Assembly: GCA_038087875.1 (NCBI GenBank)
Contig: CM075990.1
Span: forward strand, 15,688,001 to 15,752,000
DNA from: Malacoraja senta
Taxonomy: Eukaryota
Reading direction: 5' to 3'
Length of the DNA: 64,000 nucleotides
How positions within the stretch are numbered: the stretch's first letter is position 1; every line of letters starts with the position of its first letter. The notes under the pieces were generated by a model that saw only the letters and a program-made list of their open reading frames with translations, had not been told where the DNA came from and ran no database searches. The translations under genes were made by a program, and so were the position numbers. Shown here piece by piece: positions 1 to 64,000 of this stretch.

Positions 1-74
1 TCTCCAGCATTTTTGTGTACCTTTGATTTTCCAGCATCTGCAGTTCCTTCTTTAACACTTTAACCCATTAACAT

Positions 75-214
75 CAGTCTGAAGAAGGGTCTCGACTCGA
101 AACGTCACCTATTAACATCAGTCTGAAGAAGGGTCTCGACCTGAAACGTCACCCATTCCTTTTCTCCAGAGATGCTGCCTGTCCCGCTGAGTTACTCCAG
201 CATTTTGTGTCTAA
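75..214 (+). mobile_element. Penelope-like element (PLE) pseudo-LTR fragment with two tandem minimal hammerhead motifs
   Basis: CTGAAGA...GAAACGTC at 79-106 and 123-150 (44-nt period), followed by the usual pLTR body. Flanked by direct repeat cattaacat (66-74 and 215-223). Confidence 0.75.
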
Positions 215-1186
215 CATTAACATGCAGGTAGGCTTTCAGCTTCAGACACCAGATCAGCCACTGGTTGATAGAAATGCAACTTGCCCAGTAACTTAATGAA
301 ATGGTGTTCCTTTAAGTACATTAATTGATGGCTATCAACTAAGCTGAAACAAAAGTGTGAGAGGAAACATGTTGCTTCCTGTGATGGATGGCCAGTTCAC
401 TTCAAACTAATGCATCCCACCGAAAACAATCACATTTGCCGTGTGCCTCAGTCACATCAAATGACGCAGATGTTGTTCTCCGGCTGGTCTGATCAATTTC
501 AGACCTCAGTGAGAGTCGATTTAATGGAACGTTACCATTACCTTTCTCTGAGGAATAAAACGTACTCCAGTCATCTGAAGGCTTCACTGATGAATTTACA
601 GTGTTGGCAGTCGGCAACTCCAACCCAAGGCAACCCTCCACACTTGCACTGTCAAACACCGGCTTCACTGGAATGGTTAATGGGTGTATCAGTTAATGGC
701 TTTGTCAGAATCCTGTTCTGTTTTGGTCTGAAGTGTGTGTATGAGATACTTATATGGCAGTAACATGACAGGTTAACTTACTGTGTCTGTATACTGCGGA
801 CGGTTTGATTGCAATCATGTATAGTCTTTTCACTGACTGGATAGCACGCAACAAACATGCTTTTCACTGTACCTCAGTGCACATGACAGTAATAAATTAA
901 ATCAAACTACTGGACTAGAAGCCAAAGTTCTGAACTAGTGCATCACAGACGAGTTCAAATCCAACCACAGATATTGAGGAGTATAAAGTTAGGTAATTTA
1001 TTAAATCTGGAACTTTAAGTGGCAGGAATGAAGTGACTGGATTTTTCAGAAACATCCATCTGGCGCACTCTATTTGAAAGTCAGCCATCCTGATTGGGTG
1101 TGGCCTATGTTACACCAGACCAATGTGGGCCGACACTGAACCGACTCTCCAAATCATGGCATTGTCACTGACATCCATATTCTGTG

Positions 1187-1314
1187 TAGGAAGGAACTGC
1201 AGATGCTGGTTTAAACCGAAGAATGACACAAAAAGCTGGAGTAACTCAGCGGGTTAGGCAGCATCTCTGGGGAAAAGGAATAGGTGACGTTTCGGTCGAG
1301 ACCCTTCTTCAGAC
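1187..1314 (-). mobile_element. PLE pseudo-LTR copy with hammerhead-like motif
   Basis: Reverse complement reads gtctgaagaagggtctcgaccgaaacgtcacc...gcatctgcagttccttccta, matching the PLE 3' end at 50800-50932. Confidence 0.8.
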
Positions 1315-2128
1315 ACATATTCTTCAGATCACATATTCTGTATTCAGACAGCTAAAAACATTGGAACCCAGGTCAGAGCAGCATGGAAATAAAAGACCGA
1401 ATGTCCGTAAATCTTAAGACCCTGGTGAATCCTCAGCTTCCCATCCCCACTAGATGCCATGTCTCTTTATGCCAGGAACAAACCATCCAAACTCTTCAGC
1501 TTCACATGTGGCCAAAGGAGCATGTTTTTTTATTATCACTGAGGATATTTGCTTCAAATCGTAGCCTGGGTTGGTTGCTAAGAGATTGGCCCTCGCTGCT
1601 GAAAGTGAAGGAAGTATCTAGTGCTCTCTGTCACCTGGACATCCCCTCCTCAAATGTTGATCAGATGCCAGACATCTGTTCAAGGAAAGCCCTGGCAGTG
1701 GCGTCTGAACAATGTTAGCTGATTAGCCGATCAAACTGAAGAGTTCTCACAGAGAGCAAACCAGAAATAGAAAATCACAAATAAAGCCAAATCACGACAA
1801 GAACATACTCAGTGTAAAGATAGAAGATTGTAGTGTGTTCAAGGTTCTCCTGAACAGGCCTGTCAAACTGAGGATTATCATCACCCATTTGCTTAAGTAA
1901 ACACAACCATTATTTGTAACAAAAGGATCCTGACCCGAAACGTTGCCAATCCATTCCCTCCACATTATTCCCTTTATCATGCATCTGTTCACTGTGAATG
2001 GCTGGATTGTAATCATGTATTGCCTTTCCGCTGACTGGTTAGCACGCAACAACAGCTTTTCACTGTACCTCGGTACAATTGACAATAAGCAAAACTAAAC
2101 ACAGATCCCGCTGAGTTACTCCAGCTCT

Positions 2129-2182
2129 GGGGTGGGAGATTGCAACCTTCATGTGGTCCACCCTGTTTTGACGAATGCAATC
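2129..2182 (+). ncRNA. Predicted minimal HDV-like self-cleaving ribozyme
   Basis: P1 ggggtgg 2129-2135 / ccaccct 2158-2164 (G1-U wobble). P2 gattgca 2138-2144 / tgcaatc 2176-2182. P3 acc/ggt, L3 ttcatgt, G2165 for P1.1, J4/2 cgaa with candidate catalytic C2172. Confidence 0.8.
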
Positions 2183-2273
2183 AACCTGGCGTGCACAAAC
2201 AGAAGATCAAACAGAACAAGTTGTCTTACAACTATAGGCTGTGCACGCCAAACACAAGAAGAAGAAGAAGAAG
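2129..2273 (+). mobile_element. Short non-autonomous retroposon with HDV-like ribozyme head and (AAG)n tail, copy 1
   Basis: 11-bp TSD actccagctct (2118-2128, 2274-2284) and (aag)6 tail. Homologous to 6365-6501 and 36655-36791. Inserted into a PLE pLTR fragment. Confidence 0.9.
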
Positions 2274-3473
2274 ACTCCAGCTCTTTGTGATTTACTCAAG
2301 GTTTCAGCATCCGTAGTTCCTTGTGTCTCCCTTTTATTTATTTATTCAGAATTCTATCAAACTGCAAGTGTGGCACCAAATACAAGAGTGTAAGAAACAG
2401 GACCAGGTCACACTACCCGTCAAGCCTGCCCTGTTGTTCATCAGCATATTCAGCGATCATCTTCCTCAACACCATCTCCCAGCATCACTCTCATAACCCA
2501 CTATGCCCAGGTATCCACTACTGTCGGTTATGAATGAATGACCGAGTTTGCATTGTCCTCCGGGCTAGATAATTCCAGAGGGAGAGACAGATACTGAGCA
2601 GCACCCAAAATACTGGAGGAACTCATCAATGTGTAGAAGGGTCCCGACCCAAAACAACAGCAGTCTGGAGAAGAGTCCCGACCCCAAACATCATCAGTCG
2701 GTAGAAGGGTCCCGACCCAAAACGTCGCCTGTCCATTCCTTCCACAGATGCCACCTGACCCACTAAGTTTCTCCTGTACTTTGTGTTCTGGTCGACATAA
2801 CTCTACAGGCTCACCATCCAAGTGAAGACATTTCTTCTCATCTTATTCCTCAACAGCCTATCCCTCATCATCTATTTGTACACCCAGTCCTAGACTTCCC
2901 AGACAGAGAACCCCCCCCCTGTGACCAGCTTGTCAACCCTTGAATTTACAGCAGCAATTCCAGAATCTTGGAAGAGCATCTACTGAAGCCATCTCTTGCA
3001 AAGCTCTGGGATATACATCCTTGGTATTTATCAACCTTCAAGCTTTTCAACATCTTCAGCAATATTTTGTTACAAATACTAAGCTCATTATCACTGCTCC
3101 ATTGATTCTCTTATATATCTGGAAGATATTTGTGCCTCCTTCCATGAAAGCTTACACAAAATAACTGTGTGATTTCTCTATCATTTCTTTATTCCTCTTA
3201 TAAATTCACCTGCACCAAAGATGCCAAATTTACCCTCTCTAGACCTATTCTTGTTACAGATCTATCAAAGCTCTCACAGTCTGTTTTTATGTTTCCCACA
3301 AGTCTACTTTAATGTTCTTTCTTCCTCAGTTACTTGATCCTTCTCTGCTAATGTCTAAAATATTGTCCAAACCCAGGCCTTTTTGTATTTCTGACAACTC
3401 TACAAGCCTTTACTTTTGATGTAATACTACCTTTAATTTCACAGGTCAGCCACAGAAAATTACTTTTCCTTTG

Positions 3474-3898
3474 TTTTAGCTTTAGAGATACAGCATGGAA
3501 ACAGGCCCTTCAGCATACCAAGTCCACGCCGACCAGCAATCACTCTTACACTAGTTCTATCCTGCACACTAGTGACAATTTACAGAAGCCAATTAACCTA
3601 CAGACCTGCACGTTGTTGGAATATGGGATGAAACCAGAGCACCCGGAGAACAGGGAGAACGTGGTCACAGGGAGAACGTTCAAACTCTGTACAGACTAGA
3701 TCCAGTCAGGAAGAAGGATTTCGGCCCGAAACGTTGCCTATTTCCTTCGCTCCATAGATGCTGCTGCACCTGCTGAGTTTCTCCAGTACTTTTGTCTACC
3801 TTCGATTTTCCATCATCTGCAGTTCCTTCTTAAACACAGGATTGAACACGGGTCTCTGGCCCTGTAAGGCAGCAACTCTACCGCTGCACCACTTTGCC
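3474..3898 (-). mobile_element. HE1-like tRNA-derived V-SINE interrupted by a PLE pLTR (~3710-3836)
   Basis: Reverse complement of the SINE at 52565-52878, with a pLTR subfamily-B insert (gaaacgttgcctatttccttcgctcc). Confidence 0.8.
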
Positions 3899-5344
3899 TT
3901 TTATGCTCTACATGCTAACAAATGCCTGGCCTAATTTCCTTTAAACATATGCTCTCAATCACTCTCAACCCACTTTCCTCTCTTACCTTAATTCCCGTTC
4001 CTTAGACTTCAGACCTTAGTTTCACATCATCCAATCTTTGAATTGATTATTTTGTATTTATGGTCATGGTCCCCAAAAGGCCTCTTGTTAACAAGAGTGT
4101 CAATCAATGCTTCCACATTGCACAAAGAGAGACGTGAAATAGCTTTTTCCCCAGTTGGTTCTTCAACATATCAGTCTGGATCAGTGTCCCCAATGCATTC
4201 ATGATTTTTATTTCCAGCATATTTGATTTTTTTGGTGTGTACATGAATTGAAGTCCTCCACAATTCCTGCATTATCCCTAGACATGCACACCTAATTTGC
4301 TGATTGATACCATGACCAATATTATTCAGTGGCCAATAAAAAACTCCTACAAATGTTTTCTGTCCATTGCTGTTTCTTAGCTCAATCCAAATTGTCAAGA
4401 TGATTTCTCACCATTACACCAGCCTTCTCTCTTATTAAAAGTGTTACACTCTACCCACCCCCTGTTCCTATCTACCTGTCCTTCCTCATTGTCAAATATC
4501 CTGGAATTTTTAGTTCCAAGTTTTGTTCATTCTGCATCGATGTTCCCATATTGGTAATTAGATCACACCCAGTCTGAAGAAGGGTTCCGACCTGAAACAT
4601 CACCTGTTCTTTTCCTCCAGAGTTGCTGCCTGACCCACTGAGTTACAGCTTTTTGTGTCTCCCTTCACACCCATTTAGTTCTTTTTATACCATTAATTCA
4701 TCTACTTTGTTGAGAATGCTGTGAGCATTCATAGAGAGTGTTTTTCATTTCATGATTTGAACATTTCATTGTACTTCACCAATTTTGGTTGCTTGACCTT
4801 GTTTCTGCTGTTTCACTTCTTCATAAGGTCATAATTGATAGGAGCAGAATTAGGCCATTTGGCCCATCAATACTCCGCCATTCAATCATGGCTGATCTAT
4901 CTCTCCCTCCTAACCCTATTCGCCTACCTTCTTCCCTCATAATCTATAAGATCATAAGTGATAGGAGCAGAATTAGGATTCCTTTTCCCATTACCCATTT
5001 GCTTTGTCTATCACCTCACCAGGTTCTATTTGTGGTTACCTTTCCCCAGCCAAGTGCATTTAAGCACTCCCTTATAGTCCAGGCAAACCCCATCCCTCCG
5101 GGAAAACCCCATCACTCTGCTCTTGTGTGACTATTCCGATTTGTAAATTGTCCCATCTGCCCCAGATATGGTTCTGTGCTTCCAAAGTCTCCACCCTCTC
5201 TCCTTCTTCAGACCTATTTCCTCACTCGTGGTCTTGCAAGTTATTCTCCCTTGAACTGCTTCTGAAATTCTCTGTTGAAAGCATTGATTGACTGTTTCCA
5301 TCTCCCCTGGAAACAGTGAAGTCCAGAAATGTAACTGCACTGTG

Positions 5345-5711
5345 CAGTTGTGCCGTACAGCACCAGAGACCCGGGTTTGATCCTGACTATGGGTGCTGTC
5401 TGTATGGTATGTGTACGTTCTCCCCGTGACCTGTGTGGGTCAGTTGCCCAGTGCCCCAGTTACCTCCCACTCTCCAAAGACGTATAGGTTTGAAGGCTAG
5501 ACACAAAATGCTGGAGTAACTCAGCTGGACAGGCAGCATCGATGGAGAGAAGCAATGGGTGACGTTTTGGGTCGAGACCCTTCTTCAGACCCGTTTGTAG
5601 GTTTGTAGGCTAATTGCTTTGGTAAAATTGTAAATTGTCTCTAGTGTGTGTGGGGTAGTGTTAGCGTGCAGGGATCGTTTCCACGCTGTATCTCTGAACT
5701 AAACTAAACTG
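5345..5711 (+). mobile_element. HE1-like V-SINE interrupted by a minus-strand PLE pLTR (~5499-5590)
   Basis: V-domain-like gttctccccgtgacctgtgtggg and (ctaaa)n tail. Confidence 0.8.
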
Positions 5712-6364
5712 AAAGATCCCCCTCAACTCCTCTTGGCATTGTTTAAAACTTTGCCTTCGAAAAGTGAACCAGCGGATAAAGCAATCTGATGGGATGATGC
5801 AGGAACCGTCGATTCCAGTCTCTCTTCATCTAAACCAGCCACAATCTGGTACATCAGTCTCAGCTTGTAAAAACTGAAATTCTACTTTGGAGATTAAAAA
5901 TGTAAATTAAACTATTTCCTCTGTTCAATCATCTATTGTGACTTTAATATATGCAAAGTACAGAATAAATGCATGCGGGTTCAACAATACATTTTCAAAG
6001 ATTCTGTGAATCAAGCAAGTAATGCGATTGGCTTTGTGAATTGAATTTCTATCACCTGACATTGTCATCGATTAATGGAAGATGGAAATTGAACAACCCA
6101 ATTAAAAAGGGACTACAGTGCCAAGAATAATTGATCTTGGTCCATTGAAAAAGATATTAGCCGCATTCTGTTGGATCACACGACCCATCCATCACCAAAG
6201 CAGCTCTGAATTTGGTTCCTTAGTCTGCACTTACTCAACCAGGGTAGAGGGCACTATAGTTGTCCTCAGTACCCTTTGAAGGAAGGGTTGAAGTAACATT
6301 CATCCAGTTCTATACAAACCAGCAAGTAGTGACTCTTGCTAAACCATCCATTCATTACAGATGG

Positions 6365-6501
6365 GCTTGGGGAGATTGCAACCTTCACGTGGTCCGCCCT
6401 GTTTCAACTAATGCAATCAACCCGACGTGCACAAGCAAGATCAAATAGAACAAGTTGACCTACAACTTTAGGCTGTGCACGCTATACGCAAGAAGAAGAA
6501 G
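6365..6501 (+). mobile_element. HDV-ribozyme-headed short retroposon, copy 2 (5' P1 strand degraded)
   Basis: gattgca-acc-ttcacgt-ggt-ccgccct-g-tttcaa-ctaa-tgcaatc at 6374-6418, (aag)4 tail, TSD att(a/g)cagatgg 6354-6364 and 6502-6512. Confidence 0.88.
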
Positions 6502-6714
6502 ATTGCAGATGGATCAAAATTGTGGAATAGTCAATCCCGTAGCATTGAGGGAAAGCCTTCACTGTACAGAATTGCAGTGGGTCGAGATGGCATCTCCCCA
6601 AGTTCACTTCAGATGGCTACCCTGCTCTGGTGATGCCAGTGTCTCGTGAACAGACAGAAGTTCAACAAACCATGGGATTCACAATAACACAGCCTGACCA
6701 CATTCCTCAGGTAA

Positions 6715-6846
6715 AATGCAATGCCACCACCAGTCACCTCTTCCCATCCCCACCCTTTCTGGTTTCCGCAGAGAACCTCCCTCCACAACTCCTTGGTTGA
6801 CTCATCTCTTTCTGCCCAAACCGTTCCCTCGCCGGGTACATTCCCC
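6715..6846 (+). mobile_element. Degenerate Penelope-like ORF fragment (linker before GIY-YIG)
   Basis: Translates, with a frameshift, to TTSHLFPSPP...SLHNSLVDSSLSAQTVPSPGTFP, which resembles vertebrate PLE proteins. Confidence 0.6.
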
Positions 6847-7300
6847 AGAGACCCGGGATCGATCCTGACTACGGGTGCTGTTTGTACGGAGTTTGAATGT
6901 TCTCCCCGTGACCTGCGTGGGTTTTCTCCAGGTGCTCCGGTTTCCTCCCACACTCCAGGTTTTAGGTTAGTTGGCTTGTAAATAAGCAACTTACACAATC
7001 TGGAGTTCAAAGTCATCTTTAATCTGTACACATTGTATAGCGGTACAGCAGGTTGTTAGTTGTTTGTTCATCGTTACCGCTTCCAAGTCTGACCAGTGTA
7101 GGAAGTGGGTGTTAGTATAAAGCATACAGTAAGGGGGGGTTAGTGATGCTATTTCTACTATGATTGGTTCACATGCAATAACCAATCTACAGCTTGATAG
7201 AAGATGTAAATTGTCCCAAATGTTAATGTCGCTGGTCGGGTCGGACACGGTGGGCCAAAGGGCCTGTTTCCGCGCTGTATCTCTGAACTGAACTGAGCTG
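6847..7300 (+). mobile_element. HE1-like V-SINE with an unrelated ~220-bp insert (6984-7204)
   Basis: SINE body 6847-6983 resumes at 7205 (tgtaaattgtccc) and ends in (ctgaa)n. Confidence 0.75.
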
Positions 7301-8027
7301 AACCTCCTCCATTACCTCCATCCACAGAAGATTCCATCATTTGCAGTTTTGGGTATCAACATTTTCTTTAGTCAGCTGATGAATCTAAACCTAAGTTTCT
7401 GCTCCCTGAGAATCATGAATATACAAATGTGGTTTAAAATTTACCACTCGGCCTGACACCATTGCAAGTTAAAAATGTATCCCAGCTCTGTAAGGCTGGT
7501 TGCGGGCTGAAGATGCAACATCACTTGCCTTAACATTAGAGAAATGCGGAAGGTTTCAATTGTAAGTGATGTCACTGCATTTGGCCGCACCAGAACTGCG
7601 ATGATTGCAGCTTTTTATCTGTCAATGTGATGTTTGCTTTTCTAGATGAATACTCTGTGGTCCGTGACAAGAAAGCAACGGAACTGATGGATGATGGAAA
7701 CCAGCAATTACTCGAGAACGTGGCACCTCCAATGATTCTCCAGTTGTAAATGAGTGCTACAATCAGTGGGAAACTGGTTCAAGGTTCACATTTATTTGTT
7801 ACATGCACCAATTAAGGTACAGTGAAATGAGTTACCATGCAGCCATACAATTAAAAAGAACACAACACACAATAGAATTTAACATAAACATCCACCACAG
7901 CATTCTTCACTGTGATGGAAGGCAATAAAGTTCAGTCAGTCTTCCTCCTTTGTTCACCCGTAGTCGGGGACCTTGACCCTCCGTAGTTGCCGCTGCGGAC
8001 GGCCTGATGTGCAAGACCTCTCGACGG

Positions 8028-8436
8028 CAAAGATCCTATAGCAAGCAAGATAGTTCACTCGACGAAAAAAATGTAGTACGGTCATGGGCAGATTCATGGG
8101 TAATTTAAGGCCCCATTTCCGTAACCGGCTTCCGTCTCCCGTCTCCGCGCCAAAGATCCCATAGGATTATAGTGCGGAGACGGAAGCCGGTTACGGACAC
8201 ATCCTCGTAAAAATAAAAGTTATTTGGTAAAAATCTTCTCATTTTCAGAATTTTAATTTATTAACACAAACTGTTCCCCCGCAACGTTGATTACACTGCG
8301 AGTCGGGTCGGGTCGGGTCGGGTCCGGTTACGGAAATGGATGAAAAAAAGGCCCACGTTCCGCTCCGTTGCGTACTACACGTCAGCCCATTGCATTTAGC
8401 TGGAGTGGTCTATCTTGCTCCGCTATAGGATCTTTG
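8028..8436. mobile_element. Non-autonomous hAT-type DNA transposon (MITE)
   Basis: ~33-bp imperfect TIRs caaagatcctatagc-aagcaagatag / ctatcttgctccgctataggatctttg and a perfect 8-bp TSD ctcgacgg (8020-8027, 8437-8444). Confidence 0.88.
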
Positions 8437-9124
8437 CTCGACGGGATGATCGAAGCTCCGACATCGGGACAGATCGAACGCACTCGTGGGTTGGAGTTCC
8501 CGAATTGGCCACTTCCTTACCGGAGACCGTGGCTTCAGGATGTTAAAATGGCATCGGTGTGAATGGGTGCTTCTTGGTCAGTGCAAACTCAGTGGGTTGC
8601 TGGCGTTTTTGTCTCTGTGATTCCGTGATTTTGTTGTTGATCATAAATCCCAGGGAATGATCTAAAACACATTCTACCAGCCCTGAATGGCATGTGTTCA
8701 CAGAATTACGATTGGAATACAGGCACCAACAGGTTCAACAGCAAACAAACTAGAAGGTCAGCAAGTCATTTACAGTAACACACTGCTCATCAAATTAACG
8801 TACCAGCTGAAGAAGAATTATACTGCACGCACATGTACATGGATGAATAGCAGTGAGTTACAACTATAATTTAATTGAAGGTTTAAGTTACATCAAACTT
8901 TAAGCAGTTCAGTCTACATTTAATATTAAAGGAAGTATTAAAAACAAAGTGACTCGGTAGATCAGGCAACATCTCTGGAGAACATGGATAGGCGGACTCT
9001 TCCTGAAACGTCTCCACTCCATGTCTTGCAGAGATGCTGGCTGACTCCTGCAGTGTTACTCCGTCACTTTGTGCTTCTTTAGTAAACCAGCATCTGCAGT
9101 TCCTTGTGTCTAAAGGGAGTATTA

Positions 9125-9348
9125 AGGGCCTGTCCCACTTGGCAATTTTTTCGGCGACTCCCGGCATCGTATCAGTGTCGCCAGCAGCGAGAAAAAAATG
9201 TCGCAACACTTGAAATAACATCGCACGTCTAACGTCAGCATGCCGCGTCACCACCGCGTCACGCCGCATCACGTGATTTTCGATGACCTGATACGTCAGT
9301 CAATGATGCCGGCAGTCGCCTAAAACATCGGCAAGTGGGACAGGCCCT
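9125..9348. mobile_element. PIF/Harbinger-type MITE, internal type 1
   Basis: TIR agggcctgtcccacttg / caagtgggacaggccct, TSD tta on both sides. Confidence 0.88.
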
Positions 9349-10576
9349 TTAGATTAGCTTTGAAATACAATGTTTGAAAATCTGCCACCAAACTTACTCA
9401 GTTACATTCCTGCACTGCAATTCTCACCACTTGCATATAATATGGTGGAAGAGTACAGTGGAGGAATAGGCTCCTCAGCCAAAAAAAGTCTATGCCCAAC
9501 ATGGTGTCATGTCAACCTTAACCGCCACTGCCGAATCCATGTACGTGATCCATATCCCTCCATTCCCAATGATTAGGACGGGTGTCAGGAGTTATGGGGA
9601 GAAGGCAAGAGAATGGGGTCAGCCATGATGGAATGGCAGAGTAGACTTGATGGGCTAAATGGCCAAATTCTACTCCGATCACATGAACTTATGAACTCAA
9701 ACCCTATAGGAAGAGCAGCTGAACGAAAGCAGAGCTGTTTTAAAATCTTGCATAAATGAGCGTTCCATGCACATGCCATGGACTATTTCCAAGTACATTT
9801 TAACACGCGAGTCAGTTCAGGCTTTTGCACTGCAGATTTGCTTATGTAATGGAAAGTCTGCTGTTGGAATGATGTGTGTAGCCAGTAGCAAGTGGAGAGT
9901 CTAGAGTGTAAAGTACAGAGGCATCTTCAGATCAGATCAATAGATTAATTGCACCAATCTCCAGTGACATTACGTGTGGCGGATCAGATGACTGATTACT
10001 CTGTAGCGCTGGAAGAACGATGTGGGCCAATGGCTAATGTATAATTCTGCTGCTGACTGTCACCTGGCACATCTTTTTAAAGTCGCAAAGCTTCTCCTGC
10101 TGCAAGTCAAGATGAGGCCAACTGTTCTTTATTGCCGTGAAATCATTCAGGGATCAGTTGGGCTTTTTTTTTTTGTCAATAACATTTCAGCATGGAAGAG
10201 TCGAACGCATTTAATTTCCATTAGCAAATCCCACGAGATGCTGACCGCTGCGATTTGCCGCTCCCATAACGACACGGGTGCGATGCAACTTCATAGAAAC
10301 ATAGAAACATAGAAAATAGGTGCAGGAGGAGGCCGTTCGGCCCTTCGAGCCAGCACCGCCATTCATTGTGATCATGGCTGATCGTCCCCAATCAATAACC
10401 CGTGCCTGCCTTTTCCCCTTCATGTATCATGCATTATGACGGCCATGGACTTACACTGCCAATAAGAAATTAAATTGTCAAATACAAGGGACCATGAGAT
10501 TTTGTTTTACTGTTGCTGGGAAGTCCTGTTGAACAACGGTGTCTATTTAAATAAAGGAGCATCAGTCAATAGAGGG

Positions 10577-10760
10577 CCAAAATGCTGGAGTAACTCAGCA
10601 GGATGGGCAGCATCTCTGGAGAGAAGGAATGGGTGACATTTCGGGTCAAGACACTTCTCTCATCACCCATTCCTTCTCTGCTGAGATGCTGCCTGACAAG
10701 TTAAGTTACTCCAGCATTTTGTGTCTATTTTGGTGTAAACCAGCAACGCAGTTCCTTCCG
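10577..10760. mobile_element. Inverted pair of PLE pLTR fragments
   Basis: aaaatgctggagtaactcagc... facing ...gttactccagcattttgtgtc. Confidence 0.75.
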
Positions 10761-11221
10761 ATACAATACAGAGGTCCATATCCTGTTATTGAACTCTAGT
10801 AATTCTGAATAGAGTCGCTAAGGATTTATTAGATGAATGGCAGTGTGGTCAGGACCAGAATTGTTTCATTTCCTTACTTATTAGATCTGGGCATTGCCTT
10901 TCCCAAATGGCTGTTGAGAAGATGGGGGCGAGGTGCCTTGTTCAACCTCTCCAGTCCATCCAGTGAAGATGTACATGAGCATCCAGAAACAGACCACCCT
11001 CACTTACCAACAGATTGGGAACTCATTTGTTTGTTCCACAGCTGGAGACCACTTGGAGACCAGCAGCACAACGCAGCCTGGCTGAGATTGCACAGCATTA
11101 CAGTGGGAGCCCCTGTACTAACTGACCTGATGCAGATCCAAGGCTCCATCGATCTTAACACCACTTATAGACCTGATAACTAGGATGTAAAGGGGAAAGT
11201 TAACCTACTCATAACCAAAAA

Positions 11222-11682
11222 TGAGTAGGTTAACCTATGATGAGCGTTTGTCGGCACTGGGCCTGTACTCGATGGAGTTTAGAAGAATGAGGGGGGACCT
11301 CATTGAAACATACACAATAGTGAAAGACTTGGATAGAGTGGATGTGGAGAGGATGTTTCCACTGGTGGGAGAGTCTAGGACTAGAGGTCATAGCCGCAGA
11401 ATTAAAGGACGTTCTTTTAGGAAGGAGATGACGAGAAATTTCTTTAGTCAGATGGTGGTGAATCTGTGGAATTCTTTGCCACAGAAGGCTATGGAGGCCA
11501 AATCTGTGATTAATTTTAAGGCAGAGATAAATAGATTCTTGATTAGTACAGCTGTCAGTGGTTGTGAGGAGAAGGCAGGAGAATGGGGTTAGGAGGGAGA
11601 GATAGAACAGCCATGAATGAATGGCGGAGTAGACTTGATGGGCCGAATGGCCTAATTCTACTCCTATCACTTATGACCTTAT
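11222..11682 (+). mobile_element. CR1-clade LINE 3' fragment (ORF2 C-terminus and 3' UTR)
   Basis: [26 protein letters not shown]...RTRGHS...FFSQMVVNLWNSLP; tail cttatgaccttatg. Confidence 0.9.
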
Positions 11683-11776
11683 GTCCGAAATAAATACTTT
11701 AGAACATAGAACACCACAGCACAGAAACAGGCCCTTTGTCGCACAATGTCTGTGCCTAACATGATGCCAAGACTAA

Positions 11777-12094
11777 AGGGCCTGTCCCACGGTACGAGGT
11801 AATTCAAGAGCTCTCCCGAGTTTAAAAAAAATCAAACTCGTGGTAAGCACGTAGACTGTACGTAGCGGGTACGTCGGAGCTCGGGACGTCTCTTAGCGGC
11901 TCGTAACGCTAACGGCAGGTACTCGAGAAACGCTGTAAGCTCGGGAAGACTCGTGAAGATTTTTCAACATGTTTGAAAAATGTCCACGAGAGCCCCGAGT
12001 ACCCACGAGCGGCTATTACCCGTAATTCTCCGAGTTCGAATCAGGGGAAACTCGGGAGAACTCTTGAATTGGCTCGTACAGTGGGACAGGCCCT
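11777..12094. mobile_element. PIF/Harbinger-type MITE, internal type 2, nested in an old minus-strand CR1 tail
   Basis: TIR agggcctgtcccac extended by a ~35-bp subterminal inverted repeat (gtacgag..aattcaagag.tctcccgagttt). TSD is imperfect. Confidence 0.82.
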
Positions 12095-12962
12095 AGCCTC
12101 TTATCTAACTGCACATAATCCATATCCCACTATTCCATGCCCACCCATGTGTCTATCCAAATGTCTCTTAAATACCATGGCCATATCTGCCTCCAGCACC
12201 CTCAGTAGTGCGTTCCAGGCACTCACCATCATCTTTGTAAAACAACTTGTCCAGCACATCTCCTTTAAACTTCGTCCCTCGTACCCTAAAGCCATGCCCC
12301 CTGGAATTTGATAGTCACAACCTGGGAAAAGGTTCTGACTTTCATTACCTTTCTTTATTTTAATATCATAGAGTTTCTCAGCAGAGAAATAGACCCTTCA
12401 GACTAACTTACCCATGCCGGCCAAGTTTCATGACTGAACTAATCTTATTTTCCTGCTTTTGCCATTTGGTATTTTGACATTTACCATATCACTCGAAATC
12501 TTTGGTATCCGTGTACCTGGCCAACTGCCTTTGAAATGTCGTACTTAATTGACCAGAAGGGTTAAAAAGGTGATGCTCCATCACTTTGCCCATTTCACTG
12601 CCACACCAGCAATCTTTATCATCTATTAATAACACACAGTGTTCAAAATAGAAGCAAGTTGTGAGCTATTTCTTATACCCTTGTTGATGGCCTGTTAACA
12701 TTCTATTTTGAATGCAACATCATTGCTTCTTCTGTGGAAACCAGCCCTGGCATTGTCATAGAATCATACAGTGCGGAAACAGCCCCTTCAGCCCACCTTC
12801 CCCACACCAACCAACATGCCCCATCTACATTAGTCCCACCTGCCTGCGTTTAGCCCATATCCCTCCAAACCTGTCCTCTCCATGTACCTATCCAAATGTT
12901 TCTTAAACGTTGTGATAGTCCCTGCCTCAACTACCTCCTCCTTAATGGGACCCGCTCTGAGA

Positions 12963-13145
12963 TGTCTCTTTATTTTCTTTTTGTGCTTTTGTAATTGAAT
13001 TCTGTCCTTGATTTGTGTATTGTGGTGTTTTTACATTTAATTTACTCCGATTATGTGTTTTGTATTTTTGTGGTTTTATGCCTTGTAAGGTGTCCTTGGG
13101 AGTTAGAAAGGCGCCAGCAAATAAAATGAATTATTATTATTATTA
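12963..13145 (+). mobile_element. L2-tail-type SINE/LINE 3' fragment
   Basis: tgtaaggtgtccttggg...aaaggcgc...aataaa(tta)n tail, same as 26543-26606. Flanked by 21-bp direct repeat ttaatgggacccgct(c/t)tgaga (12942-12962, 13146-13166). Confidence 0.7.
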
Positions 13146-13233
13146 TTAATGGGACCCGCTTTGAGACATTTCTTTGTTACTGTTGGAAGTCATGTGTCTC
13201 ACTATTGAGTGTAAGCATGAGGACCTTGACCTG

Positions 13234-13452
13234 AAGGTGGACACCCAATGCCGCAGTAACTCAGCGGGTGAGGCAGCATCTTTGAATGAGAAGGAATGGG
13301 CGACGTTTCGGATCGAGACCGAAAGAAGTCTGAAGAAGGGTCTTGACCCGAAAAGGGTCTCTCCAGAGATGCTGCCTCACCCGCTGAGTTACTCCGGCAT
13401 TTTGCGTCTACCTTTGATTTAAACCAGCATCTGCAGTTCTTTGTTACACATT
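13234..13452. mobile_element. Inverted PLE pLTR pair inserted as one unit
   Basis: 14-bp TSD aggaccttgacctg (13220-13233, 13453-13466). Confidence 0.82.
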
Positions 13453-15249
13453 AGGACCTTGACCTGGTTCTTTGTAGGAACCTTCTCAAATGAAGAAGTG
13501 GCCAAAGATAGACAGCACAGAGAAGACTGGCTCATCTCAATGAAATGTTGCCTGCCACTGTCATTTTTTTAATCATCAATTAATCAAAGGGACAGCAGGT
13601 GGAGTACAATGAGCATCGGAGGTGTATACATGCACCGTATCATTTAAACATTTAACAGCACCACCGATGTTGTATTGAAGAAATGTGATACAATTTGTCA
13701 AGCTGGTTCCACTGCATGCACAATACAATGATTCACCTGTTGCCCTGATGTGATGCAGTTAAGAAGTGTCATCCAGTAATAAATTGGACATTTCTTTACA
13801 TTTCCTTGCTGTCTTTTCAAGAAAGAGTTGTATTTATAGGCCAGTTTCTCAAAAATATCTCATGCAATAACTGCATCAAAGTCATTTGCCGAGACATAAT
13901 TTGCCAAGGCATGGCCTACACCACATAGATAAACCATCTGTTCCTTTGGATGTGACTGTTGTGCGAGGGGGGGATGTTGGCAGGGGGAGAGGGAGAATCT
14001 GCTGCTGGGTCAGTGGGCTCATGGATTCCGAGCATCATCTCGGGCAGTGAGAAACGTTCGTTCCATGTCAAGGCTGACACCTTCACGAGTACAGATGTTG
14101 GCCCCAAAACTGCTGCAGCTTCACATTTTGCAACAAAGCTCACGAGGGATTGTGCTTTGATATCTGCACCTCCAGGTCAAGTTTAACGTGGAAACCAGTT
14201 CGCTGGAGTGCAAAGTCAGCAGGACATTTCAGTGATTGATGGAATTGACAACCTCTCTCCTCAATCAATGTAATGTAAGCATAAGAAGAGTGAGGGAACA
14301 GGATGCAGGCTAAAATTAGGCACAGAGCGAGAGCTAAAGAACTGTTGGACTATGTGGAAAATGGGAAATTCCGGAAGGAAAATAAACTGTTTTACCCGCA
14401 ATAATGGGACAGTTTCAATGATTCCTTTGGCAGCGCAATGTACATAATTAGGTCCTAGTACAAGATTTGGTGGTGATTGTAGCAGAATGAATGCAGTTAC
14501 TTGAAACATACAAGGAGGCCAATTGTGATCCTCTGGTTTGATGGCATTAGTAACAAGCAGGACAGAAACTCTTCATGACTTGTGGCGATTCACACCTCCT
14601 GGTGAGTATGTTCTTCACCACCATGGCCGGAAGGTTTACGCAGAGATAACAGCAGGACGCCATGAATTTGCCAACATTTCTGACCATTTTGTCTATAGAG
14701 TACTGGCCTGTTTGCTCAGAATCTTGTGCGCCGATGCTTAATGCTTTTAGCTTAATGCTTAATGCTTTTAGGGTGAGTGTTCCCTGCACTTTGCCCAAGC
14801 CAAAATTATTAGTCCTGCTTCAAAAAACGCTGCAAAGCTACGTATGTGTTATTAAACATACTGGTAAATATTCCCAAGCGTTTAACATCGGCATAAAATT
14901 CTGGTCGCCCTATAACCGGAAGAATGTGGGAGCTTTGGAAAAGGGTGCAGAAGAGATTGACCAGAATGATGCCTGGATCAGGGGGTATTAGGTTGAACAA
15001 ATTTGGATTGTTTTTTATGGAACGCCAAAGATTGAGGGAAGAATTGATAGAAGTACATAAAGTCATGAGAGGCATAAGTAGGATAGTGTTGGAACTTTTT
15101 TGCAAGATGCAACAAAATAACAATCCTATTCTGATGCCTCAGTCTGTTATGGTAACCACTCTTCCCAAAACTGCATGTAATTGCAAAGTGTTGCGAATGC
15201 AATGCCCTTCATTATGCAAACCAGCCTCCCCCCCCCCCCCCCCCCCCCC

Positions 15250-15665
15250 AATCACCTCCCTCCACCCATTGACTCCATCTATACTTCACGCTGCATTGGG
15301 AAAGCAGCCAACATAATCAAAGAGCATGTATACTTCGATCTCCCCTCTCCCGTCAATCAGAGGGTACAAGACCTGGAAAGCACATACCGTCAGATTCAAG
15401 AATAGCTGCTTCCCCTCTGTATTCAGATACTTCAACAAACCTTTCATATGCCAAGGATGAATTCTCAATATTCCAGTCTACCTCGTTGTGGCCCTTGCAC
15501 TTTTTTTTTCACCTGCACTTTCTCTACCACTGTAATACTGTATTCTGCACTTTATTTTCTCTTTTGCATGATCTGATGTACTCATCTATGGTATAACTTG
15601 CCTGGCAAGCACACAAAACTATATGTTGGTACACCTGACAGTAATAAACCATACCAATACCAATA
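15250..15665 (+). mobile_element. Old Rex1/Babar-like LINE 3' fragment
   Basis: LPPIDSIYTSRCIGKAANIIK matches the C-terminal motif of the RT ORF at 29764-31038; typical 3' UTR follows. Confidence 0.7.
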
Positions 15666-16504
15666 AATAACTCTGCCAATAATTGAGTGGGGTTGAGAAT
15701 GAAAAATCTTAGTTACAGATGGAAAATTCAGAGAACTGAATACCAATAGCTTGGAGAGCGATTTGCCTTGGACGCGCATCAATGAATATTAATGCTCCCA
15801 CACTTAAAGAATTTGCATTTACATGATATCCCACATTCTGCAAATGTGCCAAATTGCTTTAAAAGCAGTAAGCTCCAAAGTGCGGCAGAACATGTTAAGT
15901 GGACATGACTATTAGTCAAATTGCAAAGAACAATGATTGAGATGAATGGCCAATTGGGGGAGCAATGTTTTCCAATGCACTGCAAAAGTTTCTATCTCTT
16001 TGTTTAAGGATTTCCAGGGACCACTGCTCCTACATTCACTTCCTCCGACACTAAGAACCACAAGTTCCTGCTTAATTTTGCTTTGGAGATGACAGCTACA
16101 GCTAATGCCAGAACTGTACAGAATGAATGTTAAACGTTTAAAAATGCTTTCCAAACTTGAAGATATTGAATGTGCATATTGTATAAAATATTATCCCTCC
16201 AAAAAGCTGCCTGGCTTGTTGGAGTAACTCAGCGGAAGAGGCAGCCCCCAGTCCTTCTATCCAGAGATGCTGCCTGTACTACTGAGTTACTCCAGCATTT
16301 TGTGTTTATCTGCCTTGCTGAAGAGTTGCTGCTGGTTTTATTTCAGACTTCTAGCATCTACAGTATTTTGCTTTCACTGTATCCGAGCGCTGATCTTCCT
16401 TAAGCATTGTCAAGTTTCATCATCACTTCCTCCAACTTTTATTTGACTGCTGGGACACTTTGGTACAACAGGCAGACTGCTACTTTTGATGTGCTGCACA
16501 GTTA

Positions 16505-16733
16505 AGGGCCTGTCCCACGAGCATGCGGCTGCATGCGGCAAGCGCGACCAAACCGCGCGGAATTTTTGAAGTGTCAGTTTTTCGGAGCCCCGCGCGATGT
16601 CGGGACCAGCTCCGCACAACTCCATACGGCTCCGGCGATCGAAGTGGGACCGGCCCCGCGAGGCCGTACGGCTCAAGCGACCACGTTAGGTGGCGCTTGC
16701 CGCATGCAGTCGCATGCTCGTTGTACAGGCCCT
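16505..16733. mobile_element. PIF/Harbinger-type MITE, internal type 3
   Basis: ~45-bp TIR starting agggcctgtcccacgagcatgc (right end mutated), TSD tta/tta. Confidence 0.88.
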
Positions 16734-16914
16734 TTACTAACATCAAGTATGCAGTGACTCATGGGGCTGACTAACGTCACCGATCAACACCATTCACAGA
16801 AAATGTTCACTTGAAGCATACAGTTAGATCATGAAGGCTGAAAACAAACAGCTTTATGAACAGCACAAAGAGTTTCAACAAATGAATGCTCATCAGACAG
16901 TAAAACCACCTGGA

Positions 16915-17270
16915 GGCCTGGATAGAGTGAATGTGGAGAAGATGTCTCCACAAGTGGGGGAATCCAGGACCAAAGGGAACAGCCTCAGAATAAAAGAATG
17001 CACCTTTAGAGAGGAGGAGGAGGAGAATTTCTTTAGTCAGAGGGTGGTGAATCTGTGGTATTCACTGCCGCAGATGGCCGAGGAGGTCGAGTCAATGAAT
17101 ATTTCTAAAGCGGAGATTGACAGATTTTTGATCAGTAAGGGTGCCAGTGGTTATGGGGACAAGAGAATGAGGTTGAGAGGGAATGATAGATCAGCCATGA
17201 TTGAATGACAGCATCGACTTGATTGGTCAAATGACCTTATTCTGCTCCTAGAACCTACGAACCTATGAAC
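16915..17270 (+). mobile_element. CR1 LINE 3' fragment
   Basis: GLDRVNVEKM...FFSQRVVNLWYSLP and CR1 3' UTR. Confidence 0.85.
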
Positions 17271-17625
17271 CACAGGCTATTACTTCACCAGATCACTGCC
17301 ACTTCTAATGGACTGGCCAACTGCTCCAAGCCCAGAGGATGGCTAAGGGCTGAAGATGGTGGAATTCCAGAGTCACTGGGTCATCCAGGCGATGCTCAGC
17401 CTTACCTGTCCGGCCTTTGCCCGAGGTTCTCAAACTGATCAGCCAAAATCTGGGGAAGACTCTCCTTACCTTGGCACTGGAGATCTACAAGCAACCAGAA
17501 GACCAAGATGAGTTGCCATCTCCAGGAAAGGTGAGGAGCTAAGTGAGGAACAACGTGTGTTGCCAAAGTCAATTGAACGCTGCAAAATACATGAGTAAAT
17601 TATCTACCAAACACCTGGCCTACTC

Positions 17626-17843
17626 TGTAGGAAGGTACTGCAGATGCTGGTTTACACTGAAGATAGATACAAAATGCTGTAGTAACTTAGCGGGACAGGC
17701 AGCATCTCTGGAAAGAAGGATATATATGATACTTCAGGTCAAGACCCTTCTTCCTAGGGTCGAGACCCAAAACATCACCCATTCCTTCTCTCCAAAGATG
17801 CTGCTTGTCCCGCTGAGTTATTCCAGAATTGTGTGTCAATCTG
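17626..17843. mobile_element. Inverted PLE pLTR pair
   Basis: 10-bp TSD tggcctactc (17616-17625, 17844-17853). Confidence 0.78.
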
Positions 17844-20115
17844 TGGCCTACTCAGTACACAAGCCAGAGTCCTCTAGATACACAATGAAGATACACAATG
17901 CCCCCCATCCGTCACCACTCCAATGATGTTCTGGCAGGAAGCTGCTTCCATTCTTTTCAAATTTTCATTATCTTCATATTTAATAATGTGTGCAATGACA
18001 ATTGGCGCATCTCCACAGACCCAAACATAAGTCTGAAGAAGGATCTCGACCCAAAATGTCACCCATTCCTTCTCTCCTCAGATGCTGCCTGTCCCGCTGA
18101 GTTACTTCAGCATTTTTTGTCTACCTTCGGTGTAAACCAACATCTGCAGTTCCTTCCTCCCCAGACTTTTTGTGGAGCAGGTAACAGATGCAGGATTTAT
18201 TTAACCCAGCTCCATCTGAGACACGTTCTATTAAAAGTAAATTTGCCTTCTGACCAGACCCATCATTCAGCATAAGACTTGCTGGCCCCCATCATGATGT
18301 TCATTATCTATTTAATGGGTGCTGAGAATGAATGAGGAACCTAATCAGGGAGGCAGCTTTATCTCATTCGGTTGCAACAATGAATGATGATTCTGGATCT
18401 TTACTGTTGTTACAGGGCTGAGGTGCAGACACAGCAATCCAGTGTTTCCATCCATCAAAACTGCTTCCACAGTCAGTCATTCATCATCAGGACAAATGGC
18501 AACAATGTGACCTAAAGAATAATTGTATCTCTCTCGGATCACGATCCTCTGCATACTTAAGGATCAGCAAGACCTTCCTTAATCATTTACCTTTACAGGA
18601 GACATCTTCAAAGGATATTGCCCCTGTCTCTGCACAGAGAAGAGCAATGATTTAACAGGTAGCCCGAGAAGAAAGATGTGCATTTCTTTAGCTTTCTCCA
18701 CAATTTCCAACTGACTCCAAGTGGTTTAAACTAAATTTGGAACATAGCTGCTACATCTACCCAAGAAGGAACTGCAGATGCTGGAAAATCGAAGGTAGAC
18801 AAAAATGCTTCAGAAACTCAGCGGGTTTCGGCCCGATACATTGCCTATTTCCTTCGCTCCATAGATGCTGCCTCACCCACAGAGTTTCTCCAGCATTTTT
18901 GTCTACCACATCTGCCTCCCTTTAAGGGCCACGTGATAACACCCAGAGAGATGGAGACACAAGGACCTGCAGATGCTGGTTTACCAAAAATGACACAAAG
19001 TGGTGGAGTAACTCAGCAGGTAAGGTAACATCTCAGGAGAACATGGATAGGTAACATTTTGGATGGGGATTCTTCTTCAGTGACTGTGATTGACCAGGGC
19101 ACCAGCATCACATGCATCCACTTCGGGTCTGGCTTCACAGAAACCCTGGAACTTATTGGTTGCAATGATGTCTGGTGGGCAAGGAAAGCTCTTAATACTC
19201 AACATACTCTCCCAACACTGCCACCTGTGTGGGATCACACGCTCTCATTAAATTCTTAACAAGCTTACGTTAGATATCACATTGTAAACATGAAATTGAA
19301 ATTTGGTACTTATTCATTAAGTTGTACAAACAAGAAACTCTGTGACAAGTACTAAGATTGATTATGAATGTTTCCTAGTCTTCACTGTAAAGCAATTGCA
19401 ATGGTCTGTACCTTATTTCAGAAATATAATTGGATCTGAAGGTGTATTGCCGTCCAGTTGCGATCTGATCAGTGGTCATGGAATTGTGGTCATTCAACAT
19501 GGAAACAACTTCATCAGACCAATAGGTCCACAATGACGGCAAACACCCATTTCCACTGATTCCATTTTATTCTTCCCACATTCCCATTAACTACCTCCAG
19601 ATTCAACCACTCACTCACACCTGGGAAAGGGAATGTAGGCAATTCACCGAAAGCAGTTAACCAACAAACTCTCACTTCTGTGGGATGTGGGATGAAACTA
19701 GATCACACCGTCACGGGAGAGAAAGTGAAAACTCCACACGGGCAGCACGGGAAGTTAAGATTGGACCCAGACGACTGGAGCTGTGAGATAGAAATGCCAC
19801 TGTGCCACATAGTGCTGCCTCTGCCTGCTCCTTCTGAGTTCTACCACTGATGGATAGAAATGGTAGGACAGTTTAGCACTCTGTGAGTTTTGCAGTGAAT
19901 GCAGTGCACTCCAAATCATTTCCTTGCTCTCTGACAATCCAAAGCGGAATAACCTTTGCTTTAGGTTGAGATTTATTACTGCCTTGTGCACCGAGGTACA
20001 GTGAAAAGCTTTGCTATCCAAGCAGATCAGATAATACTATAACTTAAATACAATCAAGTCAAACTCAAGTACAACAGGTAGAACAAGGGGGAATACACTG
20101 GTGCAGAATATAGTT

Positions 20116-20300
20116 AGACAAAATTGCTGGAGAAACTCAGCGGGTGCGGCAGCATCTATGGAGCGAAGGAAATAGGCAACGTTTCGGCCCGAAACGTTGC
20201 CTATTTCCTTCGCTCCATAGATGCTGCTGCACCCGCTGAGTTTCTCCAGCAATTTTGTCTACCTTCGATTTTCCGGCATCTGCAGTTCCTTCTTGAACAA
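20116..20300. mobile_element. Near-perfect palindromic PLE pLTR pair (subfamily B)
   Basis: 72-bp arms 20116-20187 and 20189-20260 with one mismatch; 14-bp TSD tgcagaatatagtt (20102-20115, 20301-20314). Confidence 0.88.
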
Positions 20301-20419
20301 TGCAGAATATAGTTCTCAGCATTGTAGAACATCACCTTGGGAGGACTTTCCCCGAATCTGAACCATTGCAAATCTTCAATAATAATTAGCACTGAGGCTT
20401 GAGGAGCCAAATGGTTTGG

Positions 20420-20915
20420 TTTAATTTAGCTTTGCTTTGCTTAGTTTAGTTTAGAGATACAGTATGGACGCAGGCCCTTTGGCCCACCGAGTCCACGCCG
20501 GCCAGCTATCACCCATACACTTCTTCTACCTTAAGGACCTGTCCCACTTGGGCATCATTTACGCGACATCATTTACGCGTCACGACGCACGACGCGCGCA
20601 TGGCGTTCACTACGCGCGCATGGTGCGTGGTGTTAGTAGGCAGACGCACGGTCGTGCGAGGCGCCCCAGGATTTTGGGATGTACAAAATCTTTGCGTGCC
20701 ATCTGCGTGATGCGCAAATGACGCCCAAGTGGGACAGGCCCTTTACAAAAGCCAATTACCCTACAAACCTGCATGTCCTTGGAATGTGCGACGAAACCGA
20801 AGCACCTGGAGAAATCCCATGTGGTCACAGCGAGAACGTGCAAACGCCATTCAGACACCATCTCTAGTCAGGATGGAACCCAGGTATCAGGCACTGTAAG
20901 GCAGCAACTGTACCG
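20420..20915 (-). mobile_element. HE1-like V-SINE hosting a Harbinger MITE
   Basis: (tttag)n tail at left, ctgtaaggcagcaact head at right. Confidence 0.75.
20534..20742. mobile_element. PIF/Harbinger-type MITE, internal type 4
   Basis: TIR agg(a/g)cctgtcccacttgggc.tcattt, TSD tta/tta; reverse-orientation relative of 47448-47675. Confidence 0.88.
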
Positions 20916-21903
20916 AGCGCGCGAGAGGGTGCGTGAAAGAGTGTGTATGAAAGAGTGTATAAATGTGTGAATGTGTGTGAGAGCGAGTCTGTATCTCTGC
21001 ATATTAGAGAGAGAGAGAGACGGCCGACCTGCCTCATACATTCATGCCACTGACATTATTCATGTTGCCAGTTATGTCAAATATATTAGATAAAGGTACA
21101 TTAAAATCATTATCATTAAAACATTATTTTAGTGCTAATATACCAGTACATTGCTCCTTAAAATCCACCATCGTTCTCATTAAGAATCCTTTTGAACACA
21201 CATTCACCGCCTCCATCCACCCCGTCACAATCTCTGCACAGCTCTGCTCTGTCCTTGGCAGTTCGTGCACGTATAAAATGCCTTGGTACAATTACAAAGT
21301 CCTCTCTGAATACACGCCTCTGCAAAAACGTCCACGCTTGCAACACGTTTCCTTTGCCAAAAGCTGTGCTCTGAAGAAAATGATACTTTTTGCTCTTCAT
21401 TAAATATTTACCACGCTCATCTTCAATGCAATTGCGGCCTTACATCATTCCGCATAGCCATAAATGGGATCGTTTTCAGGATTGTTTGAGTATCTTTAAT
21501 TAAGTGTTTAATCGACTGACGGCCTCAATTATCCCTCAAAAATCCTACTTCCAATCTTGGAATGAGCATGTTTAAAATTAACCTCTCCATTGTTTCAAAA
21601 CAATTTTGGACGTTAAGGATGGAACTTTTGACATCACGTTATAAGTGTCACAATAACAAAGCATTTTCATTGATTGCCACTCTAGGGACTGAAGCAAGAC
21701 AAACTATGAACAGGTAAGGTAAGCCAAACTCAACAGAACCCACTTTGGCTTCCAATATTTATTACTAATCTATTGCACCAGAAGCACCACAGATGCCTTA
21801 CAAGCCTAGTTTTACTCTACCTGAAGAAACAAGGAAGTGCTGATGCTGGTTTACTCGGTGGGACGGAGGGCCTGTTTCCGCTCTGTGTCCCTAAACTCAA
21901 CCC

Positions 21904-22556
21904 GAAACGTCACCTATCCATGTTCTCCAGATATGCTGCCTGACCCGCTGAGTTACTCCAGCACTCTGTGAAACGTCACCTATCCATGTTCTCCACAGAT
22001 GCTGCCTGACCCGCTGAGTTACTCCAGCACTCTGTGAAACATCACCTATCCATGTTCCGGCAGCATCTATGGAGCGAAGGAAATAGGCAACGTTCGGCCC
22101 GAAACCCTTCCGGGTTTTGGCCCGAAACGTTGCCTATTTCCTTCAGGGTTTCGGCCCGAAAGGTTGCCCATTTCCTTCGCTCCACAGATGCTGCCTGACC
22201 CGCTGAGTTACTCCAGCACTCTGTGAAACGTCACCTATCCATGTTCTCCAAAGATGCTGCCTGACCCGCTGAGTTACTCCAGCCCTCTGTGAAACGTCAC
22301 CTATCCATGTTCTCTAGATGCTGCCTGACCCGCTGAGTTACTCCAGCACTCTGTGAAACGTCACCTATCCATGTTCTCCAGAGATGCTGCCTGACCCGCT
22401 GAGTTACTCCAGCACTCTGTGAAACGTCACCTATCCATGTTCTCCACAGATGCTGCCAGACCCGCTGAGTTAGTCCAGCACTCTGTGAAACGTCACCTAT
22501 CCATGTTCTCCAAAGATGCTGCCTGACCCACTGAGTTACTCCAGCACTTTGTGTCT
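21904..22556 (+). repeat. 66-bp minisatellite (8 units) derived from a PLE pLTR, unit 3 interrupted by subfamily-B pieces
   Basis: Unit gaaacgtcacctatccatgttctccacagatgctgcctgacccgctgagttactccagcactctgt starts at 21904, 21970, 22036, 22225, 22291, 22355, 22421, 22487. Confidence 0.92.
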
Positions 22557-25517
22557 TTACTCTACCGGAACTGACTTTGGTGTTCGTCAGATGCTCTATG
22601 TTTCCTGTTGGACAATATTCCCCTCCCCCCCGTGCTGATGTGGCACAGTTTAGTTGTTCTCGGTTTAGATTTACATTGCAACACAAAATGAAATTTCTTC
22701 CCAAATATCGAACACTCTGTCTAGCTTGAAGAACAGAATTGAAGAGTGAGTGACGAGCAATGAATCCTTCAGCAGGAGTTCACGCCCCGTGCATCCATGG
22801 GGAAACCACTGCATTTTAGGATTGCAGCTTCTAACTGTGGGCTGCTGAGATGTTTGTGTCTTATAGTGATTAGAACTTCTTGACGATTTTTGTCGTGAGA
22901 ACTGTTGAGATTGGAATTTTGCAAAGCAGGTCAGGCACCTGCTTAAAAGTTGCACAGTGACACTGCCTCACAGCATCAGAGACCCTGGGTTCGATCCTGA
23001 CTCTCCCTGTGACCGCATGGGTTTTCTATCGAAAGACATGGTTAATTGGTATCTGTAGAATTGTCCCCAGTGCGTCGGATGCAAAAGTGGGATAACATAG
23101 AACTAGCCGAGCCAATTGATATTTTTAAGGCTGAGATAGATAGATTCTTGATTATTACCGGTGTCAGGGGTTATGAGAAGGAAGGAGAATGGGGTTGAGA
23201 GGGAGAGATGGATCAGCCATGATGGGTCGAATGGCATAACTCTGCTCCTATCACTTTTAAACTTAGTGTATGGACGATCGATGGTCAGCGTAGACTCAGT
23301 GGGTCGAAGAGCCTGTTTCTGCACTGTATTATTAAAAATAAGAATAAATACAAGGCTACCGTATGTGAGCTTAATAATTTGTTTTACGCCACACAAACAT
23401 CGATTCCATTCGACATGTTTAAAGAAGTTATCAAAGCTGCAACATTGGATTAATCCTTTACTATAAAAGGGTTAACATTGGCTGTTTCTCCTCCTCTTTG
23501 TGTCCTTGAGCCAAACTTGAAACTTTCTGCTATTTCAAATAGCTGCGGCTTGAAATATTACTCCAGTATCTGCACTAATTCAATGAATTAGTCTTCCTGT
23601 CACCTTTCTGCTTGACTCCAGACTGATACATCTGCAATAGGTCTCAGAGTCGATCTCCAGTAAATATAATAGCCGCAAGAAGATTATTCTGTGCCTGGTA
23701 CATTTTCAATATGATCTTCTAATTATTTTTGGTAAGGAACATTTCCATTATGTCCATATGTCCTGTGAAGGTCAGAAACAGCATTGATTGCATGTATCAT
23801 CCATCGACTGTGTATACATGTTTATTGTCCATGTTTGTGTTTCTATTTTGTCCCATTTCCAAACTGTGCAAGAACACTGCCAGACTCAAGACTTCTGTAC
23901 ACCAAGCTCATTTCTCCCGTACATCTATAGTTATCAGTGTACCTCTATCCGTCCTTGTACGACTGACAACTGCTGCCTGAGCTGAAGGCAGGTTCACCGA
24001 CTCAATGCGTACTGTGCAAAACCAATGAATTTCCCTTCCATGACCAGGGGGTTTGAAGGTCCAACGTTCAATGTCATTAATCATCAATTCTCAGATGATT
24101 TGTCAAAGAATGTCTCTAAAGTGCTTCGTTTTTATAGTCACTGGGACTCAACCAGTGGCTCTGGTAATGCTCGTCGCCAATTAAATAAGGCTTGCGAGGC
24201 AAAGCTTGTGGGGCTGGTGAGCGTTGTGCTTAATAATGGACACAGGTGCTGCAGATGTTGGAATCATTTTTTTGTCTGCCTCCCACTACTACCCACCGGC
24301 CTCACCCTCCCAACTCCCCCCCCCCCCCAACCTCCCCTACCTAACTCCTTCTGTCTATAATCCTTCACCTTCTTTGATCCACCAATCACCTCTGACTCCC
24401 AGTTTCACCACTCCCCTCTCCTTCTTCATCTAGAATGTGGTCCTGACCTCCCATCTACCTCAGGAGACCTGTGACCTATCTTAATTGGATTAGGACTTTA
24501 ATGTTATAACTTGTCTACATGACATCTATGCTTGATCACTTCGGACGCTTGTGTATCATATATGTCTTTCTATGATAGCATGACGCAAAAGTTCTCCACT
24601 CTGTCTCAGCACAGGTGACAATAATAAACTAAACCTCTTTATATTGGCTCTCATCCATCTCCATTCTCAGTCCTATGAAAGGTTTTGACCTGAAACATCA
24701 ACAGTTCCTTTCTCGCCACATCCACTGAGTTCCTCCAGCAGAATCATATGTTGCATTATCTCCATGGTGCAACAGGAGTTGTAGAACGTGTGCCAGCTCT
24801 TCGCTGAACACTAACATCAACTACCATGGCACATATATCATTACGTCATAGGCGAGTCAATCTTCTCATTCATTCGCAAGAATGTGGAAGTCAGTGGCAA
24901 CAATACTGTCATTTATTGTCCCAGAACAGTGGAAAGTGCACTAAAAATACCACTATTTTCATGCTTACAGTTATTGAGACTTCTTTTCTCTGTCCAAATT
25001 TTACGTAATTGCATTAATTTAGAGCCTTGCATATTTATATCAGATTACCAACATTTGCATATTTTGTTTTAAAGTTCTGTCACATCGCCTGCTCACCATC
25101 CACAAATAAAATAATCCTGAGTTACAAAATGAATTGAAAAAAAGCCTATCCACAAAGCATGAGAGGTTCAGACACAAACAACTGAAGCAGACCATGGCGG
25201 AATTATTTTTTTGATTCCAGTAGAAACGTGGAATATTTTCTCTGGAGCAAGTGGAAATAAACCCAAAACTATGGACAAGATTTATGACAAGGTTTAATGG
25301 CCAGGTTTAATCTTTTCACAAGTTCTAACTATTCTAATAGATAGCAAGTTACAAGCAACCTTTGAAATGTTTCTTGTACCTTCAGAAAAGGAGAGAAGAC
25401 TTCTCCCATGCATGAAAACATTGACCTATTTCTAACTCATTGAGCACTTTGAAACTTTTGAGAGTGAGTTGTAGGAAAATACAGCTACAACTTTTCTATT
25501 GTAACTATTTCTGTCTG

Positions 25518-25865
25518 AAAGGATTGGATAGAGTGGATGCGGAGAGGATGTTTCCACTAGTGGGAGAGTCTAGACCAGGGGTCATAGCCTCAGAATTAAA
25601 GGACGTTCCTTTAGGAAGGAGATGAGGAGGAATTTATTTTGTCAGAGGGTGGTGAATCTGTGGAATTCATTGCCACAGAAGGATGTGGAGGCCGTCAATG
25701 GTAACTGTTAAGGCAGAGATAGATTTTTGATTAGTATGGGTGTGAAGAGTTATGGAGAAAAGGCAGGGGAATAGGGTTAGGAGGGAGAGATAGATCAGCC
25801 ATGATTGAATGGCGGAGTAGTCATGATGGGCTGATTGGCCTAATTCTGCCCCTATCACATATGAC
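25518..25865 (+). mobile_element. CR1 LINE 3' fragment
   Basis: KGLDRVDAERMFPLVGESR and CR1 3' UTR. Confidence 0.85.
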
Positions 25866-25944
25866 AGCTAAAATGGAGTTGTCAGCTAAATTAGCAGCAC
25901 TGTATTTCAAACCCGGCTCAGGAAAACAAGTAGATGTTTTAAAG

Positions 25945-26606
25945 AATGCTTAGGCTACTGAAAGGGACCAGTAAACCATGAGGCCATCTGCGAGATCACC
26001 TTTGGGGAGAGGATGAGAGGAAGAGAGGAAGAGAGTTCCGCGGGCGGCGCCGACTTTAACATCGGGAGCCTCGGAGCTCCAAATTGGCGCGGCCTTGTTG
26101 GCTTCAGGTGCCACGGACTCCAATAGGAGATCGGCCGTTCCAGCCGTCCCAGCCGCTGCATGGACTCTCCCGACGCCGGGGCAACTGCACCCAGTGAGAA
26201 CGGCCAGGAACATCGGGCCTCCGTAGAGGCAACTGTGGAGGCCTCAATAGGCCTGACTTTGGGTGAACTGGGGTTGAGGACTGGAAATTGTGCCTTCCCC
26301 CACAGTGGTAATCATTGTGGGGGGATGATTTTTTTTGTGTGTTAATGATATTTTATTCTGTGTCCAAGATGGCTGCCGGAGGGGAGAGTGGACGCTGGCG
26401 CGCTTTATCAGCCGCTGCTCTCTCTTCCATATTGTGTTTTTGATTTTTGTTTTTGGATTGAATTCTCTCTTTAATTTGTGTACTCGTGATGTCTTTACTA
26501 TTTATTTCATTCCGCTTACATGTTTCTACTATTTGTTAAACTTTGTAAGGTGTCCTTGAGACTTTTGAAAGGCGTCCATAAATAAAATTTATTATTATTA
26601 TTATTA
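25945..26606 (+). mobile_element. GC-rich SINE-like element with L2-type 3' tail
   Basis: CpG-rich body, caagatggctgcc motif, tail gtaaggtgtccttgagac...aaaggcg...aaataaaa(tta)n. Left boundary is approximate. Confidence 0.55.
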
Positions 26607-26672
26607 GAGTGAGGAAGAGAGAGAGGGAGGAAGAGAGAGGGAGGAAGAGAGAGAGGAAGAAAGAGGAAGATA

Positions 26673-26968
26673 AGCTTAAGGATAAGGGGGAAATCCTTTA
26701 AAACCGAGATGAGAAGAACTTTTTTCACACAGAATGGTGAATCTCTGGAACTCTCTGCCACAGAGGGTAGTTGAGGCCAGTTCATTGGCTATATTTAAGA
26801 GGGAGTTAGATGTGGCCCATGTGGCTAAAGGGATCAGAGGGTACGGAGAGAAGGCAGGTACGGGATACTGAGTTGGATGATCAGCCATGATCATATTGAA
26901 TGGCGGTGCAGGCTCGAAGGGCCGAATGGCCTACTCCTGCACCTAATTTCTATGTTTCTATGTTTCTA
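26673..26968 (+). mobile_element. Young CR1 3' end inserted in a GA-rich low-complexity tract
   Basis: Nearly identical to the reverse complement of 54111-54410; (tatgtttc)n tail; purine tracts 26611-26670 and 26969-27003. Confidence 0.9.
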
Positions 26969-27869
26969 AGAGAGAGAGGAAGAGAGAAAGAGAGAGAGGA
27001 AGAATGCTGGAGTAAGAGGTAGTTTCAACAAATAATGAGGTATCTTCAATGAATAAGACTATTTTAAAGTGTTTCTGACGCTTCTTCAATGTCAGTGCTG
27101 TAATGCAAGATTGCTGTGAATACTGCTAAAATAAATACTGCTTGGCCTCACATCAAGAAGCAAAGACTGCCAGTCAAATACTAAAAATCTTGTTAACGGC
27201 GGAGAATGTGCTGAAACAAAATTTATGTTTGAAACACGCAGACTGTGAAGGTTAGTGCACAAATTTAGACTGTGGTGTTATGTTTGAGCAAATTGATATC
27301 CGAGGGCAGTATGAGTACACTAAATCTACTGAGATAATAGCACTCCTCCAATCCTGGCCAAGTTGAGCATTCACGGTTTACATCCTTCCACTCTTCATGC
27401 CCATTCCATCTGCCCACTCCTCCACCCTCCTCTTCCGAAGCTCCATAAACCTTACCTCCTTGACCAAGCTCTCTGCTACATGCCCTAACATTTAAATATA
27501 CAACTTGGTGTTAACCCCTTTCATTCATTTCATTCCTCTCAAGCTGCTATGACATTTTGATTCATTAAAGTTGCTGTGGAAGATTTTGTCATTGTTGAAG
27601 TCCATCCGTGGCTTTACAGCACAGAACAGTAAAGTACAGGAAGTTATATTTTTGGCTCTTAATGTCAATACTGAACCTGTAGCCAAGTTAAATTAATCTC
27701 TCTCTGCCTGCACGTGATCCATATCTCTCAATTCCGTGCATATACATCTGCCAATCTAAAAGCCTGTTAAATGTCACTATCATATCTGCCTCCACAACCA
27801 TCCCTGGTAGTATGTTCCAGGCACCCTCCACTCTCTGTGTAAAGTAACCTACCCTGCACATCTTTAAAC

Positions 27870-27963
27870 GTCTGAAGAAGGGTTTCGGCCCGAAACGTTA
27901 CCTATTTCCTTCGCTCCATAGATGCTGCTGCACCCGCTGAGTTTCTCCAGCATTTTTGTGTAC
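27870..27963 (+). mobile_element. PLE pLTR subfamily B with an intact hammerhead-like motif
   Basis: ctgaaga-a-gggt-ttcg-gccc-gaaacgtt at 27872-27899; 11-bp TSD catctttaaac (27859-27869, 27964-27974); sits inside an old minus-strand CR1. Confidence 0.82.
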
Positions 27964-29717
27964 CATCTTTAAACTTTGCCCATTTCATTTAAAGCTATGC
28001 CCTCTGTCCTTGATATTTGTAACCCCCCGGAAAATGTTCCAACTGTCTGTGCCTCTCATAATTCCATATACCTCTACTGGTTCTCGCATCAACCTCTGGT
28101 GTTCCAGAAAAAACAAGTTTGTCCAGCCTCCCTTTGTAGCTAATACCTTTGAATTTAAGCAGCATTCTGGTAAACCTCCATCTGTAATGGGGTTACCAGA
28201 ACGACACACAATATTCCAAATGCAGCCTAACCAAAGTCCTACAGAGCTGAATTATGATTATTATGCTCAGTGCGCTGACTGATGAAAGCAAACGTACCAT
28301 AAGCCTTTTTTTACTCCTCTACCTACTTTCGGGAAAGGCTTGGTGGTCCGATACTCAAAGCTAAGAGGTGTTCATGTTTGATTAAGTTATTGTTTTGGAC
28401 TTGGGATATAAGGGACTTCATTCATTTTAATTTATCCTCAGATAACAGTTACATCTGAAGCTTGATACTTGCAACTTGTGTCAACTGATCACAAAATAAC
28501 AATGTGGTGTAAGTTATGGTCTGAATAATAAAGGTAAAAGTGACACAGCAAAAGGAGTCTTCAGATAAGATAGTTCATTCGAAGTCTGTAGGTTTTTATG
28601 GGCAAGATCTTTTAGACAAGGCAAATGTTGCAATCTAACAATGTGCATCCCTTATTGAAAATTGTTAAACATAGTCCTGGGGATACATTTTGCTTCTCCA
28701 TTCTAATTCAAGTCTTCAGGCTCCGTGAACTAGAATGTGCACTGCACTACTGACCTGCTTCATAATGAGGTCACCCAAAACTCTGCATGAAGATGCCCCA
28801 AGCCCATTTACTCATCACCCAGCTTGCTCACCCATCGACTTTATCTCTCGGCTAGGCAATGCTTCAATTTTAATCATCCTCCTTGTTTCCTAATCCTTTC
28901 AAGGTTTTGCCCCTCCCTCGTGCCTAATCTCCTCCAGCCCCGACTCTCTCTGAGATATTTGTGCTCCTCCAACAGTCAAGAACAAAGACGTCTCTCTCAT
29001 TCAGACCGAGTCCTATACGGCTTTGGATTGATGCCCTAAGCTTCTCCAGCAAACGGCAGCAAGAGATGTAACAAAATCAGGTGCGAGACAGTCAAGGCCA
29101 TGAGTGTACATCTAGAATTCTATTAATATTGATAATAAACCCCCAGGTTTATAATGCATGGGTCCAGTAGTAATGACTGAATCTTAGATATGTGTTGATA
29201 TCTGATCTCTGCACCCGAACACTCTGAGGAGTGACCAGTGCAGTCTATAGTGGAACTTGTATGTCCCAGAGCAGGGAATCAGTATTTCAAGTGGAGCCAG
29301 CTGCCATTTTATATGAAATGATGTTAAAAAAAAAATTTAATTGCTCAACACCAGTAGTAACAATTTCATCGTTCTTGCTGTTTTCATCAGGATTTACTAT
29401 TTTGCGTGTGAAAAAAACTCAACGCAGACCAGCAACAAATGTTGTCCCAAAATAAAAGTGCAAAATGTTCTCCCAAGCAAGATCAGGCAAAGTGAGAATC
29501 AATTTTTTTTTACTTCCGTTCCCTCACTTCAGTATTTCTTTAATATCATTTCACTGAGTATTCGCATACACAGAGGAAACGAAAAAACGTTGCTCAATCG
29601 GTTTCCATTCAGTGTAAAAAACAAAAGGATAATACATAGAGCTTTAAAAACAAATTAAAATTACCATTCTTAAAAAGAAAGTAGGCCTAAAAAATTAACA
29701 ATATAATGAAAACAGTC

Positions 29718-31454
29718 ATTCTGATCGACAGTGGCTTCACAGTGGCTTTACTTTGACAGGTGCCTAACTGTCAAAGTATGGATGTGTGGATGAGCGATGT
29801 TTTGGGAGGGGACAAAGTCCGTTAATCAGTCTTATTGCCTGTGGGAAGAAGCTGAGGAGCATCCTGCTGGTTTTGCAGCTGAGGCTCCTGTACCTCTTCC
29901 CAGATGGCAGAATGGAAAAGATGTGATGTGATGGTTGGTGGGGGTCCTGGATGATGGAGATGGCTCTACTGATGCTCCTCTTCTTGTATATCTCCAGCAG
30001 GAAAGGGAGTGGGGCACCGATAATCCTGCTGGCGGTCTTCACTATCCTGTTTAGTTGATATTGTTCGTAAGCCTTGCAGCTCCCGAACCAGGAAGTGATG
30101 CCGTAGGTTATTATGCTTTCAATTGTGCCCCTATAGAAGGTTCTTAGATGGGCAGTGGGGAGACCTGCTTTCCGAAGTCTCCGGAGAGGGTGGAGTCGCT
30201 GTTGGGCTCTTTTGACCACTGCTGTGGTGTTGGTCATAGAGGTCAGGTCATCCGACAGGTGGAGTCCTAGGAACTTCACACTGCTGACCCTCTCCACAGC
30301 AGTTCCATCAATATACAGCGGTGTATGGTGTTGTTTTATCGCCCTCCTGAAGTCGACCACCATCTCCTTAGTTTTTCCCACATTAAGAGTGAGGTTGTGG
30401 GATCTGCACCATCCTGTGAGCAGCTCCACCTCCATCCTGTACGCCGACTCATTATTGTCGCTGATGAGACCCACCACTGTTGCGTCATCAGCGAACTTGT
30501 TGATATAGTTGTTATTGAGTCTAGCAGTACAGTCATGTGTAAGCAGACTAAACAGCAGGGGGCTTAGGACACAGCCTTGGGGTGAGCCAGTGCTCACGGC
30601 GATGGTTTGTGATGTCCGACTGCCCACCCTGATTGTCTGCTGCCATTGTGATAAGAAGTTAAGGACCCAGTTACAAGTGCCAGTATCCACCCCTAACAGC
30701 CTCAGCTTCTCCACCAGCTGCTGTGGAATGATTGTATTAAAAGCAGAGCTGAAGTCTAAAAAGAGGATCCTGGCATAAGTATTTTTCCGGTCGAGGTGCG
30801 ACAGTGCAAGGTTCAGTGTAGTGGAGACTGCGTCCACTGTGGACCGGTTGGCTCTGTAGGCGAACTGCAGTGGGTCTAGGTCGGCAGGGAGACAATTTTT
30901 TATATGCTGCATAACCAGCCGTTCAAAACACTTCATTAGTATGGGCGTAAGAGCCACTGGGCGGAAGTCATCGTGACAGGCTGGGTTTGGTTTCTTCGGG
31001 ACAGGAACGATGGTGGCACTTTTAAGACAGTTGGGCACTACTGCCTGGCTGAGTGAGATGTTAAAAATGTCTGTGAAGACATCTTTTAGTTGATCAGCAC
31101 AGTCCCTTGAAACGCATCCAGGGATGTTCTCCGGCCCTGCAGCTTTGCGTGGATTGATGCTGGCAAAGGCCTTTTTAACTCCGGCTGTGGACAGCCTGAG
31201 TGACTGGTCGCTGGGTGATGGCAGGAGTGCTCGTATCTGGGTGGTGTTTTTAACCTCAAACCGTGCATATAACTCGTTCAGTTCATCTGGTAGAGTGGGG
31301 TCGTTTTGGCATATCTGCAGCGAGGGGGGGGCTTGTAGTCAGTGATGGTATGAAATCCCTGCCACAAGCGACGTGTGTCTTTGTCGTTTGTGAAGTGGCT
31401 ATTCAGTTTTTGTACATACCGCCTCTTCGCTTCCCTGATCCCCCGGGATAGGTT
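29718..31454 (-). mobile_element. 5'-truncated Rex1/Babar-clade LINE
   Basis: 12-bp TSD atgaaaa(c/t)agtc (29706-29717, 31455-31466) around an RT reading frame. Confidence 0.88.
29764..31323 (-). CDS. Reverse transcriptase domain and C-terminus of Rex1/Babar LINE (partial)
   Basis: Open frame containing [57 protein letters not shown]. It continues upstream across a frameshift in the G run at 31324-31331. Confidence 0.9.
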
Positions 31455-34299
31455 ATGAAAATAGTCTCCATACTTCCTTCTTCCAAGGTACTGACCTCAT
31501 CGCTATCAAAGGGATCTATAGGAGGCAGCCAGAATGATCAAAGACACACATCACCCTGGGCATACTATTTCACTCCTCCCATCGGGAAAAAGGAATGGAT
31601 GCTCGAAAACCGTAACCACCAGTTTCAAGAATAGTTTCTTCCCAACAATCATCAGGCTCTTGAACACGACACAATAATAAGTAAATTATGAACTGTGGAC
31701 TGTCTTTGGTTGCTCTTTGGGTTTTTGCACTAGTTTTGTGGTTATTAATTTATTGATTCTTTGGTTATTATGTTATCTATGAGTATAATGTTTACAGGCA
31801 TGTTATGCTGCTGCAAGTAAGGATTTCATTGTTCCCTTGTCGGTACAAATGACACTCTTCACTTTTTACACCTGAGGTTTTAACCTTCGCAAGATTGATC
31901 AATGAAAAATCAAGATTGATGTTGCATCTTAAACTTCAACTTCAGATTGCATCCATTGCCAAACTGGAATTGCGAATACCCATTCACAGATGATATCATT
32001 AACATAGGTATCTTGCTGGTGTTTAAAGTATACGCCAGTGGGTAACACACTTGAACCCCAAATTCCTGACTGGAAAAACAAATCCCACTCCGGAGATGTG
32101 TTCAAAGTTCAAGGACAGCCCCTTGGTGATGGGTTTATGGAATGAGCTGGCAGAGGAGTAGTTGAGTCAGCCTTTAAAAGACACCTGGGCAGGTAGATGT
32201 ATGGGAAAGGTTTAGAGGGATATGGGCCATCCATGGACAAATGGGATTAGCTTAGATGGGGCATCTCGGTCAGCATGGATGACCTGGGTCAAATGGCCTA
32301 TTTCCATTGTTTGACTCCATGATTCTATGGTGAAGTGCTGAGCGAGTGCAGTTTTGTCAATGTACCACCTTATATATTAATATATAAATTTTAGGCCATT
32401 ATGTCTTTAGTTGGTGGGTGCAAAAGATTCAATGGCAGAAGCTTGATGAAGAGAGTTCTCCCCAGTGCCCTTGCCAACCTTTAGCCAATAATCAATGTCA
32501 CACGAATAGATTTTTCAATCATCTTGGTCTTGAATGCATTCAATGTCCCCACACTGGCCTCATCGGTCAGTCAGTTCACAGAAGATTTTAACGACTGTGT
32601 AAAGAGGTTTTTATAGAATTTTCACGTTGATAAAAAGACGATAGAAAAGAATGATAAATAATTTACGTCAGGAATTCAGTGTCTGTTGTTTGAAGATGTG
32701 CACGATTCTTTAATCAATTCTGGCATGTTTACATCATATGGAGGCAGCTTTCGTCCTATATTCCAGGCCTTTATCTATTCACAGGAATGGGAGGAGAGCA
32801 GAATTTATAAAAAGAATATCAATGCTGAAAGCATGTCATGGGAAATCCGAATTTGAAGCCAACACACAATTTATTCAAATCAGTGTAGATGGGATGCACA
32901 TAACATTTTAAACGCTGAAATATGAGGCGTTCTTGCCGAGTGTGTATGTGTTTGGGGAACATTATGTAAATGGCTGAGCAGTCACTGCGGATAGGTTAAA
33001 TAAACATTTCGATCAAGTGTCAGAGAGACATGAAATGAGAGTCGTGATGTAGTGGGTTTTCGGATGAAGGCATTTGATCAGTTCTTGCTTGAAGAGTCAA
33101 CTTTGGTTGCAGAAGGCAGATAGCGCTTCCCTGACTCTCAATCTGAAGAAGGATCTTGGCCCATAACATTATCTATTTATTTTCTCCAGAGATGCTCTCT
33201 GACCCGTTAAGTTACTCCAGCTTTTTGTGTCTATCTACTGGAAGATCTCAGAAAGGAGGGAGAAAGAGCCGACACTTCTGACTGATAATGAATATGTTTA
33301 AGGCAGAGGTAGAGAGGCAAAAGGGTTACAGTTAACTGTTGGTAAATGAGAGTGTGGAGTTGAGACCACGTTCAGATCAGCCATGATCTTATTTGAGGGG
33401 TTGCAGCAGGCTTGAGGGGCCGAGTGGCCACCTTCTTCCCCTAATTCGTAAATCACTTGCATTTTCATCAGTAGGTGCAGATCGTGAGGTGAGAGACAGT
33501 CTGGAGGAGATGGAATGCAGGGGAGATTAAAGAATAAAAAGGTGGAGGTGGATGAGAGGGTGGGAATAGAGCAAGTGTGTGAGAGGTCAGATCAGGTGGG
33601 GTGCAAACGAGATATGGCAGAAATAAAAATCTGGAAAAGCCGATTAAGTGAAATCATTGAATATAAAGTTGAGTCTGGAAGATGATAATGTGTGAAGCTC
33701 GAGGATGGTAAGTTGTTCCTCAAGCTTACATTGGAAGAGAGTTCAGGAAAATATTTCCTTGGAGTTCAGTAGATGATTTCTGTACAATTTGCTAATCGGG
33801 GACATGTTTAGGTATGGCAACACTCTACTGGATACATTGTAAGAAAAGATTTGCACTGTGCATTTGCACTTGGCACATGTGACAATAAGCACCATTGAAC
33901 CATTGAAAAGGTTATTGCCGACACCCCTTGAGAGGAAGACCAGTTATTGTAGCCCTGCAAACACTGAGATCACCCTCCACACAAAATATTATGTCCCTTC
34001 TCAGTGGAGGTGTTGAACAGGGTTAAACGTATTTAATCTGTGAGATTCCGAAGTGACAAAGGCAACTTTCACTTCAATGCTCAAGTTGAATTTGGTTCGA
34101 GGTGGCAAAAAATAACCCAACTGCTGTTCATGTAATGGACTTGGACACATCACATCATGTCATAGGCAGAAAGGTTTGTTTGCATCACAGATAAAAAATG
34201 TCTTCTTCAGAGTACAAGGTTAGATTTTATTTATGATAGAAACCTCTACGTTGCTCTTCTCCAACTAACTAACCATTGCAAAATGATTCCAAGATGAAA

Positions 34300-34337
34300 G
34301 AATGAAAGAATGAATGAATGAATGAATGAAAGAATGA
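34300..34337. repeat. (GAAT)n / gaaagaat microsatellite, tail of a minus-strand retroposon fragment
   Basis: Seen directly; followed by tttattgtcacatgtgac. Confidence 0.85.
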
Positions 34338-34869
34338 AACTTTATTGTCACATGTGACATGTCACAGTGAAATTCTTTGTTTTGCATTCCATACACAAAG
34401 TATGCAAAGAGTTGCCACTTACAGCGCGCCAACACAGTTACATAGTTGTGTTAAAGAGGTGCTCGAAGAGAAGTTTAGAAATAAAATGAACACTGACTGA
34501 TGACTAAAAGATTAGTCAAAGATTTAAGTAACACCTTAAAGGAAGAAAGAAGGTTCCAAAGATTAGAGAGAGTTCTCTCGGGCTTTAGAGTTTTGAATGC
34601 GGCATGGTCATCAAAGGTGCAAGAGTTAAAATTGGGTAGAATCAAGAGTCTTGAAGCTCTGTGGTCACACATTAAACTTTGGTATATTTCTATAACCAGG
34701 TGCATTACATTAAACAATGTTGTTCTGTGTACCAGCAGATGGACAGAATTGCCAATTCTGTAGTTTACTCCTCTTTATAGTGGTCATGAGAGATTTCGAA
34801 CATCAATCAATTAGATTTTGCTATCATCTGGTTCAGGTTGATTATGAGAACTGTCTCTTCTCAACAGGA

Positions 34870-35280
34870 ATGAATAGGTTAATCTATGATGAGTTTAGAA
34901 GAATAAGGGGGAACCATACTGAATAATGAATGGTTTGGATGAAGTCGATGTGGAGAGGATGTTTCCACTAGTGGGGGAGTCTAGGACTAGAGGTCAAAGC
35001 CTCAGAATTAAAGGACGTTCTTTTAGGAAGGAGATGAGGAGAAATGTATTTAGTCATTGGGTGGTGAATCTGTGGAACTCTTTGCCACAGAAGGCTGTAG
35101 AGGCCAAGTCAGTGGATATATTTAAGGCAGAGATAGATAGGTTCTTGATTAGGATGGGTGTCAGAGGTCATGGGGAGAAGGCAGGAGAATGGGGCTAGGA
35201 GAAAGAGAGATTGAATGGTGGAGTAGACTTGATGGGCTGAATGGCCTAATTCTACTCCTATCACTTATGACCTTATGACT
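34870..35280 (+). mobile_element. CR1 LINE 3' fragment
   Basis: GLDEVDVERMFPLVGESRTRGQSLRIKG...VVNLWNSLP; same subfamily as 11222-11682. Confidence 0.88.
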
Positions 35281-36654
35281 ATTCTTGCTGGGTCTTTTCC
35301 TCTAAGAATGCACCAATGCTGTGTGTACAGAGAAAGCTTTTCCTCATTTCTCTTCACCATGCATTTTCATCAAAAGGAAGCACTGACTCCAGTCTCAGAA
35401 GAAGGAGAGCACTGGCAGGTGTGAGGAGGTCTGATTGCAGCCCTGTAGGTTTGGGAGCAGAGAGCCAGTGGTGGAAAATCTGTTGCTGGTGGAAACAAAA
35501 CTGATTGAATAAAATATCAAGGCCAGATATTTCTCAAATCCAAGGGGATGCAAACATAATTAGAATCAGGATAAGTGGCAATCCCTAGTGGGGAAATAAT
35601 ATAATGGTAAGATGGAGGGAACAGTAATTGTTGAAGTTTTTTCCTGTTGGCTCAGTTATAAATAAATCTACTACACACGCTAATGAAAGCAGGTACTCAA
35701 GGGTATAGTATGTACTTTATCAATGGTTATCTCGAGTCCTTCTTTACATAAATGTCTTCCAATTCTTGCCTGTTCTGCACAACACCTAATGTATAAACCT
35801 CTCACTAGTCTCTCCATTATGAAGTCTGACACTTTATAAGCTTAATGTGCCCTTCCCCTTGCCTCAAGTGCTTCTTCAAGTCCTTCTTCCTCCCCCCAAC
35901 CCTGTGACTAGATGCATATTCAGTGCCCAAGTGTGTGCAGTTCAGGTCACCAGCTATGGCAAGGAAATATTTTTAAAAATGGTACTGGGACTCGAGGGAT
36001 GGAGAGGGTGGATAGGCTGGGCCTGGAGCATAAACGCATAGGGGTGGTATAGGGGGTTGTAAAATTGAGAGGGCAAAGATTAGCTAAACGGACACTGTCT
36101 TTTCTCTAGGATAGGAGAGTCTAAAACCAAAGGGCACCGATTTAAGGTTAGAGGGGAAAGTTTGAAAACAAACCCGATGTTGGAATGGTTGGAAAAAAGA
36201 TTCACGAGAATGTTTCCAGACCTACAATGTTTGAGTTATCAGCTGGACAGGATGATTATAAGCGGGACAGGTTGGGTATTTTTTCCCCTAGAGTGTAGGA
36301 GGCTGAGGGGAGATATTATAGAGATTTATAACATTGTGAGAGGCATAGATAAGGTGACTAGCCACAGTCTGTTTCCCAGGATAGAAGAGTCTAAAACTAA
36401 AGGACACAGATTTCAGTTTCGAGGGGGAAGTTTTAAAAAGAACCTGAGAAGCAAATGTTTCATATGGTGAGTGGTGGATATATGATGCCAGAGGAATCTG
36501 CAGAGGCAGGTACAATTACAATGATTCAGAGGTATTAAGACAGGTACATAGAAATGACAGATTTGGAGAGATACGGGCCAAACACAGATAAATGGGACTG
36601 GGTCAGGTGGACAACTTGGTCATCATGGACTAATTGGTTTGAAGGACCTGTTTC

Positions 36655-36708
36655 GGGGTGGGAGATTGCAACCTTCACGTGGTCCGCTCTGTTTCGACAA
36701 ATGCAATC
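36655..36708 (+). ncRNA. Predicted minimal HDV-like ribozyme
   Basis: P1 ggggtgg/ccgctct (three wobbles), P2 gattgca/tgcaatc, P3 acc/ggt, L3 ttcacgt, t-ttcg-a in place of P4, J4/2 caaa with C36698. Confidence 0.78.
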
Positions 36709-36791
36709 AACACAGCGAACACAATCAAGTAAGATCAAATAGAACAAGTTGTCCTTCAACTGCACACCATACACAAGAAGAAGAAGAAAAA
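36655..36791 (+). mobile_element. HDV-ribozyme-headed short retroposon, copy 3
   Basis: 14-bp TSD gaagg(a/g)cctgtttc (36641-36654, 36792-36805) and (aag)n tail. Confidence 0.9.
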
Positions 36792-38496
36792 GAAGGGCCT
36801 GTTTCTATGCTCTAATACCAAACAATTGGACTCTGGTGTATTTTTCTTTACACTAACTGTTTACATCTCATGATTACTTGTGTATGGCATGTATGGCATG
36901 ATCTGAGTTAATTGGATTGCATGCAAACAAAAAGCTTTTCAGTGTACCTAAGTGACAATAATATACAAAATACAACGTCATTAATTGTGCAGCCAACACT
37001 GGGCAAACAACAGCCAAGTTAAGGAGAGTTGCCGGGTCTATTCCCCAACAGATACTAGTCAACCATAAATCTATCATGCAGAGAATGTCTTTTATGTGCA
37101 ACTGGGTCCAAATTCTGGACTTAGAATCGTCCAGCAGTCTATGTTTTTCCCTTGCGTGAGAGTGTGTGCCATAAACTATTTTATTGCACTGAGTGTCCTA
37201 ATCTGGGCTATGATGTGATGACACACCAGTCAAGGTAGAGAACAAGAACCCCCCTCCCCCGATAGTGGTGGTATCTCAAATTAGAGGGCAAAGGCTTAAG
37301 ATAAAGGGTACGAGGTTCAGAGGGCTTTGAGGACATAACAGAGGGAACTAGATAAATATTACAAGAAACAACACTTGGAAAGACAGGTCGGAGTGAGTCG
37401 GGCCGAGGTCAGAACCGAGAGGTCGGTGTTGGGCCGCAGTGGACGGGCTGCGCTGCCGAGAACAAAGGGGGACCAGGCAGAGGGGGGTGGTGGGAGGGGG
37501 GGGGCAGGGGGGGATGTGCTTTTTGTAACTTTGTCGGCACCTTTGTGGCGACACTTAGAAAACAGGTGCCTTCGAGCCAGCACCGCCATTCAATATGATC
37601 ATGGCTGATCATCCAAAATCAGTACCCCGTTCCTGCTTTCTTCCCATATCCCTTGATTCCGTTAGACCCAAGAGCAATATCTAGCTCTCTCTTGAAAACA
37701 TCCATAGACTTTTGTGCACATTGTATGCATAAACAGAGAATTTCACTGTGCATTGGCACAAGTGACAATGAAGTATCATCATCATCATCAGCATTATCAC
37801 AGAAAGAAGGGGAACAAAAATGGCCAGCACATAGATGTTGGCCAAATGGCCTCCGCTTTGCTGCATTGAGCTGCCTTGCACACGCTCCCTCCATTCCAGT
37901 CGTGTTGCACAAACATCCTCCTGAATTCAACAGCGCTGTAAATTACAAACTAAAGTCAAGCCCAGTTGCTAAGTAACAGAAGGCACGTCCGGTGCAGTAG
38001 AGTTTGCAGTCTCTCCGCTCCGTCTGTGCCGCTCCGGATACAACTCACTGCATTTCCTTCCCTGACTATCCAGGCTCACCGATGCTCTGCCTTGTGTGAG
38101 TTATCAGCAAATGTCAGATTAGTTCCAAATAAATCACCCTACTTTTGGGCCACCTCTAACTGCCCTTGAGAAGGTGTTGGCACGTCCTCTGTGCGAAGGT
38201 AGCATTTTCAATCTATATATTTTTTAAAGATGATCATTGTAATTTTACAATGCAAACATCAATTACAGTGGAGCATGTTAGCTTTGGCAATCTTTAACCT
38301 TTATTTCACTCCAACTCTGCCAGATGCTCTGTGGTGACAAACATTCTCTGCATCTCCTCTTCCAAATTCCCAATCAGGCTGACAGTGAGCTACCACAATG
38401 TCATCAATCAAAACAAATTTAACCTAGAAAGGTGCCACTCTCTTAAACAGGAACATTAAAACTAGTAAAAAAAAGAATAAGAATCTAATTAAATTT

Positions 38497-38832
38497 ACTT
38501 TAGTTTAGAGATAGAACACAGAAACAGGCCCTTCAGCCCGCCCAGGCCGTGTCGACCAGCGACCCTGCACACTAACATTATCTTACACACACACTAGGGA
38601 CAATTTACATTTATACAAGCCAATTAACCTACAAACCTGTACGGCTTGCACAAATTTCCTGTATGTATACACATTTGGCTAATAAAAATTATTCAATTCA
38701 ATTCTTTGGAGTGTGGGAGGAAACCGAAGATCTCGGAGAAAACCCACGCAGGTCACAGGGAGAACGTACAAACTCCGTACAGACAGCACCCGTCATCAGG
38801 ATCGAACCTGGGTCTCTGGCAACTGTGCCACT
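38497..38832 (-). mobile_element. HE1-like V-SINE
   Basis: tgtgggaggaaaccgaagatctcggagaaaacccacgcaggtcacagggagaacg (reverse V domain), with a short insert near 38645-38703. Confidence 0.82.
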
Positions 38833-39456
38833 CTTTATTACCGATATTGACAATGATGGAAAACATTCGGCAGCAAAACATGAATGAAAAACAAGAGAGA
38901 CATAAAAAAATGTTTTGGGAAACCTTTCCTTGCGATCCAGCCAGCAGTTGTGGACAATAAATAAGATGTGTCCATGGCTGCCCTTTTGAGATGAACGTGA
39001 TTTTTCAAATTGTTTGCATCAAAAAAAAATATATCAATGATCTCTGCCAAACGGAAATGTAATCACAAAGACTCACTTGGGAACCAATCTACGTGCCACT
39101 TCTCTGTCTGCACCTTGGGACTCCAAGAGAATGATGCCTGTTGCCAGCTACCTGTTGCTGGAGCAACTTAACCCGCTCCGAGCCTGCAGCAGAATAGGTC
39201 AATGCTGGTGACCTCCAAGACGTGGGAGGTCAGCGCACATCCATCTGAATGGCAGCGTGGTGGGTGGGAGCAGAGAGGGGTGAGTGGACATATGATGGAG
39301 CTCTCGAGTCTGCTCTGAGCTGATCGACGCACTGCTCCCATGGGTGGAACCAGGACAATGGTTGTGGGTGATTCTCTCAACAAAGGCAACACGAGGAACA
39401 ACATTTCTATACAATAGGCATCTAACGGTGGACTCCCTGATGAGTTATGAACACAA

Positions 39457-39643
39457 GGTAGACAAATTGCTGGAGAAACTCAGCGGGTGCAGCAGCATCT
39501 ATGGAGCAAAGGAAATAGGCAACGTTTCGGGCCGAAACGTTGCCTATTTCCTTTGCTCCATAGATGCTGCTGCACCCGCTGAGTTTCTCCAGCATTTTTG
39601 TCTACCTTCGATTTTCCAGCATCTGCAGTTCCTTCTTAAACAC
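39457..39643. mobile_element. Palindromic PLE pLTR pair (subfamily B)
   Basis: 15-bp TSD gagttatgaacacaa (39442-39456, 39644-39658); centre gtttcgg-g-ccgaaac. Confidence 0.88.
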
Positions 39644-40846
39644 GAGTTATGAACACAAATTCACTCATGGCTTTCAGGCAAAAGTTGACTTTTGCTGGAC
39701 CGAAAACAACACAAGTGATTACATGTGAATGGAGAAGAAGTAGGAATATGTAGGAAGGAACTGCAGGTGCTGGTTTACACCAAAGATAAACATAAATAAA
39801 AGGCTGGAGTAACTCAGCAGGACAGGCAGCATCTCTGGTGAGAAGGAACGGGTGATGAGGAATGGTCTCGACCTGAAACATCACCCATTCCTTCTATCCA
39901 GAGATGCTGCCTGGCCCGCTGAGTTACTCCAGCATTTTGTGTCTATCTTCGGGAAGCAGAAATAGTTACAATGCAGAGAGCCAGTATAACACAAGGGGCC
40001 AAATGGCTGCTGCTGTTATATGATTCTACTCGCCCCCCCCCCACCACGCCAATGCTCAGTTTGGAGGTCCCTCTATTTGCAACAGCCTGCAAATGCGCAC
40101 TTCACCGTAATAAACCTACGACCAAAACCTTTAGGAAGTTGCCAAAAGGGTAAATGCACAACAGTGAAGGGAGGAACGCAACTCGGGCATAACTCAAATC
40201 CCCAGAGATTCGGAATGAATTATGTTGTGATTGCAAACTATAATTACCACTGGACATACACGTAGCTGTCATATTTGAAATGTATCTTCAGCATCAATGC
40301 CATTAAGTTTCTCTAAATCTTGTTACTAATCCATCAATCGTGTGGCTATATTTATCGGATGGTTATGGCTTACCAGCTATAAAAAGATGTACAGCTGAGG
40401 ACCTGTCAGTACGAGACAGGGAACGCAGTGGATATTGCTTTGTGAACTGTCAGTTTCTTTGACAAGGATAGCTTGAAAACATGCAAAATGCTCCCGGGGG
40501 CTTCACTAGATCTTCTACCGAGAAAAAGCACAGAGGTATACACATATATACAAGAGGCTTCCCCCTCTCAGATGCTGATGCTTCTTATAACATGGCAAGA
40601 ATTTTCTCTCATTAGACCGGGTGCAATCCTAGTCACAGTCTATTGGTTCCTTTCCTCTGGGGAGACGTGAACGGTTCAGGGAAACTCTTCCAATTCTCCC
40701 AAAGAACAGGCATTTGGCCGATCCTCGGATATCAGGAAGTAATTTTCCTTGAATATCTGCTGAAAATAATTCCAAGTAACCTTAAGTTTAGTCTCAATGA
40801 ATGATGTCAGCAGAGATTGAGCAAAACCTTTCTGGGAACAAACTAA

Positions 40847-41270
40847 GTTCATACGTCGTAAGAACAGAATTATCCATCAAGGCTATTCCAACATTCAATC
40901 ATGGCTGATCTCTCTTTGCCTCTCAACCCCATTTTCCTGCCTTCTCCCCATTACTCTTGACACCCTTACAAATCAAGAATTTGTCAATCTCCATCTTAAA
41001 AATACCCAATGACTTGGCCTCCACAGACATCTGTTGCAATGAATTCCACATTAATCACCACCATCCGACTAAATTCCCCCTCATCTACTTTCTAAAGGTG
41101 CGCCCTTTTACTCTGAGGCTGTGCCCTTTGTTTCTAGACTCTCCCACTAGTGGAAACATCCTCTACCCAGGCCTTTCACTATTCGGTAAGTTGCAATGAG
41201 GTACCCCCTCATCCTTCTACACTCTAGCGAGTACAGGCCCAGAGCCATCAAACACTCATCATACATTACC
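40847..41270 (-). mobile_element. CR1 LINE 3' fragment
   Basis: Reverse complement of the 11222-11682 type sequence. Confidence 0.82.
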
Positions 41271-41502
41271 CAAGGCAAAATGTCAACTCATTTTACTACA
41301 AACCAATTGTGAAAGTTAAATTGAAGTGAGTATGGTAGCTTAGAGAAAACAATTTGATTATCTCAAGGTATTTGAAATCCTCTTTATTTCAAACTTTGCA
41401 AAGCGTTGAACAATGAATATTATTAAGTCAATTACAGGGTAATGATAACATATTCCTGTCCGTCCTTCATTGTCCCTGAACTGAGGAAGCAGTTCAGAGT
41501 TA

Positions 41503-42204
41503 AGGGCCTGTCCCACTTACGCGTCCTTGGCTCGCAAATTACGCGACCTCGTGGTCGCTTGAGGCGTACAGGCACCGTATGGCCGCGAGGGCCCGGTACC
41601 ACCTAGAAGCGCGGAGGGGTTGGAGTTGTGCAGGGCCGGTCCATCATCACGCGGGGCTCCGAAATTCTTGCAGTGAACGAAATCTTCGCTCGCCAACGGC
41701 CTATCGTGTAACTGACGGCCAAAATGGGACAGGCCCAAGACCCTGACGCGACGCAACGTCTCACCTCCAACAGCAGCAGAAGCAGACAAACGATCGCCGA
41801 ACTCAGCCTGGGGCTCACGGCCGTTGCGGTCCGGATCCGCCCCCACTTCTACTCACAGAGCGGGGCCAAGAAAATTGAAGATAGACACAAAATGCAGGAG
41901 TAACTCAGCGGGACCGGCAGCATCTCTGGAGAGAAGCAATGGGTGACATTTCGGGTCAAAACCCTTCTTTTCAGACTGAAGAAGAGTCTCGACACGAAAC
42001 ATCACCTATTCCTTCTCTCCAGAGATGCTGCCGGTCCCGCTGAGTTACTCCAGCTTTGTGTCCATCTTCAAATGACGTCACGCGCTCCAGACGGCTGTGC
42101 GTACGCATGAAATCGCGCCCGACCTTCGCTCGACCGTCTCGGCTCAACGCGACCAAGAGGTCGCGTAATTTGCGTGTCAAGGACACGTAAGTGGGACAGG
42201 CCCT
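41503..42204. mobile_element. PIF/Harbinger-type MITE (type 3 related, 702 bp) containing an inverted PLE pLTR pair
   Basis: ~50-bp TIR agggcctgtcccacttacg.gtccttg..cgcaaattacgcgacctc, TSD tta/tta, pLTR pair at ~41877-42070. Confidence 0.9.
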
Positions 42205-42427
42205 TTACTGAAACTAAAAAATGTTAGAAACACTCAGCAGGTATTAACTCTCTTTTCGCAGATGCTGCCGGACCTGCTGAGTGTTTCAAGTAATTTTAGA
42301 TTTTATTTCAAATCTCCAGGATCAGCAAGTTTCAAGCACAATGCTAGTTCTACAATTGTAAAGTTAGGCCAGAGTGGTTAACATAGAACATGGAACAGTA
42401 AAGGGCAGGAACAGTACTGGGCATGGC

Positions 42428-42817
42428 AGGGCAGTCACTGTGGCACAGCGGTAGAGTTGCTGCCTTACAGTGCTTGCAGCGCCGGAAACCCAGGTTCGGT
42501 CCTGACTACGGGTGCTGTCTGTACGGAGTTTGTACATTCTCCCCGTGACCGCATGGGTTTTCTACGAGATCTTCAGTTTCCTCCCACACTCCAAAGACGT
42601 ACAGGTTTGTAGGTTTAGGAAGGAACTGCAGATGCTGGAAAATCGAAGGTAGACAAAAATGCTGGAGAAACTCAGCGGGTGAGGCATCAGTCTGAAGAAT
42701 GGTTTCGACCCAAAACGTTGCCTATTTCCTTCGCTCCATAGATGCTGCCTCACCCGCTGAGCTTCTCCAGGTTTGTAGGTTAATTGGCTTGGAGTATGTG
42801 TAAATTGTCCCTAGTGT
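42428..42817 (+). mobile_element. HE1-like V-SINE interrupted by an inverted PLE pair (42616-42767)
   Basis: A-box-like tggcacagcgg and B-box-like ggttcggtcc; insert TSD caggtttgtaggtt (42602-42615, 42768-42781). Confidence 0.85.
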
Positions 42818-43394
42818 TGAGAGGGAAATTAGATTAGCCATAGTTGAATGGCGGAGCAGACTCGATGGACCAAGGGGCCAAATTCTGCTCCTATGTCGTA
42901 CAGTCTCATGATCTGTTCTTGCCAGCAACATCCACATCTTATAAATAAATATTAAAACATTCTCCTGCTCAGATCAGGAATACAGAATCAATGATTTCCA
43001 TTAAAATAATTGGGCCTGCAGTCTGTCATTACGAGAATTTCTGAAATTGTATGGAAAATAAATGATATTTATGAAAAGCACTTTAAAAATCGATTCAACT
43101 CATCAGTGGTGGCCTGTCAGATCCAATTATCTGCTATTATAATGGGGTTACTAACTAATATAAAGTATGCTTTATTAAAAGTACAGAGTACTCGTTACCT
43201 TGGGAGTTCTGACAACTTCCAGCCTTCAGGAATGTGTTCTGCACCGTCTCATTTGATTTCATGATATTTTTTAAGAAGGGAAAATGTGGAAACCAGCAAA
43301 GTAAAATGAGAGTGAATCTTTTATTTCTAAACACTGTGCTCTGTTGTAATTTCCCGGACAGGCTTGATAGATTGAAGGGGAAGTTAGCAAGTAA

Positions 43395-43420
43395 GAGAGA
43401 GAGAGAGAGAGAGAGAGAGA
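43395..43420. repeat. (GA)n microsatellite
   Basis: Seen directly. Confidence 0.95.
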
Positions 43421-43915
43421 CGATAGGAAGATAAGGGAATGGACTGGGATGAGGCTCCTCACTGTTGATGCATCGTTGACCTGGAAGGCCTTTATCTAAT
43501 GTGACCCTTTCACTACTTCATAATACTAATCTCTCCTGTTTATGCTCTTAGTTGCCTAGCCCTAAGCATTAGAGTTCCAGTTTGTTTCCCTCTACCTCTC
43601 TACCCCTCTTTCTTCAAGACTTCGGACCATTAGGTCACCACTCCCAATTTATCTTTATTTCACTCAATGTTTTTCATTTATAACGTTCCTGGGTGGAAGA
43701 TTGGGCCATGTAGTAGGGTGATATATAAATGCACATTGTTACTCTTTCTCAGTTGTGTATTGATCCATAACTAAGGAGTATCATCATCTGAGATCCCATT
43801 ATCTGCCCATCTGAGATCCCAGTTTGCTTCTTCACAATCAAATGGCAAAACTGTGATGTCCAGGGCTGACGTGCCGATACATCTCGATATAGGTCACAGC
43901 TGGTGCATTGGTATC

Positions 43916-44223
43916 TTTTTTTTCATCTTAAGCCCATTGCTCCTCGAGGGAGCATAGGCCATTGACAAATGTCCTCCACCTCACTCAGTTGCTGGCAGTT
44001 CCTTCGAGATCTCCCCAGTTGAGCCCACTCTCAGACATTTCTGTCTGGACACCCCTTCTCCAGCTGTTTCTGGGGCGACCTCTTTCCTTTTTCCTTGGGG
44101 GTCCCATTTCAGGGCTTGTGGCAGGTTTCCTGACGGTTTGTCCAATCCAACTCCATTTTCTCCTTTGAATTTGTAAGTCAATGGGCTCCTGGCTTGTTCT
44201 TTTCCACAGGTCCACATCGGTAT
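43916..44223 (-). mobile_element. RTE-clade LINE 3' fragment
   Basis: DLWKRTSQEPIDLQIQRRKWSWIG...QALKWDPQGKR..RGRPRNSWRR (frameshifted) is the typical RTE C-terminus. Confidence 0.85.
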
Positions 44224-44448
44224 GAGTACATTCAAATTGATTCATCTGGATTTATTTTTTTAACAAACTATAAAAAGGTGATACCCAATAACGAAAACCT
44301 GTCAGTATCGCACATTATTTGACACGATCTTGGGTTGTTTAGAAGACAAGTGAAACTAAAAACATTTGCCGTTTTTTTAAAGTTTCTCATTTTCCTGATT
44401 GAAAGTATTGAATTATTCAAAGAAAAATTGTTATTCAAAAAAAATTTA

Positions 44449-44685
44449 AATAGTCCTTCCATAAACTAGGGTACTGTCTGATTCACCTCTAACCCATTGT
44501 GGACATTGGACTTTGTCTATGGAACTGGTGTGCCACAATGCTGAAAACTATATTCTGCAGTCCGTATCTTCCCCTCGGTTCTATCTATTGTACTTGAATT
44601 TGACGTGATTTTATTTACATATAGTATAATCTGATCTGTAGGAAGGAACTGCAGATGCTGGTTTATACTGAAGATTGACACAAAA
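44449..44685 (+). repeat. 237-bp direct duplicate of 46818-47054
   Basis: Appears identical by eye and includes the junction between two different repeats (Rex-like 3' UTR and PLE pLTR). Confidence 0.92.
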
Positions 44686-45061
44686 AATAAAAAATTGAGG
44701 TCGGGTAAGGGGGGATGATAGTTGAAGAGTTGGTATGTCCTATTTACGTGATGCTCAAAAAAAAAAAACATTTGTTTTTCTTTTTTTCTCTCTCTCTTTT
44801 CTTTTCTTAGGGCCTATTTCTTAACTCTTTTTCTTTTTGTTTTTAATTTCGCTCTCATAGGGTCCTCGTCCTTTTTTTTTGTTGTTACATTTTCTACACT
44901 TTTCTACACTTGCACTTTTTCCTTCACTTTCTTCTCTCTTTCAATCTTTTCTTTCTTTAGTGTAAAAAAAAAAAAATAAAGGGAGTACATTAATTGTAAG
45001 AAGATATAAATGACGAGTATTAATGTATGTGGCTGTGATGTAATGTACTTCTAATATATAA

Positions 45062-45100
<39 letters not shown>
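44686..45100 (+). mobile_element. Probable L1/Tx1-like 3' UTR with long poly(A) tail
   Basis: G-rich then T-rich tract, ending in ~34 uninterrupted A (45067-45100). No ORF left to confirm the clade. Confidence 0.5.
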
Positions 45101-45102
<2 letters not shown>

Positions 45103-45419
45103 AAATTGGATATGTCCAATCATCATAGACAGTGAGAAACCACTTTTGACAATATGAGGTGTCAAAGACCACAAGTCTCACAGGATCCACAACCAAGGCC
45201 TGGTTACTGTTCAAGGACCATTTCCAGCCTGGTCATTCCCTCTTCTCCCCTCCCTGACTGAAGATAGAAAACCTTGAAACCACATACTACCAGATTCAGG
45301 AGCAGCTTTTCCCCCCAACTTCAAGCTAAAGGTGTAGTTCCGATCTCCCAACCGAGCTCATTACAGCACTAGCAATTTTTTTAAACCTGCTTTTTTAAAC
45401 CATGATACTATATTCTGTG

Positions 45420-45664
45420 CTAACTTCAGATAGCCCTTGCTTTCTCTCTCCATCCCCTTCCCAGTTCTCCCACTAGTCTAACTGTCTCCACCTACATTCT
45501 GTCTGTGTCCCGCCCCCTCCCCTGACATCAGTCTGAAGGAGAGTCTCGACCCGAAACATTGACCATTCCTTCTCTCCAGAGACGCTGCCTAACCCACTGA
45601 TTTACTCCAGCATTTTGTGTGTACCTTCGATCTAAACCAGCATACGCAGTTCTTTCTTACACAC
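45420..45664 (+). mobile_element. PLE 3' end (ORF stop, 3' region, pLTR)
   Basis: Colinear with 50681-50932. Confidence 0.85.
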
Positions 45665-45896
45665 TATATTCTGTGCCTCTGGTGTTATCTCTTTCACTAT
45701 CTGTTGCACTTGTGTAATGGCCTATTTGTACTAATGGATGGTTTGATTTGACAGCATAGCTCGCAAAGTTTTTCATTGTATCTCAGTACATGTGACATTA
45801 ATAAATCAATATCCGTGACAATAATGTCGATAATCTATGTGGGAGATTATAGCCTGGGAACATCTTTCACAAGATGGTCAACTGTGACCTGTTGCA

Positions 45897-46215
45897 AGTT
45901 TAGTGATACTGCGCAAAAACCGGCCCTTCGGCCCACCGAGTCGGCACCTACCAGCGATCCCCGCACATTAACACTATTCCACCATCCCACACACACTAGG
46001 CACAATTTACACATACACCATGCCAATTAACCTACATCCCTGTATGTCTTTGGAGTGTGGGAGGAAATCGGAGATATCGGAGAAAACCCACGCAGTCACG
46101 GGGAGAACGTACAAACTCCGTAAAGACAGCACCCGTAGTCAGGATCGAACCCGGGTCTACGACACTGCAAGCGTTGTAAGGCAGGAACTCTAACGCTGTG
46201 CCACCATGCCGCCCA
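45897..46215 (-). mobile_element. Full-length HE1-like V-SINE
   Basis: Minus strand starts gggcggcatggtggcacagcg, with B box ggttcgatcc and V domain. Confidence 0.88.
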
Positions 46216-47006
46216 GTGTACGTATGCATAAGTTCTGTATGTGAGTTGTGTTGTTGAACCACCTGAAGGCTTGACGAAGAAAAACGTAGAGGATTCTCGT
46301 TCCCCATCTACAAAGTAATGATCCCCCTGGGGTCATCGAATATAACTGCATGCAAGCTAAACAGCATCTCCATGCTGGAGCCTTCCTCATCTCTGGACGC
46401 TCCGAGATAACATTGGGTCAATTCAACCCCTTTGTGCTGGAAGGACAAAGCCAGGAAACGAGCAAAAGCCATGGCTCTGGAAGGAATTGCAAAATGTCAG
46501 TCAATCAATGATAAGTGAAATGACTGACGGTTTTGGCATCTGATGGATATCAGGGCAGCAGCAGCTCATCCAGCTTCAGTGATTCCTGACATGCAGGACA
46601 CCAGAGCTTATTTCGAAAGGTCATTCGGCAAATCCAGGATATCATGATGGAGGCATCACCTTTCACACAGACTCCTGAAAGGTAACTCACACTCTGTTTC
46701 CATTAAACTAGCGGGGGTCAATTTTCCCAAAATAAACTCAAACCAAATTATATTAATTGAGAAATAAGCCAAAAGAAAAATAAAATCTATTATCAGGCTT
46801 CTGTTATCAGTCTTCTGAATAGTCCTTCCATAAACTAGGGTACTGTCTGATTCACCTCTAACCCATTGTGGACATTGGACTTTGTCTATGGAACTGGTGT
46901 GCCACAATGCTGAAAACTATATTCTGCAGTCCGTATCTTCCCCTCGGTTCTATCTATTGTACTTGAATTTGACGTGATTTTATTTACATATAGTATAATC
47001 TGATCT

Positions 47007-47400
47007 GTAGGAAGGAACTGCAGATGCTGGTTTATACTGAAGATTGACACAAAATCCTGGAGTAACTCAGCGGAACAGGCAGCATCTCTGGAGATAAGGA
47101 ATGGGTGACGTTTCGGGTCGAGACCCTGCTTCAGACTGAGAGTCAGGGGAGAGGGAGACAGAGATATGGAAGGGTAAGGTGTGATCAAAGGGCACGATGA
47201 TCAAGGACAATGGAGAATGGTTCATTGCTAGCTGAGGGGAAGATGATGGCAAGGCATACAATCGGTAAAATTTAATCAGGAGGACAGTGAAACTAGTCGG
47301 AGAACTAGGATGGGGGAGGGATGGAGAGAGAGGGAAAGCAAGGATTACTTGAAGTTAGAGAATTCAACATTCATGCCGCTGGGTTGTAAGCTGCCCAAGC
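47007..47400 (-). mobile_element. PLE 3' end
   Basis: Minus strand encodes LGSLQPSGMNVEFSNFK-stop, then 3' region and pLTR. Confidence 0.85.
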
Positions 47401-47447
47401 TTGGGGTGCCCGTCACAAAAGTTCTCGGGGGAAGTAACTTAATCTAG

Positions 47448-47675
47448 AGGGCCTGTCCCACTTGGCCATCATTTGCGCATCACGCAGATGCGCGCGAAGA
47501 TTTTGTACATCACAAAATGCTGCGACGCCGCACGTCACTGCCTATGTCATCGCGCACCATGCGCGCGTAATGTGGACCATGCGCGCATCACGTGGATGTC
47601 ACAACGCGCGCGTCGTGACGCGTAAATGATGTCGCGTAAATTACGCGCAAATGACGGCCATGTGGGACAGGCCCT
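47448..47675. mobile_element. PIF/Harbinger-type MITE, internal type 4
   Basis: TIR agggcctgtcccac(t/a)tggcc.tcatttgcgc, TSD tag/tag. Confidence 0.88.
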
Positions 47676-50040
47676 TAGGGTCCTCCCACCAGGAGACTCA
47701 CAGGGGGGTGGGCCCGGTGTTACAGCCTCTCTAACACTACACTGATGTATTTTTGAAGTTGGAACCAGGAGCGCCTCAATGAATGTAGATAAAGCATGGA
47801 GATTTTAATAAAGAAACTACAGATGCTGGAATCTCGAGCAAAAAACAAAGCACTGGACAAACTCAGCAGGTCAGGCGGCATCAGCGGAAGAAATGGACAG
47901 ACGACAATTAAAGTCGAACCCCTCTTCAGACTGATAAATGCATGTCCAATGGTATTTATTGTACCTATTATGAATAAAGTCTATTTATAGAACAATAAGT
48001 GGGTGCCACAATCGCTGTGATGAATCGGGAACATTCCTTTATTCTTGTCACCAGCACCAATTAAAGAAATTAACCTGAAATTCTCACACTGTTCTTTCTT
48101 GGGATTTACTGTGTGCCACTTGCCTGAAGCTTCCCTACATCTCAGTCGTGACTAAAATTCAATAGTTCCTCAATTTGGGACAAGCAAAGGTCAAGAAAAA
48201 TGTTATCTAAATCTCAGTTCTCAGCAACCTCCAGGACAAAGCACATTTTGCATGTGCAAGATTTGATAATGCTGGCGTGATATTGCAGACAAACAACTAA
48301 AAACAAAAATATATCATATATAATCAGGATTCTTTAATTTAAAGATAGAGCATGGAAACATGTCTTTCAGCCAACTGGGTCCGCACCAACTAGTGATCAC
48401 CTGTTCACACTAGCTCAACGATATCCCATTTTTACATCCACCGTACAATTTACAGAGGCCAATTAACCCACAAGCACGTTTGGGATGTGGGAGGAACCCA
48501 GAGCATTCTGAGGAATCACATATGGTCACAGGGAGAATGTGCAAACTCCACACAGGCACCCGAGGTCAGGATCGAACCAGGTCTCTGGCAGCTGCTTTAC
48601 CAGCACGATTTAAAGTTGAACTAATTGTGCAACCACCTATTCATCACCCAGATAATAACATCAATTCATAAGTGCTATCCAAACCTAAGCTCACTGTTGG
48701 AAAAATGTTACAATGCTGTACTGGTTATAACTCAGGAAACCCTCAGCAGTGAATGTTAGGGTCCAATTCTACAGGTCAGGTGAAAACCCCAAACCGATTT
48801 AATGGGACACTTGACCTTGAGCTTCCAACCATATGCATGTCCTGTGGCCAGGCTGAAATGAGCACCTCGTCAGAATAATTTATTTCTTGAGCAATCGTGT
48901 AGACGGAGTGTTCTTTACAACTGAGTGTTCCCCTGGCTTCTATAATGCATAATAAAGAGGCAGTAATTAATCAAGGGAAGATCAGTGGTGAGACATTCTC
49001 CGTCATGGTAATAATTTCTCATCAAGAAGACTGTTTCTTCAGCCCAGTGTGAATGAGTTTGATTGTTTGCGATCTATGAACCATTTTGCTATGGAGCCAC
49101 CTCAATGTAGCCGGGAATGGGGATCATTCATGGCAACAATTGCCCGCAGGTTCCATCGCCATCACTGTCCAGTGGAAAAAGGCCAAGGCAATAGCTTCCC
49201 GCACACTGGGGACTGATCATCACCAGCTGAGATGAGAGTTTATCAACCTCAGAGCTGGCATGATACTCATGATCCACCGTGCACTCCTACATACTTCTGA
49301 GATCGGGACTACGCACATCAGGCACCTTCTGGGTCGAGGCCCTTCTTCAGACTTGACCTGCAACGTCACCCATTCCTTCTCTCCAGAGATGCTGCCTGTC
49401 CTGCTGAGTTTCTCCAGCATTTTGTGTCTATCTTCAGTGTAAACCAGCATCTGCAGTTCCTTACACCTTCAAGGGACTGCTGGTGCTGGAATCCTGAGCA
49501 AAAAAAACAAACTGATACAGATACTCAGTGGATCAGGCAGCATCTGGGAAATGTGCAGATGACATTTCAAGTTGGACTCTTTCTTCTTCACAGGAATTAC
49601 ACTTTAGGTTGGGGTCACCCATCAGTCTGAAGCAAAGTTCTGACCCGAAGCATTGTCTGTCCAGTTCCGCCCCACTGATGCTCCCTGACCCATTCCTGCA
49701 GCAACTTGTTATTGGCATCACTGATAGCCTCAGAAAAAATCTCCAGGTTCACTAGAAGGAACAGCAATGTTCTCTCTCAAGCATTAATATTAGAGTCACA
49801 CTCAGTTCCCTCTGGGCAGACTGCATCACTCGCATGCCCAACAACAGGCCCTTAAAACAGTCAGATTCTATTCTGAGCTGTCTTGGGAAGACAGAAGATC
49901 AGATTTCAGGGAGTGTTCAATTCTCCTTGGAGAAATGCATCATTCTCATTGACTCGAAGGGATCTCGGTCTCATAACCATTCAAAGTGAAGGAGAAGAAC
50001 GAGGGATGGTTTGTGAGCCTTGAGGCCTGGAGCACACAGT

Positions 50041-50326
50041 AGGCGGCATGGTGGCGTAGCCAGAGACCCGGTCCGATCCTGTCTACGGGTGCTTGTCTGT
50101 ACGGAGTATGTGCGTTCTCCCCGTTACCTGCGTGGGTTTTCTCTGAGGTCTACGGTTTCCTCCCACACTCCAAAGACATACAGGTTTGTAGGTTAATTGT
50201 CTTGGTATAAATGTAAAATTGTCCCTTGTGTGTGCAGGGTGGTGTTAATGTACGGGGATCGCTTGTCAGTGCGGACTCGGTGGGCCGAAGGGCCTGTTTC
50301 CGTGCTATATCTCTAAACTAAACTAA
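50041..50326 (+). mobile_element. HE1-like V-SINE
   Basis: Head ggcggcatggtggcgtagc, V domain, (ctaaa)n tail. Confidence 0.85.
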
Positions 50327-50391
50327 GAAGCACTGCATAAGCTGCAAACGGAGGTCACCACCTCGCACACTGCCATCATCTCCTCCAACAC

Positions 50392-50932
50392 CTCCTCCAA
50401 CCTCATTGACTGCATCTGTTGTTCCAGGTGTCAACCCCTGTACATCAGCAAGACCAAGCGCAGACTCGCGATCGTGTCGCTGAACACCCCCGCCCAGTCC
50501 GCCTTAACCTACCTGATCTACCGGTTGCTCAGCATGTTAACTCCCCCTCCCATTCCCAATCTGACCTTTCTGTCTTGGCCCTCCTCCATTGTCAGAGTGA
50601 GGCCCAGCACAAATTGGAGGAACAGCACCCCACATTTCGCTTGGGCAGTTTACACCCCAGCGGTATGAACATTAACTTCTCTAACTTCAGATAGCCCTTG
50701 CTTTCCCTCTCTCTCTCCATCCCCTCCCCCTTCCCAGTTCTCCCACCAGTCTTACTGCATCTGACTACATTGTATCTCTGTCCCACCCACTGCCCTGACA
50801 TCAGTCTGCAGAAGGGTCTCAACCAGAAACGTCACCCATTCCTTCTCTCCGGAGATGCTGCCCGTCCCGTTGAGTTACTCCAGGTTTTTGTGTCTACCTT
50901 CGATTTAAAGCAGCATCTGTAGTTCTTTCCTA
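50392..50932 (+). mobile_element. Penelope-like retroelement 3' portion: GIY-YIG endonuclease remnant and pLTR
   Basis: SSNLIDCICCSRCQPLYISKTKRRL-(frameshift)-DRVAEH...PVAQHVNSPSHS...KLEEQH..FRLGSLHPSGMN, stop at 50694, then a hammerhead-like motif at 50806-50833 and the pLTR body. Confidence 0.9.
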
Positions 50933-51169
50933 GAGAGCTTATTTGTCTTTTTTGCTTTATGCTGGCACTCATGAAACCTCTGCTGAATTGTGGTGATCTT
51001 ATCCCAGCTAAAGGCCGTTATCAATCACAGAGCAACTTGAAAGGAAATGATGAATGAAAACCTTACTTCAGCGTAATCTTGTGATTGACATCCCATTAGG
51101 GCCCATTCATTGGAAAGTGAACCTAAAACGTCACACACGTGACCAGTCCTGTTCGACCCCTTACCCTAA

Positions 51170-51615
51170 ATGAAGGAAGACTGGATAGACTCGGCTTGTA
51201 CTCGTTAGAATTTAGAAGATTGAGGGGGGATCTTATAGAAACTTACAAAATTCTTAAGGGGTTGGACAGGCTAGATGCAGGAAGATTGTTCTCGATGTTG
51301 GGGAAGTCCAGAACAAGGGGTCATAGTTTAAGGATAAAATGGAAATCTTTTAGGACTGAGATGAGAAATACATTTTTTACACAGAGAGTGGTGAATCTCT
51401 GGAATTCTCTGCCACAGAATGTAGTTGAGGCCAGTTCATTGGCTATATTTAAGAGGGAGTTAGATGTGGCCCTTGTGGCTAAAGGGATCAGGGGGTATGG
51501 AGAGAAAGCAGGTACTGAGTTGGATGATCAGCCATGATCGTATTGAATGGCGGTGCAGGCTCGAAGGGCCAAATGGCCTACTCCTGCACCTATTGTCTAT
51601 GTTTCTATGTTTCTA
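51170..51615 (+). mobile_element. Young CR1 LINE 3' fragment
   Basis: [32 protein letters not shown]; (tatgtttc)n tail. Confidence 0.92.
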
Positions 51616-52564
51616 AACAAACATTGTCAGCGTAACATATTAAAATTTCACTTGATAAATCGAAAACAAATGAATCATATATGCAGTACAAAACAATATG
51701 CCTGTAATGCTTTCAGAATTAGAAGAGGTGTATACCACATTAAAAAAAATAGTTTAAAAAAAAATTTAAAAAAATCATATTTGGTCACACACGTGACTAA
51801 GAATGGGCCATTAGAATCTTAATTAAGAGAATAAATTTATCAAAATTCTTAAAAGCAGTGGGACATTCGGTCTACAAAATGCTTGACCTTTAAACCTTGT
51901 ATATGTAAGCATTTCACTCAACATTTTTTTTCTCTCCCCCCCCCCCCCCCCATCTTCACCAGCACATCCCCTTTAAGATTTCCCCCTCTCATCTTACAGC
52001 TGTGCTCTCTAGTCCTTCAAATATCCAGCCCCCGAAAATGGTTCTAAACATTTAGCTGTTTAGATTCCCGATTATTTATTTCCAAGAGGTTGCTCAGATG
52101 AGCAATTCAAAAAGGTCTTGTAAGTTCACAAAGGTGTGTTGTTTAAGTAGACAATAGACAATTGGTGCAGGAGTCGGCCATTCGGCCATTCGACCCTTCG
52201 AGCCAGCTGTATGAGTGATTAGACAACTGAATTAACATACACTCATCCTCATCTGCAGGAAACTTTGTCTTGCAATGGGAATATTATTAAATAAGAATTC
52301 TTGTGGGTGGTGAGACTAGATTGAGTAAAATGGTTAAATGTACAAAGATTGATACTCGAGCATTTGGTGGATCAAACCTTGCTGTTTGCATTGTTGTACA
52401 TTTATTCTCAACACCCAGCAACCTATAGCAGCAACAGTTATTTTCCCAGTGGTTCAATGGCTCAGACGTTTCAGCTGTAAAAACAGATGAGGTTGCAAGA
52501 ACTCGGTGTAATTGCTGGGAAAATGGATGACATCCACATTAGCGCAGTTAAACACAGTTTAGTT

Positions 52565-52878
52565 GGGGGCGGCATGGTGGTGCAGCGGTAGAGTTGCTGC
52601 CTTACAGTGCCAGAGACGTGGGTTGGATCCTGACTACGGGTGCTGTCTATATGGAATATGAACGTTCTCCCCATGACCCGCTCGGGTTTTCTCCGGGTGC
52701 TCTGGCTTCCTCCCACACTCTAAAGACGTACAGGTTTGTAGGTTAATTGGCTTCGGTAAAATTGTAAATTGTCCCAAGTGTGTGTGGCTTAGTGTTAACG
52801 TGCGGGGATCGCGGGTCGGTGCGGACTCGGTGGGCCGCAGGGTCTGTTTCCGCGCTGTATCTCTAAACTAAACTAAAA
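52565..52878 (+). mobile_element. Full-length HE1-like tRNA-derived V-SINE
   Basis: A-box-like tggtgcagcgg, B-box-like ggttggatcc, V domain gttctcccc..gggttttctccgggtgctctggcttcctcccac, CR1-like 3' end and (ctaaa)n. Confidence 0.88.
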
Positions 52879-54110
52879 TAGTAAAGCCAGAAGATTGTGT
52901 CAGAGGTAGCAAGCTCCTCACAATGCGCACTGTTGCAGTCAACACAAACTCAATCAACACAGAATCGGGTGGTTTGGTGTGACTAGTAAATTGCCTATTA
53001 TCTTCATTGCAAAGCAATGATGAAAATGATAAGCTTCAGGAAATCAGGGCTAACAGAGTTTACAAAACACATAGTAATTACTCAGAAACATCTCCCTAGA
53101 CATGTACCTGTCTAACTGTTTCTTAAAGGATGGGATAGTCCCAGCCTCAACCACCTCATCTGACAGCTTGCTCCATACACCCACCACCCTTTGTGTGGAA
53201 AGGATGCTCCTTTGGGTGCTCCTACAACTTATGAACGTATGAAATAAACACACGACCCTGTGCGAGCAAGGACTCCTTAAAATTGTTTGGAATATGCACA
53301 TATCATCCTCCATCCTTTACCAGATCATCTGACATCTCATGGAAACCAGGACACAAGTGAACCAAGAATTTTTGTGGGTCATTTGCAAACGTAACTATTG
53401 CCAACTATTGACAGATCCCTAATCTGTAATCAACAACAACAATTTCCCAACCAAGTGTCTGAGCTCATCTCTCTCTCCCTCTCCCTCTGAGGTTCATAAA
53501 TAGAATCCCTCCTTATTTAAACTAAAAAGTTTAAAAACTTACCAGCTGGCACAGCATAGTTATTTCTCATAATTGATTGAAGGAAAACTGCAGTCGTGCC
53601 CAAACTATTTGCTGTATTCCTTTGGGGAAATCCTTATAGGGATTGCATTGCTATTGCTTTCCATGAAAGGACATTTTTGTAGATAGCAGACCTTACTTAA
53701 TAAAAAGAGAGGTCAGGATGCTCATTGCTTCGAACAATGATTAAATGATTACCAAAACATAATTACATACTGGAAAATTGCAACCGGTAACAAATAAATT
53801 ACAAGTCTCAAACTCTAATGTTCTTATTCTATTTTTTTTGGCAGGCCCTATTGGATATTTCGACCCTAGAGGATAATTTGCTTCCTTGCTTGTTTGTGGT
53901 TCTGTGGTGACAGATCAGGCTAATGTAGGAATTGCAGATATTTCCAGAGGCAGGGTCGGAGGTGGCTGATGGGGTGAATGGAAGTTCAGTTTAGTTTAGT
54001 TTATTGTCACGTGCACCGAGATAAGGTGAAACGTTTTCGTTGCTTGCTATCCAGTCAGCGGAAAGGCAATACATCGAGCCATTTACGGTGTATAGATACA
54101 TGATAAGGGT

Positions 54111-56111
54111 ATAGAAACATAGAAACATAGAAATTAGGTGCAGGAGTAGGCCATTCGGCCCTTCGAGCCTGCACCGCCATTCAATATGATCATGGCTGAT
54201 CATCCAACTCAGTATCCCGTACCTGCCTTCTCTCCATACCCTCTGATCCCTTTAGCCACAAGGGCCACATCTAACTCCCTCTTAAATATAGCCAATGAAC
54301 TGGCCTCGACTACCCTCTGTGGCAGAGAGTTCCAGGGATTCACCACTCTCTGTGTGAAAAAAGTTCTTCTCATCTCGGTTTTAAAGGATTTCCCCCTTAT
54401 CCTTAAGCTGTGACCCCTTGTCCTGGACTTCCCCAACATCGGGAGCAATCTTCCTGCATCCAGCCTGTCCAACCCCTTAAGAATTTTGTAAGTTTCTATA
54501 AGATCCCCTCTCAATCTCCTAAATTCTAGAGAGTATAAACCAAGTCTATCCAGTCTTTCTTCATAAGACAGTCCTGACATCCCAGGAATCAGTCTGGTGA
54601 ACCTTCTCTGCACTCCCTCTATGGCAATAATGTCCTTCCTCAGATTTGGAGACCAAAACTGTACGCAATACTCCAGGTGTGGTCTCACCAAGACCCTGTA
54701 CAACTGCAGTAGAACCTCCCTGCTCCTATACTCAAATCCTTTTGCTATGAAAGCTAACATACCATTCGCTTTCTTCACTGCCTGCTGCACCTGCATGCCT
54801 ACTTTCAATGACTGGTGTACCATGACACCCAGGTCTCGCTGCATCTCCCCTTTTCCTAGTCGGCCACCATTTAGATAATAGTCTGCTTTCCTGTTTTTGC
54901 CACCAAAATGGATAACCTCACATTTATCCACATTATACTGCATCTGCCAAACATTTGCCCACTCACCCAGCCTATCCAAGTCACCTTGCAGTCTCCTAGC
55001 ATTCTCCTCACAGCTAACACTTCCCCCCCAGCTTAGTGTCATCAGCAAACTTGGAGATATTGCCTTCAATTCCCTCATCCAGTTCATTAATATATATTGT
55101 AAATAGCTGGGGTCCCAGCACTGAGCCTTGCGGTACCCCACTAGTCACTGCCTGCCATTGTGAAAAGGACCCGTTTACTCCTACTCTTTGCTTCCTGTTT
55201 GCCAGCCAGTTCTCTATCCACATCAATACTGAACCCCCAATGCCATGTGCTTTAAGTTTGTATACTAATCTCTTATGTGGGACCTTGTCGAAAGCCTTCT
55301 GGAAGTCCAGATACACCACATCCACTGGTTCTCCCCTATCCACGCTACTAGTTACATCCTCGAAAAATTCTATAAGATTCGTCAGACATGATTTACCTTT
55401 CGTAAATCCATGCTGACTTTGTCCAATGATTTCACCACTTTCCAAATGTGCTGCTATCCCATCTTTAATAACTGACTCTAGCAGTTTCCCCACTACCGAC
55501 GTTAGACTAACTGGTCTGTAATTCCCCGTTTTCTCTCTCCCTCCCTTCTTAAAAAGTGGGGTTACGTTTGCTACCCGCCAATCCTCAGGAACTACTCCAG
55601 AATCTAAAGAGTTTTGAAAGATTATTACTAATGCATCCACTATTTCTGGGGCTACTTCCTTAAGTACTCTGGGATGCAGCATATCTGGCCCTGGGGATTT
55701 ATCGGCCTTTAATCCATTCAATTTACCCAACACCACTTCCCGACTAACCTGGATTTCACCCAATTCCTCCAACTCCTTTGACCCGCAGTCCCCTGCTATT
55801 TCCGGCAGATTATTTATGTCTTCCTTAGTGAAGACGGAACCAAAGTAGTTATTCAATTGCTCCGCCATATCCTTGTTCCCCATGATCAACTCACCTGTTT
55901 CTGACTGCAAAGGACCTACATTTGTTTTAACTAATCTCTTTCTTTTCACATATCTATAAACACTTTTGCAGTCAGTTTTTATGTTCCCTGCCAGTTTTCT
56001 TTCATAATCTATTTTTCCTTTCCTAATTAAGCCCTTTGTCCTCCTCTGCTGGTCTCTGAATTTCTCCCAGTCCTCCGGTATGCTGCTTTTTCTGGCTAAT
56101 TTGTACGCATC
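54111..56111 (-). mobile_element. Young 5'-truncated CR1-clade (HER1-like) LINE
   Basis: Tail (atgtttct)n; inserted in a Rex-like 3' fragment whose halves (53985-54110, 56112-56245) rejoin as in 57530-57705. Confidence 0.93.
54209..56109 (-). CDS. CR1 ORF2 reverse transcriptase (partial, one frameshift)
   Basis: [68 protein letters not shown]. The two track ORFs join at the 7-C run 55023-55029. Confidence 0.93.
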
Positions 56112-58466
56112 ATAACGTTTAGTGCAAGGTAAAGCCAGCAAAGTCCGATCAAGGATGGTCCGAGGGTCACCAATGAGGAAGATAGCAGTTCAGGACTGCT
56201 CTCTGGTTGTGGTACGATGATTCAGTTGCCTGTTAACAGCTGGAAAGTTTGAGGTGGTGCATTGGTTTTCCATGTAGTTCTGATGCATATACTTCCAACA
56301 CCATCTACTGCTATAGTAAACCAGGAGATGTGTTCAACAGATATGGAGAAGGTGATGCAAACCATTTAATCTCATGACAGCAGGAACTAAATGCTTGGTG
56401 GTGGTGTATCTGTGGCATTTATTGCCACAGAGGCTGTGGAGGCCAAGTCAACAGATATTTTTAAGGCAGAGATAGTTTCTTGATTAATATGGGTGTAAGG
56501 GGTTATGGGGAGAAGGCAGGAGAATGGGGTTAGGCGGGAGAGATAGATCAGCCATGATTGAATGGCGGGGTTAGACTTGATGGGTCGGATGGTGTAATTC
56601 CGGTCCTATCACTTATCAACTTGCTGCAATAAATTAAAATGCTGAAATTATTTGGTGATGGATTCCAAAAATGACATAGAGTGGGTTTTAAAGGCTCGGG
56701 CCCAAATGTTATGCGTACCTCGATTTGGCAGCATTTTAGTAATGTCACAACTCATTTAGGTTAGGAAAGTATTTGTCAAGTGTTGGTAAGATATCTGGCA
56801 GAGTTCCTGATGGACAAAGTGCTCTGTCAACAGCTCGACAGTACACTGACTCAAGACAGATTTTTAGCAATGTACTGGAGTCGGAGAAGGGACTTGCTGG
56901 AACTTGCTAACAGGTGCAGTCTGGCAGCAGGTGGGCTAATAAAAGATGGTCAAAATAAACCAACTGTGTGTGTTCAGGAAAGGCAAGAGAAGAAGAGCTT
57001 AAATATGGCTCCTGACTCAAGCACTAAGATTAGAAACTGAGAGCAAGCCCAGAGGACACATGGTTCTTGACTGATATGAATAATCAGCACAAGCTGGAAG
57101 TGGCACTGGTGCATGCCCATACATAACTTTTATTTGGAAACATGAGAAAATTTAAATGCATGTTTAACGTGACTGACTAGTTGCATCATGGCTTTTTATA
57201 GGAATTCCACCACCTAGAATCGCAAGGGGATGCAGAGAGGGGGTAGACTCAGCCCGGTTCATCACCGGCACAGCCCTCCCCACCGTTGGAAGCATCTGCA
57301 GGAGTCTCTGTCATCAAGGATCCTCACCCTCTGAGCCTTGCCATCTTCTTGCTGCTACCTTTGGGCAGGTGTAACAGAAGCCTGAAGTCGCACACTTGGA
57401 ACTGCTACTTTCCTTCAACTATCAGGTTTTTAAACCAACCTGCACAACCCTAATCCCACCTCGACAACAGAACACTCAACGTTCCACATCTACAGTTTCC
57501 TGTGACCACAAAACCTGTCCTGGTTTTAAATTTAGTTTAGTTTAGCTTATTGTCGCGTGTACCGAGGTAGAGTGAAAAGCTTTTTGTTGCGTGCTAACCA
57601 GTCAGTAGAAAGACAATACATGATTACAATCGAGCCATTTACAGTGTATAGCGACATGATAGAGGAATAACATTTTCGCAAAAGGTAAAGGCAGCAAAGT
57701 CCGCTTTTAATTAAATTTAAATTAATGCAAGGGCAAGGTCATAGTGCAAGATAATAGCATTGCGTTGAAAGATCAGCCATGACCTTGATGAAAGATGGAG
57801 CTCAAAGGGCCAGTTAACCTACTCCTGTTCCAAAGTCTTATGTTCACATGTGGTGAAGCCAACCCAGAGTTCATTGGAAAAGACATCATGATCAATTGTT
57901 ACTGCACAAGAACAAATTCAGACTCGCAATGTGTACAGTGACTGAGGATGCTGATCACAAGTTTATGGGGCAATTTCTCGGACGATAATTCTGATGGCAT
58001 GTTATGAAAAAGCAGCAATTTTGCAGTTCAGATGATGCATTTGTTTAGCAATATGTACAAAATAAATCCATCTAGCGGAGAGCCTGTCATTTAAATTTCA
58101 TTCCATTGGGTTTCGCCTCATGTCCCAACCAACATTGCAAATGATGTTCCAGCCTCTCCTCCAAATACTTCACTGCACAATACTAAGTGTGACTATTCCA
58201 CAATGGATTTCATCTTGCAATAACAATGTCTTTTGTCTGCTTGACAAGTTATTAAAATAATTGTCTATTTTCTCTTATAACATGAGTGTGAAAGTTTTTA
58301 TTATATGGGCTCAAACTGCCAATAAAATTTATTTTTTTGCAGCAAAAATAATCAGGCCATTCAGCCCATCAAATCAATGCTGGATCCCAGTATAGCACTC
58401 TCTTGAGTACCATTCACCGATCCTGCTTGGAGTTCATTTGCTGCTCTCTTAAATATATACCCTCTT

Positions 58467-58487
58467 ATATATATATATATATATATT
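58467..58487. repeat. (TA)n microsatellite
   Basis: Seen directly. Confidence 0.9.
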
Positions 58488-58829
58488 GATTTGAGCCCTT
58501 GAAAATAAATGGACAAACGAACACTCACTTTCCTCTCCGGTGCCAGTTTTGGACTAGTTTGGCAGAGTTAATCTCAAAGATTTGGATACGGAAGAAAAAA
58601 AAACCTTATGCAATAAACAACTGAAAATTTGAGGCATTCTTGCAACTAATCTTCCCTTCAGCCACTGGAGGGAACACAGCGACTGAGGGAAAGCATATCC
58701 TGATGTGAATTGACTGACTGACGATTCATGATCCCATTTTGATCAGTTTGAATATTTGTCTCGTGTGGAGATCATGTTTTGTTTTATGTAAAGCTCTTTA
58801 GGGAATCCTATTACATTAAAGATACTTTT

Positions 58830-59360
58830 CATACAATCACCCAATTGTCACAACAGAGAAAGAGACCATTTAGTTCATTGAATCCATGCTGGCTCCTGGT
58901 AAGGCAATCAGTCCCATCCCCGACCCTCTCCCTCAACCCAAGAATGATTCCCTCTTGTGCTGAACTAATTTCCTTCTGAAAGACCCAACTGACTCTGTTT
59001 CCACCACCTTCTACAATGCAACTGCTCACTGACTAAAAAAACCCGACTTTATTCCCAAAGCTTTATACCGATACCCTCTGGTCTTTGAACCATCGATTAA
59101 TGGGAACAGCTTTCCACCTTTTATCACGCCTAAACCAGTAATGATCTTGGACACCTCCATCAAATCTCCTCTCAACCTTCTTTGCACTAAGGTAAAGAAC
59201 CCTGGCTTCTCCAATTGAGCATGGAGCTGAAATCCCTCATCCTTGGACCATTTTAGTAATCACATCCACTCCCTCCCTAAAGCTTTCTGAGTTACCTAAA
59301 CTGCATGAAATATTTCCTTTGTTAGACCAATACAATGTTTTACAGAGGGCCTGCAAAAAT
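58830..59360 (-). mobile_element. Old CR1 3' fragment
   Basis: LVQRRLRGDLMEVSKII...KTRGYRYK. Confidence 0.7.
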
Positions 59361-59889
59361 CCATCTGCTTTATGCCAATGAAGTATTGGATCCTAAGAAT
59401 GACACAAAATGCTGGAGTAACTCAGCGGGACAGGCAACATCTCTGGAGAGAAGGAATGGGTGACGTTTCGGGCCGAGACCCTTCTTGGACCCTTCAGCTT
59501 TGGTGTTCACCCTTTCGAAATGTGCTGCCCCTTTGAAATATTTATGCAAACTCACATCCACCTCCTCAGGCTCATATACTGATAGAGAACAGGTCTGCAT
59601 TCCCATGATGCTTTACGTCACTTCTCGATATCCCAATATGCTGACAAAGTACTTCTAAAGTGTAGTCACTGCTGTAACATACAAAACATGGCAGCCAATT
59701 TGCACACAGCAAGATCCCACCCTTGCACTAAAATTGGCCTCTATTGGGCCAAATGCTGGCAGGTGGGACTAGTGTAACTGGGTCATGTTGGCTGGTGTGG
59801 GCAAGTTGGGCCAAAGGGCCTGTTTCCACACTGTATCACTCTATGACTCTAAAAACCAATTAGCTAAAAGATAGGAGAATGTGTCTTCG

Positions 59890-60133
59890 TGAAGATAGAC
59901 AGAAAAAGCTGGAGTAACTCAGAGGGACAGGCAGCATTTCTGGAGAGAAGGCATGGGTAACATTTTGGGTCGAGACCCTTCTTCAGTCTGAAGAATATAG
60001 GTCTGAAGAAAAATCTTGACCCGAAACATCACCCATTCATTCTCACCAGAGATGCTGCCTGGCCCAGTGAATTACTCCAGCTTTTCGTGTCTATCTTCTG
60101 TACAAACCAGCATCTGCAGTTCCTTCCTACACA
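59890..60133. mobile_element. Inverted PLE pLTR pair with both hammerhead-like heads retained
   Basis: ...cccttcttcagtctgaagaatataggtctgaagaaaaatcttgacccgaaacatcacc... at the centre. Confidence 0.8.
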
Positions 60134-61844
60134 TGTGCCTCAGTGAGGTTTGTTGACAGGTAAATATTAGTAAAGTATCATTGGAGGGAAATTTCCAATA
60201 TTTCATATTTGATTGTTTGCCATTGGGATTGTTTGGTGTAAGGTGAGTCCAGGGCTTCTCTTGGGTCAGTTTCACTGCCAAAAAGTAGATCCACAACAGT
60301 GGGGCACTCCATCAGCATGGTAAGGCTGGGTTTGTGTGCTCGGATCTCTGCTGAGAGACCAACCCACAACCTTCTGACTCCAAGGCAAGAACACAATCAG
60401 TAGCTCAATCCGTGGGTTTAAGCAGCATATTAAAATGCATTATTCTTTGTCAGAAATGTCCCTCTCTTTACATTGCCAGCGCTAATGTGATTGGCCTTTG
60501 TATTCCACTTTGATTCTTCTTTTAATTAGATGAACAGCAATTAAAATACACAAAGGACCTCTTCATATCAGTATAGATTAACTCGTTGTGAAAACAGCCG
60601 ATTACCTGTTGTTCTGAGTAAGTAGTCTCCTCTGCCAATAAATTAATTATACGCATCTTTGCTACTTTCTTTTTTTTTCAATGATCTTTCCTGCTGTTAC
60701 TGATTTCAGCCCTTGGCTTTGGATAGAAATGTGAACTCTGACTTCTGGGTGTGAACAGACTTGGCAGAGAAATATTTGGGAACATCAAGAAAATTAATTG
60801 TCAGGCAACAAATGGAAAGAAAATCCAAGGCATCCTTGTGGCTAAATTTGTAGCTAATTCTTCCATACAAAGTTCCTGAATCCAGCCACTAATAGGAAAA
60901 CATTAATATTTTAAGTTAAGGTCTCCATTCCCAACTTGAGCACATCTCTGACCAACTGCTTGAGTGTCCTTCATTGATTGAAGTTGAATGTTTGTCTCAT
61001 GTTGTGACTTTGAAAATCCTGTTGAATTAAAGGCAGTTTTCATAGAATCATGCTATTATTACAGCAGAGGTGGAGACTAATCATTCCTTTGAGTATATTT
61101 CAATTCCTTGTTGAGCAATACTTCAAACCCAAGTTAGACACAAAATGCTGGTGTAACTCAGCGGGTCAGGCAGCATCTTTGGAGAAAATGATTAGGCGGC
61201 GTTTCGGGTCAAGACCCTTCTTCAGACTGAGAGTCAGGGGAGAGGCAAACTAGAGGTATGAAAAAGTACAGGACAAATCGCAGCTGGCACCGATGACTCA
61301 AGAAAGATAGAACCCACAATGGTTCATTGTTGGCTGCAAAAGAGATGATGACGAAGACCCGTTTCCTGCCCTTTTCCCCACAGTCCCTGCGAATTGTTCC
61401 CTCTCCGGTTCCAATCCATTTCCACTTCCAAGACACTGATGAATTCTGTATCCTCCACCTCTTCTGGAAAACATGAAGAGCCACTATAAGGAAGATTCAG
61501 AGATGGAGAAACATGGACAGGGAAGCAGAGAGAAAGTGAGAGATAAATGGAGAAAGAGGGAGACCACGGTATATAGAAAGATATCTAAAGAGAGCTTCAA
61601 ATGCACCAAATAGTAGTGATAGCATTTACTGCATCAGAATCAGAATCAGAATGCTTTATTATTGTCATTGCATGTGTCACATACAACGAGATTACTGTGT
61701 CACTCCATTTAAAAGAACTTCAAACATTCACATACTCAAACTTTTTACACTCCCTCCCTCCCCAAACCCACCCATGGATTCACATTTACATAAATTAACA
61801 CTGTCTCCCACCCCCCCTCCTTCCCCATAACCCGCTCCCGAGAC

Positions 61845-62130
61845 AGTTCCAAGATTGCTGATGGGTAAAAGCTGTTCTTGAGTCTGGCAGTACGTGACTT
61901 TAGCGACCTGTACCTTTTTCCTGAGGGCAGCAGTGTGAAAAGGTGGTGACAAGGATGTGTAATGTCTTTCACGATATTACAGGTCCTGCTGCGGCATCTG
62001 GAGTGGTAAATGTCCTCCAGAGGGGGCAGGGGGAGTCCAATGATACCCTGGGCAGTTTTTATCACCCTCTGAAGAGCTGCTCTGTCAGCTGCTGAACAGT
62101 TCCCAAACCAGGCATCCACACCAATATTCC
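61845..62130 (-). mobile_element. Rex1/Babar-like LINE C-terminal fragment
   Basis: AWFGNCSAADRAALQRVIKTAQGIIGLPLPPLEDIY...[18 protein letters not shown]. Confidence 0.85.
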
Positions 62131-62948
62131 ATTGCAGTGACTTCAGAGGCAGAGTTCCCACACTGCCACCACCTGGCAGTTCCCACGTTGCCTGTGTGAA
62201 GTTTCCACGTTCGGGCGTATCAGTTTCCTCCCACACCCCAATGTCGTGTGTGTTTGTAGGTTAATTGGCTTCTGTAAATTGTCCCTAGTGTGTAGGGAGT
62301 GGTTGAGAATGTGGGAAAACATAAAACTAGTGTGAGCTGATGAATGGTGGTCCGCGTTGACCCAGTGGGCCGTGGGGCTTGCTGCCATGCTGTGTCTCTA
62401 AAACTAAATTCAGCATCAACTACAACTGTCTTGGAATGGATAGAGAATCATGTCCGTTTGAGGTCGTTGTTATCCAGTCACCAACTACTCAACTTTATGC
62501 CATTGACAGTTCAGCGACTTTGCCAGGTAAACATGTGTTACATTAGCAGCTATGATTTACTCAACCATGGAGCTTGCCCAGAGAATTATTTAATTATGTA
62601 CAATGCTTCCACTACTTAGTAATTATGTTTTGGAATAAAATGTGCATGCCACTATTAGTCTGCCAACATAAAAGGTTGGTATAAGAATCAGTGAAGCAGA
62701 ATTGCTTATTTGAATGTAAATCACACATTTGAACAAAGTGGTTTATTCTTCAAATGATACCCAGATATTAGAGAGTGCAATAATTATCCACAACCCAACT
62801 TAAACCAAACAAATAAAATATTTAACCAACATCAAGGAAACTAAAAAGAAATGCATGATACACACGATCTTAGGTGGCATCTTACTTATAAAATAGGAAG
62901 ATCATGTGAAGGATGCACTGTGCTATTAATCCTGAGGTCTTTAGCTGA

Positions 62949-63477
62949 ATCTCCCCATTGGATTGCAACCTTGTCGTGGTCGGGGAGCTTGTGTGTCTCA
63001 GTGACCCCTAGAGCTATGACAGCGGGAGATTTGTCTCCTGTTAGGGTCTCCCATGCTGGACAGGTCGAAGGGTAGAGGCGAGACGAAGAGCGATCCACTG
63101 GTCCTCCAGGTTGGAGGTTGAGCACAGGGCTAACAACCCTGTCTCGTAAAACAAATATGTTACAGAACCAGCAACTGAAGGAATCAACACTATTGGGCGT
63201 GACGGACTTCAGGGCTATCGACAGATGCTAGGATGAATGTCAATGGTGAAGCGAACCGGACAGCATCCCAAGAATAGCCCTGCACTGGACACCAGAAGGG
63301 AAAAGGAAAAGAGGGAGACCCAAAACCACCTGGCGTCGAACTGTAGAGGAGGAAATGAAAACAATGGACCTGACCTGGGGTAGTCTCCAGAAGCTAGCCC
63401 AGAACAGACAGGAGTGGAGGACCTTCGTTGCTGCCCTACACACCAGGAAGCATAATAGGCAGTGAGTAAGTAAGAAA
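62949..63477 (+). mobile_element. Complete internally deleted (bipartite) RTE element
   Basis: RTE-type 5' UTR (ccttgtcgtggtcggggagcttg...gatccactggtcctccagg) fused to C-terminal codons IALHWTPEGKRKRGRPKTTWRR...QNRQEWRTFVAAL; (gtaa)n tail; 12-bp TSD gtctttagctga (62937-62948, 63478-63489). Confidence 0.9.
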
Positions 63478-64000
63478 GTCTTTAGCTGATTAAAACTTGT
63501 GAGTTTATACGATTTCACCCAAGAAAAGTGATATTTTGCACAGTAACGTCGGCAGAACCATACAAGAGAAGTCTTGTAATTGCAGCTCAGAATCTTATTC
63601 CCCCCCCTTTACTGTTTTACTGTTTGCAGCCTCTTCCCATCAATTCAAGAGAAATCAATCAGACTGATGTGGATTTTTCACATTAACAAAGTAGCAGAAC
63701 CATGAAATGTACTGAAAATCTTATGCGTTGTCACATGAAATACAAGTGAATTTTTAATGGCCCACTCAACCACGATCAATGCCAATCAACTAATTTTAAG
63801 TAGGTGTAATGGAATTTTTCTTACATTAATATTTAAAAATAAGCATCTTTAATTGCCTACATTTTTATTCATTACATTTCAGCATTCATTTTAACTGTGA
63901 TTTTACACACACTCCATAAAATGTTTCAAAAGGTGATTTAAAAGCCTTATTGTTTGGCTTTCTGTGAGAGAATTCTTTCATCTGATTGGCAGCTTTCACA

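What the first reader, a model, noticed from the sequence alone, without database searches (positions are those of the whole stretch)
2129..2273. SINE-like family whose head is a minimal HDV-like self-cleaving ribozyme, inserted from the predicted cleavage site
Seen: three ~140-bp homologous copies (2129, 6365, 36655) with 11-14 bp TSDs, (AAG)n tails and no tRNA A/B boxes that I can find. The first 54 nt fold into the HDV nested double pseudoknot: 7-bp P1 opening with G1-U, 7-bp P2, 3-bp P3, L3 UUCACGU, a G for P1.1 and J4/2 C-N-A-A. P4 is reduced to about 6 nt (U-UUCG-A in copy 3). P1 differences between copies 1 and 3 keep pairing (U-A vs U-G, G-C vs G-U). In those two copies the left TSD ends at the base before G1. 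Known: HDV-like ribozymes cut just 5' of G1, the mammalian CPEB3 ribozyme has the same L3 sequence, and such ribozymes process the 5' ends of R2, L1Tc and some RTE elements. Inference: this is a promoter-less retroposon that cuts itself out of read-through transcripts and uses an RTE-type RT. Three copies in 64 kb suggest a high genomic copy number. I cannot confirm it is undescribed.
Basis: partly seen in the sequence, partly recalled or inferred. Interest (0 to 1): 0.95.

Follow-up and report, generated by a model that had tools for sequence, protein, structure and literature searches.

The report
SINE-like retroposon with ribozyme head
A 140-base mobile element present in thousands of copies begins with what looks like a miniature self-cutting RNA of the hepatitis-delta type, which probably trims the element's RNA out of longer host transcripts instead of using a promoter of its own; it belongs to a wider set of ribozyme-headed elements in this genome that closely resemble a ribozyme so far reported only from a mammalian gene.

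Summary
All three copies exist with target-site duplications (TSDs) and (AAG)n tails. The family has at least 3,955 exact head-body junctions in the 1.94-Gb genome. In 58 copies with a callable TSD, the duplication ends within one base of G1 in 54.

The first 54 nt fit a generic HDV-like descriptor that found nothing in 20 Mb of random sequence. Rfam's best two matches to consensus-like copies are its two HDV-type models, both below threshold.

The decisive context lies outside the window. The same genome holds many sequences that pass Rfam's CPEB3-ribozyme threshold (up to 64 bits). They head an RTE-like LINE, a second SINE with a P4-less head, and other families. Aligned with the finding's head, 98% of pair cells are paired and 13 of 23 pairs change on both sides.

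No tRNA or A/B-box signal was found. My first partner candidate, a CR1-like LINE, proved to be a nested insertion. The best candidate is now the RTE-like LINE, which has the same (AAG)n tail; this is inferred only.

Catalysis is untested. One poly(A) RNA-seq run showed read-through transcripts but no pile-up of 5' ends at G1.

Verdict: a real, probably active, minimal HDV-like ribozyme head, and a new variant of a known kind.

The parts
2118..2128 (+). 5' target-site duplication of copy 1 (ACTCCAGCTCT)
   Evidence: repeated exactly at 2274-2284; ends at the base before G1
2129..2182 (+). Copy 1 head: 54-nt minimal HDV-like ribozyme. P1 2129-2135/2158-2164, J1/2 2136-2137, P2 2138-2144/2176-2182, P3 2145-2147/2155-2157, L3 2148-2154, G37 2165, P4 remnant 2166-2171, J4/2 2172-2175 with the putative catalytic C at 2172.
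   Evidence: descriptor hit; this copy carries two C-to-T changes at CpG sites relative to the family consensus (L3 UUCAUGU; UUUUGA in the P4 remnant)
2183..2255 (+). Copy 1 body: outer stem GGCGTGCAC/GTGCACGCC enclosing hairpin AAGTTGT-CYT-ACAACTT (here decayed to ACAACTA), then a short linker before the tail
   Evidence: the MFE fold of a consensus-like copy shows both stems
2256..2273 (+). Copy 1 (AAG)6 tail
2274..2284 (+). 3' target-site duplication of copy 1
6354..6364 (+). 5' TSD of copy 2 (ATTACAGATGG; the 3' copy at 6502-6512 has one mismatch)
6365..6501 (+). Copy 2: whole element with a damaged 5' end (P1 cannot form), J4/2 CUAA and an (AAG)4 tail at 6490-6501
   Evidence: 87% identical to copy 1 over 135 nt; fails the descriptor
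36641..36654 (+). 5' TSD of copy 3 (GAAGGACCTGTTTC; the 3' copy at 36792-36805 has one mismatch and overlaps the tail by 4 nt)
36655..36708 (+). Copy 3 head: HDV-like fold intact with two wobble pairs in P1; J4/2 CAAA
   Evidence: weak Rfam hit to HDV-F-prausnitzii in exactly this register, 12.2 bits, E 5.5
36709..36795 (+). Copy 3 body and (AAG)n tail (tail 36775-36795, with one AAA unit)
   Evidence: 80% identical to copy 1

Best explanation
The element (here F0) is a roughly 140-nt non-autonomous retroposon built of three modules.

1. A 54-nt minimal, P4-less HDV-like (CPEB3-type) self-cleaving ribozyme.
2. A roughly 75-nt body folding into two nested stems.
3. An (AAG)n tail.

It has no promoter of its own. 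Copies lying in sense orientation inside host transcription units are transcribed by read-through. The ribozyme cuts just 5' of G1, and this fixes the RNA's 5' end. A LINE reverse transcriptase then copies the RNA by target-primed reverse transcription, primed at target sites that anneal to the AAG repeat. The most likely enzyme is that of the RTE-like LINE of this genome, which carries a homologous ribozyme at its own 5' end and the same (AAG)n tail. The product is a full-length insertion that starts at G1 and is flanked by 8-15-bp TSDs.

Shown: the anatomy, the copy number, 5' ends at G1, the fold and its covariation with Rfam-significant relatives, the absence of Pol III hallmarks, and embedding in longer transcripts. 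Inferred: catalysis, that cleavage rather than transcription initiation sets the 5' end, and the identity of the partner LINE.
For: Family size:
- 3,342 and 2,185 first-look candidates; the 40 scored in each search were 94-100% and 86-100% identical.
- 3,045 exact 3'-end 24-mers and 3,955 exact head-body junctions, with 0 reversed-pattern controls.

5' ends:
- Of 70 unique sampled copies, 58 gave a TSD.
- Its end relative to G1 was 0 in 32 (one of them only a 6-nt match), +1 in 15 (ambiguous because the next base is G), -1 in 8, +3 in 2 and -2 in 1.

Fold:
- The generic descriptor (G1, 7-bp P1, 7-bp P2, 3-bp P3, 7-nt L3 with C at position 3, G after P1, C-N-R-A) gave 2 hits in the window. Both are F0 heads.
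- It gave 56 hits in 537,562 nt of loci, all F0 heads, and 0 in 20 Mb of random sequence.
- 51 of 69 unique copies keep every feature.
- C44 is C in 94 of the first 100 junction matches.
- The MFE of the head is P1+P3. The MFE of the full RNA contains P2.

Rfam:
- Among 4,227 families at E<=10, one consensus-like copy (L041) matched only HDV-F-prausnitzii (14.4 bits) and CPEB3_ribozyme (11.5 bits). For a second (L019) these were the two top-scoring matches (15.9 and 14.3 bits). The register was G1..C54 for HDV-F-prausnitzii; CPEB3_ribozyme also aligned a short upstream leader.

Homologues:
- RF00622 searched on the whole genome gave 39 of 59 scored places over the 35-bit cut-off, best 64.2 bits.
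- 7 of 7 fetched loci were confirmed at 37-64 bits.

Covariation (10 heads of 5 families including F0):
- 98.0% of 204 cells are paired, against 77.0 +/- 2.0 in shuffles (0 of 500 reach it).
- 13 of 23 pairs change on both sides.
- The covariation score is 0.573 vs 0.196. Slid controls give 37-46% paired.

No Pol III signal:
- ARAGORN found 0 tRNAs in 3 loci.
- Best A and B boxes match 6 of 9 positions each, equalled in 85% and 67% of shuffles.

Read-through:
- 556 of 560 RNA reads lie only partly on the element, and a share of 0.97 runs on into unlike flanks.

Partner:
- The RTE-like LINE has a single ORF with Exo_endo_phos (33 bits) and RVT_1 (113 bits). The ORF opens about 10 nt after a 72-nt ribozyme, and its first ATG lies about 30 nt downstream of the ribozyme.
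- It ends ...ACGAAAA[G/T]AAGAAGAAG in 2 of 2 copies whose end I read.
- 25 of 58 F0 TSDs overlap the AAG tail by 2 nt or more.

From papers (passages read):
- The cleavage site is the first nucleotide of P1 (PMC4908430).
- Minimal HDV-like ribozymes lack P4, and theta ribozymes of that kind cleave in vitro (10.1101/2023.06.13.544163).
Against: No cleavage assay exists.

Rfam scores for F0 itself (11.5-15.9 bits) are far below the gathering scores (35 and 44). Copy 1 gave no HDV-type hit at all, and the window gave nothing at gathering level.

In the one raw RNA-seq run laid (poly(A), coded organism F, about 6% of the run read), at least 209 reads carry upstream sequence across the predicted cut site. 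No position showed a pile-up of molecule starts. Cleaved molecules are therefore not prominent in that RNA.

Within F0 the only helix variation is one-sided (U-A vs U-G). The compensatory evidence comes from comparison with other families. Those families were picked with structure-aware tools, so the pairing percentage leans towards the fold.

J1/2 is only 2 nt, and short spacers slowed another HDV-like ribozyme (PMC4908430).

Sharp 5' ends at G1 would equally follow from a fixed transcription start.

No LINE shares F0's body or its last 21 nt. The partner therefore rests on the tail repeat and the related ribozyme alone.
Confidence: 0.68

Rival explanations
1. The head descends from an HDV-like ribozyme but no longer cleaves. 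On this view the loss of P4 and the 2-nt J1/2 killed it. The sharp 5' end at G1 comes from transcription initiation at a fixed site, through an unrecognised internal promoter in the head or body (as Pr77 of L1Tc is both promoter and ribozyme) or from a few master loci with upstream promoters.
For: No start pile-up and many junction-spanning reads in poly(A) RNA. F0 scores below Rfam thresholds. L1Tc's first 77 nt act as both promoter and ribozyme (abstracts of PMC3383444 and PMC3185411). 5' ends at G1 fit either model.
Against: There is no A/B-box or tRNA likeness beyond shuffles. All three sub-lineages (J4/2 CGAA, CUAA, CAAA; P1 with A32 or G32) keep every core feature. In the RNA and DNA runs, variants at 10% or more within the head fall only at positions 8, 32, 42, 44 and 45. 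That is J1/2, a wobble-compatible site, the P4 remnant, a low-frequency CpG C-to-T at C44, and the free N of J4/2. P4-less HDV-like ribozymes are active elsewhere (10.1101/2023.06.13.544163). A second SINE family keeps the same P4-less linker with fully compensated P1, P2 and P3.
Confidence: 0.17
2. The element is mobilised by a LINE other than the RTE-like family. Candidates are a CR1-like LINE or a family now extinct or unsampled. The shared (AAG)n tail with the RTE-like LINE would then be coincidental.
For: No sequence beyond the repeat and a loose A-Y-A-C-G-M-A motif is shared with the RTE-like LINE's 3' end. The body's two nested stems look like a LINE 3'-UTR recognition hairpin, yet have no counterpart in the RTE-like LINE copy read. 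Only a few LINE families of this genome were sampled.
Against: The CR1-like LINE I first took for the tail donor ends in (ATATGGTT)n in 3 of 3 further copies. The apparent fusion (L075) is a nested insertion. Pattern filters found no other element sharing F0's body start (11 hits, all F0 deletion variants) or its last 21 nt (21 hits, all resembling F0 variants). The RTE-like LINE is the only sampled autonomous element with an (AAG)n tail.
Confidence: 0.3
3. The resemblance to an HDV-like ribozyme is chance in a repeat of unrelated origin.
For: Rfam scores for F0 alone are below threshold. The nested-fold z-score of the head is not significant.
Against: 0 descriptor hits in 20 Mb of random sequence and none outside the family in 0.54 Mb of real sequence. 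The head aligns column by column with Rfam-significant ribozymes of the same genome, with an invariant L3, C22-G37 and C44-A46-A47, and compensated helices.
Confidence: 0.02

Closest known systems
NARTc / L1Tc of Trypanosoma cruzi (Pr77 hallmark with the L1TcRz HDV-like ribozyme)
   Same: A short non-autonomous retroposon whose first tens of nucleotides are an HDV-like ribozyme that frees the RNA from co-transcripts (abstracts of PMC3185411, PMC3383444 and PMC4035085).
   Different: NARTc shares its head with its own LINE, and that head is also a promoter. Here no LINE with this head was found: at most 5 non-SINE continuations against 3,955 canonical junctions. The ribozyme is P4-less, and no promoter signal was detected.
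R2 SIDEs (internal-deletion derivatives of R2 in Drosophila)
   Same: Non-autonomous elements that keep a 5' HDV-like ribozyme and a 3' end recognised by the LINE protein (abstract of PMC3414825).
   Different: SIDEs are plain deletions of R2 and insert into rDNA. F0 is dispersed, has thousands of copies, and its body matches no sampled LINE.
RTE-clade and other LINEs with 5' HDV-like ribozymes (Ruminski et al. 2011; paper not held, content recalled; cited in PMC7761336 and PMC8256844 passages)
   Same: This genome's RTE-like LINE fits that pattern: a ribozyme at the 5' terminus followed by a single APE-RT ORF. F0's head is a relative of that ribozyme.
   Different: F0 is non-coding, and its ribozyme lacks P4.
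Mammalian CPEB3 ribozyme (Rfam RF00622)
   Same: As printed by cmscan, F0 shares L3 UUCACGU, CCCUGU and CGAAU with the consensus. It also has U20, C22 and G25 at the positions discussed for CPEB3 in PMC4836649. Sister families in this genome score 37-64 bits.
   Different: CPEB3 is a single intronic copy with a full P4. F0 is a repeat head without P4, with different P1, P2 and P3 letters, and scores 11.5-14.3 bits (cut-off 35).
Minimal HDV-like ribozymes (drz-Mtgn, theta ribozymes of gut phages)
   Same: A double pseudoknot of about 50-55 nt without a P4 domain. The catalytic C is the first base of J4/2 (10.1101/2023.06.13.544163, passages).
   Different: Those come from metagenomes and phages and process tRNA trailers. 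This one is in an animal genome at the 5' end of a retroposon.
Canonical SINEs (tRNA-, 7SL- or 5S-derived heads)
   Same: Size, TSDs, a simple-repeat tail of the kind found on a LINE, and high copy number.
   Different: No Pol III-type head. The head is a ribozyme instead.

Membership tests
HDV-like self-cleaving ribozymes | Nested double pseudoknot: P1 and P2 crossing, P3 inside P1, P1.1 between L3 and the base after P1 | tested here: met
   Descriptor hits. P1+P3 and P2 appear in MFE folds. 98% of 204 pair cells are paired and 13 of 23 pairs are compensated across 5 families.
HDV-like self-cleaving ribozymes | Cleavage site at the first nucleotide of P1 (a G, paired with U) | tested here: inconclusive
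   G1-U36 is present, and 54 of 58 TSDs end within 1 nt of G1, as expected for RNA starting at the cut. No cut was observed, and there was no start pile-up in RNA-seq.
HDV-like self-cleaving ribozymes | Catalytic cytosine as the first base of J4/2 (C-N-R-A) | tested here: met
   C44 is C in 94 of 100 listed copies and invariant in the 10-sequence alignment.
HDV-like self-cleaving ribozymes | Mg2+-dependent self-scission, lost on C-to-U at the catalytic C | not testable with these tools
   Needs an in vitro transcription and cleavage assay.
HDV-like self-cleaving ribozymes (Rfam models RF00622, RF02682) | Score at or above the curated gathering score | tested here: not met
   F0 scores 11.5-15.9 bits against cut-offs of 35 and 44. 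Sister families in the genome score 37-64 bits.
Canonical SINE | Pol III head derived from tRNA, 7SL or 5S with internal A and B boxes | tested here: not met
   ARAGORN found 0 tRNAs in 3 loci. A and B boxes are no better than shuffles. No tRNA, 5S or 7SL hit at E<=10.
Canonical SINE | 3' end shared with a partner LINE | tested here: inconclusive
   Only the (AAG)n repeat and a few preceding bases resemble the RTE-like LINE. No LINE shares the body or the last 21 nt.
LINE internal-deletion derivative (NARTc or SIDE type) | 5' and 3' ends collinear with one parent LINE | tested here: not met
   The head is almost never followed by non-F0 sequence (vs 57). The one head-LINE-tail locus is a nested insertion. 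An extinct or unsampled parent is not excluded.

The most novel reading that the evidence does not exclude
CPEB3-type ribozymes are not a mammalian invention. They are the 5' heads of a living superfamily of retroelements: an RTE-like LINE, at least two SINE-like families with P4-less heads, and further families. One decayed family (F4) matches the Rfam CPEB3 consensus letter for letter through most of P2, P3/L3, P4 and J4/2 (51 bits). On this reading the mammalian CPEB3 ribozyme would be an exapted retroposon head, and these families would be the missing outgroups. F0 would be the first SINE-like family in which a minimal ribozyme has replaced the Pol III promoter head without being inherited from its partner LINE.
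Probability: 0.35. Interest if true: 0.85.

Novelty: new variant of a known kind. Interest (0 to 1): 0.7.

Why it matters
Retroposons normally need a promoter that travels with them. This family seems to have replaced it with 54 nt of catalytic RNA. It therefore spreads only from copies that land inside transcribed DNA, which is a different economy of SINE amplification.

It would also be a natural, high-copy example of a P4-less HDV-like ribozyme in an animal. That class is so far described from metagenomes and phages.

The wider set of CPEB3-type heads in the same genome could give outgroups for the CPEB3 ribozyme. [quoted passage not shown] That would make its origin testable. Sense-oriented copies in introns could also cut host pre-mRNAs.

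Tried and rejected
1. CR1-like LINE as tail donor. Locus L075 looked like head + LINE + F0 tail with one TSD, and I first took the LINE as the partner. Rejected: the junction is unique in the genome. Three other copies of that LINE stop matching exactly where the F0 tail begins and end in (ATATGGTT)n. L075 is therefore a 5'-truncated LINE nested in an F0 copy. None of 6 copies of that LINE has the head within 2.2 kb upstream, and 3 reach an array of 80-bp monomers.

2. Searches for a LINE carrying the F0 head or tail, using patterns with 'not-F0' letters. Only F0 indel or point variants turned up, plus 3 distinct loci where other sequence follows the head: L075, L076 (= L071) and L077. L076 and L077 have no TSD.

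3. Rfam at gathering level on the window: nothing.

4. tRNA and A/B boxes: nothing.

5. RNA holders: no RNA holder is listed on record. This blank is not used as evidence.

6. Covariation within F0 alone: only one-sided changes, so I turned to other families.

7. L092 was dropped from the covariation alignment because MAFFT shifted its P1 by one column. Decayed F4 copies were left out too.

8. Families F3-F5: copies share only the ribozyme plus about 30-45 nt. Their bodies stay uncharacterised.

9. Papers not held: PMC3308841, PMC3256349 and PMC3159031. What I say of Ruminski 2011 and Webb 2009 is recalled or second-hand.

10. Full-text searches for the element's own letters, and for CPEB3-type ribozymes in retrotransposons of non-mammals, found no description. 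Dfam and Repbase could not be searched.

11. Earlier notes of this scan: none.

12. The organism was not established. A repeat string searched in papers gave nothing.

Full report
**The observation.**
- Copy 1 spans 2129-2273, between two exact 11-nt repeats (ACTCCAGCTCT), and ends in (AAG)6.
- Copy 2 spans 6365-6501 and copy 3 spans 36655-36795. Their TSDs are 11 and 14 nt, each with one mismatch.
- Copies 2 and 3 are 87% and 80% identical to copy 1.
- The stated helices are present in copies 1 and 3.

Copy 1 itself reads UUCAUGU in L3, through a C-to-T change at a CpG; copies 2 and 3 and the family consensus read UUCACGU. Copy 2 has a damaged 5' end, so its P1 cannot form.

**Size of the family and its 5' ends.** The window lies in a 1.94-Gb eukaryotic assembly.
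- Copy 1 as query gave 3,342 first-look candidates. The 40 scored were 94-100% identical.
- Copy 3 gave 2,185 candidates and revealed a second sub-lineage, with G32 instead of A32 and a 9-nt longer body.
- Exact patterns gave whole-genome counts: 3,045 for the last 24 nt and 3,955 for the head-body junction. The reversed controls gave 0.
- Of 70 unique sampled copies, my script called a TSD in 58. Its end relative to G1 was 0 in 32 (one of them only 6 nt long), +1 in 15 (ambiguous, because the base after the 3' repeat is also G), -1 in 8, +3 in 2 and -2 in 1. In the other 12 the script found none.

**The fold in this family.** I wrote a generic descriptor from the published architecture: G1, a 7-bp P1, J1/2 of 0-8 nt, a 7-bp P2, a 3-bp P3, a 7-nt L3 with C at its third base, G after P1, 0-40 nt in place of P4, then C-N-R-A.
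- It hit exactly copies 1 and 3 in both strands of the window.
- It hit 56 places in 537,562 nt of fetched loci, all of them heads of this family. Some loci overlap, so a few are counted twice.
- It hit nothing in 20 Mb of Markov-1 random sequence.
- 51 of 69 unique copies keep every feature.
- The head alone folds to P1+P3. The whole RNA folds with P2 plus two nested stems in the body.

Rfam found nothing at gathering level in the window and no HDV-type match in copy 1. Among 4,227 families at E<=10, one consensus-like copy (L041) matched only HDV-F-prausnitzii (14.4 bits) and CPEB3_ribozyme (11.5 bits), and for a second (L019) these were the two top-scoring matches (15.9 and 14.3 bits). The register ran from G1 to C54 for HDV-F-prausnitzii, and CPEB3_ribozyme also aligned a short upstream leader. 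These scores are far below the cut-offs of 44 and 35.

**The context that settles it.** Searching the whole genome with Rfam's CPEB3 model gave 59 scored places. Of these, 39 were over the 35-bit cut-off and the best scored 64.2 bits. All 7 loci I re-scanned were confirmed at 37-64 bits. They fall into families:
- F1 heads a roughly 3.15-kb element with one long ORF. The ORF opens about 10 nt after a 72-nt ribozyme, with its first ATG about 30 nt downstream. It holds Exo_endo_phos (33 bits) and RVT_1 (113 bits). This is an RTE-like layout; the clade is judged from architecture, not from a tree.
- F2 is a roughly 190-nt SINE-like element whose head also lacks P4. Its linker (GUUUCCAC) differs by one base from that of the finding's family, F0 (GUUUCGAC). 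In 3 of 3 copies the TSD ends right before the first G.
- F3, F4 and F5 carry full-size ribozymes.

In an alignment of 10 heads (F0 x3, F1 x2, F2 x2, F3 x2, F5 x1):
- L3, C22-G37, C44, A46 and A47 are invariant.
- 98.0% of 204 pair cells form standard pairs, against 77.0 +/- 2.0 in shuffles (0 of 500 reach it).
- 13 of 23 pairs change on both sides.
- Sliding the partner columns drops pairing to 37-46%.

F0 differs from the other families in six of seven P2 pairs and in parts of P1 and P3, always in a compensated way. One caveat applies. The non-F0 sequences were found with structure-aware tools, so the pairing percentage leans towards the fold. The compensation between families anchored on invariant columns does not.

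**No promoter of the usual kind.** ARAGORN found no tRNA in three loci. The best A-box and B-box matches (6 of 9 each) are equalled in 85% and 67% of shuffles. No tRNA, 5S or 7SL model matched at E<=10.

**The partner LINE, and a lead that failed.** A pattern asking for the head followed by non-F0 letters found locus L075. It reads head, 3.25 kb of a CR1-like LINE, then 88 nt that are 89% identical to the F0 body and tail, all inside one 10-nt TSD. I took this for the parent LINE.

It is not. The junction is unique in the genome. Three other copies of that LINE stop matching exactly where the F0-like part begins, and they end in (ATATGGTT)n. L075 is therefore a truncated LINE nested in an F0 copy.

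Further filters found no element sharing F0's body start (11 hits, all F0 deletion variants) or its last 21 nt (21 hits, all resembling F0 variants). The head is followed by anything other than the F0 body in at most a handful of places, against 3,955 canonical junctions.

The only sampled autonomous element with an (AAG)n tail is the RTE-like F1, in 2 of 2 copies whose end I read. F2 ends in a closely similar ...CGAUAAGAAG. In F0, 25 of 58 TSDs overlap the tail repeat by 2 nt or more. That fits priming by annealing of the nicked target to the repeat. The RTE-like LINE is thus the best candidate, by inference only.

**RNA.** No indexed run that holds the stretch is on record as RNA. One raw poly(A) RNA-seq run of a coded organism could be laid.
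- 560 reads fell on the element, 556 of them only partly. A share of 0.97 ran on into unlike sequence.
- At least 209 reads carried upstream sequence across the predicted cut site.
- No position showed a pile-up of molecule starts.

This shows that the element is transcribed as part of longer RNAs, as the model needs. It gives no sign of cleaved molecules. Poly(A) selection, the loss of short RNAs, unknown strandedness and pooling of thousands of copies all weaken this test.

In that run and in three contig sets from other coded organisms, variants at 10% or more inside the head fell only at positions 8 (J1/2), 32 (U-A vs U-G), 42 (P4 remnant), 44 (C-to-T in a CpG, about 7-13%) and 45 (the free N of J4/2).

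**Mechanism and rivals.**
- Best reading (0.68): a promoter-less retroposon. Its RNA is cut free at G1 by its own minimal HDV-like ribozyme and copied by an RTE-like reverse transcriptase through the (AAG)n tail.
- Main rival (0.17): the head is a dead relic, and a fixed transcription start sets the 5' end.
- Partner sub-question: a partner other than the RTE-like LINE stays open (0.3).
- Chance resemblance is excluded for practical purposes.

**Against what is known.** Non-autonomous elements with HDV-like ribozyme heads are known: NARTc with L1Tc, and R2 SIDEs (abstracts). So are ribozymes at LINE 5' ends, including RTE (recalled; cited in passages of PMC7761336 and PMC8256844). Several things are new here:
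- the P4-less form in an animal repeat;
- the copy number;
- the absence of a LINE bearing the same head or body;
- the close likeness of sister families to the CPEB3 ribozyme, which a 2021 study says has not been found outside mammals (PMC8233481, passage).

I did not establish the organism. Young CR1-like and RTE-like LINE families (97-98% identical copies) argue against a mammal on general knowledge, but that was not tested. Full-text searches found no description of this element. Dfam, Repbase and three key papers were out of reach.

Noticed in passing
L084-L086, L097, L099, L100; L085+L114 (G000:C1:217550385-217555000): An RTE-like LINE of about 3.15 kb. Its first roughly 72 nt are a full-size ribozyme scoring up to 64 bits on Rfam's CPEB3 model. 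A single APE-RT ORF and an (AAG)n tail follow.
   Followed up: partly
L089, L090, L093, L102, L106-L113: A second SINE-like family (about 190 nt) with a P4-less HDV-like head (35-44 bits on RF00622). TSDs end right before the first G in 3 of 3 copies. Its 3' end ...CGATAAGAAG resembles the RTE-like LINE's end. Its P1 has 6 pairs without the usual G-U at the cut site.
   Followed up: partly
L088, L091, L096, L101, L104: A decayed family whose ribozyme matches the Rfam CPEB3 consensus through most of P2, P3/L3, P4 and J4/2 (L091: 51.4 bits). It is the closest relative of the mammalian ribozyme seen here. Its body and copy number are unknown.
   Followed up: no
L087, L094, L095 (F3); L092, L098, L103, L105, L115-L117 (F5): Two more families with full-size ribozymes. 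F5 copies share only the ribozyme plus about 30-45 nt and then diverge, as if the unit were a roughly 95-nt element. I cannot explain this.
   Followed up: partly
L075 (G000:C1:20849000-20857000) 545-3940; L078-L083; L118-L121: A young CR1-like LINE (copies 97-98% identical). Its 5' UTR is made of 80-bp tandem monomers. ORF1 has a weak GDSL-esterase match (17.6 bits, below cut-off). ORF2 is APE-RT, and the tail is (ATATGGTT)n. One truncated copy sits inside an F0 copy right after the ribozyme.
   Followed up: yes
L063 and L070: Two F0 insertions with different TSDs lie 3 nt apart in the same region of two copies of another LINE. This hints at a target-site preference.
   Followed up: no
L019:1400-1750, run X24 (table 2): The two strand classes of RNA reads are unequal, and more so over the 3' half of the element (about 120-170 vs 35-70). 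This may be an alignment effect of the sub-lineage indel, or real strand bias. It is unexplained.
   Followed up: no
one search list (first 100 junctions): At the CpG in the P4 remnant, both decay products are common (about 11 TG and 15 CA). At the C44-G45 CpG, T44 is rare (5 of 100) while A45 is common. This is the pattern expected if variants at position 45 spread from active source copies and T44 did not.
   Followed up: partly
L015/L019 and L066/L071: Identical copies with identical flanks occur on a chromosome-scale contig and on a small unplaced contig. These are probably haplotigs or assembly duplicates. I counted each pair once.
   Followed up: partly
flanks in L012, L020, L023, L077, L080: A very abundant other repeat (reading ...CATAGAAAATAGGTGCAGGAG...GGCCATTC...) is the reverse complement of the 3' end of a second CR1-like LINE family, whose tail is an (ATGTTTCT)-type repeat.
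   Followed up: no

Follow-up and report, generated by a model that had tools for sequence, protein, structure and literature searches.

A short repeat of about 130 bp that recurs throughout a 64,000-nt stretch of the genome of the skate Malacoraja senta (hereafter the window, meaning the whole stretch that was analysed) very probably forms the module at the 3′ end of a highly abundant Neptune-type Penelope-like element (PLE) of skates or rays, for which a model of insertion and of ribozyme dimerization is proposed below. Comparison with related sequences supports the view that the head of this module is, in the master element, a minimal type I hammerhead ribozyme of the kind already published for PLEs. 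The repeat is real and was correctly classed by the original prediction, and it is not new: its anatomy falls wholly within the set published in 2014.

An abundant repeat behind a PLE endonuclease

An nhmmer profile made from nine window copies of the repeat detected 63 copies or fragments, which occupy 5,506 bp (8.6%) of the 64,000-nt window at about one copy per kilobase, and found nothing in each of five shuffled windows. Segments lying wholly outside the repeat reach a self-BLAST depth of at most 11, and depth rises to 23 and 35 in two segments of which about half falls within it; the statement that this is the most abundant short repeat, with more than 25 copies, is thus borne out. The unit consists of a 28-nt hammerhead head, a body of about 70 nt and an optional tail of about 35 nt. 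Mean divergence from the subfamily consensus is 9% in subfamily A (23 copies) and 7% in subfamily B (10 copies); subfamilies C (5 matches) and D (10, mostly from one array) have too few members to give dependable consensuses. CpG decay has affected G12 and the palindrome in the window copies, almost all of which are decaying relics. The repeat had also been called a pseudo-LTR, a term that strictly denotes a direct repeat on both sides of a full ORF. The window holds only 5′-truncated copies, and a related metagenome contig (L020) carries a 357-nt direct repeat at both sides, with a hammerhead head at each end, in each of the two flanking repeats. Apparently intact PLE ORFs of about 900-940 codons lie at L020:1-3513 and in a second metagenome contig, at L006:1-3018.

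At the locus from which the prediction started, the repeat follows a decayed piece of a GIY-YIG endonuclease (Table 1), and the Penelope-like origin is upheld by its homology to PLE proteins of a shark (49-59% identity to residues 288-388 of the zebra-shark protein P0154, tblastn E 1e-22) and of skates (68-75%). A Pfam search on the GIY-YIG pieces of the window themselves returned no match; the homologs score 18.9-24 bits against the Pfam GIY-YIG model, with only P0002 above the cut-off of 22.6. Reverse transcriptase (RT), expected upstream in the ORF, is absent from the 5′-truncated locus, and the RVT_1 matches of the homologs P0155 (E 0.008) and P0156 (E 7e-5) both stay below the cut-off. 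The CX3-4CXXC linker between RT and endonuclease is found in the homologs P0002, P0016, P0155 and P0156, and the locus starts behind this linker. Since neither a full-length element nor its RT was found within the window, the clade rests on the homologs, and the name Neptune, as opposed to Nematis, is the label in Table S1 of PMC4209133 rather than the outcome of a tree. The protein search with P0001 was dominated by its LINE-derived N-terminal part, the useful match being P0016, and a search of viral contigs for relatives found none.

The prediction placed the repeat directly behind the end of a GIY-YIG ORF at three loci, a description that needs amending in two respects. The head lies 111 nt behind the ORF end at the 50390 locus, 99 nt at 45420 and 210 nt at 47400-47005 on the minus strand, the interval being a pyrimidine-rich 3′ UTR in each case, and is therefore not directly adjacent to it. 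Of the three, only the ORF end at 50390 is detectable at the protein level, whereas the loci at 45420 and 47400 keep only 3 and about 18 codons, respectively. Close to the latter, 44639-44720 repeats 46970-47055 (minus strand) almost identically at a distance of 2.4 kb, a small segmental duplication that includes the tail of the 47005 copy.

Table 1. Coordinates of the endonuclease remnant, of the parts of the 3′ module and of further copies in the window
Feature	Position	Strand	Details
GIY-YIG endonuclease, C-terminal ~100 codons	50390..50694	+	5′-truncated, decayed, in two frames; frameshift near 50468 (family contigs carry one more base behind 50467)
Stop codon of PLE GIY-YIG ORF	50692-50694	+	
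Pyrimidine-rich 3′ UTR	50695..50805	+	ends in CTGACATCAGT, the last 2 nt being the helix I 5′ arm; shared with 45434-45532 at 80%
Minimal hammerhead head, mutated	50806..50833	+	A6, loop II, position 11.1 and a further base of stem II changed
3′ module body	50834..50900	+	ends near TTTTGTGTCTACC, the first of the two points at which copies stop
Optional ~35-nt PLE tail	50901..50932	+	second 3′ end point
Copy with 44-bp head tandem duplication	63..218	+	intact heads 79-106 and 123-150; 8-bp flanking duplication
Solo subfamily-B copy	27866..27962	+	intact head 27872-27899, UUCG loop, GUU site; 11-bp target-site duplication; begins 2 nt upstream of core
Copy with 3 ORF codons and stop	45420..45659	+	3′ UTR, decayed head, tail
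Copy with ~18 ORF codons	47005..47400	-	210-nt 3′ UTR, A9 changed in head, tail
Head-to-head pair	20098..20294	.	folded back at stem II palindrome, tail on one arm; also 39444-39638
66-bp tandem array of head-less fragment	21896..22562	+	starts at GAAACGTC; without CTGAAGA and stem II; inverted piece inside

No host gene was found in the window (0 Pfam matches in 51 ORFs). A 524-codon open frame at 29764-31338 (minus strand) matches RVT_1 and ALKBH8_N in Pfam and encodes a LINE-type RT unrelated to the PLE, and two overlapping frames at 54209-56189 (minus strand) encode another LINE RT (RVT_1 match), which we take to be CR1-like. A SINE-like repeat with about 8-11 copies (50040-50326, 5363-5480, 6845-6957, 52577-52876) presumably resembles the HE1 SINE of sharks and rays; two PLE copies (5487-5594 and 42616-42782) lie within it or directly beside it. 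Elsewhere, the public skate gene models P0001, P0002, P0004 and P0016 contain PLE endonuclease pieces (among them a myocardin isoform and an RTP3-like protein), probably as annotation chimeras or through exonisation. Animal-type PLE fragments with a hammerhead also occur in two contigs of bacterial metagenome-assembled genomes (L083:1529-2441, minus strand, and L084:308-1048), where they are probably host contamination.

A minimal hammerhead at the head of the repeat

The predicted head is present and reads CTGAAGA-A-GGGT-(CTCG/TTCG)-(A/G)CCC-GAA-ACGT-(C/T). The core elements CUGANGA, GAAA and UH occur in all four subfamily consensuses and in four window heads, and the extra A said to follow the core is likewise found in all four consensuses. 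The copies described as cleanest, at 79, 123 and 27872, are indeed three of only four full-core heads, but those at 79 and 123 derive from one local 44-bp tandem duplication; the fourth lies at 1312 on the minus strand and has lost 1 nt in stem II. Helix I, given as 2-3 bp, measures 2 bp in all four intact heads and never 3. The head at 50806 itself does not keep the CUGANGA/GAAA/UH core, since A6 has become C; its stem II is disrupted as well. Contigs of the family were assembled from four public runs of three organisms and mapped onto 50330-50990. At 50809 they have A (85-97% of depth), at 50821 G and at 50825 mostly C, and the family therefore has an intact core; contig depth carries no information on copy number.

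Rearranged heads are also seen. At 2635-2723 there is a 34-bp tandem of mutated heads whose unit might extend from ATCAGT as far as the cut site, but ACATCA/ACGTCA microhomology accounts for this period too. The array at 21896-22562 comprises about ten 66-bp units and includes a 34-bp duplicated subfamily-B head (22056-22225). At 17756-17770, CGAG replaces CTCG as the stem II loop in one arm of a head-to-head pair; this inversion suggests a template switch within the stem. The tandem at 63-157 formally resembles the non-LTR retrozymes (Li et al., bioRxiv 10.64898/2026.07.22.740005) in that each unit has a complete head. It extends over only 2.2 x 44 nt, however, and a local duplication is its most plausible origin; the core is missing from the long array at 21904-22553, and the heads at 2635-2723 are mutated.

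The check proposed with the prediction, that the core be more conserved than its flanks, came out as not clearly so: non-CpG core positions show 15 mismatches in 301 and the body 179 in 2,200 (p=0.065), in a count that dropped seven matches (array units and one segment duplicate) and 13 unassigned fragments. These counts thus give no clear sign of selection on individual window copies, as would be expected of relics. Between the four subfamily consensuses, 0 of 11 core columns differ vs 26 of 65 body columns (C and D being thin). From C3 to 1.1, the consensuses of A and B show four differences, all of them tolerated: a loop base, two kept G-U wobbles and a C to U change at H17.

Further evidence comes from relatives. 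Among 80 related metagenome loci, recovered with an alignment of three longer homologs, 15 were testable (having 400 nt or more of sequence past the endonuclease), and the strict motif occurs on the sense strand, 75-300 nt behind the endonuclease end, in three of these, or in six if decayed palindromes are counted; the antisense strand gave 0/15 and shuffles gave 0, and nine of the 15 have no motif within 800 nt. Two of four pattern matches in a genome collection also lie behind PLE fragments. In 11 aligned heads, which represent about five independent families and include one (L081) found by a pattern forcing part of stem II, 91.9% of the cells are paired, compared with 11-42% in slid-register controls, and 14 cells have changed on both sides, a value as high as which was reached in 0 of 500 shuffles. 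Changes on both sides occur at all three helix I pairs: pair 2.1-1.1 is formed in 11 of the 11 heads (UA, AU, GC) and 2.2-1.2 in nine. Stem II is paired throughout (100%), with G10.1-C11.1 as GC in nine heads and GU in two, and the palindrome 15.2-16.2 is CG in ten heads and TG in one; its window form is ACGT, and ATAT and AGCT exist in other relatives. The skate family and the coral-type Neptune relatives are moreover colinear in the body (50834..50900) and the tail, sharing CT(C/G)AGTT, TTTTGTGT and CAGCA..CAGTT. One shark gene model runs on through the 3′ UTR, and its protein terminates with SLMKGLRPKRQ; on back-translation, this peptide would fit the same head with U at N7.

The assignment to the minimal type I hammerheads thus stands, with the same motif behind the GIY-YIG end of relatives and with compensatory changes in helices I and II. 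Given that the motif is short and that Rfam finds no hammerhead, a chance match may be considered, but it is highly improbable: distant relatives carry the motif in the equivalent position and show compensatory changes, and it is also in the published set. The claim of a second ribozyme class in the window fared worse. No ribozyme family is among the 21 Rfam matches of the window at E<=5, a rough descriptor of our own found no HDV-like ribozyme in it, and a relaxed hammerhead scan of it yielded three plus-strand heads and one doubtful match at 20379 (minus strand); as no first class was found, a second could not be confirmed.

Nor is there support for calling the head ‘ultra-minimal’ in the sense of going beyond known forms. 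Cervera & De la Pena (2014, PMC4209133) described minimal hammerheads of PLEs in which helix III and loop 3 are missing and which have a conserved extra base, G10.1-C11.1 and a palindromic 15.2-16.2, with the consensus NNN CUGANGAH G..C GAAAN-palindrome-NU H NNN. The loopless ACGU, the extra base after A9 and the 2-bp helix I are all in that paper: by our own count of its Fig. S3, 29 of 56 rows have a loopless CG palindrome and six a 2-bp helix I, and Culex quinquefasciatus combines loopless ACGU with a 2-bp helix I. Compared with that set, the skate head, with a 2-bp GU/AC helix I and a 4-bp stem II, lies at the weak end of the published range. It shares features given there for the Neptune element of Acropora digitifera (a 4-bp GGG-N stem II, a tetraloop, the extra A, ACGU and a GUC site) but differs in helix I, which is 3 bp in the coral (GCU/AGC) and 2 bp here (GU/AC), and at N7, which is C in the coral and A here. 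Loci recovered with the shark PLE protein carry the Acropora motif together with the colinear body and tail. Table S1 and Fig. S3 of the 2014 paper include no cartilaginous fish.

Proposed dimer cleavage and its alternatives

As ACGU without a loop forms no normal helix III in one molecule, cleavage most likely needs two heads. In the proposed mechanism, the ACGU palindromes of two heads would pair over 4 bp to build a helix III between them, and the paired heads would then be cut after GUC or GUU, probably aided by the protein of the element. Cleavage as a dimer is the likeliest mode by analogy with known cases, the obligate dimer of the original prediction being an extension of the same analogy, and we consider it slightly more probable than not that dimers cleave in vivo. 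Small PLE-linked hammerheads with a diminished stem III cleave as dimers (Lunse, Weinberg & Breaker, RNA Biol 14:1499, as cited in the review PMC6765202), and, as reported in PMC4209133, a minimal hammerhead was inactive as a monomer and weakly active as a dimer or trimer. Folding predictions are unfavourable: in context, the predicted probability of stem II is at most 0.06 in seven of seven window heads, vs at least 0.5 in five of ten relatives, and for the tandem at 63-157 the double-hammerhead fold is predicted at +2.1 kcal/mol vs -21.1 kcal/mol for the minimum-energy fold. If these predictions hold, protein help would be needed for cleavage. A purpose-built ‘off’ hairpin, in which the core pairs with the body, was considered and rejected, because shuffled bodies suppress stem II equally (106, 79 and 75 of 200 shuffles gave values at or below the observed one); the suppression stems from the pyrimidine-rich composition of the body and is not special.

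Two other fates of the motif have to be weighed against dimer cleavage. The motif may have descended from a PLE hammerhead, have ceased to cleave and be kept as a promoter piece or protein-binding site, a reading that is possible although we lean against it. The 2-bp helix I, the predicted loss of stem II to competing folds in context and the 5′ ends of copies, which lie away from the cut site, would all agree with it, as would an initiator-like TCAGT just upstream followed by ACGT about 30 nt on, given that the internal promoter of Penelope includes RGACGTGY as a downstream element (Schostak 2008). Hammerhead cleavage was also dispensable for insertion in vitro in the anole PLE, where hammerhead mutants had no effect and the cut site did not appear among the ends of RNA-seq reads (PMC11167929). 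Yet such a reading does not sit well with a core that is invariant across subfamilies and with A/B changes that are all compatible with the structure, nor with pair 2.2-1.2 being G-C here and C-G in the coral-type family, and TCAGT is absent in the coral-type relatives. The downstream promoter element itself was discarded as uninformative: four of five letters match, in two registers, and a 4-of-5 match is common by chance. Alternatively, a single head might cleave as a monomer, with the PLE protein clamping the A15.1-U16.1 pair. The anole element, the one purified PLE, cleaved only with its protein (PMC11167929), and almost all genomic copies here are single; on the other hand, the minimal motif of S. 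mansoni was inactive as a monomer and showed some cleavage as a dimer or trimer (PMC4209133), and the 15.1-16.1 segment stays palindromic while it varies (ACGT, ATAT, AGCT), a property required for a dimer but not for a clamp. Monomer cleavage is accordingly judged quite improbable.

Insertion junctions and the biology of the element

The ends of the copies bear on how the element inserts. Their 3′ ends form two clusters about 35 nt apart, at profile columns 100-120 and 135-142, with 22 of the 63 matches ending in the latter, and among the loose ends listed for the mapped contigs some lie behind 50932 in three of the four runs. At the other side, many 5′ ends are concentrated 2-8 nt ahead of the core, away from the cut site. 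Among 56 scored copies, 16 begin at -8 to -2, two at -9 to -100 and 35 inside or behind the head, the other three being ORF-linked references (5′ boundaries depend on three upstream references). Solo copies at 114, 1320, 4570, 5594 and 27866 have 8-11-nt flanking matches (target-site duplications) and start about 2-4 nt upstream of the core, blurred by microhomology. In the mapped contigs, 50803 and 50804 are among the top loose ends listed in the three larger runs, 50803 also in the fourth, and the cut site at 50834 is absent from the best-supported loose ends, a minority of the total, that are listed for each of the four.

Fifteen head-to-head pairs have their tail on exactly one arm in 12 cases, on neither in three and on both in none (P=0.012 if the arms are independent; some tailless arms are merely short). 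The arms are usually 70-140 nt long and meet inside or beside the hammerhead. Several junctions fall on head palindromes, for example two within the stem II region (20188 and 39531) and one at TCAG-T-CTGA (41974). Adjacent inverted copies also occur in the relatives L001, L027 and L068. The pairs at 20098-20294 and 39444-39638 are near-perfect palindromes of about 200 bp (68 and 66 of 70 matches) that would give long double-stranded RNA if transcribed; microRNA-like Rfam matches at 20134 and 39488 are spurious and correspond to these head-to-head pairs.

Much of this has precedents. The anole PLE (PAc, of the Poseidon clade) has two internal RT start sites that define an optional tail of 30-40 bp (Frangieh 2024, PMC11167929). 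The skate element shares with PAc the optional tail from two 3′ end points and the hammerhead in the repeat, but it belongs to a different clade, and in PAc the ORF starts inside the hammerhead, whereas here only truncated ORFs are present and the element is known from sequence. Neptune and Nematis EN+ PLEs are described as having 5′ truncation, an adjacent inverted truncated copy and a tail often at one end (Craig 2021, PMC8557442); all three are seen here, as is the CX2-5CXXC linker (in the homologs), while the usual length of both pair arms, 70-140 nt, and their meeting in or beside the hammerhead set the skate copies apart. No published account was found of skate PLE hammerheads, or of 5′ ends piling up before the core, in a search that largely left subscription papers aside.

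By our model, reverse transcription would start at one of two internal sites and would usually stop after 100-140 nt, just 5′ of the hammerhead. The initiator-like TCAGT, 3 nt upstream of the core, has its A at 50803, and RNA synthesis beginning at this base could explain the 5′ ends; they could also be due to stalling or a template switch at the palindrome, or to the existence of a short master copy. Developing the RNA start further, the short copies could be run-off (‘strong-stop’-like) cDNAs that mark it, combined with twin priming, a tentative and rather doubtful proposal. The element RNA would then start at TCAGT with the hammerhead as its first 31 nt; helix I could for this reason have at most 3 bp, and cleavage would cost the RNA its cap. 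Using the two internal start sites, a dimeric protein would carry out priming on both target strands, and the two cDNAs would become joined at the hammerhead palindromes, giving pairs with one tail. A short master copy is the basis of a further reading, which we regard as unlikely, in which the 130-bp unit is a non-autonomous SINE-like family and does not arise when reverse transcription of the long element ends early: only five of the 56 scored copies reach more than 8 nt upstream of the core, and several short copies have 8-11-bp target-site duplications. Against such a family speak the 5′ ends, which vary from -8 to +18, the presence of the same short form in several subfamilies, the longer ORF-end copies that share the same module and the pairs that join arms of different length.

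The repeat family thus adds a cartilaginous-fish member to a ribozyme class described in 2014, and its value is modest and mechanistic. With its many insertion junctions, the points where PLE reverse transcription starts and stops, as well as the role of the PLE hammerhead, could be read from the copies. Should the run-off proposal be true, the copies would map both the RNA start and the twin priming of a Neptune element.
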